Notes under the pieces: model-generated
Database searches by the model: none
Told to the model about the DNA's origin: nothing
What the model saw: the letters and a program-made list of their open reading frames with translations, nothing else
Part shown: one piece after another, positions 1-64,000 of the stretch
Position numbering within the stretch: position 1 is the stretch's first letter
How the letters are laid out: every line of letters begins with the position of its first letter
Position numbers and translations under genes: made by a program
Origin: Clostridiales bacterium
GTDB lineage: Bacteria > Bacillota > Clostridia > Lachnospirales > CAG-274
Reading direction: 5' to 3'
DNA length: 64,000 bases
Assembly (NCBI GenBank): GCA_021200955.1
Contig: JAJQFU010000111.1
Location: forward strand, 214 to 64,213

Positions 1-386
1 CTTGATGTGCTTCACGCATCACCGCTTGGGGCGTATGCCGTAGTAATCTGTTTTTTGTAATATCATTTTTTATCAAGCACTAAAATCCTGAAATCTTTGC
101 GGTGTCAAAGATGAATATAAGAAATTTTACACATTTAACGCTTATGAGCTATATTTTATTATAATATATAGATAATATATATTAAAAAATGCTTGAAAAT
201 GTGTCAAATGTGTAAAATTATAATTAATTGACTGCTGCCATTATCTGTTTCAAAATAAGTGCTGTGTAATAGATGTTTTCAGTAAAGTAGGAATGTTATT
301 TTTTATATAAGGTTTTAAGACTATACTCTTGAACTTTAAACTTTTGATATTTCCTGCTTTATATTGCCCAATGTAAGATTACCAAC

Positions 387-752
387 CTACTCTTTTATTA
401 ATAATTTATCAATGGAGGCTCTCTCTTTAAAAGTACATTCATCTATTATATTAAATAGTGACCAACTATTGCTATCAAAATGATAAACAATAAAATCATT
501 TTCTCCGCAGTCGACAACAGGGATAATTTTTAATTTTATAAAATCTACGTGTAAATCATTCTCTGCTTCTGCAATCTCGGAAAAGGATAATATTCTGCTT
601 CCATCGTCAAAGAAGACACTCTTATCAGAGTATGAAATAATTTGTTTTATGGTTTCGCAAATTTTATATTCATATATATCCTCAAGTTTGCGTACCCTTT
701 CAGTTGAAATTTTGCACTTGCCGATTTCCTTCAAATACTCTTTTTTAGTCAT
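387..752 (-). CDS. SUKH/SMI1-KNR4-like immunity protein, likely cognate to the upstream AHH nuclease
   Basis: 121-aa ORF that begins 1 nt after the stop of the nuclease ORF. It is a small acidic protein with the segment IIPVVDCGENDFIVYHF..W.LFN, which resembles SUKH-superfamily immunity proteins. The assignment rests on motif recall and on its position after a toxin gene. Confidence 0.5.
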   Translation of the reverse strand: MTKKEYLKEIGKCKISTERVRKLEDIYEYKICETIKQIISYSDKSVFFDDGSRILSFSEIAEAENDLHVDFIKLKIIPVVDCGENDFIVYHFDSNSWSLFNIIDECTFKERASIDKLLIKE

Positions 753-753
753 T

Positions 754-1320
754 TTATCTGCCTCCTAACATTGTATCCAGCTTGCTGTAAGGGCTGTCAG
801 GTGAATGTATTCCCTGTTTATCATAATGCTCATTTGCATGCAGAGGGGTTATATTGTCAACCTCATTTTTACCGCCCATACTCAAAGGCTGAATATGATG
901 TGCATCATAATCTCCTCCGGCTTGTCTTATAATCTTTCCGTTTGCAGAATACACATCTTCTTCATACTTGGGCCACTCCTGTCCGTTTTTAGTTTCCCAT
1001 TGGCTTTTCAAATCGCCTTTTATATCGTTAAATTCTTCACGTTTTTCGGCAACTTCCTCAGGTGATAATTTTTCCAAATCAGATGCTTCAATAGGATTTT
1101 CGGGAAGAGTTTCGGGACAATCGGAGCGATTTTGCAAATCATCATAATAGTCATTTAAAACTTCCTTTAAATCGTTCTCCTGAACATCTGCAGGAGATTC
1201 ACCGTAATCATCGGAAAACATTTTTTCAAATGTATCCTTTGCTTCGGGATCTACTTCTATTTTAGACTCCGGAGTTTCAATATTTTCCAAACCTTCTAAT
1301 GCCAAACCTTTGCCTAACAT
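754..1320 (-). CDS. AHH-family HNH/EndoVII-fold nuclease (toxin-type effector) without a trafficking domain
   Basis: The C-terminus GGDYDAHHIQPLSMGGKNEVDNITPLHANEH carries the AHH motif plus downstream N/H residues of the HNH fold. The acidic N-terminal ~120 aa has no signal peptide and no LXG, WXG or Rhs-type region. An RBS-like AAGGGGG lies ~10 nt upstream of the ATG. The gene starts 16 nt after the ATPase stop. Confidence 0.65.
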   Translation of the reverse strand: MLGKGLALEGLENIETPESKIEVDPEAKDTFEKMFSDDYGESPADVQENDLKEVLNDYYDDLQNRSDCPETLPENPIEASDLEKLSPEEVAEKREEFNDIKGDLKSQWETKNGQEWPKYEEDVYSANGKIIRQAGGDYDAHHIQPLSMGGKNEVDNITPLHANEHYDKQGIHSPDSPYSKLDTMLGGR

Positions 1321-1336
1321 TTATGCCTTACCCCCT

Positions 1337-4300
1337 TTATTTTTTTATATATTTAAAGAACTCATTATATAGTTCAGATGACAAATTATTTTTCTTGGCC
1401 TCGTTGAACTCGTTTACTATTATACCGAGTATTTTATCTCTTTCTGTCTTTTCAAGCTGTGAAATATCCGGCTCCAAAGCCTCAAGCATTAAATCATACC
1501 ATAAGCCCATATTTTTTCTTTCGGCGTTTGATAATCCCAAAGCAGTTTCCGAATTGATAACACCATAGATGATTTTGCTTCTGAGATTTTTGATTTTATC
1601 AATGCTTTCCTCTTTTATAAACCTAAAAATATTTGCCTTTGTTTCTGCCGTAAGCTGCATTTTGTAAACAGAATTTTCGAGCTTTTTGATCTCATTTTTA
1701 TCAAAACCGAACTTTTCATATGCAGGCTGAAGTATATATTTAACTAATTTTGCTTTTTGTTTATTATCGTAATCTTTATCTGAAATACGGGGTGAATACT
1801 TAAAACCTTCACCGTTTTCATTCTTAAATTCTTTTACCTTGCAAAGGACAGGCTCAAGCCAGTTATTTTGATAAACTGCCGCAACACCTGTTTCCAGTTT
1901 GGAAAGCTCTGTTATCTGGTCATCATTAAGGGCTGCAGCCTTACCCACAAGCTCTCTGTCGGAGAGGTCGGGGAGTCTTAATATAATCTTGGTATTAGTA
2001 TTTCTGATAACAGACATATCAAGAAGTCCCGGCGACTGGTCGGCTATTATAAAGCCCTCGCCGTAGGTTCTCATTTCGGCTATGGAATTAGCAAGCATTT
2101 CAACAGATTTGCCTAAAAGATTTGAGGTTTCGGAGGACTGTTCTGTTGAGGTATGTTTGAGAAGATTGTGAGCTTCTTCAAGAACGGTCAAGTGTTTAAG
2201 CTGACTGTTGCTGTTGGTTCTTGCTGACATTCTGTATTCCTGCATCTTCATAACAAGCAGACCCATTATAAGAGATTTTGTTTCCGTTGAGCCTACACGG
2301 CTTAAATCTATGATAACATTTTCATCGTATAATTCTTCGTCTGAAAGCTCATTGGCGGTAAAAATCTGACTGTACAAGCCGTTTGTCAAGGACTTAACTC
2401 TTGTACACAAAGCACCTGTATAATCTCCCTTGCTGTCTGAGGAATATTTAGACTCTTCCATAACAACATTAATCTGCTGTAAAACATCAACAAAACCGGG
2501 ATAAAGCTTAACGCCCTCATCACTTATATATTTACATTCGGATTGGTTTAAATCCCAGCCCGCCTTAATATAAGCTCTTTCAACAGCATCCTTCAAAACT
2601 GCCGGCATAGCCGCATACATAGGCCAGCAGACATTAAATATTTCAATAAGCCTGTCTATGTGTTCCAAAACGTGAACATCTTCGGGAAAACTGAAAGGAT
2701 TTATCCTTAGCAAATCGGTCTTTTTGTTGTTTGTGCCGTAAACACTGACATCATTTCTGCCGCCGAAAACGTCTTTATACTCGCCTTTTGCAGGCTCTAC
2801 TACAAGAAACTTTACGCCCTGTTTATCGGCTTCATTTAATATATGATAAACGGCATTTGACTTACCCGAACCTGTTGAGCCTGTAATAAAGGTATGAGAA
2901 GCAAGTCCCTCAATATTCAAATCCACATTTGAACCCGTTTCAACCTGACCCATATGATAAACTTTGCCGAGATTTATTTCTCTTGAATCCTCAGCAGCTT
3001 TAAGTCCTTTATCCGTTACATTTCTGCCGAATTCAGCGTGCTCAATTACGGGAAGTCCGTAAACGGAACGAGTAGGCAGACCTAAATGCAAAGGCAGTTC
3101 CATACCGCTGACAACTGTTCCGGCAGTATAGGCTATAAAATTCTCTCCTGTTTTTATATTATCTGTAAGGGGCATAGCAAATATTGGATGAACAAATCTT
3201 TTCAAATATTCTTTTATAGCAGAAATTTTAGCATTATTTGTGTTTGCTTTTTCTTCTTCTGCCTCATCTTTGCCTTTGTAATTTATATAATTCCATGTAT
3301 TAATTGCTCCGCTTTCTACGGAAGAACCTTCGCCTATCATTAAAGCCCTGTATGTATTGGCAGCCAAAAGACTTGTTTCTTGTTTAGCCGCTAAAAAATA
3401 AGCTCCGCAGCTGTAAGCACCGTAGTCCTCGCCTTCCTGTGTTCTTTTAAGCTGTTCTTCAATACGTTTAAGCATTTCCTGAATAGGCTTATTTGTATTT
3501 TCAATTTGAAGGGTTTTGCCGGTTCCGGTTGTATCTGTTGTTCCTTTTGTTTCGGTTCTGGTTTTGCTTTTGGTATCTATTTTGGTTTTCCCTTCGGAGT
3601 CGGTATCGGCTTTTCCCTTGTTTACTGCTCCGAACATACCGAGGTTTTTGCCTATTGAGTTTGTAATACCGCTTGCGGTGGATACACCTCTTAAAGCTCC
3701 GCCTATAGCCCCTGCTGCCATCATTGCACCGCCCACAACAGGTACTGCAACTGACACAGCTTTTCCAATTATATTTATTGCATTTATTAAACCTTGTGAA
3801 TTTCCCGACATACCCCCTAATGCACTGCCTAATCTTGAAACACCTGTGGGAGAGGTAGTTGATGAAGAGGTTCCGGAGTTGGTTGAACCGCTGAAATTAA
3901 GTTCCATACTCCAACCGGAGCTGTTTGTGTGAGCCTGTGTAGAATTTGTTCCCTCTGAAACGGAGTTGGAAATTCCTTCGCTTAAGCTTTCCATAACAGC
4001 TTTACTTTCGTTTTCGTTATAGGACCATATACTTTTTCCGAAAGAGGAAAGAGTACTGTATAAACTTTCATAACCGCCTCTTACCTCAGCCAGTTCATTC
4101 ACTGAAATAGGCTCGGCAATAAATACGGCTGTATAAGAGTTCCCCTTCATAGTGTCAATAAATCTTTCGATTCCCTGAATAAAAGATTTGTTTTCTGTTT
4201 TTGACTTATCCCTTATAGATGCAACACAGGATACGGAAGAAATATTTTTAACATGATCTCCGAATATTTCGTCAATAGTATTTTTAGCCGATATGTTTTC

Positions 4301-4726
4301 AGTTTTTGTGCCGGGAAAGTTGCTGTTAATACCGTTTTTAAGAGTATTAAAAGAGGTTCTCAGGTTTAGCTTGTCTGTGCTGCTGTAGCCTTGATTTCTT
4401 ACACCTATGTATATACCTATCGGAGAATTATTTGTCGGTGCATCAACTATAACAGCGAGATTACATCCTAAAAGCATACTTGAATGATAAACAGTAGCAA
4501 GCTTTTGGAATATATCTTCTCCCTTTTTACAAGTCAATTCTTCAAGCTTAAAGAAACGCAGACAATTATCAGCTGCTTCGTCTTTTAAACTTTCGGACGG
4601 AGATATAACGGGATACTTGTCCAACTCCGTAAGATACCTCTTATATACGGTATGCTCGGCTAAAGCCAAGCTTTTTGTCAGTTCCGTATAATTTCTTATA
4701 TCTATATCATTTGCCATATATTTCAC
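1337..4726 (-). CDS. giant HerA/DUF87-like (FtsK-HerA superfamily) P-loop ATPase with an N-terminal low-complexity and glycine-zipper insert
   Basis: Walker A is FITGSTGSGKSN (about nt 2856-2885). Walker B-like is HLTVLEEAHNLL. It has DUF87/HerA-like blocks LVVEPAKGEY and FIIADQSPGLLD..VIRNTNTKIILRLPD. The N-terminal ~550 aa is of unknown fold, with an S/T/G-rich region and a hydrophobic segment AVSVAVPVVGGAMMAAGAIGGALRGV. Confidence 0.7.
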   Translation of the reverse strand: MKYMANDIDIRNYTELTKSLALAEHTVYKRYLTELDKYPVISPSESLKDEAADNCLRFFKLEELTCKKGEDIFQKLATVYHSSMLLGCNLAVIVDAPTNNSPIGIYIGVRNQGYSSTDKLNLRTSFNTLKNGINSNFPGTKTENISAKNTIDEIFGDHVKNISSVSCVASIRDKSKTENKSFIQGIERFIDTMKGNSYTAVFIAEPISVNELAEVRGGYESLYSTLSSFGKSIWSYNENESKAVMESLSEGISNSVSEGTNSTQAHTNSSGWSMELNFSGSTNSGTSSSTTSPTGVSRLGSALGGMSGNSQGLINAINIIGKAVSVAVPVVGGAMMAAGAIGGALRGVSTASGITNSIGKNLGMFGAVNKGKADTDSEGKTKIDTKSKTRTETKGTTDTTGTGKTLQIENTNKPIQEMLKRIEEQLKRTQEGEDYGAYSCGAYFLAAKQETSLLAANTYRALMIGEGSSVESGAINTWNYINYKGKDEAEEEKANTNNAKISAIKEYLKRFVHPIFAMPLTDNIKTGENFIAYTAGTVVSGMELPLHLGLPTRSVYGLPVIEHAEFGRNVTDKGLKAAEDSREINLGKVYHMGQVETGSNVDLNIEGLASHTFITGSTGSGKSNAVYHILNEADKQGVKFLVVEPAKGEYKDVFGGRNDVSVYGTNNKKTDLLRINPFSFPEDVHVLEHIDRLIEIFNVCWPMYAAMPAVLKDAVERAYIKAGWDLNQSECKYISDEGVKLYPGFVDVLQQINVVMEESKYSSDSKGDYTGALCTRVKSLTNGLYSQIFTANELSDEELYDENVIIDLSRVGSTETKSLIMGLLVMKMQEYRMSARTNSNSQLKHLTVLEEAHNLLKHTSTEQSSETSNLLGKSVEMLANSIAEMRTYGEGFIIADQSPGLLDMSVIRNTNTKIILRLPDLSDRELVGKAAALNDDQITELSKLETGVAAVYQNNWLEPVLCKVKEFKNENGEGFKYSPRISDKDYDNKQKAKLVKYILQPAYEKFGFDKNEIKKLENSVYKMQLTAETKANIFRFIKEESIDKIKNLRSKIIYGVINSETALGLSNAERKNMGLWYDLMLEALEPDISQLEKTERDKILGIIVNEFNEAKKNNLSSELYNEFFKYIKK

Positions 4727-4745
4727 CCTCTAAAATTATATAAAA

Positions 4746-6650
4746 TTATTCTCCGTAAAGAATCCTTTTTGCTCCCTGATGTCCTTGTTCGGCTGCCAGT
4801 TTAAGCCATTTTTGAGCTTCCGTTCGGTTTTCTTTTACTAGATAACAGTATCCCAAACTGTATTGAGCGTAAGCGTTTCCCTGTTCAGCTGCTTTTCGAT
4901 ACCATTTTGCCGCCTCATCATAATTTAATTCATGGCCGCTGTACTTTGCGTCATAGTAATAATCTGCTAAATTACACTGGGCATACATATTTCCCTGTTC
5001 AGCCGCTTTTCTGAACCATTCCGAAGCTTTTTTATAATTTTGCGTAATACCTAAACCATCTCTACAACAAATACCGACATAGTTTTGAGCAGAGGCGTGA
5101 CCTTGAACAGCTGCTTCCCTAAAACGTGAGTAAGCCTGTTTATAATCCTTTTTTACTCCCTTACCTAAATAATAACAAAGTCCCAAATTATATTGAGCGG
5201 AAATATGTCCTTGATTTGCTGCCCTAAAATACCAATTTGCAGCTTCTTCAAGGTTTTTCTGCTTAACTCCTTTAGCCGTTTCATAACAAAGCCCAAGCAT
5301 ATATTGAGCTTCGGTAATTCCCTGTTCGGCTGCTATTCTGAAGCAGTTTAATGCTTCTCTGTAGTTTTGTTCTATGCCTCTGCCGTAATAATAGCACTGC
5401 CCTAAAAAATATCTTGCAGCGGCATCTTTTTTCTTGGCAGCCCTTTTAAACCACTTAACGGCTTCTTCATAATTTTGTCCAACACCATGTCCGTCATAAT
5501 AGCATAGTCCCAAAGCACGTTGAGAAAAAACATTTCCCTGTTCAGCCGCAGATAAAAATAATTTTGCGGCTTCGCTATAATCTTGCTCTACTCCGTTTCC
5601 TAACATATAACAGTTTCCCAAATTGTTTTGAGCATCGGCAAATCCCTGTTTAGCTGCCAATTTATACCATTTAACCGCTTCTCTCCAATTCTGCTTAACT
5701 CCGCAGTCACCGTTTGCATAGAAAACACCGAGATTATACTGAGCCTTGACATAACCTTGCTGCGCAGCTTCTTTAAACCATTTTATGGCATCTTTTTTGT
5801 CCTGCTTTTCATTCTGTTTGGCATTGTATTCCCATACTGAATGTGAGTTTGGATTTTCGCCGTTTTGAAGCATTACTGCCAGTTTGTATTGTGCCTCGGC
5901 AAAGCCTTGCTCTGCAGATTTAAGATACCATTTATAGGCTTCGGACAAATCCTTTTTTGTTCCTTTGCCCTCGTAATAATACAAGCCCATTTTAAACTCT
6001 GCTTCCGCATTTCCGGTTTCAACAGCTTCTTTTAAATAAGAAAATGCCTTGCTGTAGTTTACTACTCCGTTTAAAGCATCATAATAAAATTCAAACATTC
6101 TTATTTTAGCCAGTATATTTCCTTTGTCTGCGGCGGCTTCAAAATACGAAAAGGCTTTTGAAATTGCCAAGTCTCTGTCTTCATTAATATCGTTGATTTT
6201 TCCGTTATAAAAATCTAAATAATATTCTCCTGTCTTATATGAAGCCTTGGCATCTCCGTCTTTGGCAGCTTTAGAATAAAAGTTAAGAGCGTTTTCATTG
6301 GAACCCTTGTGTTCAGCTTTTTTTGCTTTGTCAAGGTTTATGCTTACGGCTTCTTCCTTTGATATTTCATCGGCATGGTTTTCAAAACCAAGCTCATTGA
6401 TACACTGTAAAAAAACATCTTTATTTTCTTCAGAGCCCTGAAAATCAAAGAAGATAGAAGAATTGTAATCATCTGCAAAATTTCTTATTTCTTCAACTAA
6501 GCCCCTCCAGCCGTCTCTGCCGTTTGAAGGAACAAACCACTCACTGACAGGTTTATCCTCAATGGCATAAATATTATCCATTTCCATATCATCAACCGTA
6601 ATTGATAAATAATCCTCATTGTATTTAATTTCAACTCTGATTTGTTCCAT
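4746..6650 (-). CDS. Sel1-like repeat (SLR) protein with a unique ~110-aa N-terminal domain
   Basis: About 14 tandem ~36-aa repeats follow the pattern A.KW(Y/F).(K/R)AAEQG...AQ..LG.CY..G.GV.Q(N/D)Y.EA. The first ~110 aa are non-repetitive. The gene lies 19 nt upstream of the ATPase gene. Confidence 0.85.
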   Translation of the reverse strand: MEQIRVEIKYNEDYLSITVDDMEMDNIYAIEDKPVSEWFVPSNGRDGWRGLVEEIRNFADDYNSSIFFDFQGSEENKDVFLQCINELGFENHADEISKEEAVSINLDKAKKAEHKGSNENALNFYSKAAKDGDAKASYKTGEYYLDFYNGKINDINEDRDLAISKAFSYFEAAADKGNILAKIRMFEFYYDALNGVVNYSKAFSYLKEAVETGNAEAEFKMGLYYYEGKGTKKDLSEAYKWYLKSAEQGFAEAQYKLAVMLQNGENPNSHSVWEYNAKQNEKQDKKDAIKWFKEAAQQGYVKAQYNLGVFYANGDCGVKQNWREAVKWYKLAAKQGFADAQNNLGNCYMLGNGVEQDYSEAAKLFLSAAEQGNVFSQRALGLCYYDGHGVGQNYEEAVKWFKRAAKKKDAAARYFLGQCYYYGRGIEQNYREALNCFRIAAEQGITEAQYMLGLCYETAKGVKQKNLEEAANWYFRAANQGHISAQYNLGLCYYLGKGVKKDYKQAYSRFREAAVQGHASAQNYVGICCRDGLGITQNYKKASEWFRKAAEQGNMYAQCNLADYYYDAKYSGHELNYDEAAKWYRKAAEQGNAYAQYSLGYCYLVKENRTEAQKWLKLAAEQGHQGAKRILYGE

Positions 6651-6662
6651 TTTTTAGCCTCC

Positions 6663-7622
6663 TTATATATATTTAATGTTTTCTATATTATCTCCCTGAC
6701 TCCGAAGCCACATATCAATACTCTTGCCGAAAACTTCGGCGGTGAAAGTGGGACCGGATTCATCTTGAGAGATTATTCTTGCAGTAGGCAGTCTGTCCAA
6801 AACCGATTCTATGGAATCACCGGTGTATTTAAAGGTGATTTTTTGGAGCTTGCCGCCGTACATAAACTGAATACGCTTTCGAAATTCGCCTTCTTCAAAC
6901 CTGTCTTTGTATGGAATATGGAAGGTTTCGTTAAGGATTTTCAACTTTTGTATACGGTCTATACGGTAGATAGTGGGGAAGGAGTCATTTATGACATCGA
7001 AGTCTTTCTTGACCTCTTCATCATCTATAAAGGCTGTCAGATAGAAATAGTATTCTGAAAACATAATCGCCAGCGGCTTAAGCTTACGTTTGACAATAGT
7101 TTTGTCTTTGGTTCGGAGGTAGTCTATTTCTATATATTTGGTTTTCCTTATTGCTTGACCCAACTCCCACATTATATCTATAAATACCTTGCCATGATGC
7201 GGCTCAATATAGTGAAACTCCTCATTGCTTATCAAATCCCTAACAAGCCTTTGATTTTCTTTGGGAACACACATTTCTATGAGCTTATCAATCATATTCT
7301 GCATCTCAGGCTTGGTAAAGGCTCTGCTGTCCAAAAGTATTTTACAGATTGCCAAAATTTCACTGTTGGACAGTTTGGAATTGTAAACTCTTTCAAGATA
7401 GTAGCCTTTGGCCTTGCGGTCATAAACTATATTGTCAAAGGAGCCGTAACGGCTGTTGGTACTGATATAATTTCTTATTTCATCAATATCACGCTGAATG
7501 GTCTTTTCACTGACTCCGAAGCGGATTGCTGTCTCTCTTTTGTTTATGATTTCGCCATCCATAAAACGCTTGTACATTTCAAGTATCCTGCTTAATCTGT
7601 TTGTAATTTCGTTGTCAGCCAT
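6663..7622 (-). CDS. WYL-domain transcriptional regulator (N-terminal HTH plus WYL)
   Basis: The N-terminal segment RETAIRFGVSEKTIQRDIDEIR resembles a DeoR/HTH_11-type helix-turn-helix. The central segment IEIDYLRTKDKTIVRKLKPLAIMFSEYYFYLTAF matches the WYL-domain pattern. It is the first gene of the five-gene operon, with a 12-nt gap to the Sel1 gene. Confidence 0.75.
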   Translation of the reverse strand: MADNEITNRLSRILEMYKRFMDGEIINKRETAIRFGVSEKTIQRDIDEIRNYISTNSRYGSFDNIVYDRKAKGYYLERVYNSKLSNSEILAICKILLDSRAFTKPEMQNMIDKLIEMCVPKENQRLVRDLISNEEFHYIEPHHGKVFIDIMWELGQAIRKTKYIEIDYLRTKDKTIVKRKLKPLAIMFSEYYFYLTAFIDDEEVKKDFDVINDSFPTIYRIDRIQKLKILNETFHIPYKDRFEEGEFRKRIQFMYGGKLQKITFKYTGDSIESVLDRLPTARIISQDESGPTFTAEVFGKSIDMWLRSQGDNIENIKYI

Positions 7623-7642
7623 TTTTCTTCACCTCTGACTCT

Positions 7643-7715
7643 ATTATAACAATTTGCATAGACACCCTTATGTCCCTTTGAAGAAATAATTTATTTTTGG
7701 TAAAAATTATTTCTT
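7643..7715 (-). promoter_or_regulatory. candidate promoter and operator of the WYL operon
   Basis: On the minus strand an extended -10 TGTTATAAT (7643-7651) lies ~21 nt upstream of the ATG. A perfect 12-bp AT-rich inverted repeat, AAGAAATAATTT-N11-AAATTATTTCTT (7681-7715), sits just upstream of it. Confidence 0.35.
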
Positions 7716-7808
7716 GCCGAAACGTATACTTTGTGGTATACAAATTTACCAAAGGGCTTTTATGATGATTTTTTTGATGAATTGCTATAAAACCGTTGAT
7801 TTTTGAGC

Positions 7809-7869
7809 AAAAAAATAGTATACTTTAGACAAAGCAGAAAATTCTTTTTTTGTTTGTCTTAAAGTATAC
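7809..7869 (-). terminator. rho-independent terminator after the recombinase gene
   Basis: A 16-bp stem (GTATACTTTAAGACAAA / TTTGTCTAAAGTATAC, with one bulge) is followed on the minus strand by TATTTTTTT. It lies directly after the stop at 7871. Confidence 0.6.
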
Positions 7870-7870
7870 C

Positions 7871-8479
7871 TTATGAAAAATTTGTGTGCATCTTTTCTAT
7901 TTCAGCCATTATTCGATAATAGGAGCTTATGCTGCAGCCGATTATTTTTGTGGCTTCACTGAAAGAAAGCTTATTGTCTTTTACTTTTTCGTAAATGTCT
8001 ATGTAGTATTCGGCATTGTAGACTTTGGATCTGCCGAACTTGACACCTTTTGATTTTGCAACGGCTATGCCTTCTGCTTGCCGCTGCCTTATATTTTCTC
8101 TTTCGTTTTCGGCAACAAAGCTGAGAATCTGTAAGACAATATCGCTTATGAATGTACCGAACAGGTCTTTGTTTTTGGTTGTGTCAAGCAAAGGCATGTC
8201 TAAAACAACTATATCGGCATTTTTCTTGTATGTAATAATTCGCCACTGCTCAATGATTTCACTGTAATTCCTGCCCAGTCTGTCAATGCTCTTGATTACC
8301 ATAATATCATTTTTTCGCAGCTTGCTTACAAGCTTTTTATAATTTGCCCTATCAAAATCCTTTCCGCTTTGCTTGTCCGCAAAAATATTTTTGTCTTTAA
8401 CTCCGTATGTATTTAAAGCAACAATCTGCCTGTCTTCGTTTTGTTCCTTAGACGAAACCCTGACATAGCCGTAAAGCAT
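7871..8479 (-). CDS. small serine recombinase (resolvase/invertase family)
   Basis: MLYGYVRVSSKEQNEDRQ carries the catalytic-Ser motif and IKSIDRLGRN is also present. The C-terminus is HTH-like. I moved the start to the ATG at 8477-8479, which is preceded by AAGGAAGG. The longer TTG-start ORF would overlap a terminator hairpin. Confidence 0.85.
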   Translation of the reverse strand: MLYGYVRVSSKEQNEDRQIVALNTYGVKDKNIFADKQSGKDFDRANYKKLVSKLRKNDIMVIKSIDRLGRNYSEIIEQWRIITYKKNADIVVLDMPLLDTTKNKDLFGTFISDIVLQILSFVAENERENIRQRQAEGIAVAKSKGVKFGRSKVYNAEYYIDIYEKVKDNKLSFSEATKIIGCSISSYYRIMAEIEKMHTNFS

Positions 8480-8528
8480 AAAAACACCTTCCTTCTTATG
8501 TTGTAAATTAATTTTAACATTAAAAATA

Positions 8529-8570
8529 GACACAAATACCAAATAAATTTTTTAATTCGGTATTTGTGTC
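8529..8570 (-). terminator. hairpin terminator downstream of the DUF4143 ATPase gene
   Basis: A perfect 12-bp inverted repeat GACACAAATACC / GGTATTTGTGTC has an 18-nt loop. A T-rich run follows on the minus strand. Confidence 0.45.
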
Positions 8571-8645
8571 TTTACTTATTCTTATAGATAATATATAAGT
8601 CAAAAATGTTCTTTTACGATAATATGGCTATGAGTTAATTATGAT

Positions 8646-9938
8646 TTATATCAGAAATGTCGCATACAAGGGTACGGAAATAACATCATCTGTTTTTCCG
8701 AAATTTTTAGTTGAAATTCTCAGAGCAAAGTCGGGAGAATATTTCTGTGTGAAAAGGTTAAGACTTCGGGAGCGGACGTGTTCTCCTTTTTTTACCTCTA
8801 TGCCGTAAATTTTATCGTCTTTTTGCAGAACGAAATCAAGCTCAGCCTGTGAATTTGTTCTTGTCCAATAATACAGAGGATAGCCTTTTGCGGCAAATTG
8901 CTGTGCTATATAGTTTTCGGTTACTGCTCCCATAAATATATTTGATGTGCCTGTGAGAATTGTGTTTACGGGCATTTTGGATTTGTTTACAAGCAATCCC
9001 ACATCGGACATATATATTTTGAAAGCGGTTTGGTCTGCATAAACGGCAAGGGGCTGAATTCCTTGGTCGATTCTTTGACATTCCAGTATAACACCGGCTT
9101 GTTTAAGCCATTCTATGGAAGCTCCGAAGATAGTTGAGGAACCGCCTTTTTGCACTACCTTATATTGGAATTTCTTGTTATCCTTTGCAAGCTGTGCCGG
9201 AATTGAGTTGTAACAGGCTCTTATTTTAACTGCTTCGGTATTGGTCGCATATTTTGACATATCTGCAGTATAGCTGTCTAAAATATCGTTTTGTACAAGA
9301 CCGGCATCAATGTATGAATTTGTTTCTATAAAGCTCTTAACGGCTTCGGGCATTCCTCCTACAATAAGATAGTCACGGTAAAGATTTAATGCCTTATTAT
9401 GGAGAGAATCATTCATAGGCTTTGACGCAGCATAGCAGTCATAAATTTCGTCACACAAAAAGTTGTTTTCTGTTGCCCAAAGAAATTCTTCAAAATCAAG
9501 AGGGAAAAGCTGATAAATATTAACCTTTCCCACAGGAAAAGAAGCCGCCTTTCTGTTTATGGCAACACCTAACAGACTTCCTGCGGCGGCAATATGATAT
9601 TCGGGTGTTTCTTCACAAAAATATTTAAGCGAGGTAACGGCTCGTTCGCAAGCTTGAATTTCGTCAAAAATAATCAGTGTTTCATCGGGTAAAATACGCT
9701 GACCGGCTTCGGCTTCGAGATATTTAATCAGCTTGGAAGGAGATATGTTGTCATCGAAAAATGAAGCCGCTGTGCCATTGCTCTCAAAATTGATATAGAC
9801 AGTGTTTTTATAGTTTTCCCTACCAAACTGCCTGAGAATATAGGTCTTTCCTGTCTGTCTTGCTCCGTTTAAAATCAAAGGCTTTCTGTTTGGACTGTCC
9901 TTCCACAACAGAAGTTTTTCCGTTATTTTTCTTTTCAT
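8646..9938 (-). CDS. AAA-family ATPase with a DUF4143-type C-terminal domain
   Basis: Walker A is LNGARQTGKTY and Walker B is LIIFDEIQ. The overall ~430-aa architecture is typical of the AAA_14 plus DUF4143 family. Confidence 0.8.
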   Translation of the reverse strand: MKRKITEKLLLWKDSPNRKPLILNGARQTGKTYILRQFGRENYKNTVYINFESNGTAASFFDDNISPSKLIKYLEAEAGQRILPDETLIIFDEIQACERAVTSLKYFCEETPEYHIAAAGSLLGVAINRKAASFPVGKVNIYQLFPLDFEEFLWATENNFLCDEIYDCYAASKPMNDSLHNKALNLYRDYLIVGGMPEAVKSFIETNSYIDAGLVQNDILDSYTADMSKYATNTEAVKIRACYNSIPAQLAKDNKKFQYKVVQKGGSSTIFGASIEWLKQAGVILECQRIDQGIQPLAVYADQTAFKIYMSDVGLLVNKSKMPVNTILTGTSNIFMGAVTENYIAQQFAAKGYPLYYWTRTNSQAELDFVLQKDDKIYGIEVKKGEHVRSRSLNLFTQKYSPDFALRISTKNFGKTDDVISVPLYATFLI

Positions 9939-10025
9939 ATCTTCACCTCCGTCTGTTGATATTATATCACCATTATCAGAGATAAGTCAATAAAAATCAT
10001 AGAATATTATATTTTATTTGAGTTA

Positions 10026-10349
10026 TTATTCGTTCCTTGCCTCATATAGCAAGATTCCTTTTTTATATACTTCATTTTCAATCGAAGATATATTTTTACG
10101 GCTTTCAAATCTGTTTTCGCTGCCTACAATAATATCAACAGGGTGTTTTTTAATATTGCGTATGCTCTTATATGCCCTTGCGGTTTCCTCGGCAATATCA
10201 TTTGTTTCATTATTTACAACGATATAAAAATCCAAATCACTTTCCTCCGTATTGGTTTGGTTTGCAAAAGAACCGAAAAGATAAACTTTTACAGGCTTCA
10301 GCGTATTAACAAAACAGGTTTTAATATCTTCTATTTCCTTTATTGGCAT
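10026..10349 (-). CDS. nucleotidyltransferase-domain protein (MNT-like), solitary
   Basis: LFGSFANQTNTEESDLDFYIVV matches the GS-x9-DxD minimal nucleotidyltransferase motif. No HEPN-like partner ORF lies on either side. Confidence 0.7.
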   Translation of the reverse strand: MPIKEIEDIKTCFVNTLKPVKVYLFGSFANQTNTEESDLDFYIVVNNETNDIAEETARAYKSIRNIKKHPVDIIVGSENRFESRKNISSIENEVYKKGILLYEARNE

Positions 10350-10640
10350 ATAATCACCACCATCTTATTTTATTTGATAATAACTCTGCATAATTTTTAT
10401 ATGCAGTATTTTATAACATTGGAGAGGATTTCTCTAATATACGGATTTAGTCAAATAAACATCATCTCTTATACCTTAATGTTATCACAAAGCAAATTAC
10501 TAATCAATCAAAAAAATGCAGAAATATGACCGTTTTAAGTGTTAATGAAAATTTAGATAAAAAAGAATTAGATTTTTTGTGAAAAAATATTGCACGAAAA
10601 ATATTGCAATGGAGGCGTAACTGTGGTAACATATAAACGT

Positions 10641-10649
10641 GGGGGGGGG
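10641..10649. repeat. G9 homopolymer tract in the 5' region of the AAA_21 ATPase gene
   Basis: Nine consecutive G lie 39 nt upstream of the ATG at 10688, in an otherwise AT-rich intergenic region. Confidence 0.9.
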
Positions 10650-10687
10650 TAGACTGTAACAAAAATCAGAGAGGGAGGTTTGATGAA

Positions 10688-11962
10688 ATGCTTATTGAAG
10701 TAAGAATAAAAAACTGCTTTTCATTTTATGATAAGGTTACTTTTTCTATGAAAGCGGATATGCGAAACAAAAAGTTTGCTTCAAACGTATATAGAGAAAA
10801 CAATTTCAATATTCTTAAGACATCGGGAATTTACGGAGCCAACAATGCCGGAAAGACCTGTCTTGTGAAGTGTATCAGATCAATAAAGAATGCTTTGCTG
10901 AATAGAAATATTGGAGTACAATGTAATATTTTCCACGAGAAAAGCATATGTGAGTTAGGAATATCTTTTTTATCTGATGGTCGTGAATATTCATATGATT
11001 TTTGGTATGACTGTAACAAAAAGGAATATCCTTATGAAAAGTTTTCGGAAATAAAAAAAGACGGCTATAATAATGAATCAGAGGTAAAGTGGCTGTTGAA
11101 GGATAATATAAAATCTCAATATTATTATAAAGACAGCAGTGAAAAAAGAATTGCGGATATGATTCCTATGATAGCTAACAACAGCTTGCTTATATATATG
11201 ATGGATGTTAGCAAGTTTGAGCTTTTGGCTGAGATGAAAAAAATCGTTACCGAATTTGCATCTAAAATCGACATTGTTAGTATGTATAATATACCCATAA
11301 AAAAGACTATAGATTTAATGAAGAACAAAAACAATCTGAAAAACAAGGTAGATGACTTCATTAGGAATGCAGATATTTATATGGATAATTTTGAATATAT
11401 AGGTGACGATAAACTCTTTTTGGCTGTTGACAGTAAAATTGATGAAAAAGAGATTGATGAAAAGGTTCTTGACATTCCGGAGCAGATTGTGGACCAGCTT
11501 AGGCTTGTGTCTGTATATAAGGGTATTCCTGTTTCTTCTATGTTTTATGATTCTACCGGAACAAAGAAAATTATAGCCCTTGCGAGCTATGTAATTGAAA
11601 GCTTGGAGCAGGGAAGAATCTTGATTGTAGACGAATTAGACAGCAGTATTCATTTTAAATTGACAAGAGCTGTTGTGGCTATGTTTAATAATGAGCTTAA
11701 TATTAATGCCCAGCTGATATTTACCGTTCATGATATTAATTTGATGGATTGTAAAAAGTTATTCAGAAAAGAGCAGATATGGTTTGTCCACAAGGATGAA
11801 GAGGGTGTATATCTTTATTCACTGGCGGAGTTTACCGCTAATGACGGAGTACGTGACACAACGGATATAAAAGAAAAATATAGAAGGGGAGTGTTGGGGG
11901 CGGTTCCTAATCCCGATTTGATAAAGACATTGTTGGCTATCAGAGGAAATAAATCTGAGTAA
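10688..11962 (+). CDS. AAA_21/ABC-type ATPase (abortive-infection-like), orphan
   Basis: Walker A is GANNAGKTC. The distal Walker B and signature region is ILIVDELDSSIHFKL...IFTVHD. An RBS GAGGGAGG lies upstream. No nuclease partner gene is adjacent. Confidence 0.7.
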   Translation: MLIEVRIKNCFSFYDKVTFSMKADMRNKKFASNVYRENNFNILKTSGIYGANNAGKTCLVKCIRSIKNALLNRNIGVQCNIFHEKSICELGISFLSDGREYSYDFWYDCNKKEYPYEKFSEIKKDGYNNESEVKWLLKDNIKSQYYYKDSSEKRIADMIPMIANNSLLIYMMDVSKFELLAEMKKIVTEFASKIDIVSMYNIPIKKTIDLMKNKNNLKNKVDDFIRNADIYMDNFEYIGDDKLFLAVDSKIDEKEIDEKVLDIPEQIVDQLRLVSVYKGIPVSSMFYDSTGTKKIIALASYVIESLEQGRILIVDELDSSIHFKLTRAVVAMFNNELNINAQLIFTVHDINLMDCKKLFRKEQIWFVHKDEEGVYLYSLAEFTANDGVRDTTDIKEKYRRGVLGAVPNPDLIKTLLAIRGNKSE

Positions 11963-12013
11963 CAGATAGCCTTATGTATTTTCAAGATATTGAAAACCAA
12001 ATTAAGCTATTAA

Positions 12014-12042
12014 TTTAGGGCGAGGTATCTACTCGCCCTAAA
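12014..12042. terminator. bidirectional hairpin terminator between convergent genes
   Basis: TTTAGGGCGAG-GTATCTA-CTCGCCCTAAA lies between the stops at 11962 (+) and 12059 (-). Confidence 0.6.
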
Positions 12043-12058
12043 TATATCTATTATTATG

Positions 12059-13741
12059 TTATTTAAGAAGAACTCGGCATAGTTTTTTATAGAATGCTAT
12101 GCCATAACATTTTATATCTGTGATACCCATATTGGAGAGGGAATGCTCATAGTTTTTATCATCAATTTGTTTTAAAGCCTTTTCGGCATATTTGTTTAAA
12201 GTTTCCTCGTTATCGGCGTATTTTATTTCAATTATAAATCCGTATTTATCCTCAGGTCTGACAACTCTTATGTCGGGAAAGCCTTTGCCGCTTTCTTGAT
12301 TGGATTCTACGTTCCAATAGAAAGGACGGCTATTGAGTATACCCAATAACAAACCGTGATAGAAATTTTCTTTTTTTTCTTCGGGAACTTGAGAATCACG
12401 AATGCTAACTGACCTTCTAAGCAAAGTATTCAGATGATTTTCTATTGTTGCTGCATCACCTTTCGGGAAAGCATTGCAGAAAAGGTTAAGGCTATCCGTA
12501 TCACTGTAAACCTTTGTGTCAAACCAAGTTGTAATCTGGTCTTCAAACAGATTTTTGATTTCTCGGTTAGGTATTGTAAGCTCGTAAAATCCATTTTCAT
12601 CTATATTATGACAGGTGAGATAGCCCGTTGTAAAAAGAATACCCCAAAGGTTGTCTACTGTGCTGTTAATATCGGGATAGGTTAAATCAGTTCGAATCCT
12701 CTTCTTTACACTTTCTCCGGCAATCAGCTTTTCGATTTCATCAAGTGTTTTTCTGTCGGCTTTGTCGGCAAAGTTACGGATAATTCCATTCTCGCTTACA
12801 TTAGCCCAGAAGTTTTGAGGAGCCTTGTTTGAGTTGGTGAGCAGATAATCACAGTAGTTTATAATGTCCCATGGACAGTAAAGACTTGTGGAGCCGATTT
12901 GATAGCCGTCATACCAATCTTTAGCTGTATCGTAGTATTTGCTTAACTCATAGGTATCAAGAAGCTCTTTGACTTCATCATCTGTAAAGCCGAACCACTC
13001 GTCACATCTTTCATCAACAAGTGAAAACACCTTGGGATTATTAAGGTCGGAAAAAATACTTTCCTTAGAAACTCGCAGACAGCCTGTAAGAACTCCGAAA
13101 TGAAGAAATTCGTTTGACTTAAGGGCATATCCGAAAAGTTGTCTGATTAACAAAACCATTTTCTTGTAATAGCCGTTTTCGTGTGCTTTTTGCAAAGGAG
13201 CATCATATTCGTCAATCAGTATAATAACTCTTTTATCATATTCCTTGTAGAGTATTCTGGACATAAGCTTCAGACTGCTTGCTAAATTTCCTATGCCGCC
13301 GCTTAAATTTAACAGGTTAAGTTTGTCACGGTTATTAAGTTTGGCACTGTCTTGTAAATAGTCGAATCTTTCTGCTTCGGCTTTGATTACATCCCATAAA
13401 TTCTCTTTAGCTTCTTCAAAGGTGTCTCCGCTGACCTCTTTGAGAGAAACAGCTATAACCGGATATTGTCCCATATGCTTTTCACACAGTTTAGTTTCTT
13501 TGGAAATATCCAAGCCATCAAACAGACTTTTATCGCTTCCGATTTCAAAGAAGTTTTTGAGCATACTCATATTAAGGGTTTTGCCGAAGCGTCTGGGTCG
13601 GGTGAAAAGATTTACTTCGCCCTTGTTTTCAAGCAATTCTTTTATAAAACCTGTCTTATCAATATAATATAAATTTTGTGTTCGTGCTTTTGTAAAATCA
13701 TCTGTTCCTACAGGCAAAACCTTTCTTTTCATCTCACTCAC
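12059..13741 (-). CDS. AAA-ATPase-like plus PD-(D/E)XK (PDDEXK_9) family protein
   Basis: The N-terminus is LPVGTDDF...YYIDKTGFIKELL...FTRPRRFGKTLNMSML. The C-terminus GFPDIRVV...GFIIEIKYA has a D..E.K nuclease-like motif. Confidence 0.75.
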   Translation of the reverse strand: MSEMKRKVLPVGTDDFTKARTQNLYYIDKTGFIKELLENKGEVNLFTRPRRFGKTLNMSMLKNFFEIGSDKSLFDGLDISKETKLCEKHMGQYPVIAVSLKEVSGDTFEEAKENLWDVIKAEAERFDYLQDSAKLNNRDKLNLLNLSGGIGNLASSLKLMSRILYKEYDKRVIILIDEYDAPLQKAHENGYYKKMVLLIRQLFGYALKSNEFLHFGVLTGCLRVSKESIFSDLNNPKVFSLVDERCDEWFGFTDDEVKELLDTYELSKYYDTAKDWYDGYQIGSTSLYCPWDIINYCDYLLTNSNKAPQNFWANVSENGIIRNFADKADRKTLDEIEKLIAGESVKKRIRTDLTYPDINSTVDNLWGILFTTGYLTCHNIDENGFYELTIPNREIKNLFEDQITTWFDTKVYSDTDSLNLFCNAFPKGDAATIENHLNTLLRRSVSIRDSQVPEEKKENFYHGLLLGILNSRPFYWNVESNQESGKGFPDIRVVRPEDKYGFIIEIKYADNEETLNKYAEKALKQIDDKNYEHSLSNMGITDIKCYGIAFYKKLCRVLLK

Positions 13742-14020
13742 TCCCGGTTAAAATCAAATACGAATCATCTCTTATATCTTAATGTTACCACAAAGCAAAT
13801 GACTAATCAAGCAAAAAAATACACTGCTTTGCGGCAAAATAAAAGGGCATCTGAATGCCGTTTTGAGTGCCGTTACAGTGCCGTTATTGCCGTTGTAATG
13901 CCGTTGAAATTTTTAAAAATGAAGCAAAATCCCTACATTTTTATACCGAAAAACACCAAAAACTACCTAAAAATGACCGTTTTTAACATTGAAAAAAGAT
14001 ATAGAAGGCTTCGGGACGGA

Positions 14021-14063
<43 letters not shown>

Positions 14064-14070
14064 TTCAAAA

Positions 14071-14099
14071 AGTCCTGTAAATAAGCGGTTTACAGGACT
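14071..14099 (+). terminator. rho-independent terminator after the tRNA fragment
   Basis: AGTCCTGTAAA-TAAGCGG-TTTACAGGACT is followed by TTTT. Confidence 0.7.
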
Positions 14100-14426
14100 T
14101 TTACAATTTTTGGAAACCTCGAAAATAACGGAATTGGGAACAGTTTTGGGAACACTTTCTTTTAAATTGCTCCCAATGCTTCAAATTTAGCTAAATTAAT
14201 AAAGTATTTTGGGAGAAATTATACAGCGGCACAAGCTTTAATTTGAACTTGGCCGCTGTGATTTTTTCTTTGATATATTTTTACGCTAATAAGAAATTAC
14301 AAATAAACGATTTTCTATTATAAATGCTTTCGTTCATGTCGCTGTAATTGTCTTTAGCTTCTCGAGATATTTAAAACTAACTGCTGCCTCGTTTATCAAA
14401 ATGAAGGTAAAATAAGTTTATATTTA

Positions 14427-14762
14427 TTACTGTCTGCATTTCAAGCTGTTTCCCCACAGAGCAAGTTCTGATAAAATGGGAATCAGAGAACGTACCGAAT
14501 CGGTTATTTCATATTCAACCCGAATAGGAACCTCCATATATTCGCTTCTTTTTACAAGTCCATCCTGTTCGAGCTCTTTTAATGACTTGGCAAGCATTGT
14601 GTTGGAGATGCCTCCCATTTTTCGTTTGAGATCATTATATCTGGTTGCGCCGTCATTTGACAGTGAACACAAAATAGAAATTTTCCATCTTCCGCCTATG
14701 GCATTCATAGCCTTTTGCAAAGGACAAAGCGTTGTACAAGGGCAAATATGTTCTTTCGCCAT
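14427..14762 (-). CDS. HxlR-family winged-helix transcriptional regulator
   Basis: CPLQKAMNAIGGRWKISIL...GISNTMLAKSLKELEQDGLVKR is a typical HxlR signature. The gene is divergent from the flavodoxin-like gene. Confidence 0.85.
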   Translation of the reverse strand: MAKEHICPCTTLCPLQKAMNAIGGRWKISILCSLSNDGATRYNDLKRKMGGISNTMLAKSLKELEQDGLVKRSEYMEVPIRVEYEITDSVRSLIPILSELALWGNSLKCRQ

Positions 14763-14929
14763 TTTATTTCCTCCTAAATAAGTTTTTTGTTACTTACTCC
14801 GCAAAAATTGCGTAGTTGACATAAATATATCTCACTATTATAATAGTATTATAGCAGATACCAAATTAAGAGTAAAGCATTTTTTAGGAGTAAAAGCTAA
14901 ATACAATATTAATATTGGAGGAGATTACT

Positions 14930-15346
14930 GTGAAAAAATCAAAAGCGGCTGTACGCTATTTATCTAAATCAGGCAATACAAAAAAACTGGCAGATGCAAT
15001 TGGGAAAGCTGTCGGCGTTAAGGCAGAACAGATTCCCACACCGGTCACCGGCAAGGTGGATATTCTGTTTTTGGGTGCTTCTGTTTACTGGGGTGGCATA
15101 AGCTCTGAGGTTAAGAAATATATACAGACGCTGGATAAAGATAAGGTCGGAAAGGTTGTAGTATTTTCCACATCGGCAATGGCAGAAAGGGCATTTCCTC
15201 AAATTCAAAAATTATTGCAGGACAAGGGCATACCTGTTGAAAGTAAAAATTTTTATTGCAGGGGAGAATTTACAGTGCTTCATAAAGGGCATCCGAACCA
15301 AGATGATTTAAAGGCTGCAGAAAAGTTTGCGGCAGGGATTATTTAA
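14930..15346 (+). CDS. flavodoxin-like fold protein
   Basis: It has YLSKSGNTKKLA and VDILFLGASVYWG motifs. I prefer the GTG at 14930, which is 7 nt after GGAGGA, over the TTG at 14915. Confidence 0.6.
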   Translation: MKKSKAAVRYLSKSGNTKKLADAIGKAVGVKAEQIPTPVTGKVDILFLGASVYWGGISSEVKKYIQTLDKDKVGKVVVFSTSAMAERAFPQIQKLLQDKGIPVESKNFYCRGEFTVLHKGHPNQDDLKAAEKFAAGII

Positions 15347-15361
15347 ATAAAGAATACAGCT

Positions 15362-16702
15362 ATGGATCATTTTGTAAATATACTTGTTAAATTATTTGTC
15401 TTTTTATCACGCTTTGCCACCGTTTTATCCAAAATAGGCTTAACAGAATACAGAAGCTTTGGGAATTTTGAGAAAGACCCAAAGCTTTACATATTGTTAG
15501 TGGGATATAACGGTGCAGGAAACACCGGTGCAGATATACGAACAGCGGAAATCGTGAAGCAGCTTACGCAGCGGATCGGAAAAGAAAATTTGCAAATTTC
15601 CGTTATGACACTTGATAAGAAAAATCTTCGCTGTTATTTTGATGCCGATGTAAGGCTTATTCATTTCAGTTCTGTGTTTTTTATTGATGTATTTAGGGCA
15701 TGCTGTGCAAATCAGGCTGTTATATTGTGCGAGGGTTCAACTCTTAAAAGTAAGTTTGCCAATGCGCTTACCTTGTATTTTTGCGAAGCGGAGGGAATTA
15801 TGAAAGCTCAGAATAAGCCCTGTATAGCCTACGGTTCGGAAGCAGGCGACATGGACTTGTTTTTAGAACGCACTGTCAAAAAACTCTGTTCAGATACTTA
15901 TTTTATTGCCCGAACTCAAAATTCATTGAAACGTATACAAGCCTTGGGATTGAAAGGTCATTTAGGAACCGATGCCGCTTGGAAATTTGACAGTACCTCT
16001 CATACTGAGTGGGCAGCCGAACAGCTTAGGCAGTCGGGTTGGGACAGTGAAAAACCTCTTTTGGGCATTGCTCCGATTAACCCATTTTGGTGGCCTGTGA
16101 AGCCTTCTCTTTTAAGGTGGCTTAAATGTAAAATTACCGGTGATAAGTCCTTGCAGTTTCAATTATGGTATTTTTTCAGTGACTCTAAGCAGCGACAGCG
16201 GCAGTTTGAAAATTATTTGAGTGGAATTGCTTCGGCGTTAAATGAATTTGCGGCAAAATATTCCTGCCATACTGTAATTTTGGGAATGGAGCGGCTTGAC
16301 GCAGATGCCTGTGAGAGACTGAAGGAAAAGCTTAAAGTTTCGACTTCTGTTTTTTTATCGTCAGACTATAATGGTTTTGAAATGGCTGCTTTATTAAGGC
16401 AGCTGTCAATGCTTGTTACTTCAAGATACCATGCACAGGTACTTTCTATGGAAACAGGTGTTCCGAGCATTGCAGTTTCTATGGATGAGCGTTTGGACAA
16501 TATTATGGAGGAAACGGATATGTATCGGCATCAGCTTCTTCACACAAATGACAATGAGCTTGCCGTAAAGCTTGCGCAGGCTTTGGAGTATATACAGTCA
16601 AACCGAGAAAATATACAATACAAAATCGGGCAAAGGCTTGATGATTATAAAAACAGACTTGATGAAATGGGAGATTTTTTGGCAGAAAAGCTTTTTTCAT
16701 AA
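15362..16702 (+). CDS. polysaccharide pyruvyl transferase family protein
   Basis: The C-terminal segment TSRYHAQVLSMETGVPSIAVSMDERL resembles the conserved R-x-H / G-x-P block of PS_pyruv_trans proteins. Confidence 0.55.
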   Translation: MDHFVNILVKLFVFLSRFATVLSKIGLTEYRSFGNFEKDPKLYILLVGYNGAGNTGADIRTAEIVKQLTQRIGKENLQISVMTLDKKNLRCYFDADVRLIHFSSVFFIDVFRACCANQAVILCEGSTLKSKFANALTLYFCEAEGIMKAQNKPCIAYGSEAGDMDLFLERTVKKLCSDTYFIARTQNSLKRIQALGLKGHLGTDAAWKFDSTSHTEWAAEQLRQSGWDSEKPLLGIAPINPFWWPVKPSLLRWLKCKITGDKSLQFQLWYFFSDSKQRQRQFENYLSGIASALNEFAAKYSCHTVILGMERLDADACERLKEKLKVSTSVFLSSDYNGFEMAALLRQLSMLVTSRYHAQVLSMETGVPSIAVSMDERLDNIMEETDMYRHQLLHTNDNELAVKLAQALEYIQSNRENIQYKIGQRLDDYKNRLDEMGDFLAEKLFS

Positions 16703-16725
16703 AAGGTACGGCGGCAGGGAGGTGA

Positions 16726-19494
16726 CAGCTTACGTATAATATCTTTATTACCGGTACAACCGGATTTTTGGGAACGGAAATAATTTCAGAAATTATGAAG
16801 ACAACCGATGCAGTTGTCTGCGGCTTAGTCAGAGCCGCTTCATATTCCGAAGCTGTAGCTGTACTGTTAAATCTTTGGTATAGGCGGCCTGAACTTAAAG
16901 ACAATATCGGCAGCCGAATAATACCCGTAACGGGGGACATTGCCGAAACAAATTTAGGTATGTCAAATGCCGACCATGAAAGGCTCATATACAGTACCGA
17001 TTATATAATTCACACTGCCGCATTAACAGGCATAAATCACAGCCGTGAACAGTTTTGGAGCGTAAACGTAACAGGCACAAAGAATGTTTTGAATTTTGCC
17101 GAAGAAATACAGTCCGACCATACTTTAAAACGCTTTGCATACATATCCACATCTTATACGGCAGGAAAAAGAAAAGGTTTAATTAAAGAGGATTTTCCGA
17201 TAAACAAAGGCTTTTCAAGTTTTTATGAGGAAAGCAAATTTGAAGGGGAGATGCTTGCCTTAAAGGCGATGAAGCGGTTTCCTGTTTCGATTTTTCGCCC
17301 GGGACAAATAGTGGGAGATTCGAGAATAGGCTATGTAAAAAGCTTCAATACTCTCTACTATCCTTTGAAACTGTATTTAAAAGGGCAGATTAACATTTTT
17401 CCCATAAGAAAATCAATGCGTATTAATATGATACCCGTTGACTATGCTGCCCGTGCTGTTGTCCGGATAACTCTCAGTGACTGTGCCGAGAGGAAAATAT
17501 TTCACTTAACCGCTCCTTATTCTGCACAGCCCACCGCAGAGGAGCTTATCTGCTTTGTAAGAATGTGGGCAGAGAAAAATCTTAATATACTTTTGAAAAA
17601 GCCTTTGTTTTTGCCTGTTCCCTTTCTTGAAAAAATCGGAGCATGCTATAATCTGTCAAAACATAAAAGCTTTAAAAAGAATACTTTTGCAAATATGGTC
17701 TCTTTAGCCCCTTATTTTTCCGAGAATAAAATATTCGATACCGTCAATACGGAAAGCTTTATGGGAGAATACAGCTTGGATTTAAGCTCATATCTGCCGA
17801 AGCTTTTGACCTATGCCGCAGACAGAAGCTTTCTTAATGACAACGGAAGAACAGTATTTGAACAGATAATGTTTTTCCTTAACAGACGTAATGTACCTGT
17901 TAAATATTATGATGTGACAGCTGAGGGCATAGCCGAAAGAAATGCTTCATATGTCAGTGAGCAAATTAAACTTGCCTTAAAGGCTCTTCAGGCTCTCGGC
18001 ATAGGTTTGGGCAGCAAAGTTGCTGTCAGCGGAATTAACAGCGTATTATACTTTGTTTTGGACACTGCCATAGGCTTGTCGGGTGAAGTCAGTGTTCCAT
18101 TGTATTATACAACTCCCGCCGATGAATTAGATGAGTTGCTTAATAAAAGCGGAGCACAATGCTTTTTTGTGGGAGATATACGCATTTTATCCCATATAAG
18201 TCAAATGAAATTTAATGGAAATATAATTTCATTTGCGGAAAATGCTGCTCTTTCCTATGATTCACGTTTAATATCGTGGGAGCAGTTTCTCTCACTCGGA
18301 AAAGACCGCAGTATAATACCTGTGAAGGTTTCCTATAATGATACGGCAACACTCCGCTACACCTCCGGAACAACAGGCAGTTCCAAAGCCGTAACCTTTA
18401 CTCACGCTCAGCTTAGGTGGATGGCTGAAACCATGGCTTCTCTTCTCAGCTTCAAAAGCCGAATAAAGCCTGCGGTTTATTTGTCATTTTTGCCTATGAG
18501 CCATGTTGTAGAGGGGATTTTGGGGGCTTATACTCCTTATTATCTCGGTTCGCCTGTATCACTTTATTTTCTCAATGATTTTAACAGGCTTGCGGGAATA
18601 TTGCCGAAGGTTCGTCCCACAATTTTCTTCTCCGTTCCCAGATTTTATGAAAAGCTTTGGGACAGATTAGCTGAAACCGGATTCGGAAAGCTTTATATTT
18701 CTGCCGAAAATCCGCTTATAAAGAGTACACTGGGGCATATAATTAAAAAAATTCTTCTTAAGAAAGCCGGTTTGGACAGGTGCTCTCAGCTTATAGTAGG
18801 CTCTGCTCCGGTCAGTCAAAGGCTTTTGGAAAATTTCAGAGAGTTAGGCATAGAAATTCACAATGCCTACGGCTTAACCGAAGCCCCTCTGATTACACTG
18901 AACCGACAGGGAGAAAATGACATTTCCACAGTGGGAACACCTCTGCCCGAAACCAATGTAATACTTGCAGATGACGGCGAAATAATGGTAAGCGGCCCTC
19001 AGGTCGCCGGGGAGTATAACGGAAGTAATTCAGCCTTTCTGCATACGGGAGACTTGGGAGACTTTACGGAAAAAGGTTATCTTCAGATTATAGGACGAAA
19101 AAAAGAAATTTTGATTAACTCCTATGGGAAAAATATAAATTTGCAAAAGGTCGAAACTTTTTTAAGGGATATTCCCGAAATAAGCGAGGCTGTACTGATA
19201 GGGGAGAAAAAGCCCTATTGTACCGCATTGCTTTGGCAGGAAAACAACTCTGAACTTGATGAAAAAACACTGACCGCCGCTGTCAGAGCCGTCAATGAAA
19301 AGCTTTCACATCCCGAGCAAATAAAAAGGTATGCCCTTATGGCTGACCCGTTGAAAATTTCCTCCGGAGAGCTTACACCTAATTTGAAAATCCGCCGAAA
19401 TAATATAGCTGAAATTCATAAGCAGACAATTGACGGTCTTTATGCTGCCAAAGCAATATCTGCAGGGAACGTAATTTTTATAGGAGTGCTGTAA
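16726..19494 (+). CDS. fusion protein: N-terminal NAD-binding thioester/fatty-acyl reductase domain plus C-terminal AMP-dependent (acyl-CoA) synthetase
   Basis: The Rossmann motif ITGTTGFLG, the YEESK catalytic pair and RPGQIVGD indicate an NAD_binding_4-type reductase. The AMP-binding motifs are LRYTSGTTGSSKAV, AYGLTE, TGDLG and GRKKE. The frame is open from 16726, but the first canonical start (TTG 16768) lies inside the Rossmann motif, so the start is uncertain. Confidence 0.75.
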   Translation, partial: QLTYNIFITGTTGFLGTEIISEIMKTTDAVVCGLVRAASYSEAVAVLLNLWYRRPELKDNIGSRIIPVTGDIAETNLGMSNADHERLIYSTDYIIHTAALTGINHSREQFWSVNVTGTKNVLNFAEEIQSDHTLKRFAYISTSYTAGKRKGLIKEDFPINKGFSSFYEESKFEGEMLALKAMKRFPVSIFRPGQIVGDSRIGYVKSFNTLYYPLKLYLKGQINIFPIRKSMRINMIPVDYAARAVVRITLSDCAERKIFHLTAPYSAQPTAEELICFVRMWAEKNLNILLKKPLFLPVPFLEKIGACYNLSKHKSFKKNTFANMVSLAPYFSENKIFDTVNTESFMGEYSLDLSSYLPKLLTYAADRSFLNDNGRTVFEQIMFFLNRRNVPVKYYDVTAEGIAERNASYVSEQIKLALKALQALGIGLGSKVAVSGINSVLYFVLDTAIGLSGEVSVPLYYTTPADELDELLNKSGAQCFFVGDIRILSHISQMKFNGNIISFAENAALSYDSRLISWEQFLSLGKDRSIIPVKVSYNDTATLRYTSGTTGSSKAVTFTHAQLRWMAETMASLLSFKSRIKPAVYLSFLPMSHVVEGILGAYTPYYLGSPVSLYFLNDFNRLAGILPKVRPTIFFSVPRFYEKLWDRLAETGFGKLYISAENPLIKSTLGHIIKKILLKKAGLDRCSQLIVGSAPVSQRLLENFRELGIEIHNAYGLTEAPLITLNRQGENDISTVGTPLPETNVILADDGEIMVSGPQVAGEYNGSNSAFLHTGDLGDFTEKGYLQIIGRKKEILINSYGKNINLQKVETFLRDIPEISEAVLIGEKKPYCTALLWQENNSELDEKTLTAAVRAVNEKLSHPEQIKRYALMADPLKISSGELTPNLKIRRNNIAEIHKQTIDGLYAAKAISAGNVIFIGVL

Positions 19495-20036
19495 TGAACA
19501 AATTTATTTATAAAATATTGTCCAGAAGGCTTGGGGCATATTTCGAAATAAGAATACTTATGCGGAAAACTGCCGAAGTTTTCGGAGTAAGACCGCCTAA
19601 AACCTGCAGAGCTTCCGGCGAAGAGAAGCTGAAGCTTTATGCCCGGTTTACGGCAAGTGAAGTTATGAGGTTAATTCAAAGCGGTTATGATATTAACCAT
19701 GTGCAGCAAAAGCTGTTTAATATGGCATATAATCTGGGGAGCAGTCTGCGGCAACGGCTGAAGCCAAAAAGCAAACAGGAATGTTTTTCCGTAATTAAAC
19801 TGCTTTATAAAAATATAGGAATAGTGATAAATGAGGAATCTTTGGGAAAATTCTGTATAGAAGAATGTTTTTTCAGTGCATATTATACACCTGAAACCTG
19901 CGCTGTTATTTCCGCTGCAGATAAAGGCATTTTTGCGGGAATTTATAACGGCAAAAGGCTTAGCTTCAGTCGGCGTATTACAGAAGGGTATAATGAATGC
20001 TTGGCAAATCTTACTGACAAAAGAGCGGGCGGTTAA
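19494..20036 (+). CDS. hypothetical Cys-rich protein (possibly ATC-hydrolase-like)
   Basis: 180-aa ORF whose ATG overlaps the upstream stop (TAATG). It has conserved-looking Cys residues (CIEECFF, CAVISAAD, NECLANL). The family assignment is tentative. Confidence 0.35.
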   Translation: MNKFIYKILSRRLGAYFEIRILMRKTAEVFGVRPPKTCRASGEEKLKLYARFTASEVMRLIQSGYDINHVQQKLFNMAYNLGSSLRQRLKPKSKQECFSVIKLLYKNIGIVINEESLGKFCIEECFFSAYYTPETCAVISAADKGIFAGIYNGKRLSFSRRITEGYNECLANLTDKRAGG

Positions 20037-20037
20037 T

Positions 20038-21339
20038 ATGAAAAAAGCAATTGTAATAGGGTCAGGTGCAGGAGGGGCTATGGCGGCAAAGGAGCTTCAG
20101 GGAGATTTTAAGGTAACAATATTGGAATCTGGAACTGAATTTAAGCCCTTCGCCTTTAATATCCGCAAGCTTTCCAAGCTGAGAAAAACAGGGCTGTTTC
20201 TTGATGAACGAATGATTTCAATGCTCTTTCCGGCTATGCGTGTCCGAAAGGCTTCTTCAGGTATGGTGCTGGTCAACGGCATCTGAACAGGAGGTTCAAC
20301 CGCACTTTCCACAGGCAGCGCTCTTAGATGTGATGACAGCCTTATAAAACTGGGCATCGATTTGGACAAAGAATTTGAGGAACTTTCCCGAGAAATACCT
20401 CTGTCTTATGACCATAAACAATATTGGTCACCTACAACGAAAGCTCTCTATAATGTGTGTGAGCAGTTAGGCTTTAAGCCTAAGCCTGCCGGAAAAATGA
20501 TTGACTTTGAACTCTGCGTTCACTGCGGCCGTTGTGTACTCGGCTGCCCGACAGGGGCAAAATGGGACAGCCGCCGCTTACTGTCGAAAAGCATTGCCAA
20601 AGGAGCGGTTTTAAAAACAGGCTGCAAGGTGACAAAGCTGGGCATAGACCGAAAAAACAAAAAAGTGCATACCGTTTATGTAAAGGAAAAGGGAAAGGGA
20701 AAGAAAAAGACCTACAGCGCAGATTTAATCATATTAGCCGCCGGAGGACTGAACACGCCTGTTATTTTAAACCGTTCCGGCATAAGCTGTGAAAATACTC
20801 TGTTTGCAGATCCGCTGCTTTGTGTTGCCGCACCCTACAAAAAAGCAGAACAGGACAGACATTTTCCCATGCCCTTTCTTATGCAGAAAAACGGCTATAT
20901 GCTGTCGCCTTATATGGATTATTTAAGCTTTTTCTTCAATAAGGCTTGGCGGCTGCCATCCGATAACATATTAAGCATAATGATAAAGCTTTCGGATGCC
21001 TCCTTCGGCTCAAGCCTCAGCCGAAAGACCGAAAAAGAACTGACTGCTGCAGATAAGGAAAGACTGAAAGCCGGTGTTTCCGATTGTAAAGCAATTCTCG
21101 GCAAAATGGGTATTGCCGAAAAGGATATGTTCTTGGGAACAGTCAATGCCGGTCACCCCGGCGGAATGATGCCATTGACTTCCGAAGAATCAAGAAGCCT
21201 TCACAACAATCGTCTGCCTGAAAACCTCTACATAGCCGATGCTTCAATATTACCTAATTCTATGGGAAATCCACCTATTTGGACGATCCTCGCCCTGTCA
21301 AAACGCATAGCAAAGGTATGCAAAGCAGCTTTTAACTGA
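20038..21339 (+). CDS. FAD-dependent (GMC-like) oxidoreductase with a ferredoxin-type Cys cluster, interrupted by an in-frame TGA at 20284-20286
   Basis: The N-terminus is MKKAIVIGSGAGGAMAAKEL (dinucleotide-binding). CVHCGRCVLGCP is a 4Fe-4S motif. The C-terminus is YIADASILPNSMGNPP. The two ORF-track pieces, 20038-20286 and 20287/20362-21339, are in the same frame and are separated only by a TGA. Confidence 0.65.
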
Positions 21340-21375
21340 CAAGATAATAGCAGGTTTTTAAATATAAACATAAAA

Positions 21376-21415
21376 GCAGATAACATATAAAATTGTAGTA
21401 TGTTACCTGCTTTTT
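21376..21415 (+). terminator. rho-independent terminator
   Basis: GCAGATAACATA-N11-TATGTTACCTGC is followed by TTTTT. Confidence 0.6.
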
Positions 21416-21444
21416 GACCTGCAGAAAGGTTGTTTTGTGGTGTA

Positions 21445-22104
21445 TTATATGAAAACGAAAATTCCATTATGGTCGGATAATTCTTTGTTTTCGTTCCATT
21501 CTTTGACTTGCGGTTCTGCGTTTTTTATAAAGCTTTGGGATATAGCTATATGGTCTATACATTCACGTTTGCCGCCTGTCAGAAGCCGGATTTTGTTTTC
21601 TTCAAATGACTTAAGCAATGTATTTCTGCCGAAGGTTGTGAAATAGTAGTTGTCGGCAAAGCTGCAGTTGAAGTCTCCTATAATGCAGAGATTTTTTCCG
21701 GCATCGGCAATATTTTTAAAGTCAGCGGTTTGCTTCAGTAAATCGTCTTTAAAGGTTGGATGACGATTTCCGTATATTCCTATTATTGTCGCATATATAG
21801 TTAGATTGCCTTTTTCCGTTTCAAGCTCAATACAGATGGAGGTATATTTATCGTAGGTTTCATATTGCTGAATACATGGATAATTTGTAAAGATAGAAAC
21901 CCTGTTTTCTGTTGGCTTGTAAAGAGAAGGGTTAATTTCATAAGGTGACGGAGTTTCAAAACAGTATTTATAATTAGGCTGTACTTGTTTATCTGTTTCT
22001 GTAAGGACAAGAATATCTGCTTTTATCTGTTCACAAGCATGAAGAATTTTGTCAATATCTTTTTTATGTTTCAGTCTTTCAATGTTCCATGTAGCAATAA
22101 TCAT
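21445..22104 (-). CDS. endonuclease/exonuclease/phosphatase (EEP) family protein
   Basis: The N-terminus is MIIATWNIERL. LVLTE, IIGDFN and IDHIAIS motifs, typical of the EEP fold, are present. Confidence 0.75.
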   Translation of the reverse strand: MIIATWNIERLKHKKDIDKILHACEQIKADILVLTETDKQVQPNYKYCFETPSPYEINPSLYKPTENRVSIFTNYPCIQQYETYDKYTSICIELETEKGNLTIYATIIGIYGNRHPTFKDDLLKQTADFKNIADAGKNLCIIGDFNCSFADNYYFTTFGRNTLLKSFEENKIRLLTGGKRECIDHIAISQSFIKNAEPQVKEWNENKELSDHNGIFVFI

Positions 22105-22175
22105 ATATTAATCTCCTCGTGTGATTGCGTAACCAATTTTAATGTCGCTTTTATAAAACATCTTTTGTTAATAGA

Positions 22176-23405
22176 TTAACTGAGAAGCCAGTCGATTAAA
22201 TTCAGAGACTTGATGCCGTTGTAGGAGGTAATGTAGTTTCTGTCCATAGACAATATGATTTTTTCGTAGTTATCCCTTATCATATTCAAGGGGCGAAGTT
22301 CACGCTGACGGGTTTCCTCGGACTGCATACTTTCGGTTACCTGAATATAAATTTTGTCATTTGGTTTTTCGGCAACGAAGTCAACTTCTGTTTCGCCAAC
22401 TTTGCCAATGTATACTCTGTAGTCACGGCGGATAAGCTCAAGAAAAACAATGTTTTCGAGTATATGTCCTCTGTCGGCATCTCTGTAGCCCAGCAGCATA
22501 TTTCTGAAACCAAGGTCGATAATATAATTCTTTTCGAGTGTTTTTAGAAGCTGTTTTCCTTTTATATCATAACGGGAAACGGGATAAAAAACAAAGGCAC
22601 TGTGAAGCATTGAAATGTATCTTTCCACAGTTTTGCCTGCTATGTTTTTTCCTTTGCCTGTTTGTATATTGCCTTCGCTTGATAGAAAGTTTCCAATACT
22701 ATTGGGCGAAGTAATGCTTCCTATGTTTGAGCATAAAAACATAACTATTTTTTGCAGCGTGTTTTGCTCTGCGCCTTTGTTCCTCTGCAGAATATCTTTT
22801 AATACTACAGTTGAGTAAATTCCCTCTAAGGCTTGGTTGCTTCTTGCTTCGTTAAACCTATATTCTCTGAGAATAGGCATACCACCGAACTGTAAATATT
22901 TCTGAAATTTTTCCTCAAGAGTTACGGCAGTTTCAAAGCTGTAAAATGTCAAAAACTCCTTAAAAGAAAGGGGCAGCATAGGTATCTCGACATATCTGCC
23001 GGATAACAGGGTTGAAAATTCAGAGGAAAGCAGGTAGGCGTTTGAACCTGTAATGTATATATCCACATCATAATCAAGCCGAAAGGATTCAATTGCCTTT
23101 TCCCAATGCTCTATGGTCTGAGGTTCATCAAATATAAGATATGTTTTTCCGTCTTTGGCAATACGCTCACTTACATAGTCATAAAACTCTAAGTAGTTAT
23201 TTAAATCTCTGTATTTCAATGATTCCAAGTTCATATGAATAATATTGCTATCGGGAACACCATTTTCGGTCAAATAACCGTGGAACAAATCGAGCAGTGA
23301 AGATTTGCCGCACCTGCGAATACCGGTAACAATTTTTATTAAATCTATATCCCTGTTTTGTATAAGCTGTTTTAAATATTCCGGTCTGTTAATAAGCTCA
23401 GCCAT
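22176..23405 (-). CDS. AAA-family ATPase with a DUF4143-type C-terminal domain (second paralog)
   Basis: Walker A is GIRRCGKSS and Walker B is YLIFDEPQ. I chose the start at the ATG 8 nt downstream of AAGGAG (MAELINRPEY), which trims 15 codons from the ORF track. Confidence 0.8.
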   Translation of the reverse strand: MAELINRPEYLKQLIQNRDIDLIKIVTGIRRCGKSSLLDLFHGYLTENGVPDSNIIHMNLESLKYRDLNNYLEFYDYVSERIAKDGKTYLIFDEPQTIEHWEKAIESFRLDYDVDIYITGSNAYLLSSEFSTLLSGRYVEIPMLPLSFKEFLTFYSFETAVTLEEKFQKYLQFGGMPILREYRFNEARSNQALEGIYSTVVLKDILQRNKGAEQNTLQKIVMFLCSNIGSITSPNSIGNFLSSEGNIQTGKGKNIAGKTVERYISMLHSAFVFYPVSRYDIKGKQLLKTLEKNYIIDLGFRNMLLGYRDADRGHILENIVFLELIRRDYRVYIGKVGETEVDFVAEKPNDKIYIQVTESMQSEETRQRELRPLNMIRDNYEKIILSMDRNYITSYNGIKSLNLIDWLLS

Positions 23406-23865
23406 ATTCATCGCTCCTTTTTTCTTTATTATATCACAGAAATAGTTCATGTCAATAATATTTCAGACTTATATCTAAGAAATTTTATAATTTCTTGATG
23501 TTTTAGTCATATAAATAAAATAAATTAAGCGACTATTAAAGTTCGGCAGCTTAGATGAGTACTTAAAAAAGTTGATAAAATTTATTTGCTGTTATACCGG
23601 TTTACCATAAATTGTGCGGACTTGTTTACTTCTTCAATGAAAGCATTATAGGCAGTTATTTTTTATGCTGTATTATCATTGGTTATACACTTATTCCACG
23701 TATTATGATTCAAATACAATTCATCTGTTGTCTTTAAAAAAGATATTCTTTCATTTACTTTATATTCCTTATATAAACAAAAACACATTTTTTGTTCAAA
23801 ACTTCGCAGTGTTGGTGTATACTTTTCATTACAGTATATACAAGTTATCTCTATACGTACACCTT

Positions 23866-24162
23866 TTACCTCAAATTCTTTAAAGGTGAACTAATATAGT
23901 AATAAACATTATTATTGGGGTTGTACAATGAACTTGAATATAACTCTGTGCCTCTTAACTCTTTATCATACTTTGAATACACATTTTTAAGATCATCTTC
24001 AACTATCTTTCCATTTTTCTCTATAATATATGAGAAATCTTTATAAATTCTAGTTAATGTTTCATACTGATTATAAGTCCTATAACCTGACCTCATAGTT
24101 GGATTATAATTTCTATTTTCCTCTGGAACAAATTTTGTCATATTGTAGTAATATTCTGCCAA
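23866..24162 (-). CDS. hypothetical small Tyr/Asn-rich protein
   Basis: 98-aa ORF in a markedly AT-rich segment. I recognise no motif. Confidence 0.3.
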   Translation of the reverse strand: MAEYYYNMTKFVPEENRNYNPTMRSGYRTYNQYETLTRIYKDFSYIIEKNGKIVEDDLKNVYSKYDKELRGTELYSSSLYNPNNNVYYYISSPLKNLR

Positions 24163-24383
24163 TCTATATCAGCTCCTTAAATATTATTTTTATATTTCTA
24201 TACAATAGATATAAAGATGTAAAAAATAAATATTTTTATAGACCCCTAATAGAAACTAGTATTCTGACTATGCAAAATTATTATAGACTCCCTCTCAGAA
24301 TCCCCACTTTCTAAAAGGGAGCCTAATATTATGTTTTTATTGCACTAAAAAAGACCTCTGCCTAATGTAAAGGTCTTAATCTG

Positions 24384-25400
24384 TTAACCCATTGAAATAT
24401 TATATCCAAGTGTTCCACTATAAGTTGTGCCTGCAGTAATCCATCTAAGACCATCCCATTGATAGTAGTAATACTGTTCATATTCATATGAACCACTCCA
24501 AGTAGGAGAAGATATAGCTGTTCTATTATTTTCAACTTCATGATAATGCTCATTAATAGCACTCTGTGAAGAAGTATCTGCACATAAATAAACATATTGT
24601 AGATTATTATTTATTTGTTCATCTGCAAGACCCACATTCTTGTAAGCAGTAACTGTGTTGTACCATGAATCATAATATGCTTCACCTTCGGCGGGTCCAT
24701 TGGTTGCTGTGTAGCCCATATCAGTTGCACTATAAATTCCAATTGCCGCCAGTGCTGCATCTCCTGTGACTGTACTCGGTGTTTCTGTAGGCGTCACTGT
24801 ACCTGTACTACCATTGGTTGTGAGGTAAATATTCTTGCTGCCGTCGCTGCCTGTCTGATAGTCTACGGTTGCTCCGCAGGCTTCTGCTACTGCTCTGAAG
24901 GGAAGGTAGGTATAACCGTCACCGACTATGATAGCCTGTGTGCCCTCACTATCTATCTGACTTGCTGTTCCATCTACTATTAACATCGTACTTCCTATAG
25001 GTACTTCGATGGTTCTTCCGCTAATTGTTAAAATAGCTACCTTGTTTGTGCTGTCCCAGTCTACTGAAGCTCCTAAAAGGTTGCCTAATGCCCTGAGAGG
25101 CAGTAAAGTACGGCCTTCATCTGTAACTCTAATCGAAGTTTCATCCTCAAACTGCTCTGTCACGTTTTCTCCGTTTAAATAGATGCTAAAGCTGCTTCCG
25201 ATTTGTACATTGTCGGTTGTGTAGTTTGAGGATACATAGGATGCTGCTAATGAGCTGGCATTCGCTGCGAAGGCTGCAGTTGGTGCCATCATTCCTGTAA
25301 TCATGAAAGCTGTAAGTAAGCTTGTTACTAAACTTACAGCTCTTCTCTTTTTCTTCTGTGTCTGCGTATTACCAAACTGTGGTTTTATATTTCGTTTCAT
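24384..25400 (-). CDS. secreted protein with copper amine oxidase N-terminal-like (stalk) domains
   Basis: The signal peptide is RRAVSLVTSLLTAFMITGMMAPTAAFA. The repeats TLLPLRALGNLLGASVDWD and YTYLPFRAVAEACGATVDY are typical of Cu_amine_oxidN1 domains. Confidence 0.7.
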   Translation of the reverse strand: MKRNIKPQFGNTQTQKKKRRAVSLVTSLLTAFMITGMMAPTAAFAANASSLAASYVSSNYTTDNVQIGSSFSIYLNGENVTEQFEDETSIRVTDEGRTLLPLRALGNLLGASVDWDSTNKVAILTISGRTIEVPIGSTMLIVDGTASQIDSEGTQAIIVGDGYTYLPFRAVAEACGATVDYQTGSDGSKNIYLTTNGSTGTVTPTETPSTVTGDAALAAIGIYSATDMGYTATNGPAEGEAYYDSWYNTVTAYKNVGLADEQINNNLQYVYLCADTSSQSAINEHYHEVENNRTAISSPTWSGSYEYEQYYYYQWDGLRWITAGTTYSGTLGYNISMG

Positions 25401-25619
25401 TTTTATTGCTCCTTTCTGAAAGCTTGATTTTTAGTTATGTTTATCATTGTGTTATTGTTTCCATATGCATAAATATATTATATTATACTAAATTTATTAT
25501 TTTTTGACAACCCTTAATTCCGGAATTAAAAAATTGGATAATGTTAATTTTTCTCAATTTTTTATAATTCGCTTACTCACGACGGTGCAGGAAAGAACGG
25601 CAGGCCGGGAGGATGTAAA

Positions 25620-25826
25620 AACTTAATAAGCACATTGGAAGGCGAACCCATAAGACAGAAAGCTATGACTTTGCCGGCTGTGTTTACCGGTATGAGAAGA
25701 AGCGAAATATTAGGTGTTAAATGGGAAAATACAGACTTTGATAATAATATTATAGAGATTAACAGTGCTGTTGTATATGCTTCCGGAAAAGGAAGAATTG
25801 ACAAGAGTACTAAAACGGACAGGTAA
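25620..25826 (+). pseudogene. internal fragment of a tyrosine recombinase (phage integrase family)
   Basis: AVFTGMRRSEILGVKWENTDFDNNIIEI matches the Arg-containing box I region of integrase catalytic domains. There is no N-terminal part and no H-x-x-R / Tyr region. Confidence 0.65.
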
Positions 25827-25877
25827 ACAGAATAATTTCTATGTCCGATACTGTTGAAAAGCTTATGCTGGAATATA

Positions 25878-25930
25878 ACCAACAAAATAAGTCCTACGAT
25901 TTAAGCAGTGGGGACTTACTTTGTTGGTTA
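25878..25930 (+). mobile_element. partial copy (3' end) of the ~140-nt structured insertion element
   Basis: AAGTCC...GGGGACTTACTTTGTTGGTTA matches the third hairpin and the terminal CTTTGTTGGTTA of the full copies. Confidence 0.55.
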
Positions 25931-26198
25931 AAATACTATTCAAGGTACAATGGTGTGGTCGAAGGACGATACTATAAACACCATAGAGAACCCTCAATGG
26001 AAATCAGAGGCAGCGTACGTACTAAATTGGAAGAGGACAGCAATATTGATTTTAATTTAAAAACGTTTCTAAATGCAAAGGCTACTATGGCAGACAAAGA
26101 AGGCGTATATTATTCATGGATAACAGACCTTCCGTGTGAAAAGATAATTTTGCTTTCAGCCACAGCCAACGGAAAAGTTTATACCGAGTTCTGTCAAA

Positions 26199-26338
26199 GA
26201 CTATGCGCATTTTTGCCTTGCAAAAATACTTATGACCAACGGCATTTATCAATGCCTCAATCAGTAGGGGTTATAACCCATACTGATTAAAAAGTAAGTT
26301 CTTGCCCCCTAAAGGGCGAGAACTTACTTTGTTGGTCA
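26199..26338 (+). mobile_element. ~140-nt structured insertion element, copy 1 (MITE/PATE-like)
   Basis: It starts GACTATGCGCAT and ends CTTTGTTGGTCA. It has three hairpins: GGCAT..ATGCC, AATCAGTA..TACTGATT and AGTAAGTTCT..AGAACTTACT. The left flank is GTCAAA. Confidence 0.7.
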
Positions 26339-26805
26339 AAAACCGGAAAATAAAAAATTATTCAATAAGTGAAGTACGCTACAAGGGTTCAATATACCAA
26401 TTAACAAAATATTCCTTCAGCAGAGCTTGGATAGAACAAAATAAGGGTTTGTATGATGATGTGACAGATGTTTTCAACAAATGTACAAAAATTGAGTTTA
26501 TGAGATTTAACGAGAAAAACGAACTGCATTTCGGAAATACAGAAGGAAAAGACGGGTATAGTGATAAGAATTTGGCAATATTCGGAACTCCCCATGTCAA
26601 TGACCGTGTTTATAAGCTGCTTGCCGCATCAGTGGACTACGATATGAAGTTAGTAAACAGAAGCAGCCTAAACCATAAAATCATTAGATACGGAAGCTAC
26701 GAGTTTAAATTCTACACTTATGACGACGAGTTTCTGAAGGACATACAAATTTACTACATATCCAATGAGCTCGAACAGTCAGTGGGACGGGCCAGACTGG
26801 TCAAA

Positions 26806-26976
26806 GACTATGCGCATATTTGTTTTTAACAACAAAGACTATGCGCATATTTGTTTTTAACAAATATGCTTATGCCCAACGGCGTTTATCAACGCCCCAT
26901 TCAGTAGTGGTTTGAAACCTCTACTGAATGGAGAGTAAGCACCCCACCTAAGAGGCGGGGCTTACTCTGTTGGTTA
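26806..26976 (+). mobile_element. structured insertion element, copy 2 (171 nt, with a 31-bp tandem duplication of the left end)
   Basis: It has the same termini (GACTATGCGCAT ... CTCTGTTGGTTA). The hairpin stems carry compensatory changes relative to copy 1. The left-end 31 nt are repeated, at 26806 and 26837. Confidence 0.7.
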
Positions 26977-27261
26977 AATAACGACAACAATGTCTATGTA
27001 TTTGCCAACTTTCCCGTAAAGCAGGCAGTATTCGAAACGGACTTTAACAGTATGGCTAAGCATGAAAGTGCCGAGGGCTTCTTCGGTGATGACGAAGACA
27101 ATTTTCCTTCTGAAATTCAAAATGCAGATTAAGCTGAAGCAGACTTAAACACCTATTTGTTGTTTTACATCAAATGTTTTACATCAGACAATAAAGATGG
27201 TGCAAATCTTTGCAAGGCTGAACAATATAAGTGAAAATGGAAAAAGATACGGAGAGGGACA

Positions 27262-27447
27262 CTAAACCCCTCTCGATTTGCTGTTCAAATAATTTATAAC
27301 GGCTTCCTTGGTTATCTTCCAATTGCGGCCGTCACGATACCCTACAAGAGCCTTAGACCTAAGCAGCTTATATAAGGTATTTCTGCCTATTAAAAGTATT
27401 TCGCAGACATCCTCAGGCTTTAAAACCTCTCCGTAATTTTCAAGCAT
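27262..27447 (-). CDS. excisionase-family helix-turn-helix DNA-binding protein
   Basis: 61-aa protein. LKPEDVCEILLIGRNTLYKLLRS...I.K.AV..YL resembles the Xis/MerR-like HTH_17 proteins of integrative elements. Confidence 0.6.
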   Translation of the reverse strand: MLENYGEVLKPEDVCEILLIGRNTLYKLLRSKALVGYRDGRNWKITKEAVINYLNSKSRGV

Positions 27448-27787
27448 TTATAAGACCTCCTGTCTCAATTGATTTATATTGATGTTTGCTTGATAATAAT
27501 TAAGAATTGCAGTATAAAAATTAATTGAGACAGAAAGGTAGGAGAGGAGATTTGCATTTTGGACTTAATTATAAGGTTATTTCAAATTACCAAGGATGAT
27601 ATTAAATCCCGGCAGAAGATCACTGTAAGAATATAAGGATATGAGAGACGAGAATATAGATGTACTGATAGACTATATTAATAAAAACGATTTAACGACA
27701 TATAAAATTAGATTATGACATTACAAAATTTACAGAAAGGATTAATGCTTATATATTCATCTGAATTATAAGTATTTGGTGTAAAAA

Positions 27788-28487
27788 ATGAACGAAATTT
27801 ATTGTCCGGTATATTTTAGATATTTAGGAAATGATTATGATGCAAAAACAAACTTTTCTGAAAACCATGATATTAATTATATAGAGGAAAGGATTGAGCG
27901 TATTTTAGATCCCGAAAAAACAGATCAATCTTTATTCGGGACAAGCGGAATGGCAGAAACATATTCTACCAAGAGGCTGGCTCTGCAGTTTTATGACGTA
28001 CAGGCGGAATTTAACCAACAAAGGAAGACCCCGCCTCTTAGTCGGTGGGGACTTACTTTCCATTCGGTAGGAGTATAAACTCCTACCGAATGGGGCGTTG
28101 TTTAACGCCGTTGGTTATAAGTATTTTTTTTGCGTCAGCAAAAAATGCGCATAGTCCTTGACTATGGGATATGATCGGAAAATTGTTCATATGATAGTAT
28201 TTTTCAGAGATGAAGCGTGTGGTATAGGTGATTTTATGGCAGCTTATATGGGAAGAAGAATTGCCGATTATATTGGTCATAGATTTCAAACGATATTTGC
28301 CGTACATACGAATACGGAAAATATTCACATACACTTTATAATTAACCCAGTCAGCTACAGAGATGGCTCTCTTTACAAGACTACTACAACCAACTTAAAA
28401 CGCTATTATGAAATAATTAATCAAATGTATGGAGAAATATATCATGTTGAATCAATCGGAGGTTATGGTTACTGCATAGAAAAGTAA
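27788..28487 (+). pseudogene. MobA/VirD2-type relaxase N-terminal domain, interrupted by an inverted copy of the insertion element and truncated
   Basis: IVHMIVFF and the His-rich block FAVHTNTENIHIHFIINPVS match the relaxase HxDxxxHxH region. The segments 27788-28011 and 28157-28487 join in frame when 28012-28156 is removed. Confidence 0.55.
28012..28156 (-). mobile_element. structured insertion element, copy 3 (145 nt, inverted)
   Basis: The reverse complement starts GACTATGCGCAT and ends CTTTGTTGGTTA. Hairpin 2 is a perfect 14-bp stem, CATTCGGTAGGAGT / ACTCCTACCGAATG. Confidence 0.7.
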
Positions 28488-28950
28488 GGCATATCGTGAA
28501 TTTATTATGGTGGGACGGAGATATTATTAAGAAAAATAAAGCTGTATTCTGAAGAAGTTATACAAATTATACAACAGTATGGCGATTACGGAATTATTAT
28601 GGATACTCCTCATATAATTACAGCATAGGAGGCTTACATTGCAGCAAAAAGCCATATTAAGATAATTATAATTTATGTTTTTCAGTTCAATGCGGCAACA
28701 CGAGGTGAAGCTTTAAGAAACAAGCTTTATTTTGCAGTAGAAACCTGTTTTCAGGTTTTTGTAACGAAGTTCGGCATAAGCAAGGCTTCCGGCAAGAACA
28801 GCATATATAAAAAAGTCTGTTTGCTTATAAATTCCAAAGGCAATAAAAAATCGCCTTCGTGATTGTTTTTACTGTTTGACAGCGGAAAATGGCTTTTCGA
28901 CATATACAATAATACAGAATGAAACTAACAACGTATATTTAGGAAAAACT

Positions 28951-29190
28951 GAGAGAGGGGCAATAAACCCCTCTTGATTTTCTGTTCAAGTAATTTTATA
29001 AAAGACTCATTAGTTATCTTCTATTTGCAAATGTCATGATACCGTACAAGAAACTTAGACCTAAGCCGCTTATATAAGAGGTTTATGACTATAAGCAGTA
29101 TTTCGCAGATATACTTAGGCTTTTAAACATCTCTGTAATTTTCAAGTATTTATAAGACATCCTGTTGCAATTGATTTATATGATGTTGAA
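28951..29190 (-). pseudogene. degenerate second copy of the excisionase gene and its flanks
   Basis: About 240 bp are alignable to 27251-27490, for example GAGAGGGG..AAACCCCTCT, TTAGACCTAAGC.GCTTATATAAG and TTTCGCAGA.AT. Stops and indels destroy the ORF. Confidence 0.6.
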
Positions 29191-29287
29191 ACAAAGTAAA
29201 CTATTATTACAAGAAAAACTTGAAAAAGGAATTATTAATATGGCAAAGCGATTGCAGTCAGAAGTTTTGCTGTGATAATGCAGTCTA

Positions 29288-30173
29288 CTAATTTATACTG
29301 AGTTCTGCCTTCAGGCGGCGGAGAAATTCTTTTGAGGCTTTTGAAAAGACCTGATATTTTTTCCACACAATGCAAAGACCGGCTTCCATTTTGGGAGTTA
29401 GGGGACGGAAGCAAAGGTCGCTTTCTCCTGTTATGTTGAGGATTTTGTCAAGACAGATTAAATAGCCTATGTTGTTTCTGACAAAATGAGAAACATTATA
29501 GATTAAATCCCCTGTTACCACTACATCGGGCTTTACTTCATCTGCTTTAAGCCAGGACAGCATTTTGCTGTTTGAAGCGGCTTGATGGGAAAGAATTAAG
29601 GGCTTTCCCCATAAATCTTCGGCACAAATTTCCGGTTTTTCGGCTAATGGATCGTCTTTTCTCATTAAAACTCCCCATGTGTCGCTTATGGAAAGCTTTA
29701 AATAATTATATTTTTCTATATCAACATCGCCAATGAGAAGCCCGAAATCGATAAGTCCTCTGTCAAGCCTTTCCATTACTCTTTCTGCATCGCCGCTGTA
29801 AATGTGATAATGAATTAGAGGGTTGTTCCTTTTGAAGCGCCTTTGCGGCTTTGGCGAAAAACGAAACAGCATCTGATTCGCCGCAGCCTATATATATTTC
29901 CCCCGTTATGTTTTTGTCCGAGTCGGAAAGCTCGGCTTTTGTCTTTTCAAACAAATCCAATATTTCCTCTGCGCGCTTTCGCAGAAGCATACCTTCGTCG
30001 GTTAAGGTGATTTTTTTGCCCCCTCTTATAAGAAGCTGCTTTCCTATCTCGTTTTCAAGGTCTTTCAGCTGTCTTGAAAGGGGCGGCTGTGTCATATGCA
30101 GAACCTCTGCCGCTCCGGTTATGCTTTCTTCTCTTGCTACAGTTAAAAAATATTTTAAAACTCTTATGTCCAT
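29288..30173 (-). pseudogene. LysR-family transcriptional regulator with a frameshift
   Basis: The N-terminal HTH, MDIRVLKYFLTVAREESITGAAEVLHMTQPPLSRQLKDLE (ORF 29763-30173), and the substrate-binding domain (ORF 29288-29872) lie in different frames. They switch near an A4/T4 run at about 29828-29845. Confidence 0.75.
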
Positions 30174-30324
30174 AAATAAGCCCCTTTCTGGGTGTTCTTT
30201 AAGTCTATTATAGCAAAAAATACCATACCTTTCAAGTATGAAGTTCCATATAATATGTGTATTTGATATTTTGGATATAAGATATTATAATTATAGCAAG
30301 AAAGAAAGAGAAAGGGATGAATTT

Positions 30325-30903
30325 ATGAACACTGAGGAATTTTTAAGCTGTATGAATACAGGGAGGATTGTAAAAGGCGGTTCGGAGCTGCACAAATATA
30401 TGACCGAGCTTTCCTATGAAGCTATGAAGGTCACAACAGAGCTTAACGGAAAGTATCACAGTCCCGAAGAAATAAGGGAGCTGCTTTCTAAAATAACAGG
30501 CAAGCCCGTTGATGAAAGTCTTGTACTTTTTCCGCCCTTTTACACAGACTGCGGCAAAAACATAACCATAGGCAAAAATGTTTTCATAGGCAGCTGCTGT
30601 TATTTTCAAGACCAAGGGGGAGTTAAAATAGGCGACGGTGTTTTGGTTGGACACAATACAGCCTTTGCCACATTAAACCACTGTTTTGAACCTGAAAGCA
30701 GAAGCAGCACAATTCCAAAGCCAATAGTTATAGGCGACAGAGTTTGGATCGGGGCAAATGTAACCATTCTGCCGGGAATAACAATAGGGGATAATGCAGT
30801 AATTGCCGCCGGAGCAGTTGTAGCAAAGGACGTACCTGCCGACAGCGTTGCTGCCGGAGTTCCGGCAAGGGTTATAAAATCAATATACGATAAGAAATCA
30901 TAA
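30325..30903 (+). CDS. sugar (maltose/galactoside-type) O-acetyltransferase, left-handed beta-helix
   Basis: It has hexapeptide repeats (IGDRVWIGANVTILPGITIGDNAVIAAGAVV) and a Mac-like N-terminal region. The start was moved to the ATG at 30325, which follows AAAGGGA. Confidence 0.8.
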   Translation: MNTEEFLSCMNTGRIVKGGSELHKYMTELSYEAMKVTTELNGKYHSPEEIRELLSKITGKPVDESLVLFPPFYTDCGKNITIGKNVFIGSCCYFQDQGGVKIGDGVLVGHNTAFATLNHCFEPESRSSTIPKPIVIGDRVWIGANVTILPGITIGDNAVIAAGAVVAKDVPADSVAAGVPARVIKSIYDKKS

Positions 30904-30957
30904 TTTAGGCACTGACGGCAAATGCCGAGTAAATATAAAATAGGAGGAGAAACAAAT

Positions 30958-32127
30958 ATGTTAGGAAATTTTTCTTACTGCAACCCCACAAAGCTTTATT
31001 TCGGTAATGATTCACTTAAATTTTTAAATGACGAGCTCAGTAAATACGGCTCAAATGTTGTGCTTATTTACGGCGGCGGTTCAATCAAAAAGAACGGCAT
31101 TTATAATTCCGTAACGGAGATTTTGAAAAGCTGCGGAAAGAACGTTGCCGAAATTGAGGGCGTTATGCCCAATCCCACTGTTGACAAACTGAGAGAAGGT
31201 GTTAAAATCGCCAAAAATCACAAGGCTGATTTTATTCTTGCGGTAGGCGGCGGCTCAGTCTGCGATTATGCCAAAGCGGTTTCCGTTTCTGTAAACTGCG
31301 ATGAAGATCCTTGGGATAAATATTTCATACGCTTTGAAGAACCCGACTGTAAAATTGTTCCCGTTGGCTGTGTGCTTACAATGGTGGGAACAGGCTCGGA
31401 AATGAATGCCGGAAGTGTTATAACAAACACCGAGACGAAGCAGAAAATAGGTCATGTATTTGCAAGCGAAGAGGTTATGCCTAAATTTTCAATTCTTAAC
31501 CCCAAATACACACTGACCCTGCCCCATTATCAAATGGTATCGGGCATTTACGATATTTTCAACCATATTTGCGAGCAGTATTTCTCCGGCAAGGATGACA
31601 ACACAAGCGACTATATCAGCGAAGGTCTTATGAAATCCGTTGTTTATTCAAGCCGTATTGCAAATGCCGACCCTCAAAATTACGAAGCAAGAAGCAATAT
31701 TATGTGGACGGCAACTTGGGCGTTAAACACCCTTGTTGCAAAGGGAAAAACCACAGACTGGATGGTTCATATGTTAGGTCAGGCAGTAGGCGGCTGTACA
31801 AACGCAACCCACGGTATGACCCTTGCCGCTGTTTCTCTTGCCTACTACCGCCACATTCTCCCCTACGGCTTGGCTAAATTCAAGAGATTTGCCGTAAATG
31901 TTTGGAATGTAAACCCCGAGGGCAAAACCGACAGGCAGATTGCGGAAGAAGGTCTTTCCGCTATGGAAGCATGGATGAAGGAATTGGGGCTTGTTATGAA
32001 CTTAACCGATTTGGGAGCAACAGAAGATATGCTTGAAAAGCTTGCAGATGTGACAATTCCCTTAAACGGCGGATATAAGCCTTTGGAACGCAGCGAAATT
32101 ATTGAAATTTTCAGAGAAAGCTTATAA
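30958..32127 (+). CDS. iron-containing (group III) alcohol dehydrogenase, YqhD/BdhA-like
   Basis: It has the motifs VLIYGGGSIKKNG and LAVGGGSVCDYAK, plus His-rich metal-site regions. The start at 30958 follows GGAGGAG. Confidence 0.85.
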   Translation: MLGNFSYCNPTKLYFGNDSLKFLNDELSKYGSNVVLIYGGGSIKKNGIYNSVTEILKSCGKNVAEIEGVMPNPTVDKLREGVKIAKNHKADFILAVGGGSVCDYAKAVSVSVNCDEDPWDKYFIRFEEPDCKIVPVGCVLTMVGTGSEMNAGSVITNTETKQKIGHVFASEEVMPKFSILNPKYTLTLPHYQMVSGIYDIFNHICEQYFSGKDDNTSDYISEGLMKSVVYSSRIANADPQNYEARSNIMWTATWALNTLVAKGKTTDWMVHMLGQAVGGCTNATHGMTLAAVSLAYYRHILPYGLAKFKRFAVNVWNVNPEGKTDRQIAEEGLSAMEAWMKELGLVMNLTDLGATEDMLEKLADVTIPLNGGYKPLERSEIIEIFRESL

Positions 32128-32146
32128 CAAAAGGAGGACAAATAAT

Positions 32147-33303
32147 ATGAAAATATCACTCATTAAATCAGCAGTCGCTTTAACACTTATACTGTCAATG
32201 ACAGCCTGCAGCACAGGCTCAGTTAATCAAGCCGAAACACAGGATGCAGTACGGCAACTGAACAGAGTGCAGACACAACCGAAGCAGAAGCAGCGGAAAC
32301 AGTCGATTATGGAAACAGCACAGACACATCTATTGTGGCAGAGGATTTGGAGCTTACGGACGAATGGGACAAGACCTTTGAATTAAGCGATGAAGTAAAC
32401 CACAGAAAAGTAACCTTTGTAAACCATTTCGGAACAACCCTTGCGGCAGACTTATATGAACCCAAGGAATACACAGGCAAATTATCGGCTATTGCAGTTT
32501 GCGGACCTTTCGGAGCAGTAAAGGAACAGGCTTCGGGCTTATATGCTCAGGAAATGGCTAAAAGAGGATATTTGGCTATAGCCTTTGACCCCTCATACAC
32601 AGGTGAAAGCGGCGGCACACCAAGATATTTCAATTCTCCCGACATAAACGTTGAGGACTATCAGGCAGCCATTGACTTCCTTTCAACTCAGGACAATGTT
32701 GACCCCGAGAAAATAGGTATAATAGGTATCTGCGGCTGGGGCGGAATGGCTCTTCAGACAGCGGCTCTTGACACAAGAATTAAGGCAACAGCGGCAATAA
32801 CGATGTATGATATGAGCCGCAACACAGCTTTAGGATATTTTGACGCCAATGATGAAGATGCAAGATATGAAAACAGAGTTGCATATAACAATCAGAGAAC
32901 AGAGGACTATGAAAACGGCTACTATGCTCTTGCCGGAGCGCTTCCCGAAGAAGCTCCCGAAGATGCAGCCCAGTATGTAAAGGATTATGTAGCTTATTAT
33001 AAAACAGAGCGTGGTTATCACCCCCGTTCACTTAACTCAAACAACGGATGGGCAACAACAGCAAGCGGCTCTCTTATGAATATGAGACTTTTTGAATATG
33101 CTCCTGAAATCCGCAGTGCCGTACTTTTGGTTCACGGCGAAGAAGCCCACTCATTAATGTACAGTCAGGCAGCCTATGAGCTTCTTCAGGGAGACAACAA
33201 AGAGCTTATGATTATCCCCGGAGCATCACACACCGACCTTTATGACCAAATGGATATAATTCCTTTTGATAAACTGCAGTCATTCTTTGAGGAAAATATG
33301 TAA
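32147..33303 (+). pseudogene. alpha/beta-hydrolase lipoprotein, frameshifted between the signal peptide and the body
   Basis: The signal and lipobox MKISLIKSAVALTLILSMTAC are in one frame. The hydrolase body, with a nucleophile-elbow-like GICGWGG, is in another frame that is open from about 32225. The frames overlap over 32225-32386. Confidence 0.6.
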
Positions 33304-33511
33304 GCTGTAATATTTTTACACGAATAAAAAGATTTTGTAAAGACCGAATAGAAAAATATCCCGGAATTGACGCTTAAATATGTCTTTTCGGGATATTTTT
33401 GAACATATAAAAAATGCTGCCGAATATGTTTTAAAAAATTCCTTTACAATTACATAGTGCTGTAATATACTTAAGGCGTATTCATTTATAAAAAAGGAGG
33501 GTGAATTTAAG

Positions 33512-34009
33512 ATGAAAATCGACTTATTATTCAAAAACGACGAATTTGTTTTTTCATATCGAGTTACCGGCTTGTTGATACATAATGATGAAATACTCCT
33601 TCAAAAACCCGAAAAAGATAGGGGATATTCGCTGCCGGGCGGTCATGCAGTCTGTATGGAGCCTTCACAAAAAGCATTAATTCGCGAGTTCAAAGAGGAA
33701 TTAAATATCGATATAGTTGTAAATAAATTAAAAGCAATCGGAGAAATTTTTTTCATGTGGGGTTCCCGACCATGTCATCAAATAAATTTGTACTATAGTG
33801 TAAAAATTACCGATAATACCTTTAACAAATTAAAAAGCAATAAATTATTTTGTCTTGATGAAGCAGGTAAGGAGTACAATAATTTAACATTTCATTGGCA
33901 CAAGATTCAAGAGCTTGATAAAATTGTTTTATATCCGCAGGAAATCGTTCCTATAATAAAAAACAAATCTGATTTTCCTACATACTTTTTCAGCGATCAG
34001 ATACACTAA
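33512..34009 (+). CDS. NUDIX hydrolase
   Basis: The Nudix box is GGHAVCMEPSQKALIREFKEELNI. Confidence 0.8.
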   Translation: MKIDLLFKNDEFVFSYRVTGLLIHNDEILLQKPEKDRGYSLPGGHAVCMEPSQKALIREFKEELNIDIVVNKLKAIGEIFFMWGSRPCHQINLYYSVKITDNTFNKLKSNKLFCLDEAGKEYNNLTFHWHKIQELDKIVLYPQEIVPIIKNKSDFPTYFFSDQIH

Positions 34010-34036
34010 ACCAATTAATTAAAGGAGGCAAATACA

Positions 34037-34513
34037 ATGAGCAAAATTTTAACAGCATATTTTTCGGCAAGCGGAGTAACAAAAAATGTTGCTCTGAAAA
34101 TCGCAAAGGCAGCGGGAACAGACATTTTTGAAATAGAGCCCAAGGAACACTACACAGCTTCGGATTTGGACTGGACAGACAAAAATTCCCGAAGCACTAT
34201 TGAAATGAATGACCCTTCTTTCCGTCCGTCTATTGCAAGCAGTCTTTCCAATCCTGAAGATTATGACACAATTCTCTTGGGCTTCCCTGTATGGTGGTAT
34301 GCTGCACCGTCTATCATAAATACATTTTTGGAAAGCACTGACCTTACTGGTAAGAAAATCGCTCTGTTCTGCACTTCCGGCGGAACAGGCATTGAAGGCT
34401 GTGAAGCAAAGCTTAAAAAGACCTACGGAAACAAATACGAATGGAAAAAAGGCAAGCGCTTTACAGGCGGAGAAAGTGAAGCCCGGCTTGCGGAATGGGT
34501 AAAGTCATTATAA
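34037..34513 (+). CDS. flavodoxin
   Basis: It has ILTAYFSASGVTKNVA and LLGFPVWWYAAP motifs, and its ~158-aa size fits. Confidence 0.8.
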   Translation: MSKILTAYFSASGVTKNVALKIAKAAGTDIFEIEPKEHYTASDLDWTDKNSRSTIEMNDPSFRPSIASSLSNPEDYDTILLGFPVWWYAAPSIINTFLESTDLTGKKIALFCTSGGTGIEGCEAKLKKTYGNKYEWKKGKRFTGGESEARLAEWVKSL

Positions 34514-34809
34514 GAAAGTCAAAATTTGAACAGAAAAACAATATCCCGAAATGCTGCTGAAATATGCCGTTTCGGGAAATTTTTAATGTCTTACACATTG
34601 TAGGGATTATTTATGCGGAAAAATAAATTTGAAAAAATCAATCGGTTGATTTAATCAAAAATATATGCTACACTTTCTTTATAAACAAAATGACAAATCA
34701 GAACCTTTGGAGATAGTTATGATTATAAAATAGATAAATGCCAAAAATATATTGCTATGCTTCTTTTTATGAAGGGATAACAAATTGATTTGCTTAAGGA
34801 GGTTACAAA

Positions 34810-35436
34810 ATGGAATTTTACGAAGCATTGGGAAGGCGAAAAACAGCAAGAGAATTTTTAGATAAAGAGGTTGACTTTGAAGCAATAAAAAGAATTTTGG
34901 AAGCAGGCAACAAAGCTCCGACATGGAACCATAACCGTAACTGGAGCTTTATAGTTTTAAGGACGGATGAAGAAAAAGAATTTGCTTTTGAAGAAGCAAA
35001 GAAAACAGCAGATAAATTTGACGCAGAAAAGTACCTTAACATTCCAAGACCATATCCTGTTACATTGGGTCAGAAAATGTACGCCCATGCAATGCCGAGG
35101 CAGTTTACAATGCTGAAAGACGCTCCTTATGTTATAATTCCTGTATTCAAATGTAAGGAACTGAATGCTGAAAGCGTATCTAAGCTAAATCCGTTTTCGA
35201 CAATCTGGTGTGTTATAGAAAACATATTTCTGGCAGCCGCAGCCGAAGGTTTATCCTGTTCCATGAGGATACCGTTAAATGACGAACACGATAAAGTAAA
35301 AGCACGCTTGAAAGTTCCGGCAACATATATGATACCCGTATTTATCGGAATCGGTTATGCTGATCCGAATGAAAAGGAATTAGAGCAAAAATATCCTGAA
35401 CTTGAAAAGCAAATACATTTTGGCAGGTGGAGATGA
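34810..35436 (+). CDS. nitroreductase family protein
   Basis: The N-terminus RRKTAREFLDKEV...ILEAGNKAPTWNH and the overall size fit the family. Confidence 0.8.
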   Translation: MEFYEALGRRKTAREFLDKEVDFEAIKRILEAGNKAPTWNHNRNWSFIVLRTDEEKEFAFEEAKKTADKFDAEKYLNIPRPYPVTLGQKMYAHAMPRQFTMLKDAPYVIIPVFKCKELNAESVSKLNPFSTIWCVIENIFLAAAAEGLSCSMRIPLNDEHDKVKARLKVPATYMIPVFIGIGYADPNEKELEQKYPELEKQIHFGRWR

Positions 35437-35576
35437 TTAAAGGAACCGCTGATTAATTAGCTCATCGCATCTTCACCACTGATTTTTAATAAAGGCAAAG
35501 CTTTAGATAAGGCTTTTAGACAGAGAATATTGAAACAATAAAGTCTTTTCAAACAAAAAGAGAGGGTATATGCACT

Positions 35577-36068
35577 ATGAATTTTGTAAAAGTAAAATGT
35601 GATGATTTAAAAACAATTGAGGAATTATCCGTATTTGCCGGTGCCATTGTAAAAGAGGTATTCGATCCTCTTATAGGAGAAGCTCAAAACGATTACATGA
35701 TTAATATGTTCCAGTCGAAAGAAAGTATTCGAGAACAGATTATGCACGGATATCAGTATTACATTGTTTATGAAAATAATAAAAAGATTGGTTTTCTGGC
35801 ATTTTATGATAAAGCAAGCGGATTATATCTCAGCAAGTTCTATTTAGAAAAAGGATACAGAGGAAAAGGCTATTCTCGAAAGATGTTTGAATTTGTCTGT
35901 GAAAATGCAAGAGCACACGGCTTTAAGAAAATAACACTTAATGTGAACAGAGATAACCCAGCAAAGCTGATTTATGAAAAATTTGGTATGAAGGTTATCA
36001 GAGAAGAAAAGAATGCTATCGGAAATGGATTTTTTATGGATGATTATGTGTATGGAATTCAACTATGA
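35577..36068 (+). CDS. GNAT-family N-acetyltransferase
   Basis: The acetyl-CoA motif region is YRGKGYSRKMFEF...A...GFKKITLNV. Confidence 0.8.
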   Translation: MNFVKVKCDDLKTIEELSVFAGAIVKEVFDPLIGEAQNDYMINMFQSKESIREQIMHGYQYYIVYENNKKIGFLAFYDKASGLYLSKFYLEKGYRGKGYSRKMFEFVCENARAHGFKKITLNVNRDNPAKLIYEKFGMKVIREEKNAIGNGFFMDDYVYGIQL

Positions 36069-36129
36069 GATTTTATATAAATTTCCGGTTTATCAGGGAG
36101 TTAAATAAGTATAAAATAGGAGGTTAAGT

Positions 36130-36654
36130 ATGGATTTAGAAGAATTGTTTTCATACAGAAGAAGCACAAGGAAGGACGAAAAGCAGCAGATTACAGAAGA
36201 ACAGCTGCATAAAATTTTAGAAGCAGCTCAAAATGCGCCTTTAGCCGCAGGCAATCGACCGAAAGCACGCCTGACTGTTGTACAAAACGAGGAAATGTTA
36301 AATGAAATTCGAGAATGCTGCAAAATGGAATCACGAAAGAATCCGGAGGTAACTTTCGACCCTCTATATGGTGCACCTACTTTAATTTTAGTTTCAGAGT
36401 CAAGTTTGTCTGAGGATAGGATTGAATTATGTGATGCTGCCTGTATCATTGAAAATATGATGCTTGAGGCAACTAATCTCGGTCTTGGCTGCTGCTATAT
36501 ATGGGGCTGTCTGTCAAAACTACGTGCAAACAGTGTGCTGCTTAAGAAATTGCACTTGGAAGAACAGGTTGTCCTTTCCGGTTTCATATGCGGAATACCT
36601 GTAAAGCCGCTTTATGCTAAGAAAAGAGAACCTATTACCATAGTAAGGCTATAG
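36130..36654 (+). CDS. nitroreductase family protein
   Basis: The N-terminus is RRSTRK...ILEAAQNAPLAAGNRP. The family-typical C-terminal block is NLGLGCCYIWG. Confidence 0.75.
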   Translation: MDLEELFSYRRSTRKDEKQQITEEQLHKILEAAQNAPLAAGNRPKARLTVVQNEEMLNEIRECCKMESRKNPEVTFDPLYGAPTLILVSESSLSEDRIELCDAACIIENMMLEATNLGLGCCYIWGCLSKLRANSVLLKKLHLEEQVVLSGFICGIPVKPLYAKKREPITIVRL

Positions 36655-37003
36655 CTATAGCTGAAGCTGCTTAATTTACTGTTTAGCAAGAGTTAAACAG
36701 GGCAAAGAATTAAAATTTGAAGCAACAAAACGGAATCAGACAAAGATTATTTTTAAATACAACTTTTGACAAACTTTAAGGAAATTAAAGTGCAGTTTTC
36801 CGTCAGGAAAGCAAATTACACTTTATGTAGTAGGTCAGCTTTTTAATATCATCCTTACATTTTTGGCAGTTTACATACTTCTGTCGGGAAGATTTTTCCC
36901 TCTGCCCAATTTATCTGTTTAAGGAAGTGTATAAATTGAAAGCATTAAAAAAGCTTTTTCATACGGTTTTGCCGCTGCTGTTTTAATAACAGCGGTATAC
37001 ATT

Positions 37004-37213
37004 ATGACAAATAATATAGGACTTGAGGAAGGCTTGGATTTCGGAGCAGGTGCTTATTATTATGCAGATATACCCGGTTTTGAAAGCATTGTAAATACAA
37101 ATGCCTATACTTCGCCTGTACCTATGTGGGTTTTAATAGTATTGTTTTTGGCATGGGGGTACATAATGTATAAGCTTTGGCAGTACATAGCTTCGCATAA
37201 TACAAATAAATAA
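37004..37213 (+). CDS. small membrane protein (start uncertain; the frame is open from 36935)
   Basis: It has a C-terminal TM helix, PMWVLIVLFLAWGYIMYKLW. An additional in-frame upstream TM segment (SYGFAAAVLITAVYIM) has no canonical start codon. Confidence 0.4.
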   Translation: MTNNIGLEEGLDFGAGAYYYADIPGFESIVNTNAYTSPVPMWVLIVLFLAWGYIMYKLWQYIASHNTNK

Positions 37214-37286
37214 TAACAGATAAAAAGTCCTTTCATGATTTAAGAAGGGATTTTTTATATATGAAAATTTTTAGAAATAATTCATA

Positions 37287-37314
37287 TTTACAATTACGGA
37301 AAAGAAGATATAAT
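37287..37314 (+). promoter_or_regulatory. candidate sigma-A promoter of the first sulfonate transporter / GRE operon
   Basis: TTTACA-16 nt-TATAAT lies ~70 nt upstream of the ATG at 37385. Confidence 0.4.
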
Positions 37315-37384
37315 ATTTTTTATACCTTTATTCATACTAAAACAGTATGAAAATAATTTTAATTTTCAGAAAGAGGGATTTAAT

Positions 37385-38380
37385 ATGAAAAAATTTATTT
37401 CACTTATATTAGCAGCAGGTTTGGCTTTGGGAACATTTACGGGCTGCGGAGGAAATTCCGCCGCTGAAGAAACATCTTCAAACTCTGAAGCAGTTGTTTT
37501 AAGAGTCGGTGCTCAGCCCTATCCTCTCTATTCTTCTATATATGTTGCCCACGAACTGGGATATTTGGAAGAAGAGCTTGAAGCTGTGGGAGCGGCCTAT
37601 GAATGGAAAGAGTTTAAATCAGGCTCCCTTGTTAATGAAGCTGCAGCAGCAGGGGAAGTTGATATGGGCTTTATGGCTGATTTGCCGGCGATAATTTCAA
37701 GGTCAACCGGTCAGCCTGTTGAAATAATATCCAATGTTGCCTACGGAGAAAAGGCTCTCGCCGTACTTGTAAGACCCGACTCGGATATCACAAGCGTTGC
37801 CGAGCTTGAAGGAAAGAAGGTTGCCTACACAACCGGCTCATATACACAGCACCTTATTGCTTTGCTTTTGGCAAATGAAGGTCTCAGCTTAGATGATATA
37901 GAGTCAATAAACTTGGCTGCCGGAGATCAGGCGGCGGCTCTTACAAACGGTGATGTTGAAGCCATTGTTACATGGGAGCAGTATGTATCTCAGTTTATAA
38001 GCGACGGAACGGCAAAGCTTCTTGCCGACGGAACAGGTGTAAAAAAGGGAAATATGATTACATATTTTGAAACAGACTATGCCGAGGCTCATCCCGATGT
38101 TGTTAAGGCATATATAAGAGCATTAAACAGAGCAGGCGAATATATAGAAGAAAATCCCGATGAAACGGCAGAACTGGCAGCAGAAACCTTCGGGGTTGAT
38201 ATAGATGTTATGAAAACAATATTGAGCCATCTGACATTTACCACAGAGCTTACTGAGGACGACATTGCCGAAATAACAAAAGTAAAGGACTTCTCCCTTG
38301 AACAGGGTCTTATAAGCAATGATATAGATATAAACAGCTTTATTAATACGGAATATGTTAATGCGGTAAATGCAGAATAA
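37385..38380 (+). CDS. ABC transporter substrate-binding lipoprotein, NMT1/SsuA/TauA (NitT/TauT) family
   Basis: The lipobox is LALGTFTGC. The fold pattern is typical of aliphatic sulfonate/taurine binding proteins. Cognate permease and ATPase genes follow. Confidence 0.8.
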   Translation: MKKFISLILAAGLALGTFTGCGGNSAAEETSSNSEAVVLRVGAQPYPLYSSIYVAHELGYLEEELEAVGAAYEWKEFKSGSLVNEAAAAGEVDMGFMADLPAIISRSTGQPVEIISNVAYGEKALAVLVRPDSDITSVAELEGKKVAYTTGSYTQHLIALLLANEGLSLDDIESINLAAGDQAAALTNGDVEAIVTWEQYVSQFISDGTAKLLADGTGVKKGNMITYFETDYAEAHPDVVKAYIRALNRAGEYIEENPDETAELAAETFGVDIDVMKTILSHLTFTTELTEDDIAEITKVKDFSLEQGLISNDIDINSFINTEYVNAVNAE

Positions 38381-38404
38381 TTTTAAAGTATCGGAGTGCG
38401 TAAT

Positions 38405-39172
38405 ATGAAAAACAGCGAAAAAAGAAATGTGAAATATTGGATTTTATATTTTGCTCTGCCTGTTATATTATTGATTATATGGGAGTCGGCAGACTTAGCA
38501 GGCTGTTTAAAGCCTTATACAATGCCTGCGCCTATTGCTGTTGTAAAAACTGCAATAGAATACATACAAAACGGAAAGCTCCCCGTAAATATAGCCGTCA
38601 GCTTCGGAAGAGTGACCTTGGGCTTTATACTTGCCTTAATCGGCGGCTTTTTAATAGGCATAGGCGCTGCAATATTCAAAAGCATTGAAATATTTACAGA
38701 TTTTGTCATACAAATTTTGAGGCCTATCCCACCCATTGCATGGATACCCCTTGCCATACTTTGGTTCGGAATAGGCTTGGAGTCAAAGGTGTTTATTATA
38801 TTTTTAGGGGCATTTTTCCCTATATTTATAAACACCTTCGACGGCATAAAAAATATTGACGGCAAATATTTTGAGCTTGCCCGGGTTTATGAAGTGCCTA
38901 AGCTTAAGCTTATAACCAAAATTGTTATCCCCGGTGCTTTGCCGCAGATAATGACCGGAATAAGACTGGGGCTCGGCAATGCATGGGTATGTGTTGTGGC
39001 TGCCGAAATGATAGGCGCCACAAGCGGCGTAGGCTATATGCTTGCGGACGGAAGAAGCCTTTCAAGACCCGATGTCGTTATTTTGGGTATGCTTATTGTA
39101 GGAATAATAGGCAAAATTATGGACGACCTTATTTTAAAATTCAGGGACAAAATAATTACATGGAATAAGTAG
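38405..39172 (+). CDS. ABC transporter permease (NitT/TauT family)
   Basis: It has six predicted TM segments and an EAA-like loop, YFELARVYEVPKLKLITKIVIPGALP. Confidence 0.85.
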   Translation: MKNSEKRNVKYWILYFALPVILLIIWESADLAGCLKPYTMPAPIAVVKTAIEYIQNGKLPVNIAVSFGRVTLGFILALIGGFLIGIGAAIFKSIEIFTDFVIQILRPIPPIAWIPLAILWFGIGLESKVFIIFLGAFFPIFINTFDGIKNIDGKYFELARVYEVPKLKLITKIVIPGALPQIMTGIRLGLGNAWVCVVAAEMIGATSGVGYMLADGRSLSRPDVVILGMLIVGIIGKIMDDLILKFRDKIITWNK

Positions 39173-39181
39173 GTGAACCGA

Positions 39182-39946
39182 ATGAAAAATATAGTTGAAA
39201 TTCATAATCTTAAAAAGGTTTTTAATGACGGCGGAGTTGTTACCGCTCTTGAAGATATTAATTTGGAAATTGAAGAAGGAAATTTTGTGTCTGTAATAGG
39301 AGGAAGCGGCTGCGGAAAAAGCACGCTTCTTCGCATTATAGGCGGACTTGACACAGACTATGAGGGGGAAGTTCTTGTAGACGGGAGGAAGGTTGAAAAG
39401 CCGTCAAGAGACAAAGGCTTTATATTTCAGGATCACAGACTTTTGCCATGGCTTACCGTAAAGGAAAACATAAAATTTTCGCTTCCCGAGGAGCAAAAAA
39501 ATAACAGCGGTCTTATACGGGAATACCTTGAAATGGTTGACCTTGAAGAATTTGAAAATTCCTACCCAAGTCAGCTTTCAGGCGGAATGGCTCAGAGGGT
39601 ATCCATAGCAAGAGCCCTTGCAAACAAACCGAAAATACTTCTTTTAGATGAGCCTTTCGGAGCATTGGATGCAATCACCAAAATAAAACTACAGGAACAG
39701 CTTCTTAAGATTTGGAAAAAAGAGCAAATAACAATGATAATTGTTACTCACGATATTGACGAGGCGGTCTATTTGGGCAGCAAGGTTATTGTTATGACAC
39801 CCAGACCCGGTAAAATAAAAAGAATACACACAGTGAACCTCGGATCACACAGACGGAGGACCGGTTCTGTTTTTACAGAGGCAAGGGATAGAATTTATAA
39901 TGAATTTTTTGAAGATGCCGAATTACCGATAGAGTACAACATATAA
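39182..39946 (+). CDS. ABC transporter ATP-binding protein (NitT/TauT family)
   Basis: Walker A is GGSGCGKST, the signature is LSGGMAQR and Walker B is ILLLDEPFGALD. Confidence 0.9.
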   Translation: MKNIVEIHNLKKVFNDGGVVTALEDINLEIEEGNFVSVIGGSGCGKSTLLRIIGGLDTDYEGEVLVDGRKVEKPSRDKGFIFQDHRLLPWLTVKENIKFSLPEEQKNNSGLIREYLEMVDLEEFENSYPSQLSGGMAQRVSIARALANKPKILLLDEPFGALDAITKIKLQEQLLKIWKKEQITMIIVTHDIDEAVYLGSKVIVMTPRPGKIKRIHTVNLGSHRRRTGSVFTEARDRIYNEFFEDAELPIEYNI

Positions 39947-39966
39947 AAACATAACGGAGGTCATTT

Positions 39967-42447
39967 ATGAGTATAAAGATTTTATCTCCTCAGGAGAAAA
40001 GAATACAAAATGAAATCAACAACAAAGGAGAGGGTTCGAAGCATTACAACAGAGCTGTAGATATTGTTAAGGAAATCAGGGGAAAGAAGCCCGTTATTGA
40101 TATTGAAAGAGGGCTTTATTTTACACGTTCCTTTAAGGAAACGGAAGGGCAGCCCCTGATTTTGAGATGGGCAAAGGCTCTTTACAATTATGCGGAAAAT
40201 GCTTCTGTTTACATAGACGAAAACCAGCTTATTGTGGGAAGAAGCGGCAAACAGGGTCGTTATGGCATACTCTATCCGGAGCTTGACGGAAATATCTTTA
40301 AAGAGGCTGTGGAAAAGCTGCCTGCACGGGAAAATTCTCCTTTTGATATTTCCGATGAAGATGCCGATATTGTAGTAAATGAAATAGCTCCCTACTGGGT
40401 AGGAAAAACGTTTCACGAAAGCTTTGCAAAATCACTGACAGAGGAAACATCAAAGCTGACATACAACAAAGACAGGGAACTGACTTCACGCTATATTGTA
40501 AATGAAACAGCTTCTTTCCGTTCCTCTCTGCAGTGGGTACACGATTATGAAATCGTACTTGAAAAGGGATTTAAGGGAATAAAGGAAGAAGCCGAGGAAA
40601 AGCTTGCCTCTTTAGACGAATACAGTCCTCTTGACTATACTGAAAAGAAGCCATTTTTGGAAGCCTTAATAATAACCTGCGATGCCATAGTTCTTTGGGC
40701 AAACAGACATGGTGATTTGGCAAAACAGCTTGCGGAAAAGGAAGAAAATCCAAAAAGAAAGGCCGAGCTTTTGAAAATTGCGGAAACCTGCCGGTATGTT
40801 CCGGAAAACCCTGCAAGAACATTTTACGAAGCTATGCAGTCTCAGTGGTTTACGCAGATGTTTTCAAGAATAGAGCAGAAAACCGGCACAATAATTTCAA
40901 ACGGCAGAATGGATCAATATTTATATCCTTTCTACAAAAGAGATATTGAAAAAGGCATAATAACAGATGACGAGGTTCAGGAGCTTTTTGAATGTATGTG
41001 GGCGGCAATGGCACAGTTTATAGACCTTTATCTTTCGGATACAGGCGGAGCCTTTAACGAAGGCTATGCCCACTGGGAAGCCGTAACCATAGGCGGACAG
41101 ACAAAGGAAGGTTTAGATGCCGTAAACGAACTTACATATATTCTTTTGAAGTCAAAGAGAGAATTTCCGCTTAACTATCCCGACCTTGCCGCAAGAATAC
41201 ATACAAGAAGTCCCAAAAGATATTTATATGAGGTTGCCGAAACAATAAAGGCAGGAGAGGGTTTCCCCAAGCTTATAAATGATGAGGACGTTATACCTCT
41301 TTTGCTTTCCAAAGGAGCAAGCTTTGAAGAGGCCTATGATTACAGCGTATCGGGCTGTGCCGAGTGCCGTATGCCAAACAGAGATACATATACAAGCCCC
41401 AATGCCTATATTAATTTTGCGGCGGCTCTTGAAATGGTTATTTACAACGGCAGAATGTTAAAATACGGTTCGGAACTCCTCGGACTTGAAACGGGAAATT
41501 TTGAGGATTTCAAAACCTTTGATGACCTTCTTTCCGCTTTCCTTAAACAGCAGAGATATTTCATAAAGCACGCTTTTATTCAGCAAAGAGAAATTATAAG
41601 GCTCAGAGCAGAGCATTTTGCCTCTCCCTTAGGCTCCGCCCTTCACAGGCTTTGCAGAGAAACCTATACAGATCTGCATCAGCCTAAAATAGAAGGCGGT
41701 ATAGATCTCGGCTATTTTGAATATATGGGCTTTGCAACGGTAGTAGATTCTCTTGCGGCAATTAAAAAGCTTGTTTTTGAAGAAAAGAAAATAACATTGG
41801 GTCAGCTTAAAACTGCTCTTGAAAATAACTTCAAGGGTTATGAGGCAGTACGTCAGCTTCTTGTTAATGCACCCAGCTACGGCAACGATAATCCTTACAC
41901 TGACAGCATAGGAAAGCTTCTTGACAGAGAAGCACAGGAGTTTACACGAAAATACGGAGCAGAGCTTGGGGTTCATATGGATTTAAGGCTTGTTCCCTTT
42001 ACGTCCCACGTTCCCTTTGGAAAGGTTGTCAGTGCCACACCAAACGGCAGATTTGCCTATACTCCCCTGTCAGACGGTTCAAGTGCATCTCAGGGGGCAG
42101 ACTTAAACGGTCCTACGGCAATTCTTCTTTCTAACTATGCCACAAAGAATTTTAATTATAACGAACATGCTGGCAGACTTTTAAATATTAAGCTGAGCCC
42201 TGCCTGTGTACAGGGTGATGTAGGTACTGAAAAGCTTGTAAGGTTTATTGAGGCTTGGAGAGATTTAAAGCTGTGGCACGTGCAGTTTAACGTACTTAAT
42301 ACGGAAACACTGAGACAGGCGCAGAAGCACCCGGAGGACTACAGAAACCTTTTGGTTCGTATTGCCGGCTACAGTGCATATTTTACGGAACTTACAAAAG
42401 ACTTACAGGACGATATTATTTCAAGAACGGAACACGAGGCCGTATAA
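39967..42447 (+). CDS. glycyl radical enzyme, candidate isethionate sulfite-lyase (IslA/IseG-like)
   Basis: The C-terminal glycyl-radical motif is LLVRIAGYSAYF and the Cys loop is VSGCAEC. Its 826-aa length fits. Its neighbours are sulfonate-type ABC importers, an activase, an Fe-ADH and a class-III aminotransferase. Substrate specificity is inferred from this context only. Confidence 0.8.
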   Translation: MSIKILSPQEKRIQNEINNKGEGSKHYNRAVDIVKEIRGKKPVIDIERGLYFTRSFKETEGQPLILRWAKALYNYAENASVYIDENQLIVGRSGKQGRYGILYPELDGNIFKEAVEKLPARENSPFDISDEDADIVVNEIAPYWVGKTFHESFAKSLTEETSKLTYNKDRELTSRYIVNETASFRSSLQWVHDYEIVLEKGFKGIKEEAEEKLASLDEYSPLDYTEKKPFLEALIITCDAIVLWANRHGDLAKQLAEKEENPKRKAELLKIAETCRYVPENPARTFYEAMQSQWFTQMFSRIEQKTGTIISNGRMDQYLYPFYKRDIEKGIITDDEVQELFECMWAAMAQFIDLYLSDTGGAFNEGYAHWEAVTIGGQTKEGLDAVNELTYILLKSKREFPLNYPDLAARIHTRSPKRYLYEVAETIKAGEGFPKLINDEDVIPLLLSKGASFEEAYDYSVSGCAECRMPNRDTYTSPNAYINFAAALEMVIYNGRMLKYGSELLGLETGNFEDFKTFDDLLSAFLKQQRYFIKHAFIQQREIIRLRAEHFASPLGSALHRLCRETYTDLHQPKIEGGIDLGYFEYMGFATVVDSLAAIKKLVFEEKKITLGQLKTALENNFKGYEAVRQLLVNAPSYGNDNPYTDSIGKLLDREAQEFTRKYGAELGVHMDLRLVPFTSHVPFGKVVSATPNGRFAYTPLSDGSSASQGADLNGPTAILLSNYATKNFNYNEHAGRLLNIKLSPACVQGDVGTEKLVRFIEAWRDLKLWHVQFNVLNTETLRQAQKHPEDYRNLLVRIAGYSAYFTELTKDLQDDIISRTEHEAV

Positions 42448-43340
42448 TGGGAGAAATCAGTTATGTCTTTAATATTCAGCGCTATTCTCTCCATGACGGA
42501 CCGGGGATAAGAACGATTATATTTCTTAAGGGCTGCCCAATGAGGTGCCGCTGGTGCTGCAACCCCGAATCTCAGGAAAGAAAGCCCGAAATATTCTATA
42601 CTGAAAGCAAATGTATAGGCTCAGAGGAATGCGGCTTTTGTAAAAATGTCTGCCCGGAAAAGGCAATAGACTTTAAGGGCAAAGCGGTTATTGACAGGAA
42701 AAAATGTATTAACTGCCTTAAGTGTGAAGCCGTTTGCCCTTCAAAGGCTGTAAGCGTTCAGGGCAGGCAATATACAGTGGATGAGCTTTTGGATATTGCC
42801 GAAAAGGACAGCATTTTTTACGGCAATGAGGGAGGACTTACCGTAAGCGGCGGCGAACCTCTCTCTCACGGGGATTTTCTGATTCAGCTGCTTAAAGAAG
42901 CAAGGAAAAGAAGAATAAATACAGCTACAGAAACCTGCGGCTGCGGCGATTATGAAGTGCTTTATGAAGCTGCGAAAAATCTTGATTATATATTGTTTGA
43001 CATAAAGTCATTAAATAATGAAAAGCACAGAAAATATACAGGCTGTGACAACAAAGTTATTTTAAACAATTTTAAACGGCTTTGCCGGGACTTTCCAAGT
43101 CTTAAAAAAAGAGTAAGAACCCCTGTTATTCCCGGTTTTAATGACAGTACAGATGATATAAAGGCTGTTCTTGATTTTATAAAGGATTTTCCCAATGTTT
43201 CATATGAGCCTTTAAAATATCACAGCTTCGGCAGAGGGAAATATTCATCTCTCGGCAGAGAATATGAGTTAGGGGACATTTCCCTTGATGAAAATATATT
43301 TGAAGAAATAAAAAATATTGTTAAAAAGGCAGGGTTTTAA
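42447..43340 (+). CDS. glycyl-radical enzyme activating protein (radical SAM)
   Basis: The radical-SAM cluster is GCPMRCRWCCNP (CX3CX2C). There are two ferredoxin-type motifs, CGFCKNVCP and CINCLKCEAVCP. Its start overlaps the GRE stop. Confidence 0.9.
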   Translation: MGEISYVFNIQRYSLHDGPGIRTIIFLKGCPMRCRWCCNPESQERKPEIFYTESKCIGSEECGFCKNVCPEKAIDFKGKAVIDRKKCINCLKCEAVCPSKAVSVQGRQYTVDELLDIAEKDSIFYGNEGGLTVSGGEPLSHGDFLIQLLKEARKRRINTATETCGCGDYEVLYEAAKNLDYILFDIKSLNNEKHRKYTGCDNKVILNNFKRLCRDFPSLKKRVRTPVIPGFNDSTDDIKAVLDFIKDFPNVSYEPLKYHSFGRGKYSSLGREYELGDISLDENIFEEIKNIVKKAGF

Positions 43341-43341
43341 T

Positions 43342-44439
43342 ATGAACTGGATATATAAACAGCCTGTTGAAATTTTTTTCGGCTGCGGAGAAATAAACAG
43401 AATATTTGACTTGGTTAAGGGATATAATGCTCCTTTAATTGTCTGCTCTCCTTATTTTGTAAGAAGCGGTTTAGCGGAAAATCTCAAAGCAGAAATTAAA
43501 AATGCCGGTATATTTTCAAATGTATCGCCAAACCCGGATATAAGGGAAGTAAATGAGTGCAGCGAAGTCTTAAGGCAAAATAAAAACGATATTATAATTG
43601 CTCTCGGCGGCGGAAGTGTTATTGACCTTGCAAAAGCGGCTTCTCTTAAGCTTAATGACATCAGGGAGGTTTGGGGAACAGGCAAAGACGTAACAGCAGA
43701 GCCTGTTCCTATAATAGCAGTTCCCACCACAGCCGGAACAGGCAGCGAGGTAACCTGCGTAAGCGTTTTAACAGACAGAAAAACAGACAGAAAGATGCCC
43801 CTTTCTTCCGAAAAGCTTTATCCCAAACAGGCGGTTGTTGACCCGGAGCTTTTACACTCCCTTCCTCCCCATATTACAGCTTCAAGCGGAATAGATGTTC
43901 TGTGCCACGCTGTTGAAGGCTTTTGGAGTAAAAATCATCAGCCGGTCTGTGATACTCTTGCCTTAAAAGCCGCAAAGCTGATATTAAAATATCTGCCGAC
44001 AGCTTATAAAGAGCCAGATAACAAAAACGCAAGGGAAAAAACGGCAGAGGCCTCTCTGCTTGCCGGGCTTGCCTTTAATCTGCCTAAAACAACGGCTTCC
44101 CATGCCTGTTCCTTTCCGCTTACAAGCATATACAGCATACCCCACGGAGAAGCCTGCGGACTTACTCTTGATTATTTTGTAAGAATAAACGGAGAGGGTG
44201 AACATACAAAGGAGCTTATCAAAGAGTTGGGTTATAAAAACGCAAATGAATTTGCAGATAAAATATACAGACTGAAAAAAGAAACGGGCTTAAGGACAGG
44301 TCTTGCGGACTTAAATTTAAGCGACGAAGCTGTAACAAGGCTGGTTGAACTAAGTCACCACCCCAATTTATATAACAACCCTGTTGAAATAACGGACGAT
44401 ATATTGTTTGATATGTACAATAAATTGAGAAAGGAATGA
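43342..44439 (+). CDS. iron-containing alcohol dehydrogenase, candidate sulfoacetaldehyde reductase
   Basis: It has the motifs ALGGGSVIDLAKA and PTTAGTGSEVT, plus His residues of the metal site. The function is inferred from pathway context. Confidence 0.75.
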   Translation: MNWIYKQPVEIFFGCGEINRIFDLVKGYNAPLIVCSPYFVRSGLAENLKAEIKNAGIFSNVSPNPDIREVNECSEVLRQNKNDIIIALGGGSVIDLAKAASLKLNDIREVWGTGKDVTAEPVPIIAVPTTAGTGSEVTCVSVLTDRKTDRKMPLSSEKLYPKQAVVDPELLHSLPPHITASSGIDVLCHAVEGFWSKNHQPVCDTLALKAAKLILKYLPTAYKEPDNKNAREKTAEASLLAGLAFNLPKTTASHACSFPLTSIYSIPHGEACGLTLDYFVRINGEGEHTKELIKELGYKNANEFADKIYRLKKETGLRTGLADLNLSDEAVTRLVELSHHPNLYNNPVEITDDILFDMYNKLRKE

Positions 44440-45779
44440 AAGCAATGTCGGAATTGACAAGAGAACAGGTTTTGGAATATGACGGAAAATATAATCAGCA
44501 CCCGTGGCTTACGGGAAATGTCGATGCAGTTCCCATCGAAAGAGCGGATGGCATATATTTTTGGGACTACAACGGAAAAAAATATTATGATATGTCAAGC
44601 CAGCTTGCAAATGTAAACTTAGGCTACGGCAATAAGGATATTACAGAAGCGGTAAAGTCACAGATTGAAAAGCTGCCTTATATTGCTCCTGCCCTTGCTT
44701 CGGGGCCTCGGTCGGAACTGGCAAAGCTGTTAATAGAATTAGCCCCCGACAATATGGAAAAGGTATTTTTTACCTGCGGCGGTTCAGACGCAAACGAAGC
44801 CGCTGTTTATGCCGCAAGAACATTTACAGGCAGAAGCAAGGTTTTTTCACGCTACAGAAGCTATCACGGCTCAACCTTAGGCTCGGCAAACCTTTCAGGT
44901 GATCCTCGCCGTTTTGCTCTTGAAAGACCTGCCGCAAACGGCTTTATAAAATTTTTCGACCCCTATGTATACCGCTCGGAAATAGAATTTAAAAGCGACA
45001 AAGAGGCTTCGGAATATTATCTCGGTCTTTTGGAGGATCAAATTCAATATGAAGGACCCGACCAAATTGCCGCAATTGAGGTTGAATCCATAACAGGGGC
45101 AAACGGTGTAATAATACCTCCCGACGGCTATTTACAGGGGCTCAGAGCCTTATGTGACAAATACGGCATACTTCTTATATGCGACGAGGTTATGGCAGGC
45201 TTCGGAAGAACAGGCAAAATGTTTGCCTTTGAAAACTGGGGAATTAAGCCCGACATTATTTCATTCGCCAAAGGTGTTACCTGCGGCTATGTTCAGCTGG
45301 GAGGAATTATTATAAGCAGTGAAATAGCCGACTATTTCAAGGACAAGGTTTTTCAATACGGTCTTACTTACAGCGGTCACAGCCTTGCCTGTGCGGCAGG
45401 TGTCGCCTGTGTAAATTATTACATAAACCACAATATTCTTGACCATGTAAATGAAGTGGGAAAGGTTTTCGGAGAGCTTTTGGAGAATCTGAAGGCAAAG
45501 CACAAATGTGTCGGCGACGTAAGGTATATAGGCCTTTTCGGAGCAGTTGAGCTTATGATGGACAGGGATAAAAAGATACCTCTTGTGCCTTACGGCTATG
45601 ACGAAAACAAAACAATGAGCTCTATAAAAGGATTGCTTTTTGAAAGAGGCATTTCTATTTTCGGAAGAGAAAACAATATTAATATAACTCCTCCTCTTAT
45701 TATTACGGAAGATGAACTGAGGGAGGCATTTAAAACGATCGACGAGGTTTTATATATCGTAGACGAAAAATATATTTAA
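44436..45779 (+). CDS. class-III PLP aminotransferase, candidate taurine:2-oxoacid aminotransferase
   Basis: It has the motifs GGSDANE, LICDEVMAGFGRTG and FAKGVT (PLP Lys region). The start overlaps the ADH stop (ATGA). Confidence 0.75.
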   Translation: MKAMSELTREQVLEYDGKYNQHPWLTGNVDAVPIERADGIYFWDYNGKKYYDMSSQLANVNLGYGNKDITEAVKSQIEKLPYIAPALASGPRSELAKLLIELAPDNMEKVFFTCGGSDANEAAVYAARTFTGRSKVFSRYRSYHGSTLGSANLSGDPRRFALERPAANGFIKFFDPYVYRSEIEFKSDKEASEYYLGLLEDQIQYEGPDQIAAIEVESITGANGVIIPPDGYLQGLRALCDKYGILLICDEVMAGFGRTGKMFAFENWGIKPDIISFAKGVTCGYVQLGGIIISSEIADYFKDKVFQYGLTYSGHSLACAAGVACVNYYINHNILDHVNEVGKVFGELLENLKAKHKCVGDVRYIGLFGAVELMMDRDKKIPLVPYGYDENKTMSSIKGLLFERGISIFGRENNINITPPLIITEDELREAFKTIDEVLYIVDEKYI

Positions 45780-45826
45780 TAAAACTCTGTTTGCCAAAAA
45801 AGTGAAAATATTTAAAATTTATTCAT

Positions 45827-45859
45827 ATCTGCCAATATTGACTGTTGGCAGATTTTTTA
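45827..45859 (+). terminator. rho-independent terminator after the aminotransferase gene
   Basis: ATCTGCCAA-N9-TTGGCAGAT is followed by TTTTTT. Confidence 0.65.
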
Positions 45860-45866
45860 TTATAAT
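45838..45866 (+). promoter_or_regulatory. near-consensus sigma-A promoter for the second transporter operon
   Basis: TTGACT-17 nt-TATAAT partly overlaps the terminator hairpin. Confidence 0.5.
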
Positions 45867-45894
45867 TTTACACATACTTAAAGGAGGAAAATAT

Positions 45895-45972
45895 ATGCAG
45901 ATTTTAAAAAGCGGCAGATATATATACGGCAAGCTTCTGTATGTATACAAACGATGTTGCGTTTATGAATGA
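45895..45972 (+). CDS. candidate 25-codon leader or small ORF (MQILKSGRYIYGKLLYVYKRCCVYE)
   Basis: A strong RBS, AGGAGG, lies 7 nt upstream of the ATG. The ORF sits between the promoter and the permease gene. It has tandem Cys codons near its end. It is below the ORF-track length cut-off. Confidence 0.3.
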   Translation: MQILKSGRYIYGKLLYVYKRCCVYE

Positions 45973-46012
45973 GTAAAAATAAACCGGCAGTTTACGAAAG
46001 GTGTAATGTAAT

Positions 46013-46786
46013 ATGAAATCAAAAAGTACCGAAAGAAAGCTGACTATAGCAACTGTTGTCATAATTTTTGCGGCATGGATTGCTGTTACAAACATAGGCA
46101 GTTTTTCCGAAACCATTATACCCTCGCCCCAAAGTGTTATACAAGCCTTTGTCAAAATAGTCAGAGACGGCTATAAAGGAAACACACTTATAACCCACAT
46201 TGCAACAAGTATGAGAAGGCTTATAATTGCCTATGCTCTCGTTGTTGTGACAGCCGTTCCCTTAGGTTTGTTAAGCGGCTATAATTCAAAGGTCAGGGCT
46301 GTATTGGAGACTATAATAGAGTTTTACAGACCTCTGCCCCCTCTTGCTTATTACACAATTTTGGTTTTGTGGATGGGCATTGATGAAAGTTCAAAGTTAG
46401 CTCTTTTATATCTTGCAGGCTTTGCCCCCATATACATAGCCTGTGTTTCGGGAGTTATGAGAATAAGGGCGGACTACATAAACGGAGCCTACACATTAGG
46501 AGCAAACAAAAGGCAGATATTCTTCTATGTAATCTTCCCGGCGGCTCTGACAGATATTTTCACAGGCTTAAGAACAGCTTTGGGCGTGGAATATACAACC
46601 CTTGTTGCGGCGGAAATGGTTGCCGCAACGGCAGGTATGGGCTGGCTTGTGCTTGATGCAAGCAATTATCTGCGAAGCGACATAGTATTTATGGGAGTAA
46701 TTATAATGGGAATTACGGGAATTTTACTTGATAAGATTATCCGTATTTTGGAAAACAGAATAGTTCACTGGAAAGGAAAGGCATAA
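46013..46786 (+). CDS. ABC transporter permease (NitT/TauT family), second system
   Basis: It is a multi-TM protein, paralogous by eye to the 38405-39172 product (for example PLPPLAYYTILVLWMGI versus PIPPIAWIPLAILWFGI). Confidence 0.85.
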   Translation: MKSKSTERKLTIATVVIIFAAWIAVTNIGSFSETIIPSPQSVIQAFVKIVRDGYKGNTLITHIATSMRRLIIAYALVVVTAVPLGLLSGYNSKVRAVLETIIEFYRPLPPLAYYTILVLWMGIDESSKLALLYLAGFAPIYIACVSGVMRIRADYINGAYTLGANKRQIFFYVIFPAALTDIFTGLRTALGVEYTTLVAAEMVAATAGMGWLVLDASNYLRSDIVFMGVIIMGITGILLDKIIRILENRIVHWKGKA

Positions 46787-46807
46787 AGCCTAAAAGGAGA
46801 AATAAAC

Positions 46808-47842
46808 ATGAAAAGATTTTTAAGTATTTTATTAACAGCAGCAACAGTATTGACATTAAGTGCCTGCGGCTCATCTTCATCTTCAACCGCCTCATCGGAT
46901 ACAGCGGCTTCGGAAACAGACACAACAAAAGATACAAATGACACTGTTGTAATAGGAACAATGAACCTTGTAAACGCAGACCTTATAGCACAGTATGAGG
47001 AATATTATGAAAACGAGCTGGGGCTTCCCGTTAAGCTTGTAACCTTCGATTCAGGAAAAGACGTTAATACCGCTCTTGCGGCAGGAAGCGTTGACATTTC
47101 CGAGCTTGGTTCATCTCCCTCAGCTTTGGGACTTTCAAGCGGAACTGATTTTAAGGTGTTTTGGATAGGCGATATATTGGGAGCGGCAGAGTCCCTTGTT
47201 GTTAAAAACGATTCGGGCATAAATTCTGTTCAGGACTTGGTCGGCAAGAAAATAGCCACACCCTTTGCTTCGACATCTCATTACAGCCTTTTAAATGCCA
47301 TTAAGTCAGAAGGCATAAACGAAAACGATGTTACTCTTTTAGACCTTCAGCCGGCTGATATATATGCCGCTTGGCAAAGAGGAGACATTGACGGAGCTTA
47401 CATATGGTATCCTGTTTTGGATCAGCTTTTGGAGGACGGAAAGGTTATAACTCATTCGGGAGAATTAGCCGAAAAGGATATTATAACAGGGGATCTTAAT
47501 GTTGTAAGAACCGAATTTGCGGAAAAACACCCTGACGTGGTTGTAAATTATGTTAAGGCTCAGATTAAGGGCAATAACCTTCTTTTAAATGACAGCGAAA
47601 CAGCGGCGGCTGAAATAGCTTCTGTTCTTGAAATAAGCGAGGAAGATGCAGCAAGCCAGATTACTCAGTATGAATATTTAACAGCGGAAGAACAAATCGA
47701 CTTCATAGAAAACAAACTGCCTTCCGTTCTTAAAAACACAGCCGACTTCCTTGTGGAACAGGACAGCATTAAATCCGCTCTCAGCTTAGATGAATTTAAA
47801 GACAAGGTCACAACGGAATATATCGAAGAAGCAATTAAATAA
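46808..47842 (+). CDS. ABC transporter substrate-binding lipoprotein (TauA/SsuA-like), second system
   Basis: The lipobox is LTLSAC, followed by an S/T-rich linker. The body is that of a periplasmic-binding-protein type 2 fold. Confidence 0.8.
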   Translation: MKRFLSILLTAATVLTLSACGSSSSSTASSDTAASETDTTKDTNDTVVIGTMNLVNADLIAQYEEYYENELGLPVKLVTFDSGKDVNTALAAGSVDISELGSSPSALGLSSGTDFKVFWIGDILGAAESLVVKNDSGINSVQDLVGKKIATPFASTSHYSLLNAIKSEGINENDVTLLDLQPADIYAAWQRGDIDGAYIWYPVLDQLLEDGKVITHSGELAEKDIITGDLNVVRTEFAEKHPDVVVNYVKAQIKGNNLLLNDSETAAAEIASVLEISEEDAASQITQYEYLTAEEQIDFIENKLPSVLKNTADFLVEQDSIKSALSLDEFKDKVTTEYIEEAIK

Positions 47843-47855
47843 GCAGGTGATGTAA

Positions 47856-48701
47856 GTGGCAGACGAATGGAAAGAAAAACTATATGAGCCTTCGGGAGAG
47901 CTTATAGCTTTAAATAATGTAAAGTATGATGATACCCTTATCTCAATAAAAGACGTTGATTTAGCCTATGCAGGTGTTTCCGGAGAGGATATTAAGGCAA
48001 TAGAGGACATTAACTTCAATATTTACAGAGGAGAGTTTGTCTGCGTTCTGGGTCCCTCGGGCTGCGGCAAAAGCACACTTCTTAAAATTCTTGCCGGCTT
48101 TATAAAGCCTACATCGGGAGTTGTTGAGCTTGACGGCAAAAAAATTGAGGGAACAGACTGGCACAGAGGTGTTGTATTTCAAAATCCCCCGCTGTTTGAA
48201 TGGTTCTCCGTAAGAGATAATGTAGCCTTCGGCCCCAAAATGAGGGGTATTCCCAAAGCAGAATATACAAGGCTTACAGATGAATATTTGGAAAAGGTAG
48301 GCTTATCGGACTTTGCCGACAAAAAAATATATGAGCTTTCAGGAGGTATGAAACAGAGAGTTTCAATAGCAAGAACTCTTATAAATGACCCCGAAATTCT
48401 TCTTATGGACGAGCCTTTCGGTGCTCTTGACGCTCTGACAAGAGAAAACGTTCAGGACTTAACCCGAAAAATATGGTGGAGCAGCGGAAAGACAATATTT
48501 TTTATAACCCACGATGTGGAAGAAGCTTTACTCTTAGGCTCAAGAATAATCGTCCTGAGCAAGCACCCCGGCAGAGTAATCGAGGATATTTCCGTAACCT
48601 TTTCAAGAGAAATTGCCGAAGGAGCCGGAACAGACATAAAATTCACCGATACCTTTTACAAATACAGAGAAAAACTTTTAAAGCTTATAAATTCACAATA
48701 A
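47856..48701 (+). CDS. ABC transporter ATP-binding protein, second system
   Basis: Walker A is GPSGCGKST, the signature is LSGGMKQR and Walker B is ILLMDEPFGALD. Confidence 0.9.
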   Translation: MADEWKEKLYEPSGELIALNNVKYDDTLISIKDVDLAYAGVSGEDIKAIEDINFNIYRGEFVCVLGPSGCGKSTLLKILAGFIKPTSGVVELDGKKIEGTDWHRGVVFQNPPLFEWFSVRDNVAFGPKMRGIPKAEYTRLTDEYLEKVGLSDFADKKIYELSGGMKQRVSIARTLINDPEILLMDEPFGALDALTRENVQDLTRKIWWSSGKTIFFITHDVEEALLLGSRIIVLSKHPGRVIEDISVTFSREIAEGAGTDIKFTDTFYKYREKLLKLINSQ

Positions 48702-48767
48702 AATATTTAAGGAAACGATGGTTTCTGTCGTTTCCTTATTATTTTACAGACAGGAGTGTGATTTAGT

Positions 48768-51572
48768 ATGAAAATGAAAAAAATAACAGCAGCTTTTACA
48801 CTGTCGGCAATTTTGATTTCGTCGGTTTTTCCGCAGAATGTTTTTGCAGCCGGCTTTGCCGATGTAGCAGAAAATGCTTGGTATGCGGAAAGTGTGGATT
48901 ATGTAACCGACAATGGACTTATGGTTGGTATATCCGATAATGAGTTTGACCCCGACGGAATATTAACCAGAGGTATGTTTATCACTGTTCTTCACCGTTT
49001 GGAGGATTCTCCTCAGGCTGAAGAAAGCAGCGGTTTTACCGATGTAAATGAAAATGACTGGTTCTCTGCCGCTGTCAACTGGGGTGTTGAAAACGGTTTA
49101 ACCTCGGGAACAAGTTCAGACAGATTTGAACCGTATGGGTCACTGACAAGAGAACAGCTTGCAGTCTTTTTGCAGAGATATTATACGTTTAAGGGCGAAA
49201 ATACAGATAATACCGCTAAAGACGAGATTTCACTGTTTTCAGACCGATACAGCATCTCCGACTGGGCTGAAGATGCTGTTGCTTGGGCATATAATTCGGG
49301 AATTATTATAGGGGTTTCAGACAGCGAATTAAGCCCGAAAGGAATTGTTACAAGAGCGCAGACAGCGGTTATACTTTATAAAATAACCGGCGGAGAAGTC
49401 GGCGGCAAGTCAAAAGAAATTGATTCAGACAACTTATCAGACGATGAAACCGACAGTGAAGCACCAACGGAAGATGCTGTTTCCGAAACAACAACCGTAA
49501 AGAGAAGCGGAAGCTCAGGCGGAGGTTCAAGCAGCAGAAAAACTTCAACAACCGAAACAACCACCGAAGCGGTGGCAGAGGAAACAACCGAAGAATATAT
49601 AAACCTGTCAGACTATGAAAATACGCAGCTGTACTACAATGGTACGATTTATACGGTTGATGAAGATTATGAGGGTATATACGGCGATGTTCCCACTGCG
49701 GAATCGGTTTTGGTCGGCAACGGAAAAATTATTGCTGTAGCTTATACTGACAGCGAAAATGAAAAGCTGGAAAGAAGTGCCGAGCTTTACAATTCCAAAC
49801 AAATTAATTTAGACGGAAAAACAGTTGTCCCCGCTTTTCAGGACGCTCACAGCCATTTGGATATGGCAGATCAATATCCCGATGCAGGACCGGCAGCAGG
49901 AGTTACGGGTTACGATTCTTTGATAAGTGAAGGGAAAAAGGCATTACAGTCTTGGCTTGATGATAATCCCGAAATAACTTCAGGTTCGGCTTTGGTTACA
50001 GATGAAGCAGCCTCGGATTCGGCTGTTTCGGTAAGCTCTTACTGGTTTGTAACCCACGGATATGACAACACAGCATTTAAAGAAGACGGCTATGCCCACC
50101 CCACAAGGCAGATATTAGATGAAATTTCAACTGAATATCCTATTGTTTATATTCATACATCCGACCATATGGGTGTTGTAAATACGGCGGCATTAAAGCT
50201 TATAATCGAATCAGAGGAAGCACAGTCTGTTTACAGAACATATGTATATCCCAACTGGGACGGAATAGGCTTAACCCAGTCGGAAATAGCTTCGGGAATA
50301 GCAGACGGAACCTTTGACATTTGGGATCACTTTGACGATTTGACAGGGCTTTTAAGAGAAAACGGTTTTTATCAGCTTTACGGATATATGGGCGGACCCT
50401 ATGTTTTAGGCAACTCAGACGCCACTAAGACGGGAACAACCGAAGAAATTATAGCCCACGCAATGGAACTGTATGCAAGCTACGGCATTACCACAGGTGT
50501 AATAGGCGGCGGCAGCAGTGCGGCAAAAATTGCGGCAGTGGAAAGTCTTTATGAATCCGGAGAAGCAATTATTGATATACAGCATATGATGGGTTCTTTG
50601 GGAAGCTGGTTCGGAGAAGACGGCAGTGCCGGTCAAACCTACGAAAGTGGTTCAAAGGTAACAGGTGTTAAGATTTTTCAAGACGGCTCTCCCCAAGGCA
50701 AAACAGCATGGTTTTCCGTTGATGAAAATGACCCCGACGGAGCTAAGGGCGGCTATTATAAATTAGAGGGAGAAATAAGAACAGATGAGGATACATATTA
50801 TTGGGGTGAAGATAACAAAAAAATCGAAGATGATGCCTTGCTATCAGAGTTTGTTGAACTGATTGAAGCAAAGGTTCAGTTTACATCTCACTGCAACGGA
50901 ACAGGAGCAATTCAGCAGTTTATCGACAATTACGAGACCGCCTTAAAACAGGTTTACGGCGTAAGCGAGCTTACACAGGAAATTATTGATGAAGCAAAGG
51001 AAAATGTACGTCCTACAATTATTCACGCACAAACAGCAACAGCTGACCAAGTCAAAAAGTGCAGCGAACTGGGAATAAGTATTTCATTCTTTACAGATCA
51101 TGTGTATTATTTCGGCGATTATCATTTAAGCTCCACTCTGGGTCCCGTCAGAGGACAGACTATCAGCCCTATGGCAACAGCGTTGTCCTACGGCGATATT
51201 AATGTTACAATGCACCAAGACACACCTGTGGCAGTTCCCAATATGCTGTTCTCAATTTACAATGCTGTAAATCGTATAACAAGAGACGGTGAAGAAATAG
51301 GTCACGGAGCTGTGGTAAACGGCTATGAAACAACAGATGAAAGAATAGATGCCTATAATGCCCTTAAAGCAGTTACGATAAATTCCGCATGGCAGAATTT
51401 TGACGAAAATGAAAAGGGTTCGATAACTGAGGGCAAACAGGCAGATTTTGCGATTCTGAGTATAGACCCCCTCAGCCGGGAATTTTCAGAACTTGATACA
51501 GAAGCGGCAAGAACAGGCGCATTTGTGGTTCAGACAATTAATGACGGGAATACAGTCTATACATTAGAATAA
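48768..51572 (+). CDS. cell-surface (3x SLH domain) metal-dependent amidohydrolase-family protein
   Basis: It has a signal peptide and three SLH repeats (FADV..NAWYAESVDYV, FTDV..NDWFSAAVNW, FSDRYSISDWAEDAVAWA). An S/T/E-rich linker follows. The amidohydrolase motifs are FQDAHSHL, TSHCNGTG, IIHAQ, FFTDH and MHQDTP. Confidence 0.8.
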   Translation: MKMKKITAAFTLSAILISSVFPQNVFAAGFADVAENAWYAESVDYVTDNGLMVGISDNEFDPDGILTRGMFITVLHRLEDSPQAEESSGFTDVNENDWFSAAVNWGVENGLTSGTSSDRFEPYGSLTREQLAVFLQRYYTFKGENTDNTAKDEISLFSDRYSISDWAEDAVAWAYNSGIIIGVSDSELSPKGIVTRAQTAVILYKITGGEVGGKSKEIDSDNLSDDETDSEAPTEDAVSETTTVKRSGSSGGGSSSRKTSTTETTTEAVAEETTEEYINLSDYENTQLYYNGTIYTVDEDYEGIYGDVPTAESVLVGNGKIIAVAYTDSENEKLERSAELYNSKQINLDGKTVVPAFQDAHSHLDMADQYPDAGPAAGVTGYDSLISEGKKALQSWLDDNPEITSGSALVTDEAASDSAVSVSSYWFVTHGYDNTAFKEDGYAHPTRQILDEISTEYPIVYIHTSDHMGVVNTAALKLIIESEEAQSVYRTYVYPNWDGIGLTQSEIASGIADGTFDIWDHFDDLTGLLRENGFYQLYGYMGGPYVLGNSDATKTGTTEEIIAHAMELYASYGITTGVIGGGSSAAKIAAVESLYESGEAIIDIQHMMGSLGSWFGEDGSAGQTYESGSKVTGVKIFQDGSPQGKTAWFSVDENDPDGAKGGYYKLEGEIRTDEDTYYWGEDNKKIEDDALLSEFVELIEAKVQFTSHCNGTGAIQQFIDNYETALKQVYGVSELTQEIIDEAKENVRPTIIHAQTATADQVKKCSELGISISFFTDHVYYFGDYHLSSTLGPVRGQTISPMATALSYGDINVTMHQDTPVAVPNMLFSIYNAVNRITRDGEEIGHGAVVNGYETTDERIDAYNALKAVTINSAWQNFDENEKGSITEGKQADFAILSIDPLSREFSELDTEAARTGAFVVQTINDGNTVYTLE

Positions 51573-51590
51573 AGGTTTTCTTCTTTGGAA

Positions 51591-51621
51591 AAGCCTCCAC
51601 CGATAATAAAGGGGGAGGCTT
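51591..51621. terminator. bidirectional hairpin terminator between convergent genes
   Basis: AAGCCTCC-N15-GGAGGCTT has T-runs on both strands. Confidence 0.55.
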
Positions 51622-51624
51622 TAT

Positions 51625-52890
51625 TCATGCCGATTTAAAGTTTTTAATAATTTTACAGGTTTTTTCTATATCTTCATTGCAGTGGGCGGCGGAGATAAAC
51701 ATGGCCTCAAACTGTGAGGGAGCAATATATATTCCGTTTTCCAAAAGGTATGAAAAAAATTCGGCATATTTTTTTGTGTCGGAGGAAAGAGCGTCATCAT
51801 AGTTTTCAACCTTTCTGTCTGTGAAGAAGCCGCAGAGAAGGGAACCGATCCGGTTTACACTTAAACCGATTTCTTTCAGTGCATTTTCAAGCCCGGCGGC
51901 TTTTCGGTCTATTTCGGCGTAAATGTTTTTGTTTTCAGAGAGAATTTTAAGTGCGGTGATTCCGGCTGTTGTGGCTATGGGATTACCCGAAAGGGTTCCT
52001 GCCTGATAGACCTTTCCTATGGGAGATATGCACTGCATAATTTCCCTTCTGCCGCCGTAAACTGCCATAGGCATACCGCCGCCTACAATTTTGCCCAAAG
52101 CCGTCATATCCGGCTTTATGCCGTAATACTCCTGTGCACCGCCTAAGCCCAAACGGAAACCGGTTATAACCTCGTCAAATATAAGAACGGAATTATATTT
52201 ATCCGTTATATTCCTTAAAAAGGTAAGAAAGCCCGGTTTAGGCAGAACAACTCCCATATTTGCCGCCACAGGTTCAACAATAATACAGGCAATTTCGTTT
52301 CCGTATTTTTCAAAAAGTTCTCTTACTGAATTTTCATCATTATATTCGGCAACAAGAGTGTTTTGAGTATATGACTTCGGCACTCCGTCACTGTCGGGAA
52401 CGGCTGATGTTAAAGCGGCTGAGCCTGCCTTTACAAGCAGACCGTCGGAGTGGCCGTGATAACAGCCTTTAAATTTAACTATCATGCCTCTGTCGGTATA
52501 TCCTCTTGCGGCCCTTATGGCGGACATCGTGGCTTCCGTTCCGGAATTTACCATTCGCATAACTTCAATTGAAGGCATAAGGCTTTTAATAAGTTCCGCA
52601 AGTTCAACCTCATTTCGTGTAGGTGCACCGAATGTCAATCCCTTATCGCAAGCGGCTTTTACCGCTTCGATTATTTTGGGGTGGCTGTGACCCAGTATAC
52701 CGGGACCCCATGAACACACATAATCTATATATTCATTTCCGTCAGCATCATAAATTTTATCGCCCTTTGCTCTGTCTATAAAAAGAGGTGTCCTTCCCAC
52801 AGCGGAAAAAGCCCTTACGGGGCTGTTTACCCCTCCGGGCATAAGGCTTACGGCTCGTTTGTACAGTTTCTTTGAAATTTCTTCTTTCAC
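51625..52890 (-). CDS. hemL: glutamate-1-semialdehyde 2,1-aminomutase
   Basis: It has PGGVNSPVRAF and the class-III aminotransferase fold. I chose the GTG at 52890, 7 nt after GGAG, which avoids an overlap with hemB. Confidence 0.9.
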   Translation of the reverse strand: MKEEISKKLYKRAVSLMPGGVNSPVRAFSAVGRTPLFIDRAKGDKIYDADGNEYIDYVCSWGPGILGHSHPKIIEAVKAACDKGLTFGAPTRNEVELAELIKSLMPSIEVMRMVNSGTEATMSAIRAARGYTDRGMIVKFKGCYHGHSDGLLVKAGSAALTSAVPDSDGVPKSYTQNTLVAEYNDENSVRELFEKYGNEIACIIVEPVAANMGVVLPKPGFLTFLRNITDKYNSVLIFDEVITGFRLGLGGAQEYYGIKPDMTALGKIVGGGMPMAVYGGRREIMQCISPIGKVYQAGTLSGNPIATTAGITALKILSENKNIYAEIDRKAAGLENALKEIGLSVNRIGSLLCGFFTDRKVENYDDALSSDTKKYAEFFSYLLENGIYIAPSQFEAMFISAAHCNEDIEKTCKIIKNFKSA

Positions 52891-52894
52891 AAAA

Positions 52895-53869
52895 TCACTC
52901 CTGTTCCTTTTCGGAAAGCCAGTCCGCAATATCCAAAGCGTGGTAGGTTATAATTATTTTTGCTCCGGCTCTTTTTATTGCCGTTATATTTTCCAAAACA
53001 ATTTTTTTCTCGTCTATCCAGCCCATATTTGCGGCGGCTTTAACCATAGAATATTCACCGCTGACGTTGTAGGCGGCTATCGTATGGTCAAAACGGACAC
53101 TTGCTTCTTTTATAACATCGAGATATGCAAGAGCAGGCTTAACCATAACAATATCGGCTCCTTCGTCAATGTCATATTGAATCTCTCTCATAGCCATTTT
53201 TGCATTGGCGCTGTCCATTTGATAAGACTTTCTGTCACCGAATTTCGGGGCGGAATCTGCGGCTTCTCTGAAAGGACCGTAATATGCCGAGGCATATTTG
53301 GCACTGTATGCCATAATAGGTGTATTTATAAAGTCCTTTTCATCAAGAGCCTGTCTTATTGCTCCTACTCTGCCGTCCATCATATCCGACGGAGCAATTA
53401 TATCTGCTCCTGCTTCAACAAGGCTTATTGACATTTTGCAAAGCAGCTTCAGCGTTTCGTCATTCAAAATATTCCCGTTCCTTACAAGTCCGCAGTGGCC
53501 ATGTGATGTATATTCGCAAAGACATACATCGGCTATAACGATTAAATCAGGATATTTTTCCTTAATATGCCTTACCGCTCTTTGAGTAACTCCGTCTTTA
53601 TTATAGGCTTCGCTTGCCTTTTCGTCCTTATAACCCGGTATTCCGAAAATAAGTATTGCCTTAATTCCCTTTCGGCTCACTCTTTCAAGCTCTTCGTCAA
53701 GCCTGTCCACCGAATACTGATAAATCCCCGGCATTGATTCAACGGCATTTTTTATATTCTCACCTTCGATTACAAATACAGGATAAACCAAATCCCTTAA
53801 ATCAATCTTGGTTTCCCTCACAAATGCTCTGATATTGGGGCTTGTTCTGAGCCTTCTCATTCTCTGCAT
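52895..53869 (-). CDS. hemB: porphobilinogen synthase (delta-aminolevulinate dehydratase)
   Basis: It has the motifs RRLRTSPNIRAFVRET, DVCLCEYTSHGHCG (Cys-rich metal site) and MVKPALAYLD. The start was chosen at the ATG that follows GGAGGA. Confidence 0.9.
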   Translation of the reverse strand: MQRMRRLRTSPNIRAFVRETKIDLRDLVYPVFVIEGENIKNAVESMPGIYQYSVDRLDEELERVSRKGIKAILIFGIPGYKDEKASEAYNKDGVTQRAVRHIKEKYPDLIVIADVCLCEYTSHGHCGLVRNGNILNDETLKLLCKMSISLVEAGADIIAPSDMMDGRVGAIRQALDEKDFINTPIMAYSAKYASAYYGPFREAADSAPKFGDRKSYQMDSANAKMAMREIQYDIDEGADIVMVKPALAYLDVIKEASVRFDHTIAAYNVSGEYSMVKAAANMGWIDEKKIVLENITAIKRAGAKIIITYHALDIADWLSEKEQE

Positions 53870-55232
53870 TTTCAATTTCCTCCAATTTCTTTATTATTCC
53901 TTCTGTGATGTATTCTTCGGCAATATAAGGGCTGTAACCATACTCCCCAAGCCTTTTTGCCGTAACCTCTCCTATGGCAATAATTTTTCCCTTAGGGGCA
54001 TATTTGCCGCAGTAAAAATCCACCGCAGAAGGACTTCCGAATATTATATAATCTGTGTTTGCTTCTCTGACATTGCTTAATTTTACATCATATATTTTAA
54101 CATCATCGTAGTTTTCGATATGTTTAAGCAAGTCCTCCGTTCCTTTTTCGGCTCTTAAAATCAGCTTTTTCCCCTTAAAGCCTGAAAGTGCCTTTGAAAG
54201 CTCCTCTGCTGTATATTTTTCGGGCATAACATCGGCATAAATTCCAAGCTTCGCCAAAGCTTCATAGGTTGACTTGCCTATAACGGCAAATTTTATGTCT
54301 GCAAGCCTTCTTATATCAATATGCTTTTCTCTTAAATATTCCCCGAATATATTTACACCTGCCGTACTTGTGAAAACAATGTATTCACAGCTTAAATCCA
54401 AATCAAAGCCATATTTTTTGACCTCAAGGGTTCCGCAGTCGAAAATATCATAGTTAAAAAGCCCTGTTTTAAGCCTTTCCTTAAAGCCGCAGGTGCCTAT
54501 TATTCCTACACTTTTCCTGTTGTATTTAAGCTTCATTTCGGCGGTTTTCCCTACAACAAAAACCGACGGCGGTTTAATTTCGTTTTCTTTAACGCATTTT
54601 TCCGCATTTTTAAGGCTTGTCCTGAATACTCTTTCGTTTTCCGTTCCGCCCTTTTCAATAAAAGCGGCAGGTGTGTTTTTATCCGCTCCGCCTTTTATCA
54701 GCCTTTCGGAAATAACCCCGGCATTTTTAACACCCATAAGAAAGACAAGAGTTCCTTTCATTTTTGCAAGAGCATCATAATTTACATTTTCTTCTTCGGC
54801 GGTATGGCCTGTTATAATATGTAAATCCTGACTTACCGCTCTGTGTGTAACAGGTATGCCGCAAAGCTCCGGAGCGGCTATAGCAGAGGTTATTCCCGGC
54901 ACAACCTCAAAAGGAATGTTGTTTTTTATGCACTCCTCAGCTTCCTCTCCTCCTCTGCCGAAAACAAAGGGGTCACCGCCTTTAAGCCTTACAACTCTGT
55001 CATATTTCCCTGCCATAGCTGTAATAAGGCTGTTTATTTCAGACTGCTTCATACTGTGGTTATCAGCTTCTTTACCGGCAAATATTTTAACGCAGTCTTT
55101 TTTTGCAAAATCAAGAAGCCTGTTATCTATAAGCCTGTCATAAATTATAACATCACTTTTCTTTATAAGCTCCGCTCCGTAAAGGCTTATATATTTATAA
55201 CTGCCTGTCCCTGCTCCCACCAAATAAACCAT
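53802..55232 (-). CDS. uroporphyrinogen-III C-methyltransferase / uroporphyrinogen-III synthase fusion (CobA-HemD)
   Basis: The N-terminus, VYLVGAGTGSYKYISLYG...VVRLKGGDPFVFGRGGEE, is SUMT-like. The C-terminal ~230 aa is HemD-like. Confidence 0.85.
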   Translation of the reverse strand: MVYLVGAGTGSYKYISLYGAELIKKSDVIIYDRLIDNRLLDFAKKDCVKIFAGKEADNHSMKQSEINSLITAMAGKYDRVVRLKGGDPFVFGRGGEEAEECIKNNIPFEVVPGITSAIAAPELCGIPVTHRAVSQDLHIITGHTAEEENVNYDALAKMKGTLVFLMGVKNAGVISERLIKGGADKNTPAAFIEKGGTENERVFRTSLKNAEKCVKENEIKPPSVFVVGKTAEMKLKYNRKSVGIIGTCGFKERLKTGLFNYDIFDCGTLEVKKYGFDLDLSCEYIVFTSTAGVNIFGEYLREKHIDIRRLADIKFAVIGKSTYEALAKLGIYADVMPEKYTAEELSKALSGFKGKKLILRAEKGTEDLLKHIENYDDVKIYDVKLSNVREANTDYIIFGSPSAVDFYCGKYAPKGKIIAIGEVTAKRLGEYGYSPYIAEEYITEGIIKKLEEIENAENEKAQNKPQYQSICEGNQD

Positions 55233-56533
55233 TATGTCTCACCTCTTGCCGAAGCCTTAAGCTTATCGGCCATTAAAGCCGCTGCTTTTTCGGCATTCTC
55301 TTTTCTTTCAATGACGGTGACTTTCTCCGTCTTTTCCCCGAAATAAGCCCCTTTTAATATAAGTGTATCAGCATTTATTTCGGAATAAACCCCTACGGGA
55401 AAATGACAGCCCATTCCCAGCCTTGTAACAACACCCCGTTCCGCAAGAAAGGAATAAAATGTGTCTTTATCGTTTATTTTCCTTAAAAGCTCATTAAATC
55501 TGCTGTTTTTCCTTCCTTCAACGGCAATAATTCCCTGACAGGGGGCAGGTATAAACTTATCTGTAGCCTGTATTTTAAAATCATATTTTTCATTTTCCAT
55601 AAGTCCGAGCCTTTTAAGCCCGGCGTAGGCAAGCACAACACCGTCATATTCGCCGCTTTCAATTTTTTTAAGTCTTGTTTCCACATTTCCCCTTATACCC
55701 TTGGCTTTGCATTTTATTTGGCGGCTTCGTCTTTCACTGCTTGTTCCCAAAACGGAATTTTCGTCCAAAATTCTGCCTTTCAGAGTTACAATAACATCAT
55801 TTGCCTTTTCTCTTTTAGGTGTGGCAATTATTTCAAGCCCCTCGCCCAAAACAACAGGCAGATCCTTGCCGCTGTGAACAGCTATATCTATTTTATCCTC
55901 AAGCAACGCTCTTTCAAGAGAACCGGTAAAGGCTCCTTTGCCGCCGAATTCATCAAGCCCCTTTGTTTGGTTTTCGTCGCCTTCTGTGGAAAACTCAGCA
56001 ATGTCGCAGATAATGTTTTTATCGACCGCTTTTATAAGTCCGACAGCAATTTCCGTCTGAATTTTTGCGAGCCTGCTTTTTCTCGTGCCTATTCTAATTA
56101 CATTTTTGTCCATAAACTCTGAAATCTCCTCTTTAAGCCTTTTTGACCTTTTGGGGTTGTTTTCACCGGAATTGACAGAAATAACCAAATTGTCCCGTTT
56201 TACGGACGCTCCGAAAATAAAGCTGCTTTCTTTAGCACTGTCGGCAATGTTTACAAATATACCTCTGCTTCTGCAAAGCCTGCCCACTTCTTTGTTTACG
56301 TATCTGTCATTTGTCGCTGCAATTACAATAAAAGCATTTTCAATATCGCTCTCGTCAAATTCCTTTTGAATGACTTCACAGCCCTCAAAGGAACACTTTA
56401 TCTCCGCCGCAACAACCTTAACTCTTGCCCCGAAAGAAATAAGTGTTTCCGCCTTTCTCTTTGCGACATTTCCGCCGCCTATAACAACGCAAGTCTTGTC
56501 TTTTATATCAATGAACATAGGAAAATATGCCAT
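55232..56533 (-). CDS. precorrin-2 dehydrogenase/sirohydrochlorin ferrochelatase (SirC/Met8-like) fused to hydroxymethylbilane synthase (HemC)
   Basis: The N-terminus, FPMFIDIKDKTCVVIGGGNVAKRKAETL, is a siroheme synthase N-domain. From about aa 155, IRIGTRKSRLAKIQTE marks the HemC start. Confidence 0.85.
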   Translation of the reverse strand: MAYFPMFIDIKDKTCVVIGGGNVAKRKAETLISFGARVKVVAAEIKCSFEGCEVIQKEFDESDIENAFIVIAATNDRYVNKEVGRLCRSRGIFVNIADSAKESSFIFGASVKRDNLVISVNSGENNPKRSKRLKEEISEFMDKNVIRIGTRKSRLAKIQTEIAVGLIKAVDKNIICDIAEFSTEGDENQTKGLDEFGGKGAFTGSLERALLEDKIDIAVHSGKDLPVVLGEGLEIIATPKREKANDVIVTLKGRILDENSVLGTSSERRSRQIKCKAKGIRGNVETRLKKIESGEYDGVVLAYAGLKRLGLMENEKYDFKIQATDKFIPAPCQGIIAVEGRKNSRFNELLRKINDKDTFYSFLAERGVVTRLGMGCHFPVGVYSEINADTLILKGAYFGEKTEKVTVIERKENAEKAAALMADKLKASARGET

Positions 56534-56535
56534 AA

Positions 56536-57594
56536 TCAGTCCCTCAAAATATTAATAAACTTTTCAAACTCTGCTGCCGTAAAACCGTCCCTCACTTTAT
56601 AAACAAGCTGTTCAAAGCTGTATTTGTTAAGTGAACTCAGTTCCCCTAAAAGAGAATGAAAATACATTTCCTTTTTAAGACCGTCAATCATTTCGGAAAT
56701 AATTAAATTTGCCTTATCCTTTTCTCTTATTTTGATTTCGCAGTTTTTCTTTGAAACCGCTTCAAAATAATCTATATTATAAATTTCATTGTCCGAAATA
56801 TCTTCGTCAATATCTCTCGGTACAGCCAAGTCTATGAAAATTTTATTTTTAACACCATATCGCAAAACCTCTCCCGATGTAACCGTATAATGGGGAGAGG
56901 CAGTAACGCTTATTACAATATCATTTTCTTTCATATATTTATATCTGTCTTTAAAAGCTATATAATTTACATTCGAAATATTGACATAATCGGCATTGTG
57001 TTCCCTGATTGTAGCGGTAATGCTTATATCACCGTAGGAAAGAAGGTCTTTAGCCACAATAGAGCCGGTTTTGCCGCTTATGCCTATAATAAGTACATTT
57101 TTAAGACCTTTCGAATGAACAAAAGCGGCGGTCAGAGTTCCTATTGAAACAGATGATTTTGACATAAGGGTTTCCGTCTTTATTTTTTTTGCGGCGGTTA
57201 TTGCTCCTTTAAAAAAAGTTTTTATTTCATATGAAAGACTAACTTTTTCGAGGGCGGCATAGAAAGCCTCTTTTACCTGACCTAAAATTTCATCCTCGCC
57301 TAAAATTTTAGATTCCAAGCCGCAGGCAACCCTGTAAAGATTGAGTATTGCCCCGTTTCCCGAATAAATTTTCACATATTTTTTAAATTCATCATAGGGA
57401 AAGCCTTTAAAGCTGCAGATTTCTCTTGCGGTTTTGTTTATGTCACAGTCCGAAAAGTAAAATTCGGTTCGGCAGCAGGTTGAAAGTATAACCATATTGT
57501 CTTTTATAAACTTTCCCTGCTCATCTTCACTGAAAGAAAGCTTTTCCCTTATGTCAACATCTGCTTTTCTGCAGCTTATACTTATGCAATGCAC
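56536..57594 (-). CDS. hemA: glutamyl-tRNA reductase
   Basis: It has ILSTCCRTEFY (catalytic Cys region) and an NADPH-binding IIGISGKTG. The start was moved to the GTG at 57594, after AGAGGTG. The longer ORF would overlap cysK by about 200 nt. Confidence 0.8.
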   Translation of the reverse strand: MHCISISCRKADVDIREKLSFSEDEQGKFIKDNMVILSTCCRTEFYFSDCDINKTAREICSFKGFPYDEFKKYVKIYSGNGAILNLYRVACGLESKILGEDEILGQVKEAFYAALEKVSLSYEIKTFFKGAITAAKKIKTETLMSKSSVSIGTLTAAFVHSKGLKNVLIIGISGKTGSIVAKDLLSYGDISITATIREHNADYVNISNVNYIAFKDRYKYMKENDIVISVTASPHYTVTSGEVLRYGVKNKIFIDLAVPRDIDEDISDNEIYNIDYFEAVSKKNCEIKIREKDKANLIISEMIDGLKKEMYFHSLLGELSSLNKYSFEQLVYKVRDGFTAAEFEKFINILRD

Positions 57595-57622
57595 CGTATC
57601 ACCTCTTTTAAGGAAACAATAA

Positions 57623-58555
57623 TTACTCCGCAAAAAGCTGAGTTGACAAATACCTGTCTCCTGTGTCGGGAAGAAGAACAACAATAGCCTTGCCCCTGTT
57701 TTCCGGTCTTTTGGCAAGCTCAGCTGCCGCCCATACAGCCGCACCGGAGGAAATTCCAACAAGAAAACCCTCTGTATGTGCAATTTTTCTTCCTGTTTCA
57801 AAAGCGGCTTCGTTTTCAACCTTTATAATTTCATCATAAACCTCTGTGTTAAGGGTTTCGGGGACAAAACCTGCCCCTATGCCCTGAATTTTATGAGGTC
57901 CGGCTTTTCCCTCAGACAAAACAGGAGAACCGGCAGGCTCAACAGCCACAATTTTAACATTCGGGTTTTTGCTCTTTAAATATTCCCCGACACCTGTAAT
58001 TGTTCCCCCTGTGCCTACTCCGGCAACAAATATGTCAACAGTTCCGTCTGTGTCTCTCCATATTTCGGGACCTGTTGTTTTCTTGTGATATTCGGGGTTT
58101 GCAGGGTTTGTAAACTGGCTTGGTATAAAGCTGTCCTCTGTTTCATCGGCAATTTCCTGTGCTTTAATAATTGCTCCTCTCATACCCTTAGCTCCGTCTG
58201 TCAAAACAAGCTCCGCACCATAGGCTTTAAGTAAATTTCTTCTTTCAATGCTCATAGTCTCCGGCATAGTTATTATAATTTTGTAGCCCCTTGCCGCCGC
58301 AACGGAAGCAAGCCCGATGCCCGTATTTCCCGATGTAGGCTCTATAATTACTGTGTTGGGGGTTATTTTTCCCTCTTTTTCCGCTTTGACAATCATCCCT
58401 ACGGCAATTCTGTCTTTAACAGAGCCGGCAGGGTTAAAATATTCCAGTTTGGCAAGCAAAACCGCTTCCAAATTATTTGCCTTTGAGAAATTACCCAGTT
58501 CAAGCAAAGGCGTATTCCCTATAAGGTCTGTAATCCTTTTATAAATTTTAGCCAT
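57623..58555 (-). CDS. cysK: cysteine synthase A (O-acetylserine sulfhydrylase)
   Basis: It has [24 protein letters not shown] (PLP Lys) and the GTGGT loop. Confidence 0.9.
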
Positions 58556-58649
58556 TTCAATTCCTCCCTATTTATATTCCGGTTCGGGCGTGGCGAGAGC
58601 AACACCTCTCCGTCACCCTACGGGTGACACCTCCCCTTAAAAGGGGAGG

Positions 58650-59696
58650 CTATATTACATAACTGTAATCTCCGAACATTCTGTATTCCGACGGAGGCAC
58701 TTCATATTCCTTTTTGAAAAGTCTTGAAAAATAACCCATATCCTTATAGCCCAGCCTTTCGGATATGTCCGTTATTTTAAGCTTAGTCTTTTGTAAAAGA
58801 TAAGCCGCTCTTTTCATTTTAACAACCGTTACATAATCCACAAATCTGATTTTTGTATGTGCCGTAAAAACCGTGCTTAAATATGTACTGTTTATGTGAA
58901 GCTCTGCTGCAATATCCTTTTGACGAAGGCTGCTTTCCGGACTGCTGAGAATATACTGTATAACCTCCCGAATTTTTTCATCGTCTGCCTTAGGAGAAAG
59001 TCTGCAAAACTCACCAAACAAATCTCCTAAAATTTTACGGTATCTGTCCTTATATGTATTTTGATCTCCCTCGTTTATGCTGTCCAAATTATAAAAGGTG
59101 TGAGGGTCAATATACAAATCAAGCCACTCGTAGATATTGAAAAGATCTTCAATTACACTGCTGCATATGCTCCTTGCCTTTTTGTCGGCGACTATAACAT
59201 CAAATTCATCATCGTAAATTTTATCAAGCATTTCGTCTATATACCTGTGGATATTATAATTTCTGTCCTTGAAAAAAGCGAGTATGTTTTCTTTATAACA
59301 TACCTCCTCTGCTCCGCCTTCATAGCTTTCGCTTTTTATTCGGGTAAACATCTGATAAAACTGCGCTTCGTCAAAGGGCATTACAAAATAATCATAAGCA
59401 CCTAAAATTATGCCCTGTCTGGCATAGTTAAAGTCGGAAAATCTGCTGCACAAAACAACTCTGCTGCAAAGTCCCTCAGCTTTAGCTGTTCTTAAAAGCT
59501 GAAGTCCGTCCATACCTGTTATTCTTATTTCCGTAATAACAAGGTCATATTTTTTCTGCTTCATTTTATTGTGGGCTGTAATTCCGTCATTTGCTATGTC
59601 TTCAATTACAAATTCCGAAGCCTCTCCCCAAATGTGCAAAGCTTCTACTTGCTTTAACAGTTCGTCGCTGTCATATACAAATAATGTTCTGTACAT
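58650..59696 (-). CDS. AraC-type regulator with an atypical (pseudo-)receiver domain
   Basis: It has an N-terminal CheY-like fold, but the acceptor position is Glu (YDLVITEIRITGMDG) and the conserved Lys is Met (YFVMPF). The C-terminus is an AraC HTH, GYKDMGYFSRLFKKEYEVPPSEYR. Confidence 0.8.
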   Translation of the reverse strand: MYRTLFVYDSDELLKQVEALHIWGEASEFVIEDIANDGITAHNKMKQKKYDLVITEIRITGMDGLQLLRTAKAEGLCSRVVLCSRFSDFNYARQGIILGAYDYFVMPFDEAQFYQMFTRIKSESYEGGAEEVCYKENILAFFKDRNYNIHRYIDEMLDKIYDDEFDVIVADKKARSICSSVIEDLFNIYEWLDLYIDPHTFYNLDSINEGDQNTYKDRYRKILGDLFGEFCRLSPKADDEKIREVIQYILSSPESSLRQKDIAAELHINSTYLSTVFTAHTKIRFVDYVTVVKMKRAAYLLQKTKLKITDISERLGYKDMGYFSRLFKKEYEVPPSEYRMFGDYSYVI

Positions 59697-59724
59697 TAAG
59701 TCAGCCCCCTTTCTTTTATCGGGC

Positions 59725-60972
59725 TTAAAAAGGCAGTTTTTCGTTTACATACTCAAGAGCCGATAAAAAGTCCTCAGTTAAGTCTCTTATATCCTCAATA
59801 CCAACACTTACCCTTATTAAGTCATCATAAACACCGGCTTTAGCCTGTTCGGCTTCGCTGCTGTGGGCATATATCGTAGATGATGGGTGAATAACAAGGG
59901 TTTTCGTGTCACCAATGTTTGTTATGTTAACTGCATATTTAAGGCTGTTTATAAAGGCAAAGGCTCTTTCCTTTGTGTAAAGCCTTAAGGTTAATATTCC
60001 GCCGCCTTTGCCGCCCAAAATATCATTTGCTTTTGTATAATAGGGGCTGCTTTTAAGCATAGGATAATTTACCTCTCTTATACCGGCTTTGTTTTCAAGT
60101 GCCTCGGCAAGAGCCAAGGCATTTTTACAGTGTCTGTCCATTCTCAAGCCGAGAGTTTCAAGCCCCAAAGAGTTAAAGTAAGCATTCATAGGGCTTAAAC
60201 AGCAGCCGAAATTTCTGAAAGTATCATTTCTGAGCTTTGCGGTAAAGGCAAATTTGCCCAGCTTTAAATATTCTCCCATAACAGGATATTTTTCTTCCGT
60301 CCACTTAAAATTGCCGCTGTCGGTAATTATTCCGCTTATAGAATTGCTGCTGCCGTTTATATATTTCGATGAGGAATTTATTATAATATCCGCCCCTAAG
60401 TCAATGCCTCTTAAAATATAGGTGGTAGCTGTGGTGTTGTCCAATATAAATGGCAAGCCGTAACTGTGGATTAAATCAGCCGCCGCTTTAATGTCTGTTA
60501 CGTCTAATTTCGGGTTTCCTATTGTTTCGGCAAAAACAGCCTTTGTTTTGGAATTTACAAGACCTTCAAGTTCGTCTTTTGTTATATCCTCAACTATATG
60601 AACCTTAATACCCAGCTTTTCAATGTCCTTAAAAAAATCAAGAGTACCGCCGAAAACGGAAGCCTTTGAAATAATTTCGTCACCTGCCCCTAAAATGTTC
60701 AGCAAAGCAACGGAAATAGCCGCCATTCCCGATGAAACCGCAACAGAAGCAAGACCGTTTTCCAAATAAGTTATTCTGCTTTCAAATGAGGCAACTGTAG
60801 GGTTGCTGATTCTGCTATAGGCATAGCCGGGAGCTTTATTGTGAAAAATTTTTTCTATTTCCTCGGCGGTTTTCTGTCCGAAAGCACTTGACTGATATAT
60901 GGGTATAAGCGTCGCCCCTGTATTTGTATCGCCTTCAAAATTGCCATGAAGTAAAGCTGTATCATACTTCAT
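59725..60972 (-). CDS. metY: O-acetylhomoserine sulfhydrylase (aminocarboxypropyltransferase)
   Basis: It is a Cys/Met-metabolism PLP enzyme with YSRISNPT, a SSSKYINGS Lys region and a length of 415 aa. Confidence 0.8.
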   Translation of the reverse strand: MKYDTALLHGNFEGDTNTGATLIPIYQSSAFGQKTAEEIEKIFHNKAPGYAYSRISNPTVASFESRITYLENGLASVAVSSGMAAISVALLNILGAGDEIISKASVFGGTLDFFKDIEKLGIKVHIVEDITKDELEGLVNSKTKAVFAETIGNPKLDVTDIKAAADLIHSYGLPFILDNTTATTYILRGIDLGADIIINSSSKYINGSSNSISGIITDSGNFKWTEEKYPVMGEYLKLGKFAFTAKLRNDTFRNFGCCLSPMNAYFNSLGLETLGLRMDRHCKNALALAEALENKAGIREVNYPMLKSSPYYTKANDILGGKGGGILTLRLYTKERAFAFINSLKYAVNITNIGDTKTLVIHPSSTIYAHSSEAEQAKAGVYDDLIRVSVGIEDIRDLTEDFLSALEYVNEKLPF

Positions 60973-60983
60973 AAAACCACTCC

Positions 60984-61793
60984 TTAAAATGCTCCGCCGC
61001 AGCTGTTCATCTCATAGTCGGTCAACTCATGAATTGTGGGGTTATCTCCGCATATGGGGCAGTCCTTAACCTTTTCGGGCAGCTTAATTTTTCTGAACTC
61101 CATGGTCAAAGCATTATATGTAAGCAAATAACCCGTTAAAAGTTCACCCTTTCCCAAAAGATACTTTATGGCTTCCATAGCCTGAAGGCTGCCTATAACT
61201 CCGCCCATTGCCCCTACAACTCCCGCCTGTCTGCAGGTAGGAACAGCGTCAGCCGGCGGAGGATTTTTAAATACACAGCGGTAACATGGACCTCTTCCGG
61301 GAACATATGTCATAAGCTGACCCTGAAATCTTATAATTCCGGCATGAGAAAAAGGCTTTTCAGCCATAACGCAGGCGTCATTTATAAGAAATTTAGCCGG
61401 AAAATTATCTGTTCCGTCAATAACAAAGTCATAATCCTTAATTAAATCGGCTATATTTTCGGCACTGACAAAGGTTTCATAGGGTATAACCTTTACATCG
61501 GGATTAATAGCTTCCATTGTTTCCTTTGCGGAAAGCACCTTTGCCTTTCCGACATCAGCCGTTGTGTGTACAATCTGCCTTTGGAGATTTGACAGGTCAA
61601 CCTCGTCTGCATCCGCAACACCTATTGTTCCCACTCCTGCAGCGGCAAGATACATTGCCGCCGGGGAACCCAAGCCGCCGGCCCCTATAATAAGAACCCT
61701 TGAATTAAGCAACTTTTTCTGACCCTTTGAGCCTATTTCTTTCAATATAATGTGTCTTGAATATCTTTGCATTTGTTCATAAGTAAATTCCAT
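60984..61793 (-). CDS. ThiF/MoeB/HesA-family sulfur-carrier adenylyltransferase
   Basis: It has YSRHIIL..IG..GQ, IIGAGGLGSP and LQRQI. The CxxC pairs are CYRC and CPIC. Confidence 0.85.
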   Translation of the reverse strand: MEFTYEQMQRYSRHIILKEIGSKGQKKLLNSRVLIIGAGGLGSPAAMYLAAAGVGTIGVADADEVDLSNLQRQIVHTTADVGKAKVLSAKETMEAINPDVKVIPYETFVSAENIADLIKDYDFVIDGTDNFPAKFLINDACVMAEKPFSHAGIIRFQGQLMTYVPGRGPCYRCVFKNPPPADAVPTCRQAGVVGAMGGVIGSLQAMEAIKYLLGKGELLTGYLLTYNALTMEFRKIKLPEKVKDCPICGDNPTIHELTDYEMNSCGGAF

Positions 61794-62002
61794 TAACAGA
61801 GTCCTCCTCCCATAAAGTAAAGAAATTCAACTGCATCGCCGTCCTTTAAAACAATGCCTTCGAAATCCTTTGCACTGTAAAGCTCATCATTCACAGACCC
61901 TGTTACATATTCGGGAGTCTCGACCTTTTCCGCTTCAACAAGCTCCTTAAGGGTCAAACCATCTTTATATTCCTTAATTTTTCCGCTTACCGTAATTTTC
62001 AT
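61793..62002 (-). CDS. ThiS/MoaD-family sulfur carrier protein with a C-terminal GG-LC extension
   Basis: It is 69 aa with a beta-grasp-like pattern and ends FLYFMGGGLC. Its start overlaps the TusA-like stop and its stop overlaps the ThiF-like start. Confidence 0.7.
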   Translation of the reverse strand: MKITVSGKIKEYKDGLTLKELVEAEKVETPEYVTGSVNDELYSAKDFEGIVLKDGDAVEFLYFMGGGLC

Positions 62003-62256
62003 TCTTCCTCACCTTTCTCAACAATTAAATCATATGTTCCGTCATCATTTGCCGTAAGTTTTAAAACCCTGTGGCCTTCCTCTTTCATTGAACGGGGTAC
62101 ATTTTGCAAGGGCTCGCCGCCGTTCATATGTACGGAAAGAATTTGCCCTGTTTCAAGCTCTTCAATAGCCACCTTTGCCTTAACAAAGGTTACGGGGCAT
62201 ACAACATCTGTTATATCCACATAATCATCTATTTTAATATCATTTGCCGAAGCCAT
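61999..62256 (-). CDS. TusA/SirA-like sulfurtransferase
   Basis: It is 85 aa, with DITDVVCPVTFVKAKVAIEEL matching the CP-x-P/T region of TusA-family proteins. Confidence 0.65.
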   Translation of the reverse strand: MASANDIKIDDYVDITDVVCPVTFVKAKVAIEELETGQILSVHMNGGEPLQNVPRSMKEEGHRVLKLTANDDGTYDLIVEKGEEE

Positions 62257-63109
62257 AATAAGCCTCCTTTATTGTTTTTACAAACTCACCTTTTCCGACC
62301 CTTTCAATTGTAAATCTGAAACGCTCTCCGGGGTTTGCATGATTCTTAAAGAAATCCACCGCTGCATCTATTACAACAAAAAGCTGTTCTTTACTGTTGA
62401 TAATCGGTATAATTTCCTCGCCTTTCCAAACAGTATTTCCGAAAAGACCGCCGAAAGATACTATATAGCCTTCGTTATTTTCCCATGCATCAACAGGACA
62501 GGCTTTTGTACATCTTCCGCAGTAGTTGCACTTATCCTCATTTACAATAATTTTGCCGCCTTCCGTTGTTATTGCCTTAACCCGACATATATTTTCACAA
62601 ACTCCGCAGCTTATACATTTATCAGCTATCCACTTAACCTCTATGCCGCCTTTTATGCCTATGTCGTTTTCCTCTGACTTAAGACAGTTGTTTTGACACC
62701 CCGTCACGCCGAATTTGAACTTGTGAGGCAAATCCATAGCAAAAAATCTTTCACTTATTTCCTCTGCAAGTCCGTATGTATCTATACAGCCGCTTGGGCA
62801 GACAGCCTTTCCCTGACAAGAAGTAACGGTTCTTACCCTCGCTCCGCAGACACCCGGCTCACAGTCTCCCTCGGCAAGCTTTGTCTTAACCTCGTCAATA
62901 TCATCAAGCCTTATAAAAGGTATTTCAACTCCCTGTCTTGAAGTAAGATGAACATAGCCCTCACCGTATTTTTCCGCCGTTTCAGCTATGGTTAAAAGCT
63001 GATTTGAGGTCAGATGACCGCCTACAACCTTTAAACGCAGAGAAAACCTGTTTTTTTGTTTTTGCCGCATAAAGCCGCCTTTTTTTAAAACAGCATAGTC
63101 AACAGCCAT
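62240..63109 (-). CDS. small siroheme-type sulfite reductase with a ferredoxin insert (AsrC/Dsr-like, stand-alone)
   Basis: The siroheme-FeS Cys motifs are SCQGKAVC and TGCQNNC. There are two 4Fe-4S motifs, CISCGVCENIC and CNYCGRCTKACP. The start was chosen at the ATG 7 nt after AAGGAGGG. Confidence 0.7.
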   Translation of the reverse strand: MAVDYAVLKKGGFMRQKQKNRFSLRLKVVGGHLTSNQLLTIAETAEKYGEGYVHLTSRQGVEIPFIRLDDIDEVKTKLAEGDCEPGVCGARVRTVTSCQGKAVCPSGCIDTYGLAEEISERFFAMDLPHKFKFGVTGCQNNCLKSEENDIGIKGGIEVKWIADKCISCGVCENICRVKAITTEGGKIIVNEDKCNYCGRCTKACPVDAWENNEGYIVSFGGLFGNTVWKGEEIIPIINSKEQLFVVIDAAVDFFKNHANPGERFRFTIERVGKGEFVKTIKEAYYGFGK

Positions 63110-63122
63110 ATTGAAACCCTCC

Positions 63123-63533
63123 TTAAATATATTCAATCGGCTCTTCCTCCGAAATATTTCCGTTAATCCTGAATGACTTTAAAACAGGATTTTTCTCATC
63201 CTGAAGTGATAAAATCATATAGCTTGCATTTTTATCATAAGCAAGTCTCTTGTCCTCGTCGGAAGGTCTTGAAGGGCTTTCCGGGTGAGAATGAAAGGTT
63301 CCCAAAGGAACAAGCCCCTTCTTCCTCATATACTTAACCGCTTCAAGCTGATCCTTAGGGTTCATTGAAAAATGCTCCCTTGAGTGATCAATATTTTCAA
63401 GCACGTATATTTCCCTAACAATCTTTATTTCCTCTGTCTGCGTTCCCCCTATAAGCCCGCAGATTTCCTCCGGTCTGCCTTTTCTTCCGGCAGCAATTAT
63501 TTCATCATAAAATTTTCTCGGAAGCTTAATCAC
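63123..63533 (-). CDS. JAMM/MPN+ metalloprotease (Mec+/HcyD-like)
   Basis: It has EICGLIGG and the JAMM motif HSHPESPSRPSDED. Confidence 0.8.
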   Translation of the reverse strand: MIKLPRKFYDEIIAAGRKGRPEEICGLIGGTQTEEIKIVREIYVLENIDHSREHFSMNPKDQLEAVKYMRKKGLVPLGTFHSHPESPSRPSDEDKRLAYDKNASYMILSLQDEKNPVLKSFRINGNISEEEPIEYI

Positions 63534-63561
63534 TTTAAACCCTCCATTGCTATGTATTGTT

Positions 63562-64000
63562 TCAAACGCTTATATTAAGCAGCTTCGCAGCCGTGTTCAT
63601 TCTTTTATCATTTAAAATATATTCCGAAAAAACATAAAGCCCCGCAAGAAGCCCTCTGTCGGAAATCGTTTCGGAGGCAATTGTTCCTTTGTTTATAACT
63701 CCGCTCTTTTTCCCTTTTATAAATATATCGTAAATACCGGTACACCTGTATTTTACGCAAATATTCTTTTCGGGTATGTAAAATTCTCCGCAGAACGACA
63801 GTTTAAAAGGTTCTCCCTGTGTTTTTATTTTTTCACCTGTTTTAACAAACATTTCACTGCTTCCTAAATGGTTTCTTATTACAAATCCGCCGGTATTTTC
63901 GGCAATGTCATAAATAACCCGACCTTTTAAGTCGCATATATATTTGCTTCTTTCAAGCAAGCCTTTATATTTTATTCTGTAAATAATTAATCCGTCATCA
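63562..64000 (-). CDS. hypothetical protein (5' end probably beyond the window)
   Basis: The frame stays open to the window edge, upstream of the TTG at 63960. I recognise no motif. It is co-directional with the JAMM gene, 28 nt away. Confidence 0.35.
   Translation of the reverse strand, partial: DDGLIIYRIKYKGLLERSKYICDLKGRVIYDIAENTGGFVIRNHLGSSEMFVKTGEKIKTQGEPFKLSFCGEFYIPEKNICVKYRCTGIYDIFIKGKKSGVINKGTIASETISDRGLLAGLYVFSEYILNDKRMNTAAKLLNISV

Follow-up and report, generated by a model that had tools for sequence, protein, structure and literature searches.

The locus raises the question of what is done by a five-gene operon that joins a transcriptional regulator, a repeat protein, a very large ATPase, a nuclease and an immunity-like protein. 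In the window, meaning the whole stretch of 64,000 nucleotides that was analysed, the operon consists of five minus-strand open reading frames in the same direction with intergenic gaps of 12, 19, 16 and 1 nt; recomputation returned the coordinates (Table 1) and gaps exactly as the initial annotation had given them. The promoter-like region proposed there was also found: the extended -10-like element TGTTATAAT is followed by a GAGGTG ribosome-binding site and then by the ATG of the WYL gene at 7622. This element was not listed by a promoter consensus scan because a good -35 is missing. The inverted repeat upstream is a candidate operator. None of the five genes is assigned to a named system by Pfam, NCBIfam or PADLOC v2.0.0, as had been expected of this combination, and no entry describing the five-gene system was found in PADLOC, NCBIfam or the literature searched. 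The operon is best explained as a single conflict module, self-contained and under WYL regulation. A nuclease defence that is gated by the WYL protein and buffered by the immunity protein is favoured over ATPase-driven toxin export, at a probability of roughly 45%. Both models, already outlined as an immunity-buffered abortive nuclease and an ATPase-driven export route, are compatible with the evidence.

Table 1. Positions of the operon's genes, domains and sequence elements in the window.
Feature	Position	Strand	Basis or remark
Inverted repeat, 12-nt perfect arms AAGAAATAATTT N11 AAATTATTTCTT	7681..7715	.	upstream of WYL gene
Extended -10-like element TGTTATAAT	7641..7649	-	read directly off the sequence
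HTH-WYL transcriptional regulator, 319 aa	6663..7622	-	Pfam WYL, PADLOC WYL, weak HTH
Adaptor protein, 634 aa: novel ~95-aa N-domain, then ~14 Sel1 repeats	4746..6650	-	Pfam Sel1
System-specific N-domain, residues 1-105 of the Sel1 protein	6336..6650	-	HMM and hhalign homology
Large HerA/VirB4-like P-loop ATPase	1337..4726	-	1129 aa from GTG 4726; 1126 aa from ATG 4717 (NCBI start)
Insertion in N-terminal half of ATPase: two Ser/Thr-ladder arms around a Gly/Ala/Val/Pro-rich hydrophobic stretch	3515..4015	-	homologue sampling, AF2
HerA/VirB4-type ATPase domain, residues ~580-965	1823..2980	-	Pfam DUF87, PDB profiles, Foldseek
Fast-evolving helical C-terminal tail of ATPase, residues ~980-1126	1340..1780	-	identity, co-variation
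Toxin, 188 aa: N-terminal leader motif (ENIETPES...EAKDTFEKMFSDDYGE), acidic linker, C-terminal HNH-fold nuclease	754..1320	-	
HNH beta-beta-alpha-metal catalytic motif DYDAHHIQPLSMGGKNEVDNITPLHANEHYDKQGIH	805..912	-	invariant positions in subfamily alignment A6
SUKH-fold immunity protein, 121 aa	387..752	-	relatives' Pfam matches and AF2 structure matches

The leading gene was confirmed as an HTH-WYL regulator by matches to Pfam WYL (E=1.9e-7), to the PADLOC WYL model (E=1.5e-18) and, weakly, to HTH_11/DeoR in the Pfam search. Its N-terminal HTH, its WYL domain and its place at the head of the operon are those of BrxR- and CapW-type regulators, and it is predicted to regulate the genes behind it. 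WYL regulators are best known beside defence systems (BrxR, CapW). Of the 58 related loci with enough sequence, 40 have a homologue of this gene (cluster c2) upstream. To our knowledge no secretion system is under WYL control, a point against the export model.

The second protein matches Pfam Sel1 at E=3.6e-95 with 10 scoring repeats; 14 'AA.QG' repeat centres were counted by eye, of which a regular expression caught 8, in agreement with the roughly 14 repeats described initially. The N-domain, described as unique, indeed has no Pfam match. Across 1.84 billion proteins it turned up in 143 representative clusters, in almost every case at the N-terminus, and it is carried by every Sel1 protein adjacent to an ATPase. 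Its homology extends to the N-terminus of ~765-aa dynamin-like GTPases encoded at related loci (HMM E=3e-6 and 2e-5; hhalign probability 93%, P=2.7e-7, compared with P=0.08-0.68 for controls), and each Sel1 protein and each large dynamin of the type A and type B loci has the domain. These comparisons suggest a previously unnamed, new domain of about 95 aa. The Sel1 component itself, although present here, is not universal, as most relatives have dynamin-like GTPases with the same N-domain instead; upstream modules comprise either Sel1 proteins or paired dynamin-like GTPases with a small membrane protein, and type B loci encode tail-anchored or glycine-zipper partner proteins. The dynamin pairs are weakly LeoA/LeoBC-like (1e-14), and a two-gene LeoA/LeoBC-type dynamin system has been shown experimentally to be anti-phage (bioRxiv 10.1101/2022.05.11.491447). 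Membership in Eleos (LeoA/LeoBC) was rejected for the window operon, which lacks any Dynamin_N protein; dynamins occur only in its type B and type C relatives. The likeness of those relatives to Eleos and to ETEC LeoABC lies in their pair or more of Leo-like GTPases, whereas the two-gene system and LeoABC are without ATPase, toxin and immunity genes, and the large dynamin of the related loci, unlike Leo dynamins, bears the extra N-domain seen in the Sel1 proteins.

The giant HerA/DUF87-like ATPase with Walker A and B motifs that had been recognised in the third gene was confirmed. Its central domain matches Pfam DUF87/HerA (E=3.4e-13, residues 591-824), the Walker A (GSTGSGKS) and Walker B (VLEEAH) motifs are invariant in 45 homologues, a PDB profile search returned HerA matches only, and the best Foldseek match is HerA 4d2i (E=1.4e-15). 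Foldseek also matched SIR2-HerA, VirB4 and DndH-C, with the highest target TM-scores (0.71-0.77) for the VirB4 C-domain. The AF2 model contains a single ATPase domain; a Pfam FtsK_SpoIIIE match (21.2 bits, under the cut-off of 24) covers the Walker A region alone. Mean pairwise identity across loci is 68% in the ATPase domain and 19% in the C-tail. A hydrophobic segment at residues ~305-345 was present in all 12 sampled homologues with a poorly conserved sequence; in AF2 the insertion that carries it has a pLDDT below 50, with long strands at 250-266 and 368-384. The segment is probably a membrane-inserting tip, and it is absent from the ATPase homologue on an E. coli plasmid.

Among solved structures, the ATPase domain is closest to the anti-phage complexes SIR2-HerA/Nezha and HerA-DUF4297 and to archaeal HerA-NurA, with which this operon has in common the principle of a hexameric HerA platform combined with an effector, often a nuclease. 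The window ATPase differs in being twice as long, with an N-terminal module of ~580 aa that bears the Ser/Thr-rich insertion and hydrophobic tip and with a variable tail of ~150 aa, and the effectors here are polymorphic-toxin nucleases with dedicated immunity proteins. Placement among HerA-effector defence systems was rejected, as the ATPase scores far below the NCBIfam cut-offs (HerA_antiphage, 49 bits against 800; HerA_antiphage_2, 31 bits against 850), no SIR2, DUF4297 or NurA is adjacent, and SIR2 and DUF4297 are absent among the families of the 75 downstream genes. PADLOC HerA matches were partial (E=5e-20). The best PADLOC match, mad8 (1.3e-21), covers the ATPase domain only and no other operon protein matches mad models, so that MADS (mad1-8) was also rejected.

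The fourth gene had been annotated as an AHH (HNH-fold) nuclease; the fold held and the family name did not. The protein falls just short of the Pfam HNH cut-off (E=3e-4, 21.3 bits vs 21.4), and its subfamily has the invariant motif DYDAHHIxPLxxGGxNxxxNITPLxAxxHYDKQGxH. The HH...N...N...H...H positions of HNH/EndoVII nucleases are invariant in alignment A6, from which catalysis is predicted. Pfam AHH (PF14412) gave no match to the window nuclease at E<=0.1, nor was it among the families matched at E<=0.01 by 75 downstream toxins, five subfamily members included. The letters 'AHH' are present, yet on sequence grounds only generic HNH/EndoVII membership is supported. The HNH motif aligns to the HHIIPLESGGAN motif of the Rhs toxin 8cm0 and to a Cas8f-HNH fusion.

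The last protein has no Pfam match of its own, and SMI1_KNR4 was matched by 31 of its 54 relatives, which are at 45-68% identity. Its AF2 model (pLDDT 94.4) has Syd 3ffv, SMI1/KNR4 3d5p and Knr4 as top structural matches (TM 0.58-0.65); hhalign against a local SUKH cluster gave only P=0.0047. The matches of the relatives and of the model agree with the SUKH-like identity first suggested, and the protein has the SUKH fold. It is always paired with the c14 toxin class.

The combination recurs well beyond this genome, as the undescribed-system reading had required. Members of the ATPase family were found in at least 589 species genomes. They are common in Clostridia of the human and animal gut (Lachnospiraceae, Roseburia, Blautia, Anaerostipes, Lachnoanaerobaculum and others) and extend to spirochaetes, Negativicutes, dairy plasmids of lactococci and a plasmid of ETEC. 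Complete copies were found in Clostridia, Brachyspira, Dialister, a Lactococcus cremoris dairy plasmid and an E. coli plasmid, the ETEC copy being of the dynamin type. A co-directional gene follows the ATPase within 150 nt, often with a 1-nt overlap, in 72 of the 76 loci with enough downstream DNA, and the tight ATPase-toxin-immunity coupling is kept across ~50% sequence divergence. The genes just downstream (n=75) matched Colicin-DNase/WHH (32), Endonuclea_NS_2 (19), LHH (8) and HNH (2) in Pfam; recognisable effectors are almost all nucleases, mostly DNase-type, and about 12 have no recognised family. Second downstream genes (n=69) matched SUKH (22), DUF6985 (13), YezG-like (6) and PoNi (1), with additional immunity-like genes in loci L033, L066, L076 and L084. 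Comparison of the loci thus shows a conserved core of predicted N-domain adaptor, ATPase, leader-bearing nuclease and immunity protein. With neither a profile placement nor a lack of co-occurrence to refute it, the interpretation as an undescribed conflict system is supported.

A HerA-NurA-like machine for DNA end processing or repair, in which the nuclease would be a translocase-fed subunit and the small downstream protein a regulatory one, might be suggested by an ATPase domain closest to HerA, by partners that are nearly all nucleases and by the WYL regulators PafBC and DriD, which control DNA-damage responses. Non-homologous nucleases and matching inhibitors are, however, swapped between close relatives, which is unexpected for a housekeeping complex, and the distribution is patchy, including plasmids, with a near-identical copy in just 1 of 5426 complete E. 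coli genomes (by megablast, which misses copies below ~85% identity). We consider this explanation very improbable.

The variable C-terminal toxin, constant N-terminal region and immunity gene directly downstream are those of polymorphic toxins. Immunity proteins of the SUKH, YezG, DUF6985 and PoNi types with WHH, LHH or EndoNS_2 toxins are a hallmark of interbacterial polymorphic toxin systems and not of known defence (PMC3113570, PMC3482391), and these classes were counted against a defence outcome. The routes listed for polymorphic toxins do not include a neighbourhood of HerA-like ATPase, Sel1 and dynamin proteins (PMC3482391). A recognised trafficking domain or secretion neighbourhood was not found: neither a signal peptide nor WXG100, LXG or any further known trafficking domain occurs in the window proteins or the 75 downstream toxins.

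Which leader motif a toxin carries goes with the upstream module and with the C-tail of the ATPase rather than with the class of nuclease. FADSPLG is restricted to dynamin+c6 loci (13/28), KFDxLM is found in 12 of 16 type C loci and KEIKPE in 6 of 12 type A loci, and every locus type contains each nuclease class. The C-tail co-varies with the N-terminal 70 aa of the toxin (partial Mantel r=0.46; 0 of 999 permutations as high), with r=0.08 for the nuclease domain. The co-variation of leader with adaptor and with tail argues for the toxin as an ATPase client. Compared with locus L001, the window DNA is 95-99% identical from ~1926 downward and 62-90% identical upstream, and the two toxin proteins are 100% identical; a cassette of tail, toxin and immunity gene, 98-99% identical as DNA, was recently exchanged between these relatives. 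Another locus (L091) has an orphan cassette of ATPase-tail fragment, toxin and SUKH gene. Together, the alignments point to a three-block recombination architecture of ATPase core, tail plus leader, and nuclease plus immunity protein.

These features can also be read as toxin export for interbacterial antagonism, which we regard as possible but doubtful. A membrane-anchored ATPase acting like EssC, VirD4 or VirB4 would use the Sel1/dynamin adaptor and its C-tail to recognise the leader, would remove the immunity protein and would move the DNase across or out of the membrane; the dynamin-containing relatives may use vesicles or membrane fusion, and the immunity protein would shield producer and kin, making this a previously unrecognised secretion route of Clostridia. 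The cassettes are of the polymorphic-toxin type, in that the leader is constant while nuclease tips are swapped along with their cognate immunity genes. In the PDB, the window toxin is closest in sequence to the Rhs-family toxin domain 8cm0. The captured L001 and orphan L091 cassettes fit a pattern selected by interbacterial competition, and the extra immunity-like genes were also counted for export. The conserved hydrophobic tip, tail-anchored or glycine-zipper partners and dynamins suit membrane translocation at least equally well, and toxin N-parts that are acidic and probably disordered are as expected of a threading leader. T4SS and T7SS are powered by FtsK/HerA/VirB4 ATPases (PMC3113570), and the VirB4 C-domain is structurally close to the window ATPase domain. 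No conserved channel or cell-wall component was found, however, among window proteins, toxins or flanks, and a separate membrane protein is missing from the window variant. Known export systems have cell-wall, NADase and pore-forming toxins among their substrates, none of which was recognised in the 75 downstream genes, and the toxins are small and without receptor or import domains. The system is also unchanged in monoderm and diderm hosts, with an E. coli ATPase lacking the tip. The stronger version, a new secretion-system class of anaerobic Bacillota with membrane-tipped ATPase, Sel1/dynamin adaptors, leader recognition, immunity stripping and DNase delivery to competitors, which would include dynamin-driven membrane remodelling in most variants, we consider unlikely.

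The nearest secretion parallel is T7SSb (EssC; YeeF-YezG, EsaD-EsaG), which also sets an FtsK/HerA-superfamily ATPase beside polymorphic nuclease toxins whose N-terminal recognition region is constant and whose C-terminal DNase tips are swapped; SUKH or YezG-type immunity genes come next, and their products need to be removed from the toxin. The variable C-terminus of EssC is matched to its substrates, and by analogy the tail-leader co-variation may reflect a similar match. The window ATPase nevertheless has a single HerA/VirB4-type P-loop domain and no FHA domains, EsaA, EssA and EssB are missing, the leader is a short linear motif, and the Sel1/dynamin adaptors with their new N-domain and the WYL regulator have no place in T7SSb. 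T7SS (T7SSa/b and variants c-j) is defined by an EssC/EccC-type ATPase with three FtsK/SpoIIIE domains, WXG100 and LXG (PMC11217815). Membership was rejected given one P-loop domain (~580-965) in place of three and no WXG100 or LXG in the window proteins, the 75 toxins or the 25 commonest of 146 flanking families.

In the favoured nuclease defence, the SUKH protein would neutralise the DNase from its synthesis onward. The Sel1 repeats would bind the toxin leader peptide and the N-domain would dock the adaptor onto the ATPase, a membrane-associated enzyme of hexameric type that would engage the leader, partly via its variable C-tail, and use ATP to pull the nuclease off its immunity protein. 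An infection or DNA-damage signal would relieve the WYL repressor, and the freed nuclease would destroy DNA at the membrane-proximal machine, giving abortive-infection or anti-invader defence with an intracellular outcome. The upstream WYL genes, nuclease effectors, LeoA/LeoBC-like dynamins and HerA defence complexes as closest solved relatives were counted for this outcome, as were the very different envelopes and plasmids of hosts with complete copies. The safety catch would be a polymorphic-toxin-type immunity protein, in a scheme otherwise parallel to PARIS and the solved HerA-effector complexes. In PARIS, the ABC ATPase AriA holds the nuclease AriB; there is no immunity protein and the protein families are unrelated to those of this operon, so that the likeness, drawn from general knowledge, is one of function, an ATPase assembly controlling release of a nuclease effector. 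Colicin and pyocin DNase operons likewise co-express an HNH or colicin-DNase-type nuclease with a tight-binding immunity protein and have an unstructured toxin N-terminus with short linear motifs, and induction through a stress-responsive repressor is plausible for both. Here, in contrast, receptor-binding and translocation domains and a lysis gene are lacking, and a giant ATPase and an adaptor are obligatory neighbours.

If defence is correct, this would be the first system in which a nuclease released by an ATPase has a classical immunity protein for its safety catch; if export is, it would be a new secretion route in a phylum where T7SS-type toxin delivery alone is known. Either way, polymorphic toxin-immunity cassettes are joined with HerA, dynamin and WYL parts of phage defence, fields that have so far been separate. 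The proposed adaptor domain, leader-peptide code and recombination architecture of the operon family are directly testable, and Lactococcus cremoris and E. coli are tractable hosts with natural copies.

The surroundings of the operon differ from the island first described. The tRNA-fMet fragment given as its boundary was not recovered, since neither ARAGORN over the whole window nor Rfam at E<=1 over 1-16000 found any tRNA or tRNA fragment. The adjacent serine recombinase (Resolvase E=3e-29) and neighbouring NTPases are both present. A selfish addiction or stabilisation cassette might be proposed from such recombinases, also found in the Lactococcus plasmid, together with plasmid copies, nearby IS elements and variable flanks; the nuclease and immunity protein would be a toxin-antitoxin-like pair, and the ATPase and adaptor would handle element DNA in partition, transfer or exclusion, HerA/FtsK ATPases being DNA translocases. 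This is improbable, given the conserved translational coupling of ATPase, toxin and immunity genes and the co-variation of leader with adaptor and tail. Most loci, moreover, are chromosomal and without transfer genes, and we know of no SUKH-type immunity protein that acts as a labile antitoxin.

From one locus to the next the flanking genes are unrelated (146 different Pfam families among 148 proteins), and the module is therefore self-sufficient. PADLOC matches among the nearest flanking genes of 67 loci were modest in number, so that defence-island association is not general, a point against the defence outcome. On the Lactococcus cremoris plasmid an Abi gene lies ~6 kb from the operon, with the serine recombinase adjacent. 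In the window the neighbours include AbiLi (2.5e-67), PDC-S01 (1e-173) and PDC-S09, which were counted for the defence outcome.

The five minus-strand ORFs first annotated at the start of the window, with gaps of 12, 19, 16 and 1 nt, are present (see table), and the arrangement recurs well outside this genome. ORFs were called and clustered in 87 fetched loci; in 72 of the 76 with enough downstream DNA, the ATPase gene is followed within 150 nt, in many cases overlapping by 1 nt, by a gene for a protein of 140-400 aa and then by one for a protein of 90-155 aa. The first downstream gene (n = 75) matched the overlapping Pfam models Colicin-DNase (32) and WHH (31), Endonuclea_NS_2 (19), LHH (8) and HNH (2), the remaining matches being single hits that include NERD and the RNase-toxin-like DUF4258; about a dozen toxins had no assigned domain. 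The second (n = 69) matched SUKH families (22), DUF6985 (13), YezG-like (6), DUF7832 (4) and PoNi (1), and look-ups from SUKH homologues returned to the same ATPase system. A WYL gene lies upstream in 40 of the 58 loci for which 7 kb or more of upstream DNA was available. Genes flanking the module are unrelated, their 148 proteins matching 146 different Pfam families, and no conserved extra component was found among them.

Features of the operon, regions of its ATPase (residues, AF2 model) and neighbouring features of the window
Feature	Position	Strand	Remarks
Immunity gene (SUKH fold)	387-752	minus	121 aa
Toxin gene (HNH nuclease)	754-1320	minus	188 aa
ATPase gene	1337-4726	minus	1129 aa; the NCBI protein (P0001, 'MAG: Clostridiales bacterium', 65-kb contig) has 1126 aa, its start lying 9 nt further in
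ATPase, folded N-domain	residues 10-235
ATPase, low-confidence insertion	residues 235-401
ATPase, further domain	residues 402-545
ATPase, ATPase domain proper	residues 580-965
ATPase, helical tail	residues 980-1126
Sel1 protein gene	4746-6650	minus	634 aa
WYL regulator gene	6663-7622	minus	319 aa
AAA_14/DUF4143 ATPase	8646-9938	minus	PADLOC defence candidate PDC-S01, 1e-173
Polbeta/MNT-type nucleotidyltransferase	10026-10349	minus	PDC-S09-like
Solitary AbiLi-like ABC ATPase	10688-11962	plus	PADLOC AbiLi 2.5e-67; Pfam AAA_21
Biosynthetic-looking cluster	14915-21339	plus	flavodoxin, polysaccharide pyruvyl transferase, 908-aa NAD_binding_4 + AMP-binding fusion, protein matching GMC-oxidoreductase and 4Fe-4S
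Second AAA_14/DUF4143 ATPase	22176-23450	minus	~12 kb from the first

The finding is of a real and conserved system, undescribed as far as these tools show. The initial annotation knew of no named system with this combination, and Pfam, PADLOC and NCBIfam indeed give no system-level match. [quoted passage not shown] MADS was also set aside, since mad8 is resembled by the ATPase domain only. Eleos/LeoABC does not fit either: dynamins are missing from the window, Eleos and LeoABC in turn lack ATPase, toxin and immunity genes, and the neighbours of leoCBA are unconserved, with no ATPase among them. A HerA/Sel1/dynamin route is absent from the polymorphic-toxin papers and the 2020 conflict-systems survey. 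No published description was found in searchable full text, which leaves out most subscription papers, so that one may exist. The present description is extended by dynamin-type and type C relatives, a shared N-domain, a leader code and recombination blocks.

Three upstream architectures were distinguished. Type A, that of the window, has WYL with between one and three Sel1 proteins. In type B, WYL is joined by dynamin-family GTPases of ~435 and ~765 aa and by a 170-200-aa protein whose head is helical and whose C-terminus is either a glycine-zipper 2-TM region or a single tail-anchor TM. Type C has four or five genes, among them those for three dynamin-family GTPases and for beta-helix proteins. 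Sel1 is an exchangeable adaptor and no core part of the system. The window's Sel1 protein itself was correctly recognised (Pfam Sel1 3.6e-95, ten scoring repeats); its 14 or so repeats agree with fourteen 'AA.QG' centres by count, eight of which were found by regular expression. Genes of relatives taken at one point for '800-aa unknowns' proved to be additional Sel1 proteins.

What the adaptors share is their beginning. The unique N-domain noted in the window's Sel1 protein covers ~95 aa and has no Pfam match, and every Sel1 protein adjoining the ATPase starts with it (VRVVIIYSD..I.VDG..M...AI.DKPI.EWF.PS.GRDGW.GLI.EI...F.F.G), in some cases after a further short domain. An iterated profile search with the N-domain recruits all ~765-aa dynamins, and an independent profile-profile comparison with the dynamin N-terminus gave 93% probability and P = 2.7e-7, whereas four N-termini used as controls scored P = 0.08-0.68. 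An exhaustive single-sequence phmmer search among 1.84 billion representative proteins found 143 clusters, all of the Sel1 branch, nearly always with the domain N-terminal and many with Sel1 repeats; a word-index search with the domain gave no match. The link to dynamins therefore rests on profile methods, as the single-sequence search did not reach that branch. At L002 (3874-7978), a related locus, and likewise at L003 and L004, two of three Sel1 proteins carry an extra N-terminal region of ~130 aa ('KMTISKV..IKIGSVLSGKI..G.I.VGD.I.F') before the N-domain, which by eye looks like a small beta-barrel.

The leader motifs of the toxins track the upstream module and not the nuclease class. Sel1 loci have '[FY]KEIKPE...FWDNLF', of which the window toxin carries a divergent form, ENIETPES...EAKDTFEKMFSDDYGE; dynamin loci with protein cluster c6, including that of a Lactococcus plasmid, have 'RFADSPLGK..FDKP..YDKPL', and type C loci 'EIS.EA..KFD.LMGDDDLPE'. 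Clusters c5, c8 and c16, the nuclease classes seen most often, are each found with all architectures. The N-terminal parts of the toxins are acidic: their median net charge per 100 aa is -8.8, that of background proteins -2.0, and the value for the window toxin is -21.8.

The window toxin had been called an AHH nuclease. Its HNH fold and the letters 'AHH' were borne out, whereas the Pfam AHH model is unmatched and Pfam HNH is borderline (21.3 bits against a cut-off of 21.4). The motif DYDAHHIxPLxxGGxNxxxNITPLxAxxHYDKQGxH, a beta-beta-alpha-metal HNH signature starting with AHH, is invariant in its subfamily (c14), and on this motif the protein is classed as a putative generic HNH nuclease outside Pfam AHH. 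Among solved structures, an Rhs-family toxin domain (8cm0, E = 1e-3) is nearest in sequence, and Cas8f-fused HNH domains come next. The 121-aa protein has no match of its own in Pfam, PADLOC or NCBIfam, and a local profile-profile test to SUKH was weak on its own. It has 158 relatives in a large protein collection, and SMI1_KNR4 is matched by 31 of 54 aligned relatives (45-68% identity). The AlphaFold model is confident (pLDDT 94.4). The structures most similar to it are those of Syd, a Bacteroides SMI1/KNR4 protein (TM 0.65/0.60, rmsd 2.9 A), yeast Knr4 and the RhsPI immunity protein, so that the fold confirms the protein as SUKH.

The ATPase is of the HerA/DUF87-like P-loop type expected (Pfam, residues 591-824, 3.4e-13). 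Its family comprises 1246 clusters at 90% identity, nearly all full length at 1050-1140 aa. It was found in at least 589 species-representative genomes, mostly of Clostridia and also of Brachyspira and Dialister. Five regions were recognised in the AF2 model (pLDDT 71.5). Sequence and fold searches of the PDB returned HerA, SIR2-HerA, HerA-DUF4297, VirB4 and DndH-C; every match, Foldseek's included, was to the ATPase domain and none to the N-terminal module. Averaged over pairs of loci, identity falls from 68% within the ATPase domain to 36% in the N-domain and only 19% in the tail. The insertion is rich in Ser, Thr and Gly, with alternating S/T positions conserved on both arms, and in 12 of 12 sampled homologues it has a central hydrophobic stretch, rich in Gly, Ala, Val and Pro and unconserved in sequence, which is probably a membrane-inserting tip; the homologue on an E. 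coli plasmid keeps the arms and has no hydrophobic tip. The ATPase half of the window protein also scores against NCBIfam NF033849 (1.5e-24, model positions 733-1100). This curated 'serine-rich protein' model of 1163 positions, ser_rich_anae_1, probably represents a sister family sharing the Ser-rich-plus-ATPase layout.

Comparison with the closest relative, L001 (ATPase 84% identical), points to the units in which the system is exchanged. Over the initial 2.6 kb of the ATPase gene, DNA identity is 62-90%. It rises to 95-99% at about position 1926 and stays in that range downward through the tail, the toxin gene and as much of the SUKH gene as lies within the L001 contig; the toxin proteins are 100% identical. 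This jump at ~1900-2100 indicates a recent recombination by which tail, toxin and SUKH moved as one piece. An orphan cassette was also found at L091 (7704-9357) and L092; it consists of an ATPase fragment (the last ~225 residues), a c14 toxin whose leader is of the Sel1 type, and a SUKH gene. Next to that of L091 are a 649-aa dynamin, which is unrelated, and a TnpV/large serine recombinase element. Among 73 loci, similarity of the ATPase tail co-varies with that of the first 70 toxin residues after control for ATPase core and N-domain identity (partial Mantel r 0.46, reached by 0 of 999 permutations), which fits recognition without proving it, because physical adjacency contributes to the signal. 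The corresponding r for the nuclease domain is only 0.08, and the idea that the C-tail tracks nuclease class was dropped, there being no signal after core identity control. From the break, the orphan cassette and the co-variation taken together, the unit has three blocks: ATPase core, tail with leader, and nuclease with immunity gene.

In the mechanism proposed here, the toxin leader would be bound by the Sel1 or dynamin adaptor, whose N-domain would dock on the ATPase; the latter, which belongs to a superfamily of enzymes that pass polymers through the pore of a hexamer, would then separate the toxin from its immunity protein. This separation step, running from leader through adaptor to ATPase, is the best supported part of what we infer. 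Cassette capture, the families to which the toxins and immunity proteins belong, the design of a constant leader with a variable tip and the membrane features all speak for export and interbacterial use of the toxin, which we rate as the second most likely outcome. An intracellular defence outcome is tentatively preferred, at a probability of roughly 0.45, given the WYL regulator, recognisable effectors that are almost all nucleases, portability across cell-envelope types and plasmids, and likeness to HerA-effector systems and, in relatives, to a dynamin-pair (LeoA/LeoBC-type) defence system. That the operon is an addiction module is improbable, and that it is a repair machine more improbable still; a small share of the probability goes to none of these four readings.

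The defence genes flanking the operon in the window also favour defence. The serine recombinase beside it (Resolvase 3e-29) and the neighbouring NTPases were recovered, the latter including an AAA-ATPase_like+PDDEXK_9 protein besides those tabulated. No HEPN partner ORF (>=60 aa) adjoins the nucleotidyltransferase on the same strand, and no AbiLii/RloB partner is apparent after the AbiLi-like gene, with no co-directional ORF >=60 aa downstream. Enrichment of the flanks in defence genes is not general: only a few of the proteins flanking the module match PADLOC models, a count that covers the flanks of these loci and not whole genomes. The tRNA-fMet fragment said to bound the island is unconfirmed, because neither ARAGORN (whole window) nor Rfam at E<=1 (1-16000) shows a tRNA or fragment; the island-like region ends at the biosynthetic-looking cluster. 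Carriage by phages was rejected, only 9 loci being found in 2.9 million viral contigs together with 2 unannotated virome contigs.

The HTH-WYL regulator gene (Pfam WYL 1.9e-7; PADLOC WYL 1.5e-18) is preceded by an extended -10-like TGTTATAAT and a GAGGTG ribosome-binding site, read from the sequence, and by a 12-nt perfect inverted repeat at 7681-7715. A generic promoter/terminator scan (44 promoter-like sites, 24 expected) was uninformative in this AT-rich DNA. Between the stop codon of the resolvase gene and the promoter of the WYL gene there are several GTATAC-containing inverted repeats (7720-7880), one of them with 24-nt arms at 7818-7869, which may represent a res site for the resolvase or else a terminator.

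Natural copies on plasmids of Lactococcus cremoris and E. coli ease follow-up. The conjugative dairy plasmid pF27B of L. cremoris (L093, NZ_CP068513) carries a complete WYL/dynamin-type copy at 40.0-50.5 kb. Genes for an Fst toxin and a small recombinase and one of the Abi family adjoin it, and three zinc-ribbon genes lie upstream in divergent orientation; the same match is present in four further plasmid records from lactococci (57,984-57,987 bp). Zinc-ribbon (DZR/Zn_Ribbon_1) proteins recur beside the dynamin-type loci L088-L090 and L093, with a 1355-aa dynamin+zinc-ribbon fusion at L090, and could be an additional accessory component. The ETEC IncI plasmid pTW10590_133 of E. coli TW10590 (L094, NZ_CP035852, 49.9-58.3 kb) holds a complete dynamin-type copy a few kb from etpB, comprising two dynamins, a tail-anchored protein, the ATPase, an HNH/EndoVII nuclease and SMI1/KNR4; of the 5426 complete E. 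coli genomes, 1 has it at near-identity (megablast, roughly >=85% identity).

Follow-up and report, generated by a model that had tools for sequence, protein, structure and literature searches.

Three full copies and one truncated copy of a short, hairpin-rich element lie in the window, the whole 64,000-nt stretch of Clostridiales contig JAJQFU010000111.1 that was analysed. These elements are most probably PATEs: miniature elements that encode no protein and derive from an insertion sequence of the IS200/IS605 family. The assignment is made because of three sequenced empty sites, a target-adjacent motif (TAM) paired with a terminal motif (TEM), a strand-specific fold, and a left-end palindrome that matches IS605-family elements carrying tnpB. 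They form a new PATE family, although the kind of element is already known. A first-pass annotation of this DNA had placed the repeats at about the same positions and had proposed a non-autonomous IS200/IS605-type element; the class is upheld, but the anatomy from which it was argued proved to be wrong. The features are listed here by window coordinates, the top strand being the one that bears the TAM.

About 25874 to 25927, minus strand: truncated copy, consisting of CCAAC, one hairpin, then GTTGGTTATA; its TAM, TTTAA, is at 25928-25932
25928 to 27132, plus strand: target gene 1, a mobilizable-element gene for a DEAD-like helicase (831 aa), of which the C-terminal third lies here; three insertions
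26193 to 26335, minus strand: copy w1, 143 nt, in the helicase-like gene, ends from the empty site in L018-L023; top strand 5'-CCAACAAAG...GCGCATAGTCTTTGAC-3'
26336 to 26340, minus strand: TAM of w1, TTTGA on the top strand, directly 5' of w1
26800 to 26973, minus strand: copy w2, 174 nt, in the helicase-like gene, ends from its empty site
26974 to 26978, minus strand: TAM of w2, TTTAA on the top strand
27788 to 28487, plus strand: target gene 2, short relaxase-like remnant with the motif HTNTENIHIHFIINP, with one insertion
28010 to 28014, plus strand: TAM of w3, TTTAA
28015 to 28162, plus strand: copy w3, 148 nt, in the relaxase-like remnant; its top strand is the plus strand of the window
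Parts of w3, 5' side: CCAAC 28015-28019; left-end hairpin 28020-28059; middle hairpin 28060-28093
Parts of w3, 3' side: short hairpin 28094-28109; GTTGG 28110-28114; right-end hairpin 28121-28148; terminal TTGAC 28158-28162
17672 to 17676, minus strand: unoccupied target, TTTAA on that strand, whose orthologous counterpart in MAG BH.3_2 (L008) is filled

The ends of the elements were fixed from uninterrupted alleles of close relatives, with flanks 93-98% identical (below, a raised dot marks an element end and a caret an empty junction). The w1 empty site in L018-L023 reads GAGTTCT^TCAAAAACCGG and leaves the boundaries unambiguous; removal of w1 in silico gives ...GKVYTEFFKNRKIKNY..., identical to the intact L018 protein. 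For w2, the empty site is CCAGACTG^TTAAATAA, with an ambiguity of 1 nt. The third is the unoccupied target in the window, ...TTCTTTTTAA^AGCTTTTATG, which is filled in L008 by a 147-nt copy, ...TTCTTTTTAA·CCAAC...TTTGAC·ACCTTTTATG. Read base by base, all three sites lack a target duplication, as had been claimed: the element is present or absent between close relatives, and flanking bases are neither gained nor lost. An empty site for w3 was also sought among relaxase homologues, where the sole database relative, P0003, carries the same insertion; the orthologous copy with that insertion is in L013. With no empty allele at this site, the ends of w3 are set by the TTTAA·CCAAC and TTGAC· motifs alone.

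The inserted form is thus 5'-TTTAA·CCAACAAAG...ATGCGCATAGTCTTTGAC·-3' on the top strand. At 12 independent insertion sites the TAM is TTTAA nine times, TATAA twice and TTTGA once, on a constant strand and always on the 5' side. The 3' terminus of the elements is ...GTCTTTGAC, and its last 5 nt, TTGAC, are the TEM, which mismatches TTTAA at positions 3 and 5. The same TAM/TEM relation is found in ISGst2, with TTTAT and TTCAC respectively (PMC10055086). Terminal inverted repeats are absent, the 5' end CCAACAAAGTAAG being unrelated to the reverse complement of the 3' end, GTCAAAGACTATG.

This picture replaces the earlier boundaries. On the strand read in the first-pass annotation, the element starts GTCAAAGACTATGCGCAT and finishes TTGTTGG; compared with the earlier segment it extends 6 nt further to the left and stops 3 nt short on the right, a net gain of 3 nt. 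Deleting the segments originally defined (140, 171 and 145 nt) does reopen the frames, because these lengths equal the true ones modulo 3, but each reconstruction carries one extra codon. Such boundaries were rejected on a 1-residue gap at both junctions relative to a 56%-identical intact homologue, and then on the empty sites. The left flank GTCAA(A/G), which had been taken for a fixed target, is the element's own right-end terminus, the TEM; the true target, TTTAA, is on the opposite strand and at the other end. The unambiguous w1 (J1) and L008 empty sites also reject a model with target GTCAA and element end GGTYAWA, as well as one with a 2-3-bp AA(A) duplication.

Copy w2 consists of 143 nt plus a tandem duplication of 31 nt of its right end (26802-26832 and 26833-26863, 100% identical), a duplication that the first pass had also noted; the L017 ortholog has the insertion at this site without the duplication. 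The partial copy is also real, at about 25874-25927 rather than at 25878-25930. It retains the closing stem and one hairpin, lacks both inner hairpins and the entire right end, and sits at a deletion boundary: from about 25929 onward the window is homologous to the intact helicase gene of L018-L022, and an integrase fragment lies upstream.

The fold comprises four hairpins and a 5-bp closing stem (CCAAC/GTTGG), not the three hairpins first described. Pairing of the first 5 nt with an internal GTTGG creates a four-way junction around three of the hairpins. The folds are highly stable (z-scores -9.5 to -11). Copies are 143-148 nt long, except for one of 208 nt with a loop insertion, and share 68-95% identity. 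In an alignment of 13 copies, 13 pairs are changed on both sides, compared with 4.4 +/- 1.5 in shuffles (0 of 500 reach 13) and 0-5 in slid controls. The compensatory changes quoted in the first pass are real, and the covariation also covers the inner hairpins. Relative to the first-pass drawing, the active strand is the opposite one. Folding favours the TAM-bearing strand, on which 95.9% of cells are paired versus 92.1% on its complement, with 34 versus 9 G.T cells, although 9 of the 34 hinge on the folding register of the left hairpin. The left hairpin begins 5 nt from the end, or 14 nt when counted to its GC-rich tip, and its palindrome is AAGTCCCCGCCTCT-TAGGCGGTGGG with a bulged T. The right hairpin ends 14 nt before the opposite end and is A/T-rich, unlike the left.

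IS608 recognizes its cleavage site through the 4 nt that lie 5' of the palindrome (PMC3201880). Under the pairing scheme c1:g2, c2:g1, c4:g4, the consensus guide AAGT, directly 5' of the left palindrome, fits this rule for TTxA, but those of w2, w3 and L001b do not. Read from the sequences, the corresponding tetranucleotides of ISAam1, ISDra2 and a Butyrivibrio element fit TTxA as well. The third position is unpaired in this reading, which would permit TTAA and TTGA, and TATAA at two copies breaks one guide pair. The right end has no CAxG guide for TGAC, and the AAGT reading would put the cut one base early.

The elements show all four features by which PATEs are defined (PMC3119063, Table 4). 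They are too short for a transposase gene, and their left-end palindrome is of IS605 type, matching the Butyrivibrio tnpB element and ISAam1; no relative of the right-end palindrome was found. They also have the marks of the IS200/IS605 family, namely insertion 3' of a fixed TAM, a TAM-like TEM and structure on one strand. The closest comparators are the PATEs of Haloquadratum walsbyi (Dyall-Smith et al. 2011, PMC3119063) and the PATE-like elements of Geobacillus stearothermophilus (Meers et al. 2023, PMC10055086). Shared with these are near-terminal palindromes related to IS605-type transposons, a targeting oligonucleotide of 4-6 nt at one end, the lack of terminal inverted repeats and target duplication, divergent copies, strain-specific insertions, and a tendency to sit in other mobile elements. 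Unlike them, the present elements belong to a different sequence family detected only in a narrow group of uncultured gut-type Clostridiales, have dissimilar left and right palindromes and a four-way junction around three hairpins, and lack a known parent.

Two tnpB-bearing elements have palindromes similar to the left-end one. ISAam1 of Anoxybacillus amylolyticus (IS605 family) has a TnpB whose TAM, TTTAA, equals the target motif found here, and TTTAA also precedes the left end of an unnamed tnpB element on plasmid pCY360 of Butyrivibrio proteoclasticus (NC_014389.1, tnpB 69161-70291). Our left-end palindrome can be aligned with the left end of the pCY360 element and with the right-end hairpin of ISAam1, all three sharing a GC-rich imperfect palindrome, CCCC(A/G)CCTCT...GG(T/C)GG(T/C)GGG, with one bulged pyrimidine. 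The tail before the right end is loosely similar too (GCATGTCAC in ISAam1, GCATAGTCTTTGAC here). Both elements differ from ours in being about 1.3-1.5 kb, in encoding TnpB, in a hairpin loop 10 nt longer, in their right-end hairpins and in the terminal motif, TCAC rather than TGAC; in the pCY360 element, 19 nt separate the cut from the palindrome, as opposed to 14 nt here. Compared with IS608 of Helicobacter pylori (PMC3201880), likenesses include structure on the top strand only, insertion 3' of a short motif, a scarless donor joint, 4 nt 5' of the palindrome that, in the consensus, may read the cleavage site, and an extrahelical base in the palindrome. IS608 differs in its target (TTAC), terminal motif (TCAA), similar left and right palindromes and carriage of tnpA and tnpB, and its geometry is 19 nt and 10 nt versus 14 nt and 14-16 nt here.

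Outside the window, at least nine copies are found in two related Clostridiales MAGs, and the contigs that carry copies are short. Assemblies with copies are JAJPZT01, JAJBVU01, CBDLUG01 (GCA_965306305.1) and CBDLKD01 (GCA_965303585.1), besides the genome of the window. Six of the 12 insertion sites are in mobilizable modules (three in the window helicase gene, one in its relaxase, and two in L001, in a relaxase and a Rep-like upstream region), and mobile elements in general tend to land in other mobile elements (PMC3119063). About half of the copies or more are intergenic, in chromosomal spacers such as dnaA-dnaN, upstream of feoAB or after ftsH. Copies occur in both orientations relative to the interrupted gene, as w3 and the L001 relaxase copy illustrate. 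The L008 copy contains no stop codon and lies in frame within a 923-aa gene that is otherwise intact; judging by the reading frame, it may be translated as a 49-residue insert, which we take to resemble Rickettsia palindromic elements. The likeness holds for the L008 copy only, and in general the family does not preserve the frame.

Neither tnpA, tnpB nor iscB is present among the 40 window ORFs scanned, and the first-pass annotation had likewise reported no transposase gene there; no Y1 HUH transposase was detected among these ORFs or those near other copies. The search for copies and a parent that the first pass had proposed gave further copies, but no autonomous element with these ends in the genome contigs, viral contigs, plasmids, phages and JGI metagenomes searched. 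A pattern search of the genome contigs gave eight loci, all miniature. Viral contigs yielded neither parent nor copies; 13 matches to the terminal 18-mer are due to chance, being inside phage genes and without a hairpin. In the JGI metagenomes, the right-end 22-mer was absent and the left-end pattern gave two loci, each with a solitary, different hairpin unit. There were no matches by blastn against plasmids and phages, by tblastn of the two target proteins against plasmids, or with a six-frame peptide query for ORFs reading through copies, the last probably because the query was artificial and X-linked. Rfam gave no match at its gathering score and no relevant one at E<=10, the IS605-orfB and HEARO motifs being among the families without a match; those at the permissive threshold were spurious miRNA-type hairpins. 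Element translations had no Pfam match, and reading the inner hairpin region as a remnant of the tnpB C terminus (NGALINAVGHK versus DRDVNAAINI) was dropped for want of Pfam support.

As PATEs, the elements would be moved by a Y1 (HUH) TnpA from elsewhere in the genome, which would bind the near-terminal palindromes of the folded top strand and cut at the 3' end of both the target-adjacent TTTAA and the terminal TTGAC. A single-stranded circle would be released, the donor resealed exactly, and the circle pasted 3' of another TTTAA in single-stranded DNA. The expected products of such peel-and-paste movement would be a donor joint, such as GAGTTCT-TCAAAAACC for w1, and the circle junction ...GTCTTTGAC·CCAACAAAG.... 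Differences between copies would have arisen in transposing lineages filtered for a foldable top strand, which would account for the compensatory substitutions. Two causes probably underlie the clustering of four insertions in a single decayed mobilizable element: mobilizable DNA is often single-stranded in transfer or rolling-circle replication, and insertions in genes that are already dispensable would escape counterselection.

Several observations count against the PATE reading. The inner two hairpins and the CCAAC/GTTGG stem are conserved, though TnpA should not need them; the left palindrome is 14 nt from the cut versus 19 nt in IS608 and the Butyrivibrio element; no transposase or autonomous partner was found; the right-end hairpin is unlike the left; and there are TATAA copies and no IS608-type guide for TGAC. 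There is a small chance that the whole 143-nt element is a stand-alone guide-RNA gene, an orphan omega RNA recruiting a TnpB-type nuclease encoded elsewhere to cut its own empty sites (the first pass had also raised a guide-RNA scaffold as an alternative), or that it uses an excision geometry of one palindrome per synapse, in which the CCAAC/GTTGG stem would place the TTTAA·left-end junction beside the single right-end hairpin. A related and likewise improbable proposal keeps the PATE and makes its four-hairpin body the gene for a guide RNA (omega/reRNA) scaffold as well, read across TTGAC into the flank; a TnpB acting in trans would then cut empty sites (TTTAA plus flank) and restore the element through homing. 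PATEs 'often encode omega RNAs' that are acted on in trans (Meers et al., PMC10055086), the TnpB scaffolds of ISAam1, ISDra2 and ISYmu1 end exactly at the right-end terminus with the terminal hairpin included, and 143 nt is within the size range of scaffolds. The covariation of inner hairpins that TnpA does not need, and G.U-type pairs that favour the strand to be transcribed, would also fit. However, no Rfam family matches, the window has no tnpB or iscB, and the two top-strand promoter matches (TTGATA-18-TATTTT) are no commoner or better than in shuffles. Beyond the palindrome there is no similarity to the ISAam1 scaffold, and known scaffolds overlap the 3' end of tnpB, and the element translations lack a Pfam match.

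Movement by another single-strand HUH enzyme, such as the relaxase of the mobilizable element (acting on an oriT-like mini-element), an IS91-type Y2 transposase or a RAYT (REP-associated transposase), is distinctly improbable. Half of the sites are in mobilizable modules; cleavage by HUH relaxases, too, falls a few bases 3' of a hairpin and is followed by religation; and the right end, a hairpin followed by TGCGC, has a loose likeness to MOBQ nic regions. Yet the elements destroy the relaxase genes that host them, half of the copies occupy ordinary chromosomal spacers, and the left-end palindrome with TTTAA matches IS605-family elements specifically; IS91 targets are GTTC/CTTG, and REPs are 20-40 nt long. 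There is still less to recommend an ordinary MITE, a site-specific recombinase substrate or an IS110-type cargo-less element. The elements are indeed small, non-coding and multicopy, and their A-rich flanking bases initially resembled a 2-3-bp duplication, but with the ends fixed by the empty sites, the elements have neither terminal inverted repeats nor a target duplication, and the target is conserved on the 5' side only, whereas IS110-type and recombinase sites span both sides. Least credible of all is a mini-intron or other element that moves or removes itself at the RNA level and so repairs the mRNA of interrupted genes, a version of which the first pass had also entertained and which finds no support. 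Removal does restore frames, and on the originally read strand 8 of 11 copies are preceded by T, while the last base of the unit is G in every case. Nonetheless, 143 nt is far smaller than any known self-splicing intron; neither an Rfam match nor a group I/II catalytic core with a fixed homing site was found; most copies are intergenic, orientations are mixed and the 12 sites differ, with no common 5' flanking sequence for internal-guide pairing; presence and absence differ at the DNA level; and the host genes are otherwise truncated pseudogenes.

For annotation, PATE insertions explain the frameshifted helicase and relaxase 'pseudogenes' and account for 49 additional in-frame residues in a gene of the fatty-acyl reductase/ligase type. 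For work on TnpA and TnpB, the family offers a very small natural substrate of 143 nt with a TTTAA target, and its inner hairpins, which covary for no known reason, would make it possible to ask if functional guide RNAs are carried by PATEs. If the orphan omega RNA or one-palindrome synapse were true, the element would be a minimal self-homing or self-synapsing hitch-hiker and not an ends-only deletion derivative. With both filled and empty sites sequenced, this compact, well-delimited PATE family from uncultured gut-type Clostridiales indicates that single-strand transposition of the IS605 type has recently been active there, inactivating genes of mobilizable elements.

The repeat is a real, recently mobile family, a new IS605-family palindrome-associated transposable element (PATE, a protein-less miniature relative of IS200/IS605). 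The window holds three full copies, w1 and w2 in a helicase-like gene and w3 in a relaxase-like remnant, as well as one short copy. The first-pass annotation had proposed looking for copies elsewhere, and nine were found in two other MAGs: scanning for the pattern in one genome per species gave eight (seven in 'Clostridiales bacterium BH.3_2', one in 'Eubacterium sp. U_127185'), and a covariance model gave a ninth, one of whose hairpin tips has a 62-nt insertion. Orthologs of w2 and w3 are present in another assembly. Positions 14308-21913 are syntenic with a BH.3_2 contig (JAJPZT010000007.1) at 94-95% nucleotide identity, which identifies a close relative of that MAG as the window's source; each of some element copies is present in one of these genomes and absent from the other. 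Nothing similar was found in Rfam, 72,556 plasmids or 50,697 phage records, and no closely related copies in IMG/VR or the JGI metagenomes.

Cutting out the segments first delimited does reopen the reading frames, as had been claimed, but their ends are wrong. Against an intact 460-aa homologue (56% identity), the resulting reconstruction shows a one-residue gap precisely at both helicase junctions; the frame test passed because the segment lengths had the right remainder modulo 3. Empty alleles were located through contigs encoding the window's 61-aa HTH protein; in seven of these contigs the 831-aa helicase gene is intact and 93-98% identical at the nucleotide level. Their empty sites define the inserted DNA as GTCAAAGACTATG...TTGTTGG, and the helicase rebuilt with these ends equals the intact one across both junctions. 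At all three empty sites listed here no base was gained by duplication or lost, which bears out the proposal of seamless insertion.

26193-26335: w1 insert, 143 nt, from the empty site GAGTTCT^TCAAAAACCGG in contigs with the intact helicase
26800-26973: w2 insert, 174 nt including a duplication, from the empty site CCAGACTG^TTAAATAA in contigs with the intact helicase
28015-28162: w3 insert, 148 nt, ends placed by shared flanking and terminal motifs; no empty allele found for this copy
17672-17676: third empty site, TTCTTTTTAA^AGCTTTTATG, uninterrupted in the window; the BH.3_2 ortholog holds a 147-nt copy

Read on the strand where the conserved flank stands 5' of the element (the top strand), which is opposite to the one first chosen, each copy begins after TTTAA with CCAAC, followed by a hairpin (outer stem AAAGTAAGT/ACTTACTTT, tip CCCCGCC-TCTTA-GGCGG-T-GGG), a 34-nt hairpin, a 16-nt hairpin, GTTGG, TCATAA and an A/T-rich hairpin (GTATTTTTTGC-GTCA-GCAAAAAATGC) that leads to the terminal GCATAGTCTTTGAC. 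Pairing of CCAAC with GTTGG makes a four-way junction followed by the fourth hairpin, so that the three hairpins originally counted become four plus a 5-bp closing stem. The left and right ends have no inverted-repeat relation. At nine of 12 independent sites the 5' flank reads TTTAA, at two TATAA and at one TTTGA, and the 3' flank prefers A and is otherwise unconserved; the 'fixed left flank GTCAA(A/G)' once taken for the target is therefore the element's own terminus, and the target lies on the other side.

Full copies fold very stably on either strand, with z-scores of about -10. The suggested stem covariation holds up: in a top-strand alignment of 13 sequences, 95.9% of cells pair and 13 pairs are changed on both sides, compared with 4.4 +/- 1.5 in shuffles (none of 500 reaching 13) and 0-5 in slid controls. 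These covarying pairs come from all four hairpins; the closing stem is invariant and so gives no evidence for or against. G.T wobble cells number 34 on the top strand versus 9 on the other, although redrawing the left tip with a bulged T removes 9 of the 34. Identity is 68-95% among paralogous copies and 93-99% among orthologous ones (their flanks 93-98%), which implies that most divergence is older than insertion and gathered in transposing lineages; we infer that it is compensatory for this reason. Between the w2 orthologs (window 26833-26863 and contig L017 797-827), the loop-closing C-G of the right-end hairpin has become T-A by a double change.

Assignment to the non-autonomous IS200/IS605 type, made from the outset, is supported by the pair of target and terminal motifs, a fold specific to the top strand, and a match to ISAam1 at the left tip. 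As in ISGst2, the target-adjacent and terminal motifs differ at positions 3 and 5 (PMC10055086). The TnpB target motif of ISAam1 is TTTAA (PMC11224200), and its published scaffold finishes at the 3' side with ...GAGAAGCCCCCACCTCTAAGCGAAGCGTAGGTGGTGGGAGCATGTCAC, which matches the left-end tip down to the bulged T and with a compensatory change from A-T to G-C. A blastn search with this scaffold found the same palindrome, preceded by TTTAA, just upstream of tnpB in Butyrivibrio proteoclasticus pCY360. Cleavage sites can be read by the IS608 rule (PMC3201880), which, by our own reading of the sequences, fits the ISAam1, ISDra2 and Butyrivibrio ends. At the consensus left end, the guide AAGT predicts TTxA with the third base free, in agreement with TTAA and TTGA, and the rule is broken in w2, w3 and a copy on contig L001. 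No guide of canonical form is apparent for the terminal TGAC; AAGT also stands 5' of the right hairpin and, used as the guide, predicts a cut one base ahead of that observed. No relative of the right-end hairpin was found. The pCY360 element (L025 2980-3040 and 4330-4372) is a tnpB-only IS605-family member whose left palindrome is ISAam1-like and whose right palindrome, CTCCGACTT-CTAC-AAGTCGGAG terminating in TAGTTCAC, is ISDra2-like, so unlike ends exist in bona fide family members. Two JGI metagenome contigs (L027 586-618, L028 1694-1726) carry a solitary unit, TTTAA/CCAAC-TAGCTAAGT-CCCCCGCCT...AGGCGGTGGG-TTAAA, adjoining an ABC-ATPase gene. This unit agrees with the element in target motif, first 5 nt and palindrome type, and the other hairpins and right end are missing.

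As initially reported, no transposase gene was found in the window: neither tnpA nor tnpB occurs among the 40 window ORFs scanned, nor near the other copies, and no autonomous partner was found in viral contigs or JGI metagenomes. Conservation extends to the inner hairpins and the closing stem, for which TnpA has no obvious use. A guide-RNA function is conceivable, since PATEs often encode omega RNAs (PMC10055086), but unsupported here: the element has no Rfam match, no tnpB or iscB nuclease gene was found among the window ORFs scanned, and promoter matches are not above background.

Elsewhere, positions 1-14000 and 22176-23450 look like a mobile or defence-type island, with the following genes.

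754-1320: HNH-like ORF
1337-4726 and 4746-6650: two large ORFs
6663-7622: WYL protein
7871-8542: resolvase
8646-9938 and 22176-23450: two AAA_14+DUF4143 ATPases
10688-11962: AbiEii-like AAA_21 protein
12059-13741: AAA-ATPase_like+PDDEXK_9 protein

A LysR-family regulator at 29288-30173, broken into two overlapping ORFs (HTH part and substrate-binding part), is likely a frameshift pseudogene.

All four window insertions fall in a 2.3-kb stretch that belongs to a decayed integrative mobilizable element, whose parts are an integrase fragment, the truncated helicase, an HTH_17 gene and the relaxase-like remnant. Two versions of the HTH_17 gene with its upstream region are present (27252-27479 and 28953-29181, the second 81-89% identical with its ORF lost), which suggests a tandem pair of remnants from one type of mobilizable element. 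The short copy (about 25874-25927) sits at a deletion that took the first ~500 helicase codons, and in w2 31 nt of the right end are tandemly duplicated, which creates two terminal motifs; its L017 ortholog lacks this duplication. In BH.3_2, another mobilizable module contains two copies: one stands upstream of a Rep-like gene, and the other (contig L001, 4090-4297) interrupts a 641-aa relaxase gene. The relaxase copy has a 62-nt insert in its middle-hairpin tip; this insert folds into three small hairpins, and one of them, TTTTGCGTAAGCAAAA, is similar to the right-end hairpin of the element. The other copies occupy ordinary spacers, between dnaA and dnaN (contig L004 2260-2405; the usual replication-origin position in Firmicutes), upstream of feoAB, after ftsH and after an M29 peptidase gene. 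One 147-nt copy (JAJPZT010000007.1, 4491-4637) is in frame and stop-free within an otherwise intact 923-aa NAD_binding_4/AMP-binding gene, so that translation may yield a 49-residue insert; the window ortholog (16768-19494) has no element copy. We infer two causes for the clustering in mobilizable elements, namely that such DNA is often single-stranded and that selection on dispensable genes is relaxed.

Follow-up and report, generated by a model that had tools for sequence, protein, structure and literature searches.

The ten-gene cluster at positions 37385-48701 of the window (the whole 64-kb stretch of DNA analyzed here) very probably forms an anaerobic sulfonate-scavenging system made up of two modules, and is a well-preserved case of the already described anaerobic taurine/isethionate route of gut bacteria that releases sulfur as sulfite. 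The pathway itself is established, and the main value of the present analysis lies in correct annotation, given that automated naming yields a DHPS enzyme, whereas a control described below shows why this name cannot be trusted. Furthermore, we present a residue-level and co-occurrence case for isethionate import by the ABC-type, SsuA-like importer whose genes are joined to those of IslA/IseG in many gut Firmicutes and bifidobacteria, and point out a surface amidohydrolase as a candidate for acting on taurine conjugates.

In an open reading frame check of the window, all ten genes of the cluster were confirmed on the + strand with unchanged coordinates, and the family assignments by Pfam and NCBIfam agreed with the earlier reading. 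Thus, the order reported in the first-pass annotation, namely, a substrate-binding protein (SBP), permease and ATPase, followed by a glycyl radical enzyme (GRE), an activase, an Fe-dependent alcohol dehydrogenase (Fe-ADH), a class-III aminotransferase and a second importer, is borne out by coordinates and by both databases. Among the relatives, the locus is accessory and patchily distributed. In the proposed mechanism, module B, consisting of the TauABC-like importer 2, the Toa-type aminotransferase and the TauF-type reductase, would import taurine and transaminate it to sulfoacetaldehyde, with a gain of usable nitrogen as well, and would then reduce the sulfoacetaldehyde to isethionate. Module A, which consists of the SsuA-like importer 1 and the IslA/IseG-type glycyl radical lyase with the radical-SAM activase, would take up free isethionate and split isethionate, whether imported or made from taurine, into sulfite and acetaldehyde. 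About 13 kb downstream, a gene encodes a small siroheme sulfite reductase that would reduce the sulfite, and the neighboring cysteine and homocysteine synthases would fix the resulting sulfide; the acetaldehyde is probably merely reduced to ethanol.

The GRE (39967-42447, 826 aa, with PFL-like and Gly_radical domains) carries the radical motif RIAGYSAYF (Gly801) and the thiyl loop GCAEC with its Cys-x-Glu arrangement (Cys464, Glu466), both seen in the alignments; MAFFT alignments served for the comparison of the GREs. Among the solved structures, it scores 1200 bits with IslA (7KQ3), 1186 with IseG (5YMR) and 1081 with HpsG (6LON), which places it over 100 bits nearer to the isethionate lyases. 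The next gene (42447-43340) encodes a radical-SAM activating enzyme of the IslB/IseH type (TIGR02494, 331 bits against a cut-off of 174), with a Radical_SAM domain and two ferredoxin-type cluster motifs. The first-pass annotation cautioned that related GREs act on dihydroxypropanesulfonate and proposed aligning the enzyme with both groups, with attention to the sulfonate-binding Arg and Gln residues. In that alignment, Arg189, Gln193 and Arg678 (IslA numbering) are all kept, with FRSSLQW and DLRLVPF aligning there, but this triad is common to HpsG as well and, alone, leaves the substrate unfixed. The residues that separate the two groups settle the matter toward isethionate. All four isethionate-pocket residues, Trp374, Val680, Phe682 and Thr312, are kept, and at Phe188, Ser191, His196, GGAFNEG and Phe682, the enzyme is of the IslA/IseG type throughout, whereas HpsG has Tyr, Ala, Pro, GNEFQEG and Ile, so that none of the distinguishing HpsG residues at these five positions, taken from solved structures, is present. 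Position 192 is Leu, as in HpsG, but Ile192 of IslA has been reported as non-conserved among IslA homologues.

Another point in favor of an HpsG-type enzyme comes from NCBIfam, where the GRE scores 1497 bits with the equivalog NF048011, “(2S)-3-sulfopropanediol dehydratase”, above the cut-off of 1000. In a control, however, this model gave 1503 bits for IslA, 1554 for IseG and 1509 for HpsG; because true isethionate lyases score as high as HpsG, the model is uninformative on the activity of the GRE, and we rejected the HpsG name. Given also that the flanking Toa and TauF produce isethionate, it is highly improbable that the lyase is a sulfolyase for DHPS, or for another C3 sulfonate, and that the locus degrades DHPS rather than isethionate. 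The evidence supports the assignment of the GRE as a predicted isethionate sulfite-lyase of the IslA/IseG type.

The two enzymes that would supply isethionate from taurine are also close to characterized proteins. The Fe-dependent sulfoacetaldehyde reductase of the TauF type (43318-44439) more likely starts at the ATG at 43342, directly 3' of the activase stop, than at the TTG at 43318. Its best solved relative is BkTauF (6JKO, 432 bits, the next being 164), and six of the seven published TauF active-site residues (D192, Q196, F252, T257, H261, F265, H275) are identical, with Gln196 replaced by His. The class-III aminotransferase (44436-45779) matches BkToa (6JIX) with 521 bits over residues 4-445, the next solved relative scoring 261. 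This homology supports its assignment as a putative taurine:2-oxoglutarate aminotransferase (Toa), with 2-oxoglutarate as the presumed amino acceptor. The enzyme logic stated at the outset, from taurine via sulfoacetaldehyde and isethionate to sulfite and acetaldehyde, is thus backed by close homology to characterized Toa, TauF and IslA/IseG.

The two importers, described in the first-pass annotation as paralogous, are so at the family level, but beyond it they are distant relatives (28-45% identity; 29% for the SBPs, 28% for the permeases and 45% for the ATPases). Importer 1 comprises an SsuA-like lipoprotein, SBP1 (37385-38380), a permease (38396-39172, BPD_transp_1) and an ATPase (39173-39946, ABC_tran). 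SBP1 belongs to the NMT1/SsuA_fam family (TIGR01728, 198 bits against a cut-off of 163), with E. coli SsuA (2X26) as its best solved relative, and the top NCBIfam matches of the permease are SaoP and SsuC, each under its cut-off. Importer 2 comprises a permease (46013-46786) with TauC as its best NCBIfam match (225 bits), a TauA-like lipoprotein, SBP2 (46808-47842), and an ATPase (47856-48701) with TauB as its best match (266 bits), the TauC and TauB scores both lying under the respective cut-offs. SBP2 scores 180 bits with E. coli TauA (6SSY) against 65 for SsuA, and 236 with TIGR01729 (cut-off 304); both SBPs fall under the curated NCBIfam equivalog cut-offs for TauA and SsuA. In TauA, Glu106, Thr132 and Asp205 are the ligands of the taurine amine, with Asp205 as the selectivity determinant (PMC6906117). 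SBP2 and four orthologues keep these three residues along with Ser60/Gly61 and Gly79 of the sulfonate site, and SBP2 also keeps Trp176. In SBP1 and four orthologues, all three amine ligands are absent, being replaced by Leu, Tyr and a 4-residue deletion, and SBP1 has Tyr and Leu at positions where SsuA has Ser and Glu.

The two sets also travel with different genes. Across 75 related loci, each of the 19 untruncated loci with the TauABC-like set also contains the aminotransferase, and the SsuA-like set adjoins the lyase in about 40, with SBP1 directly upstream of the lyase in about 36 of these. In about 19 of these roughly 40 loci, the SsuA-like set and the lyase occur without an aminotransferase or ADH within the flanks; there, the lyase and activase are accompanied by importer 1 alone, which must then carry the substrate of the lyase. 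These loci show no change in the lyase pocket, and the positions that separate IslA/IseG from HpsG are invariant, or nearly so, in 14 GRE relatives from both kinds of context; a 59%-identical GRE paralogue in one locus (L030) differs at these positions. Among 40 relatives, both SBP1 and SBP2 were found only in lyase-bearing genomes. One genome (G018, 82% complete) contains the lyase and SBP1, with SBP2 and Toa absent; in the genomes of loci with module A only, the taurine enzymes might be encoded elsewhere, the genome-wide look having covered G018 only.

From the binding-site residues and gene co-occurrence, we propose that importer 2 imports taurine. Since SBP1 lacks the amine-binding residues of TauA, is usually encoded directly before the lyase and often has no taurine enzymes nearby, importer 1 most likely imports isethionate. 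The same residues and associations support the earlier suggestion of a separate substrate for each importer, taurine and isethionate, and its alternative, an N-acyl-taurine, finds no support in the importers. It could also be argued that importer 1 carries another sulfonate or that both importers are redundant taurine systems, because both belong to the NitT/TauT family and promiscuity is known for SsuA-type proteins (PMC6906117). This appears unlikely to us given the loss of all three amine-binding residues, the confinement of SBP1-type proteins to lyase-bearing relatives and the loci in which importer 1 is the sole partner of a lyase with an unchanged pocket. Isethionate as the cargo of importer 1 also has a precedent in Rhodobacter capsulatus, where an SsuABC-type importer, not TauABC, is required for growth on isethionate as a sulfur source (PMC11423573). 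In a limited literature search, we found no characterized ABC-type isethionate carrier in gut anaerobes.

The genes are apparently organized in two transcription units. The first operon is preceded by a promoter-like site, TTTACA-16-TATAAT (37287-37314, + strand), and, 3' of it, by a palindrome, TTCATAC-N7-GTATGAA (37331-37351), which occurs once in the window against 0.02 copies expected by chance and is a candidate operator. The terminator and promoter that the first-pass annotation placed between the aminotransferase and the second importer are indeed there, as a terminator-like hairpin with 11 pairs and a T run (45827-45853) and, overlapping it, a near-consensus promoter, TTGACT-17-TATAAT (45838-45866), together forming the predicted boundary of the two units. 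A strong terminator-like hairpin with 14 pairs (48708-48738) closes the second importer operon. A Cys-Cys leader open reading frame (45895-45972) was rejected as it is not kept 5' of the permease in two related loci (L004 and L008), and the folding of the RNA there equals that of shuffled sequences (z = -0.03). Riboswitches and leaders were sought with Rfam at gathering thresholds, with no match anywhere in the window.

Adjacent to the sulfonate locus, on the opposite strand and with an inserted gene in between, lies a sulfur-assimilation array (51625-63960, - strand). It contains the siroheme-synthesis genes hemL, hemB, cobA-hemD, sirC-hemC and hemA, the small siroheme sulfite reductase mentioned above (62240-63136, - strand), cysK, and genes for an AraC-type regulator, an O-acetylhomoserine sulfhydrylase, a ThiF/MoeB-like enzyme and a JAMM-type protein. 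No NIR_SIR protein other than this reductase is encoded in the 2.5-Mb genome, and in one related locus (L008), a gene for a small sulfite reductase lies directly 5' of the taurine permease. The array is a probable sink for the released sulfite. Sulfonate cleavage is thus physically joined to the only sulfite reductase and to cysteine genes, and this gene neighborhood points to sulfur assimilation, that is, sulfur nutrition rather than sulfide production, as the purpose of the system.

A locus devoted chiefly to nitrogen scavenging, or to energy through sulfite respiration or acetaldehyde carbon, appears improbable. Toa frees taurine nitrogen as glutamate, the first descriptions of TauF clusters concerned nitrogen assimilation (PMC6616044) and IslA serves sulfite respiration in Bilophila and Desulfovibrio; however, a route for nitrogen alone would end with the export of isethionate, and neither the lyase nor an isethionate importer would be required. 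The single NIR_SIR protein is a small assimilatory-type enzyme encoded among cysK, metY-like and siroheme genes, the locus contains no microcompartment genes, and no match to AdhE or an acylating aldehyde dehydrogenase was detected in the genome. A gain of nitrogen beside that of sulfur is compatible with sulfur assimilation as the main function.

A close parallel is a taurine sulfur-assimilation cluster of Clostridium butyricum that was reportedly described by Xing et al. in 2019 and is said to consist of Toa, TauF, IseG and IseH. The two clusters share the four enzymes, a strictly anaerobic fermenting Firmicute as the host and the proposed purpose of sulfur supply, but differ in gene order, with importer 1 preceding the lyase here, and in that the present locus abuts sulfite reductase, siroheme and cysteine genes. 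The related locus of Clostridium chromiireducens (L033) contains both importer sets. The nearest solved structures for both the aminotransferase and the reductase come from Bifidobacterium kashiwanohense, whose cluster has been presented as a route for nitrogen with isethionate as its end product (PMC6616044), and whose TauF has Gln196 where the present enzyme has His; two Bifidobacterium loci (L055 and L068) encode both importer sets and the lyase. The Tpa-SarD-IslAB system of Bilophila wadsworthia and IseGH of Desulfovibrio share the catalytic residues and, judging by homology, the lyase chemistry, but these systems are respiratory (Dsr), often reside in microcompartments, and use TRAP or MFS isethionate carriers and SarD rather than TauF. 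Among known importers, SBP2 resembles E. coli TauA in its taurine-binding residues (PMC6906117), and the isethionate-induced locus of R. capsulatus likewise combines the SsuABC-type importer needed for isethionate with tauABC (PMC11423573). Identity is, however, only about 27%, and desulfonation in those systems is carried out by oxygenases or a nitrogenase-like enzyme instead of a GRE.

The inserted gene just downstream of the importer 2 operon (48768-51572) encodes an SLH-anchored amidohydrolase of 934 aa (Amidohydro_3) and is a strain-specific insertion behind the terminator. A relative with 97% identity lacks it, as does each of the 40 relatives, and none of six contexts of its homologues contains taurine genes; together with the 5' terminator, these six unrelated contexts and the absence in relatives weaken the case for an integral part of the locus. 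The protein shares the Pfam family and the metal-binding motifs with the metal-dependent, taurine-selective bile salt hydrolases (mBSH; preprint PMC13081988) but forms a separate clade, with the SLH anchor and insertions. Membership in the characterized mBSH clusters corresponds to an identity of at least 40% with the founding enzyme, and the taurine-recognition residues are S144, Q290, N337 and H393. When these positions are tentatively transferred through Romboutsia P0186, the present protein has Thr in place of the Asn and retains the Ser, Gln and His, which, however, occur throughout the family. It is doubtful, if conceivable, that the amidohydrolase acts at the cell surface on conjugates outside the cell, for instance N-acyl taurines or taurine-conjugated bile acids, and releases taurine for importer 2. 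If so, it would represent a branch of the metal-dependent bile salt hydrolases, themselves proposed only recently, that is exported and bound to the wall, and would extend the sulfur-scavenging locus to host bile salts. Amidohydro_3 members do occur inside the taurine clusters of three related loci (L018, L062 and L068), and the present protein has an overall identity of about 31% with such taurine-cluster-linked relatives, against 44% within the C-terminal 300 residues.

The locus comprises ten genes on the plus strand, and the ORF listing together with the family matches bore out the coordinates and families of the first-pass annotation. The genes encode the solute-binding protein SBP1 (37385-38380), permease (38396-39172) and ATPase (39173-39946) of importer 1, an 826-aa glycyl radical enzyme (39967-42447), a radical-SAM activase (42447-43340), an Fe-dependent alcohol dehydrogenase (ADH; listed at 43318-44439), a class-III aminotransferase (44436-45779), and the permease (46013-46786), solute-binding protein SBP2 (46808-47842) and ATPase (47856-48701) of importer 2. 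The ADH probably starts at the ATG at 43342, directly 3' of the activase stop codon, rather than at the TTG chosen by the ORF lister. The description of the two importers as paralogous holds at the family level but not beyond it, the pairwise identities being 29% for the binding proteins, 28% for the permeases and 45% for the ATPases.

Among all solved structures, the best match of the aminotransferase is the taurine:2-oxoglutarate aminotransferase (Toa) of Bifidobacterium kashiwanohense (6JIX, 521 bits; runner-up, 261), and the best match of the ADH is TauF, the sulfoacetaldehyde reductase of that species (6JKO, 432 bits; runner-up, 164). Six of the seven published active-site residues of TauF are identical in the ADH, Gln196 being replaced by His. 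The glycyl radical enzyme scores 1200 bits with the isethionate sulfite-lyase IslA of Bilophila (7KQ3), 1186 with IseG of Desulfovibrio (5YMR) and 1081 with the dihydroxypropanesulfonate (DHPS) sulfolyase HpsG (6LON). Homology to Toa, TauF and IslA/IseG thus supports the proposed route from taurine through isethionate to sulfite.

The earlier interpretation left open whether the lyase acts on isethionate or DHPS, and proposed alignment with IslA/IseG and HpsG. The sulfonate triad Arg189/Gln193/Arg678 is indecisive by itself because it is common to all three solved C-S lyases (PMC13450708), but the alignment did reveal residues of the IslA/IseG type. Side-by-side comparison of three pairwise alignments, of the query with IslA, IseG and HpsG, showed IslA and IseG to be alike, and HpsG different, at Phe188 (Tyr in HpsG), Ser191 (Ala), His196 (Pro) and Phe682 (Ile), as well as in the stretch GGAFNEG (GNEFQEG in HpsG). 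At all these positions, without exception, the query carries the IslA/IseG residue, which speaks for isethionate as the probable substrate. The query also retains Trp374, Thr312, Val680, Cys468, Glu470 and the radical glycine; position 192 is Leu, but Ile192 is reported to vary among IslA homologues (PMC8473560). When the query and 14 related lyases are aligned, the IslA/IseG-type positions are invariant or nearly so, both in contexts with taurine enzymes and in those with an importer only. A second lyase copy in one related locus (L030, 3881-6337), which is 59% identical and adjoins another ABC importer, diverges at exactly these positions (SSMRSALQ, GVKFNEG, RYVPV); the changed pocket residues make this copy a candidate for acting on another sulfonate.

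The NCBIfam model NF048011 names the query lyase an HpsG-type "(2S)-3-sulfopropanediol dehydratase" (1497 bits). As a control, the solved sequences were scored against the same model from the same library, yielding 1503 bits for IslA, 1554 for IseG and 1509 for HpsG. Because the two isethionate lyases score as high as HpsG, the name is silent on the substrate and was dropped; in genome annotations that rest on NF048011, isethionate lyases will wrongly bear the name of a DHPS enzyme.

The binding proteins point to different cargoes. Among solved structures, the best relative of SBP2 is Escherichia coli TauA (180 bits vs 65 for SsuA), and that of SBP1 is E. coli SsuA (96 bits vs 63 for TauA). 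In TauA, the amine of taurine is bound by Glu106, Thr132 and Asp205, of which Glu106 is essential and Asp205 is missing from SsuA (PMC6906117). In a 12-sequence alignment, all three residues are kept in SBP2 and four orthologues, whereas the same columns in SBP1 and four orthologues contain Leu, Tyr and a four-residue deletion. Lacking all three amine ligands, SBP1 appears, on the strength of this alignment, unsuited to holding an ammonium group.

The same division is apparent in gene co-occurrence across 75 loci with lyases 62-98% identical to the query, onto which the window proteins were mapped. The SsuA-like set adjoins the lyase in about 40 of these, nearly always immediately 5' of it with the arrangement SBP-permease-ATPase-lyase-activase, and in about 19 of these 40 there is no aminotransferase or ADH in the flanks, which in ten cases extend for a complete 10 kb in each direction. 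The TauABC-like set is present in 21 of the 75 loci, seven or eight of which lack the SsuA-like set, and is accompanied by a Toa-type aminotransferase in every one of the 19 that a contig end does not truncate. One related locus (L003; 4805 and 7481) and one related genome (G021; contigs C11 and C91) carry the SsuA-like, isethionate-type binding protein in two copies. Among 40 related genomes, SBP1-type proteins were found only in four of the five with the lyase, on the lyase contigs, and SBP2-type proteins likewise only in four of the five; one genome (G018, 82% complete) has the lyase and SBP1, with SBP2 and Toa absent.

The simplest reading of these sequence comparisons is a two-module design, with both modules present in this locus: importer 1, the lyase and the activase would form an isethionate module, and importer 2, Toa and TauF a module that converts taurine to isethionate. 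The binding-protein residues and the co-occurrence pattern agree with the first-pass suggestion that the two importers carry different substrates, such as taurine and isethionate. A precedent is Rhodobacter capsulatus, in which growth on isethionate requires an SsuABC-type importer rather than TauABC, both being encoded in one induced locus (PMC11423573); the isethionate carriers known from sulfate reducers belong to the TRAP or MFS type (PMC6453916).

A genome-wide scan (2.5 Mb) for the NIR_SIR domain identified a single protein, a small sulfite reductase encoded within the window on the minus strand (62240-63136). It belongs to a minus-strand sulfur-assimilation array (51625-63960) that contains hemL, hemB, cobA-hemD, sirC-hemC and hemA, jointly the siroheme route, along with cysK and genes for an AraC-type regulator, an O-acetylhomoserine sulfhydrylase, a ThiF/MoeB-like enzyme and a JAMM-type protein. 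No microcompartment genes were found in the locus, and neither AdhE nor an acylating aldehyde dehydrogenase had a match in the genome, which encodes stand-alone Fe-ADHs only; therefore, acetaldehyde is probably disposed of as ethanol. In one related locus (L008), a gene for a 286-aa small sulfite reductase (2096-2956) lies immediately upstream of the taurine permease, physically linking taurine uptake to sulfite reduction. The array, the lone NIR_SIR protein, the lack of microcompartment genes and the L008 arrangement point to sulfur assimilation as the purpose of the locus, and transamination of taurine would yield nitrogen as a by-product. Sulfur assimilation of this kind, with the same purpose as proposed here, was reportedly described in Clostridium butyricum by Xing et al. 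in 2019. The locus is a further case of an already known kind of system, to which the present analysis adds a proposed cargo for each importer (isethionate for importer 1, taurine for importer 2), the assimilatory context, and the finding that the database name of the lyase is uninformative.

The locus is accessory: two of the ten genomes of the genus have it, and a third member (G005; contigs C19, C102 and C51) has it in decayed form, with several stop codons in the lyase and SBP2. The lyase occurs in 5 of the 40 related genomes (G002, G005, G011, G018 and G021), and the locus has a scattered distribution among Firmicutes, bifidobacteria and other groups. In a 97%-identical relative (L002, in genome G002; contig C125, ~8061-8070), 832 bp are missing, resulting in an aminotransferase-permease fusion, which may be genuine decay or may stem from faulty assembly.

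Downstream of importer 2, separated from its ATPase gene by a terminator-like hairpin of 14 pairs (48708-48738), lies a gene for a 934-aa amidohydrolase (48768-51572) with a signal peptide, three SLH domains, a Ser/Thr/Glu-rich linker and a large Amidohydro_3 domain (residues ~285-934). A 2026 preprint describes Amidohydro_3 enzymes that act as metal-dependent bile salt hydrolases, are selective for taurine and show linkage to taurine genes (PMC13081988), and Amidohydro_3 genes lie inside the taurine clusters of three related loci (L018, L062 and L068), so that adjacency to importer 2 is suggestive. Nevertheless, a role of this protein in the processing of taurine conjugates seems unlikely. 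Between the taurine importer and hemL, the gene forms a strain-specific insertion: the segment 48702-51558 is absent from the 97%-identical relative, in which the ATPase gene and hemL converge on one terminator, and no homologue was detected in the 40 related genomes. The protein belongs to a separate, large, unannotated clade of ~690-940-aa, mostly SLH-bearing proteins with several insertions, and six genomic contexts of clade members (45-81% identity) contained no taurine or sulfonate genes. It is ~31% identical to the cluster-linked enzymes overall and 44% over the C-terminal 300 residues; the published taurine-recognition residues (S144, Q290, N337 and H393 in the Beduini massiliensis enzyme) were mapped tentatively via a homologue from Romboutsia, by which Ser, Gln and His are kept, as they are family-wide, and Asn is replaced by Thr. 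SLH domains bind a wall polymer that is made by CsaB-type pyruvyl transfer. A CsaB-like polysaccharide pyruvyl transferase region in the window (15362-16702; 85 bits, below the cut-off) would fit real wall anchoring of the amidohydrolase.

The gap between the aminotransferase and importer 2 holds a terminator-like hairpin (45827-45853) and, partly superimposed on it, a near-consensus promoter (45838-45866). Upstream of the second operon is a 25-codon ORF (45895-45972) with two Cys codons, ending in ...RCCVYE and preceded by a strong ribosome-binding site; it is not conserved in the two related loci checked (L004 and L008), the RNA of this stretch shows no unusual structure, and no Rfam family matched anywhere in the 64-kb window. 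The 730-bp gap before the locus contains small ORFs (36940-37212), including a frame of ~69 codons that looks hydrophobic when read by eye. The first operon is preceded by a promoter-like site (37287-37314), and a perfect palindrome, TTCATAC-N7-GTATGAA (37331-37351), which occurs once in the window, downstream of the predicted -10 box and ahead of the first gene, is a candidate operator.
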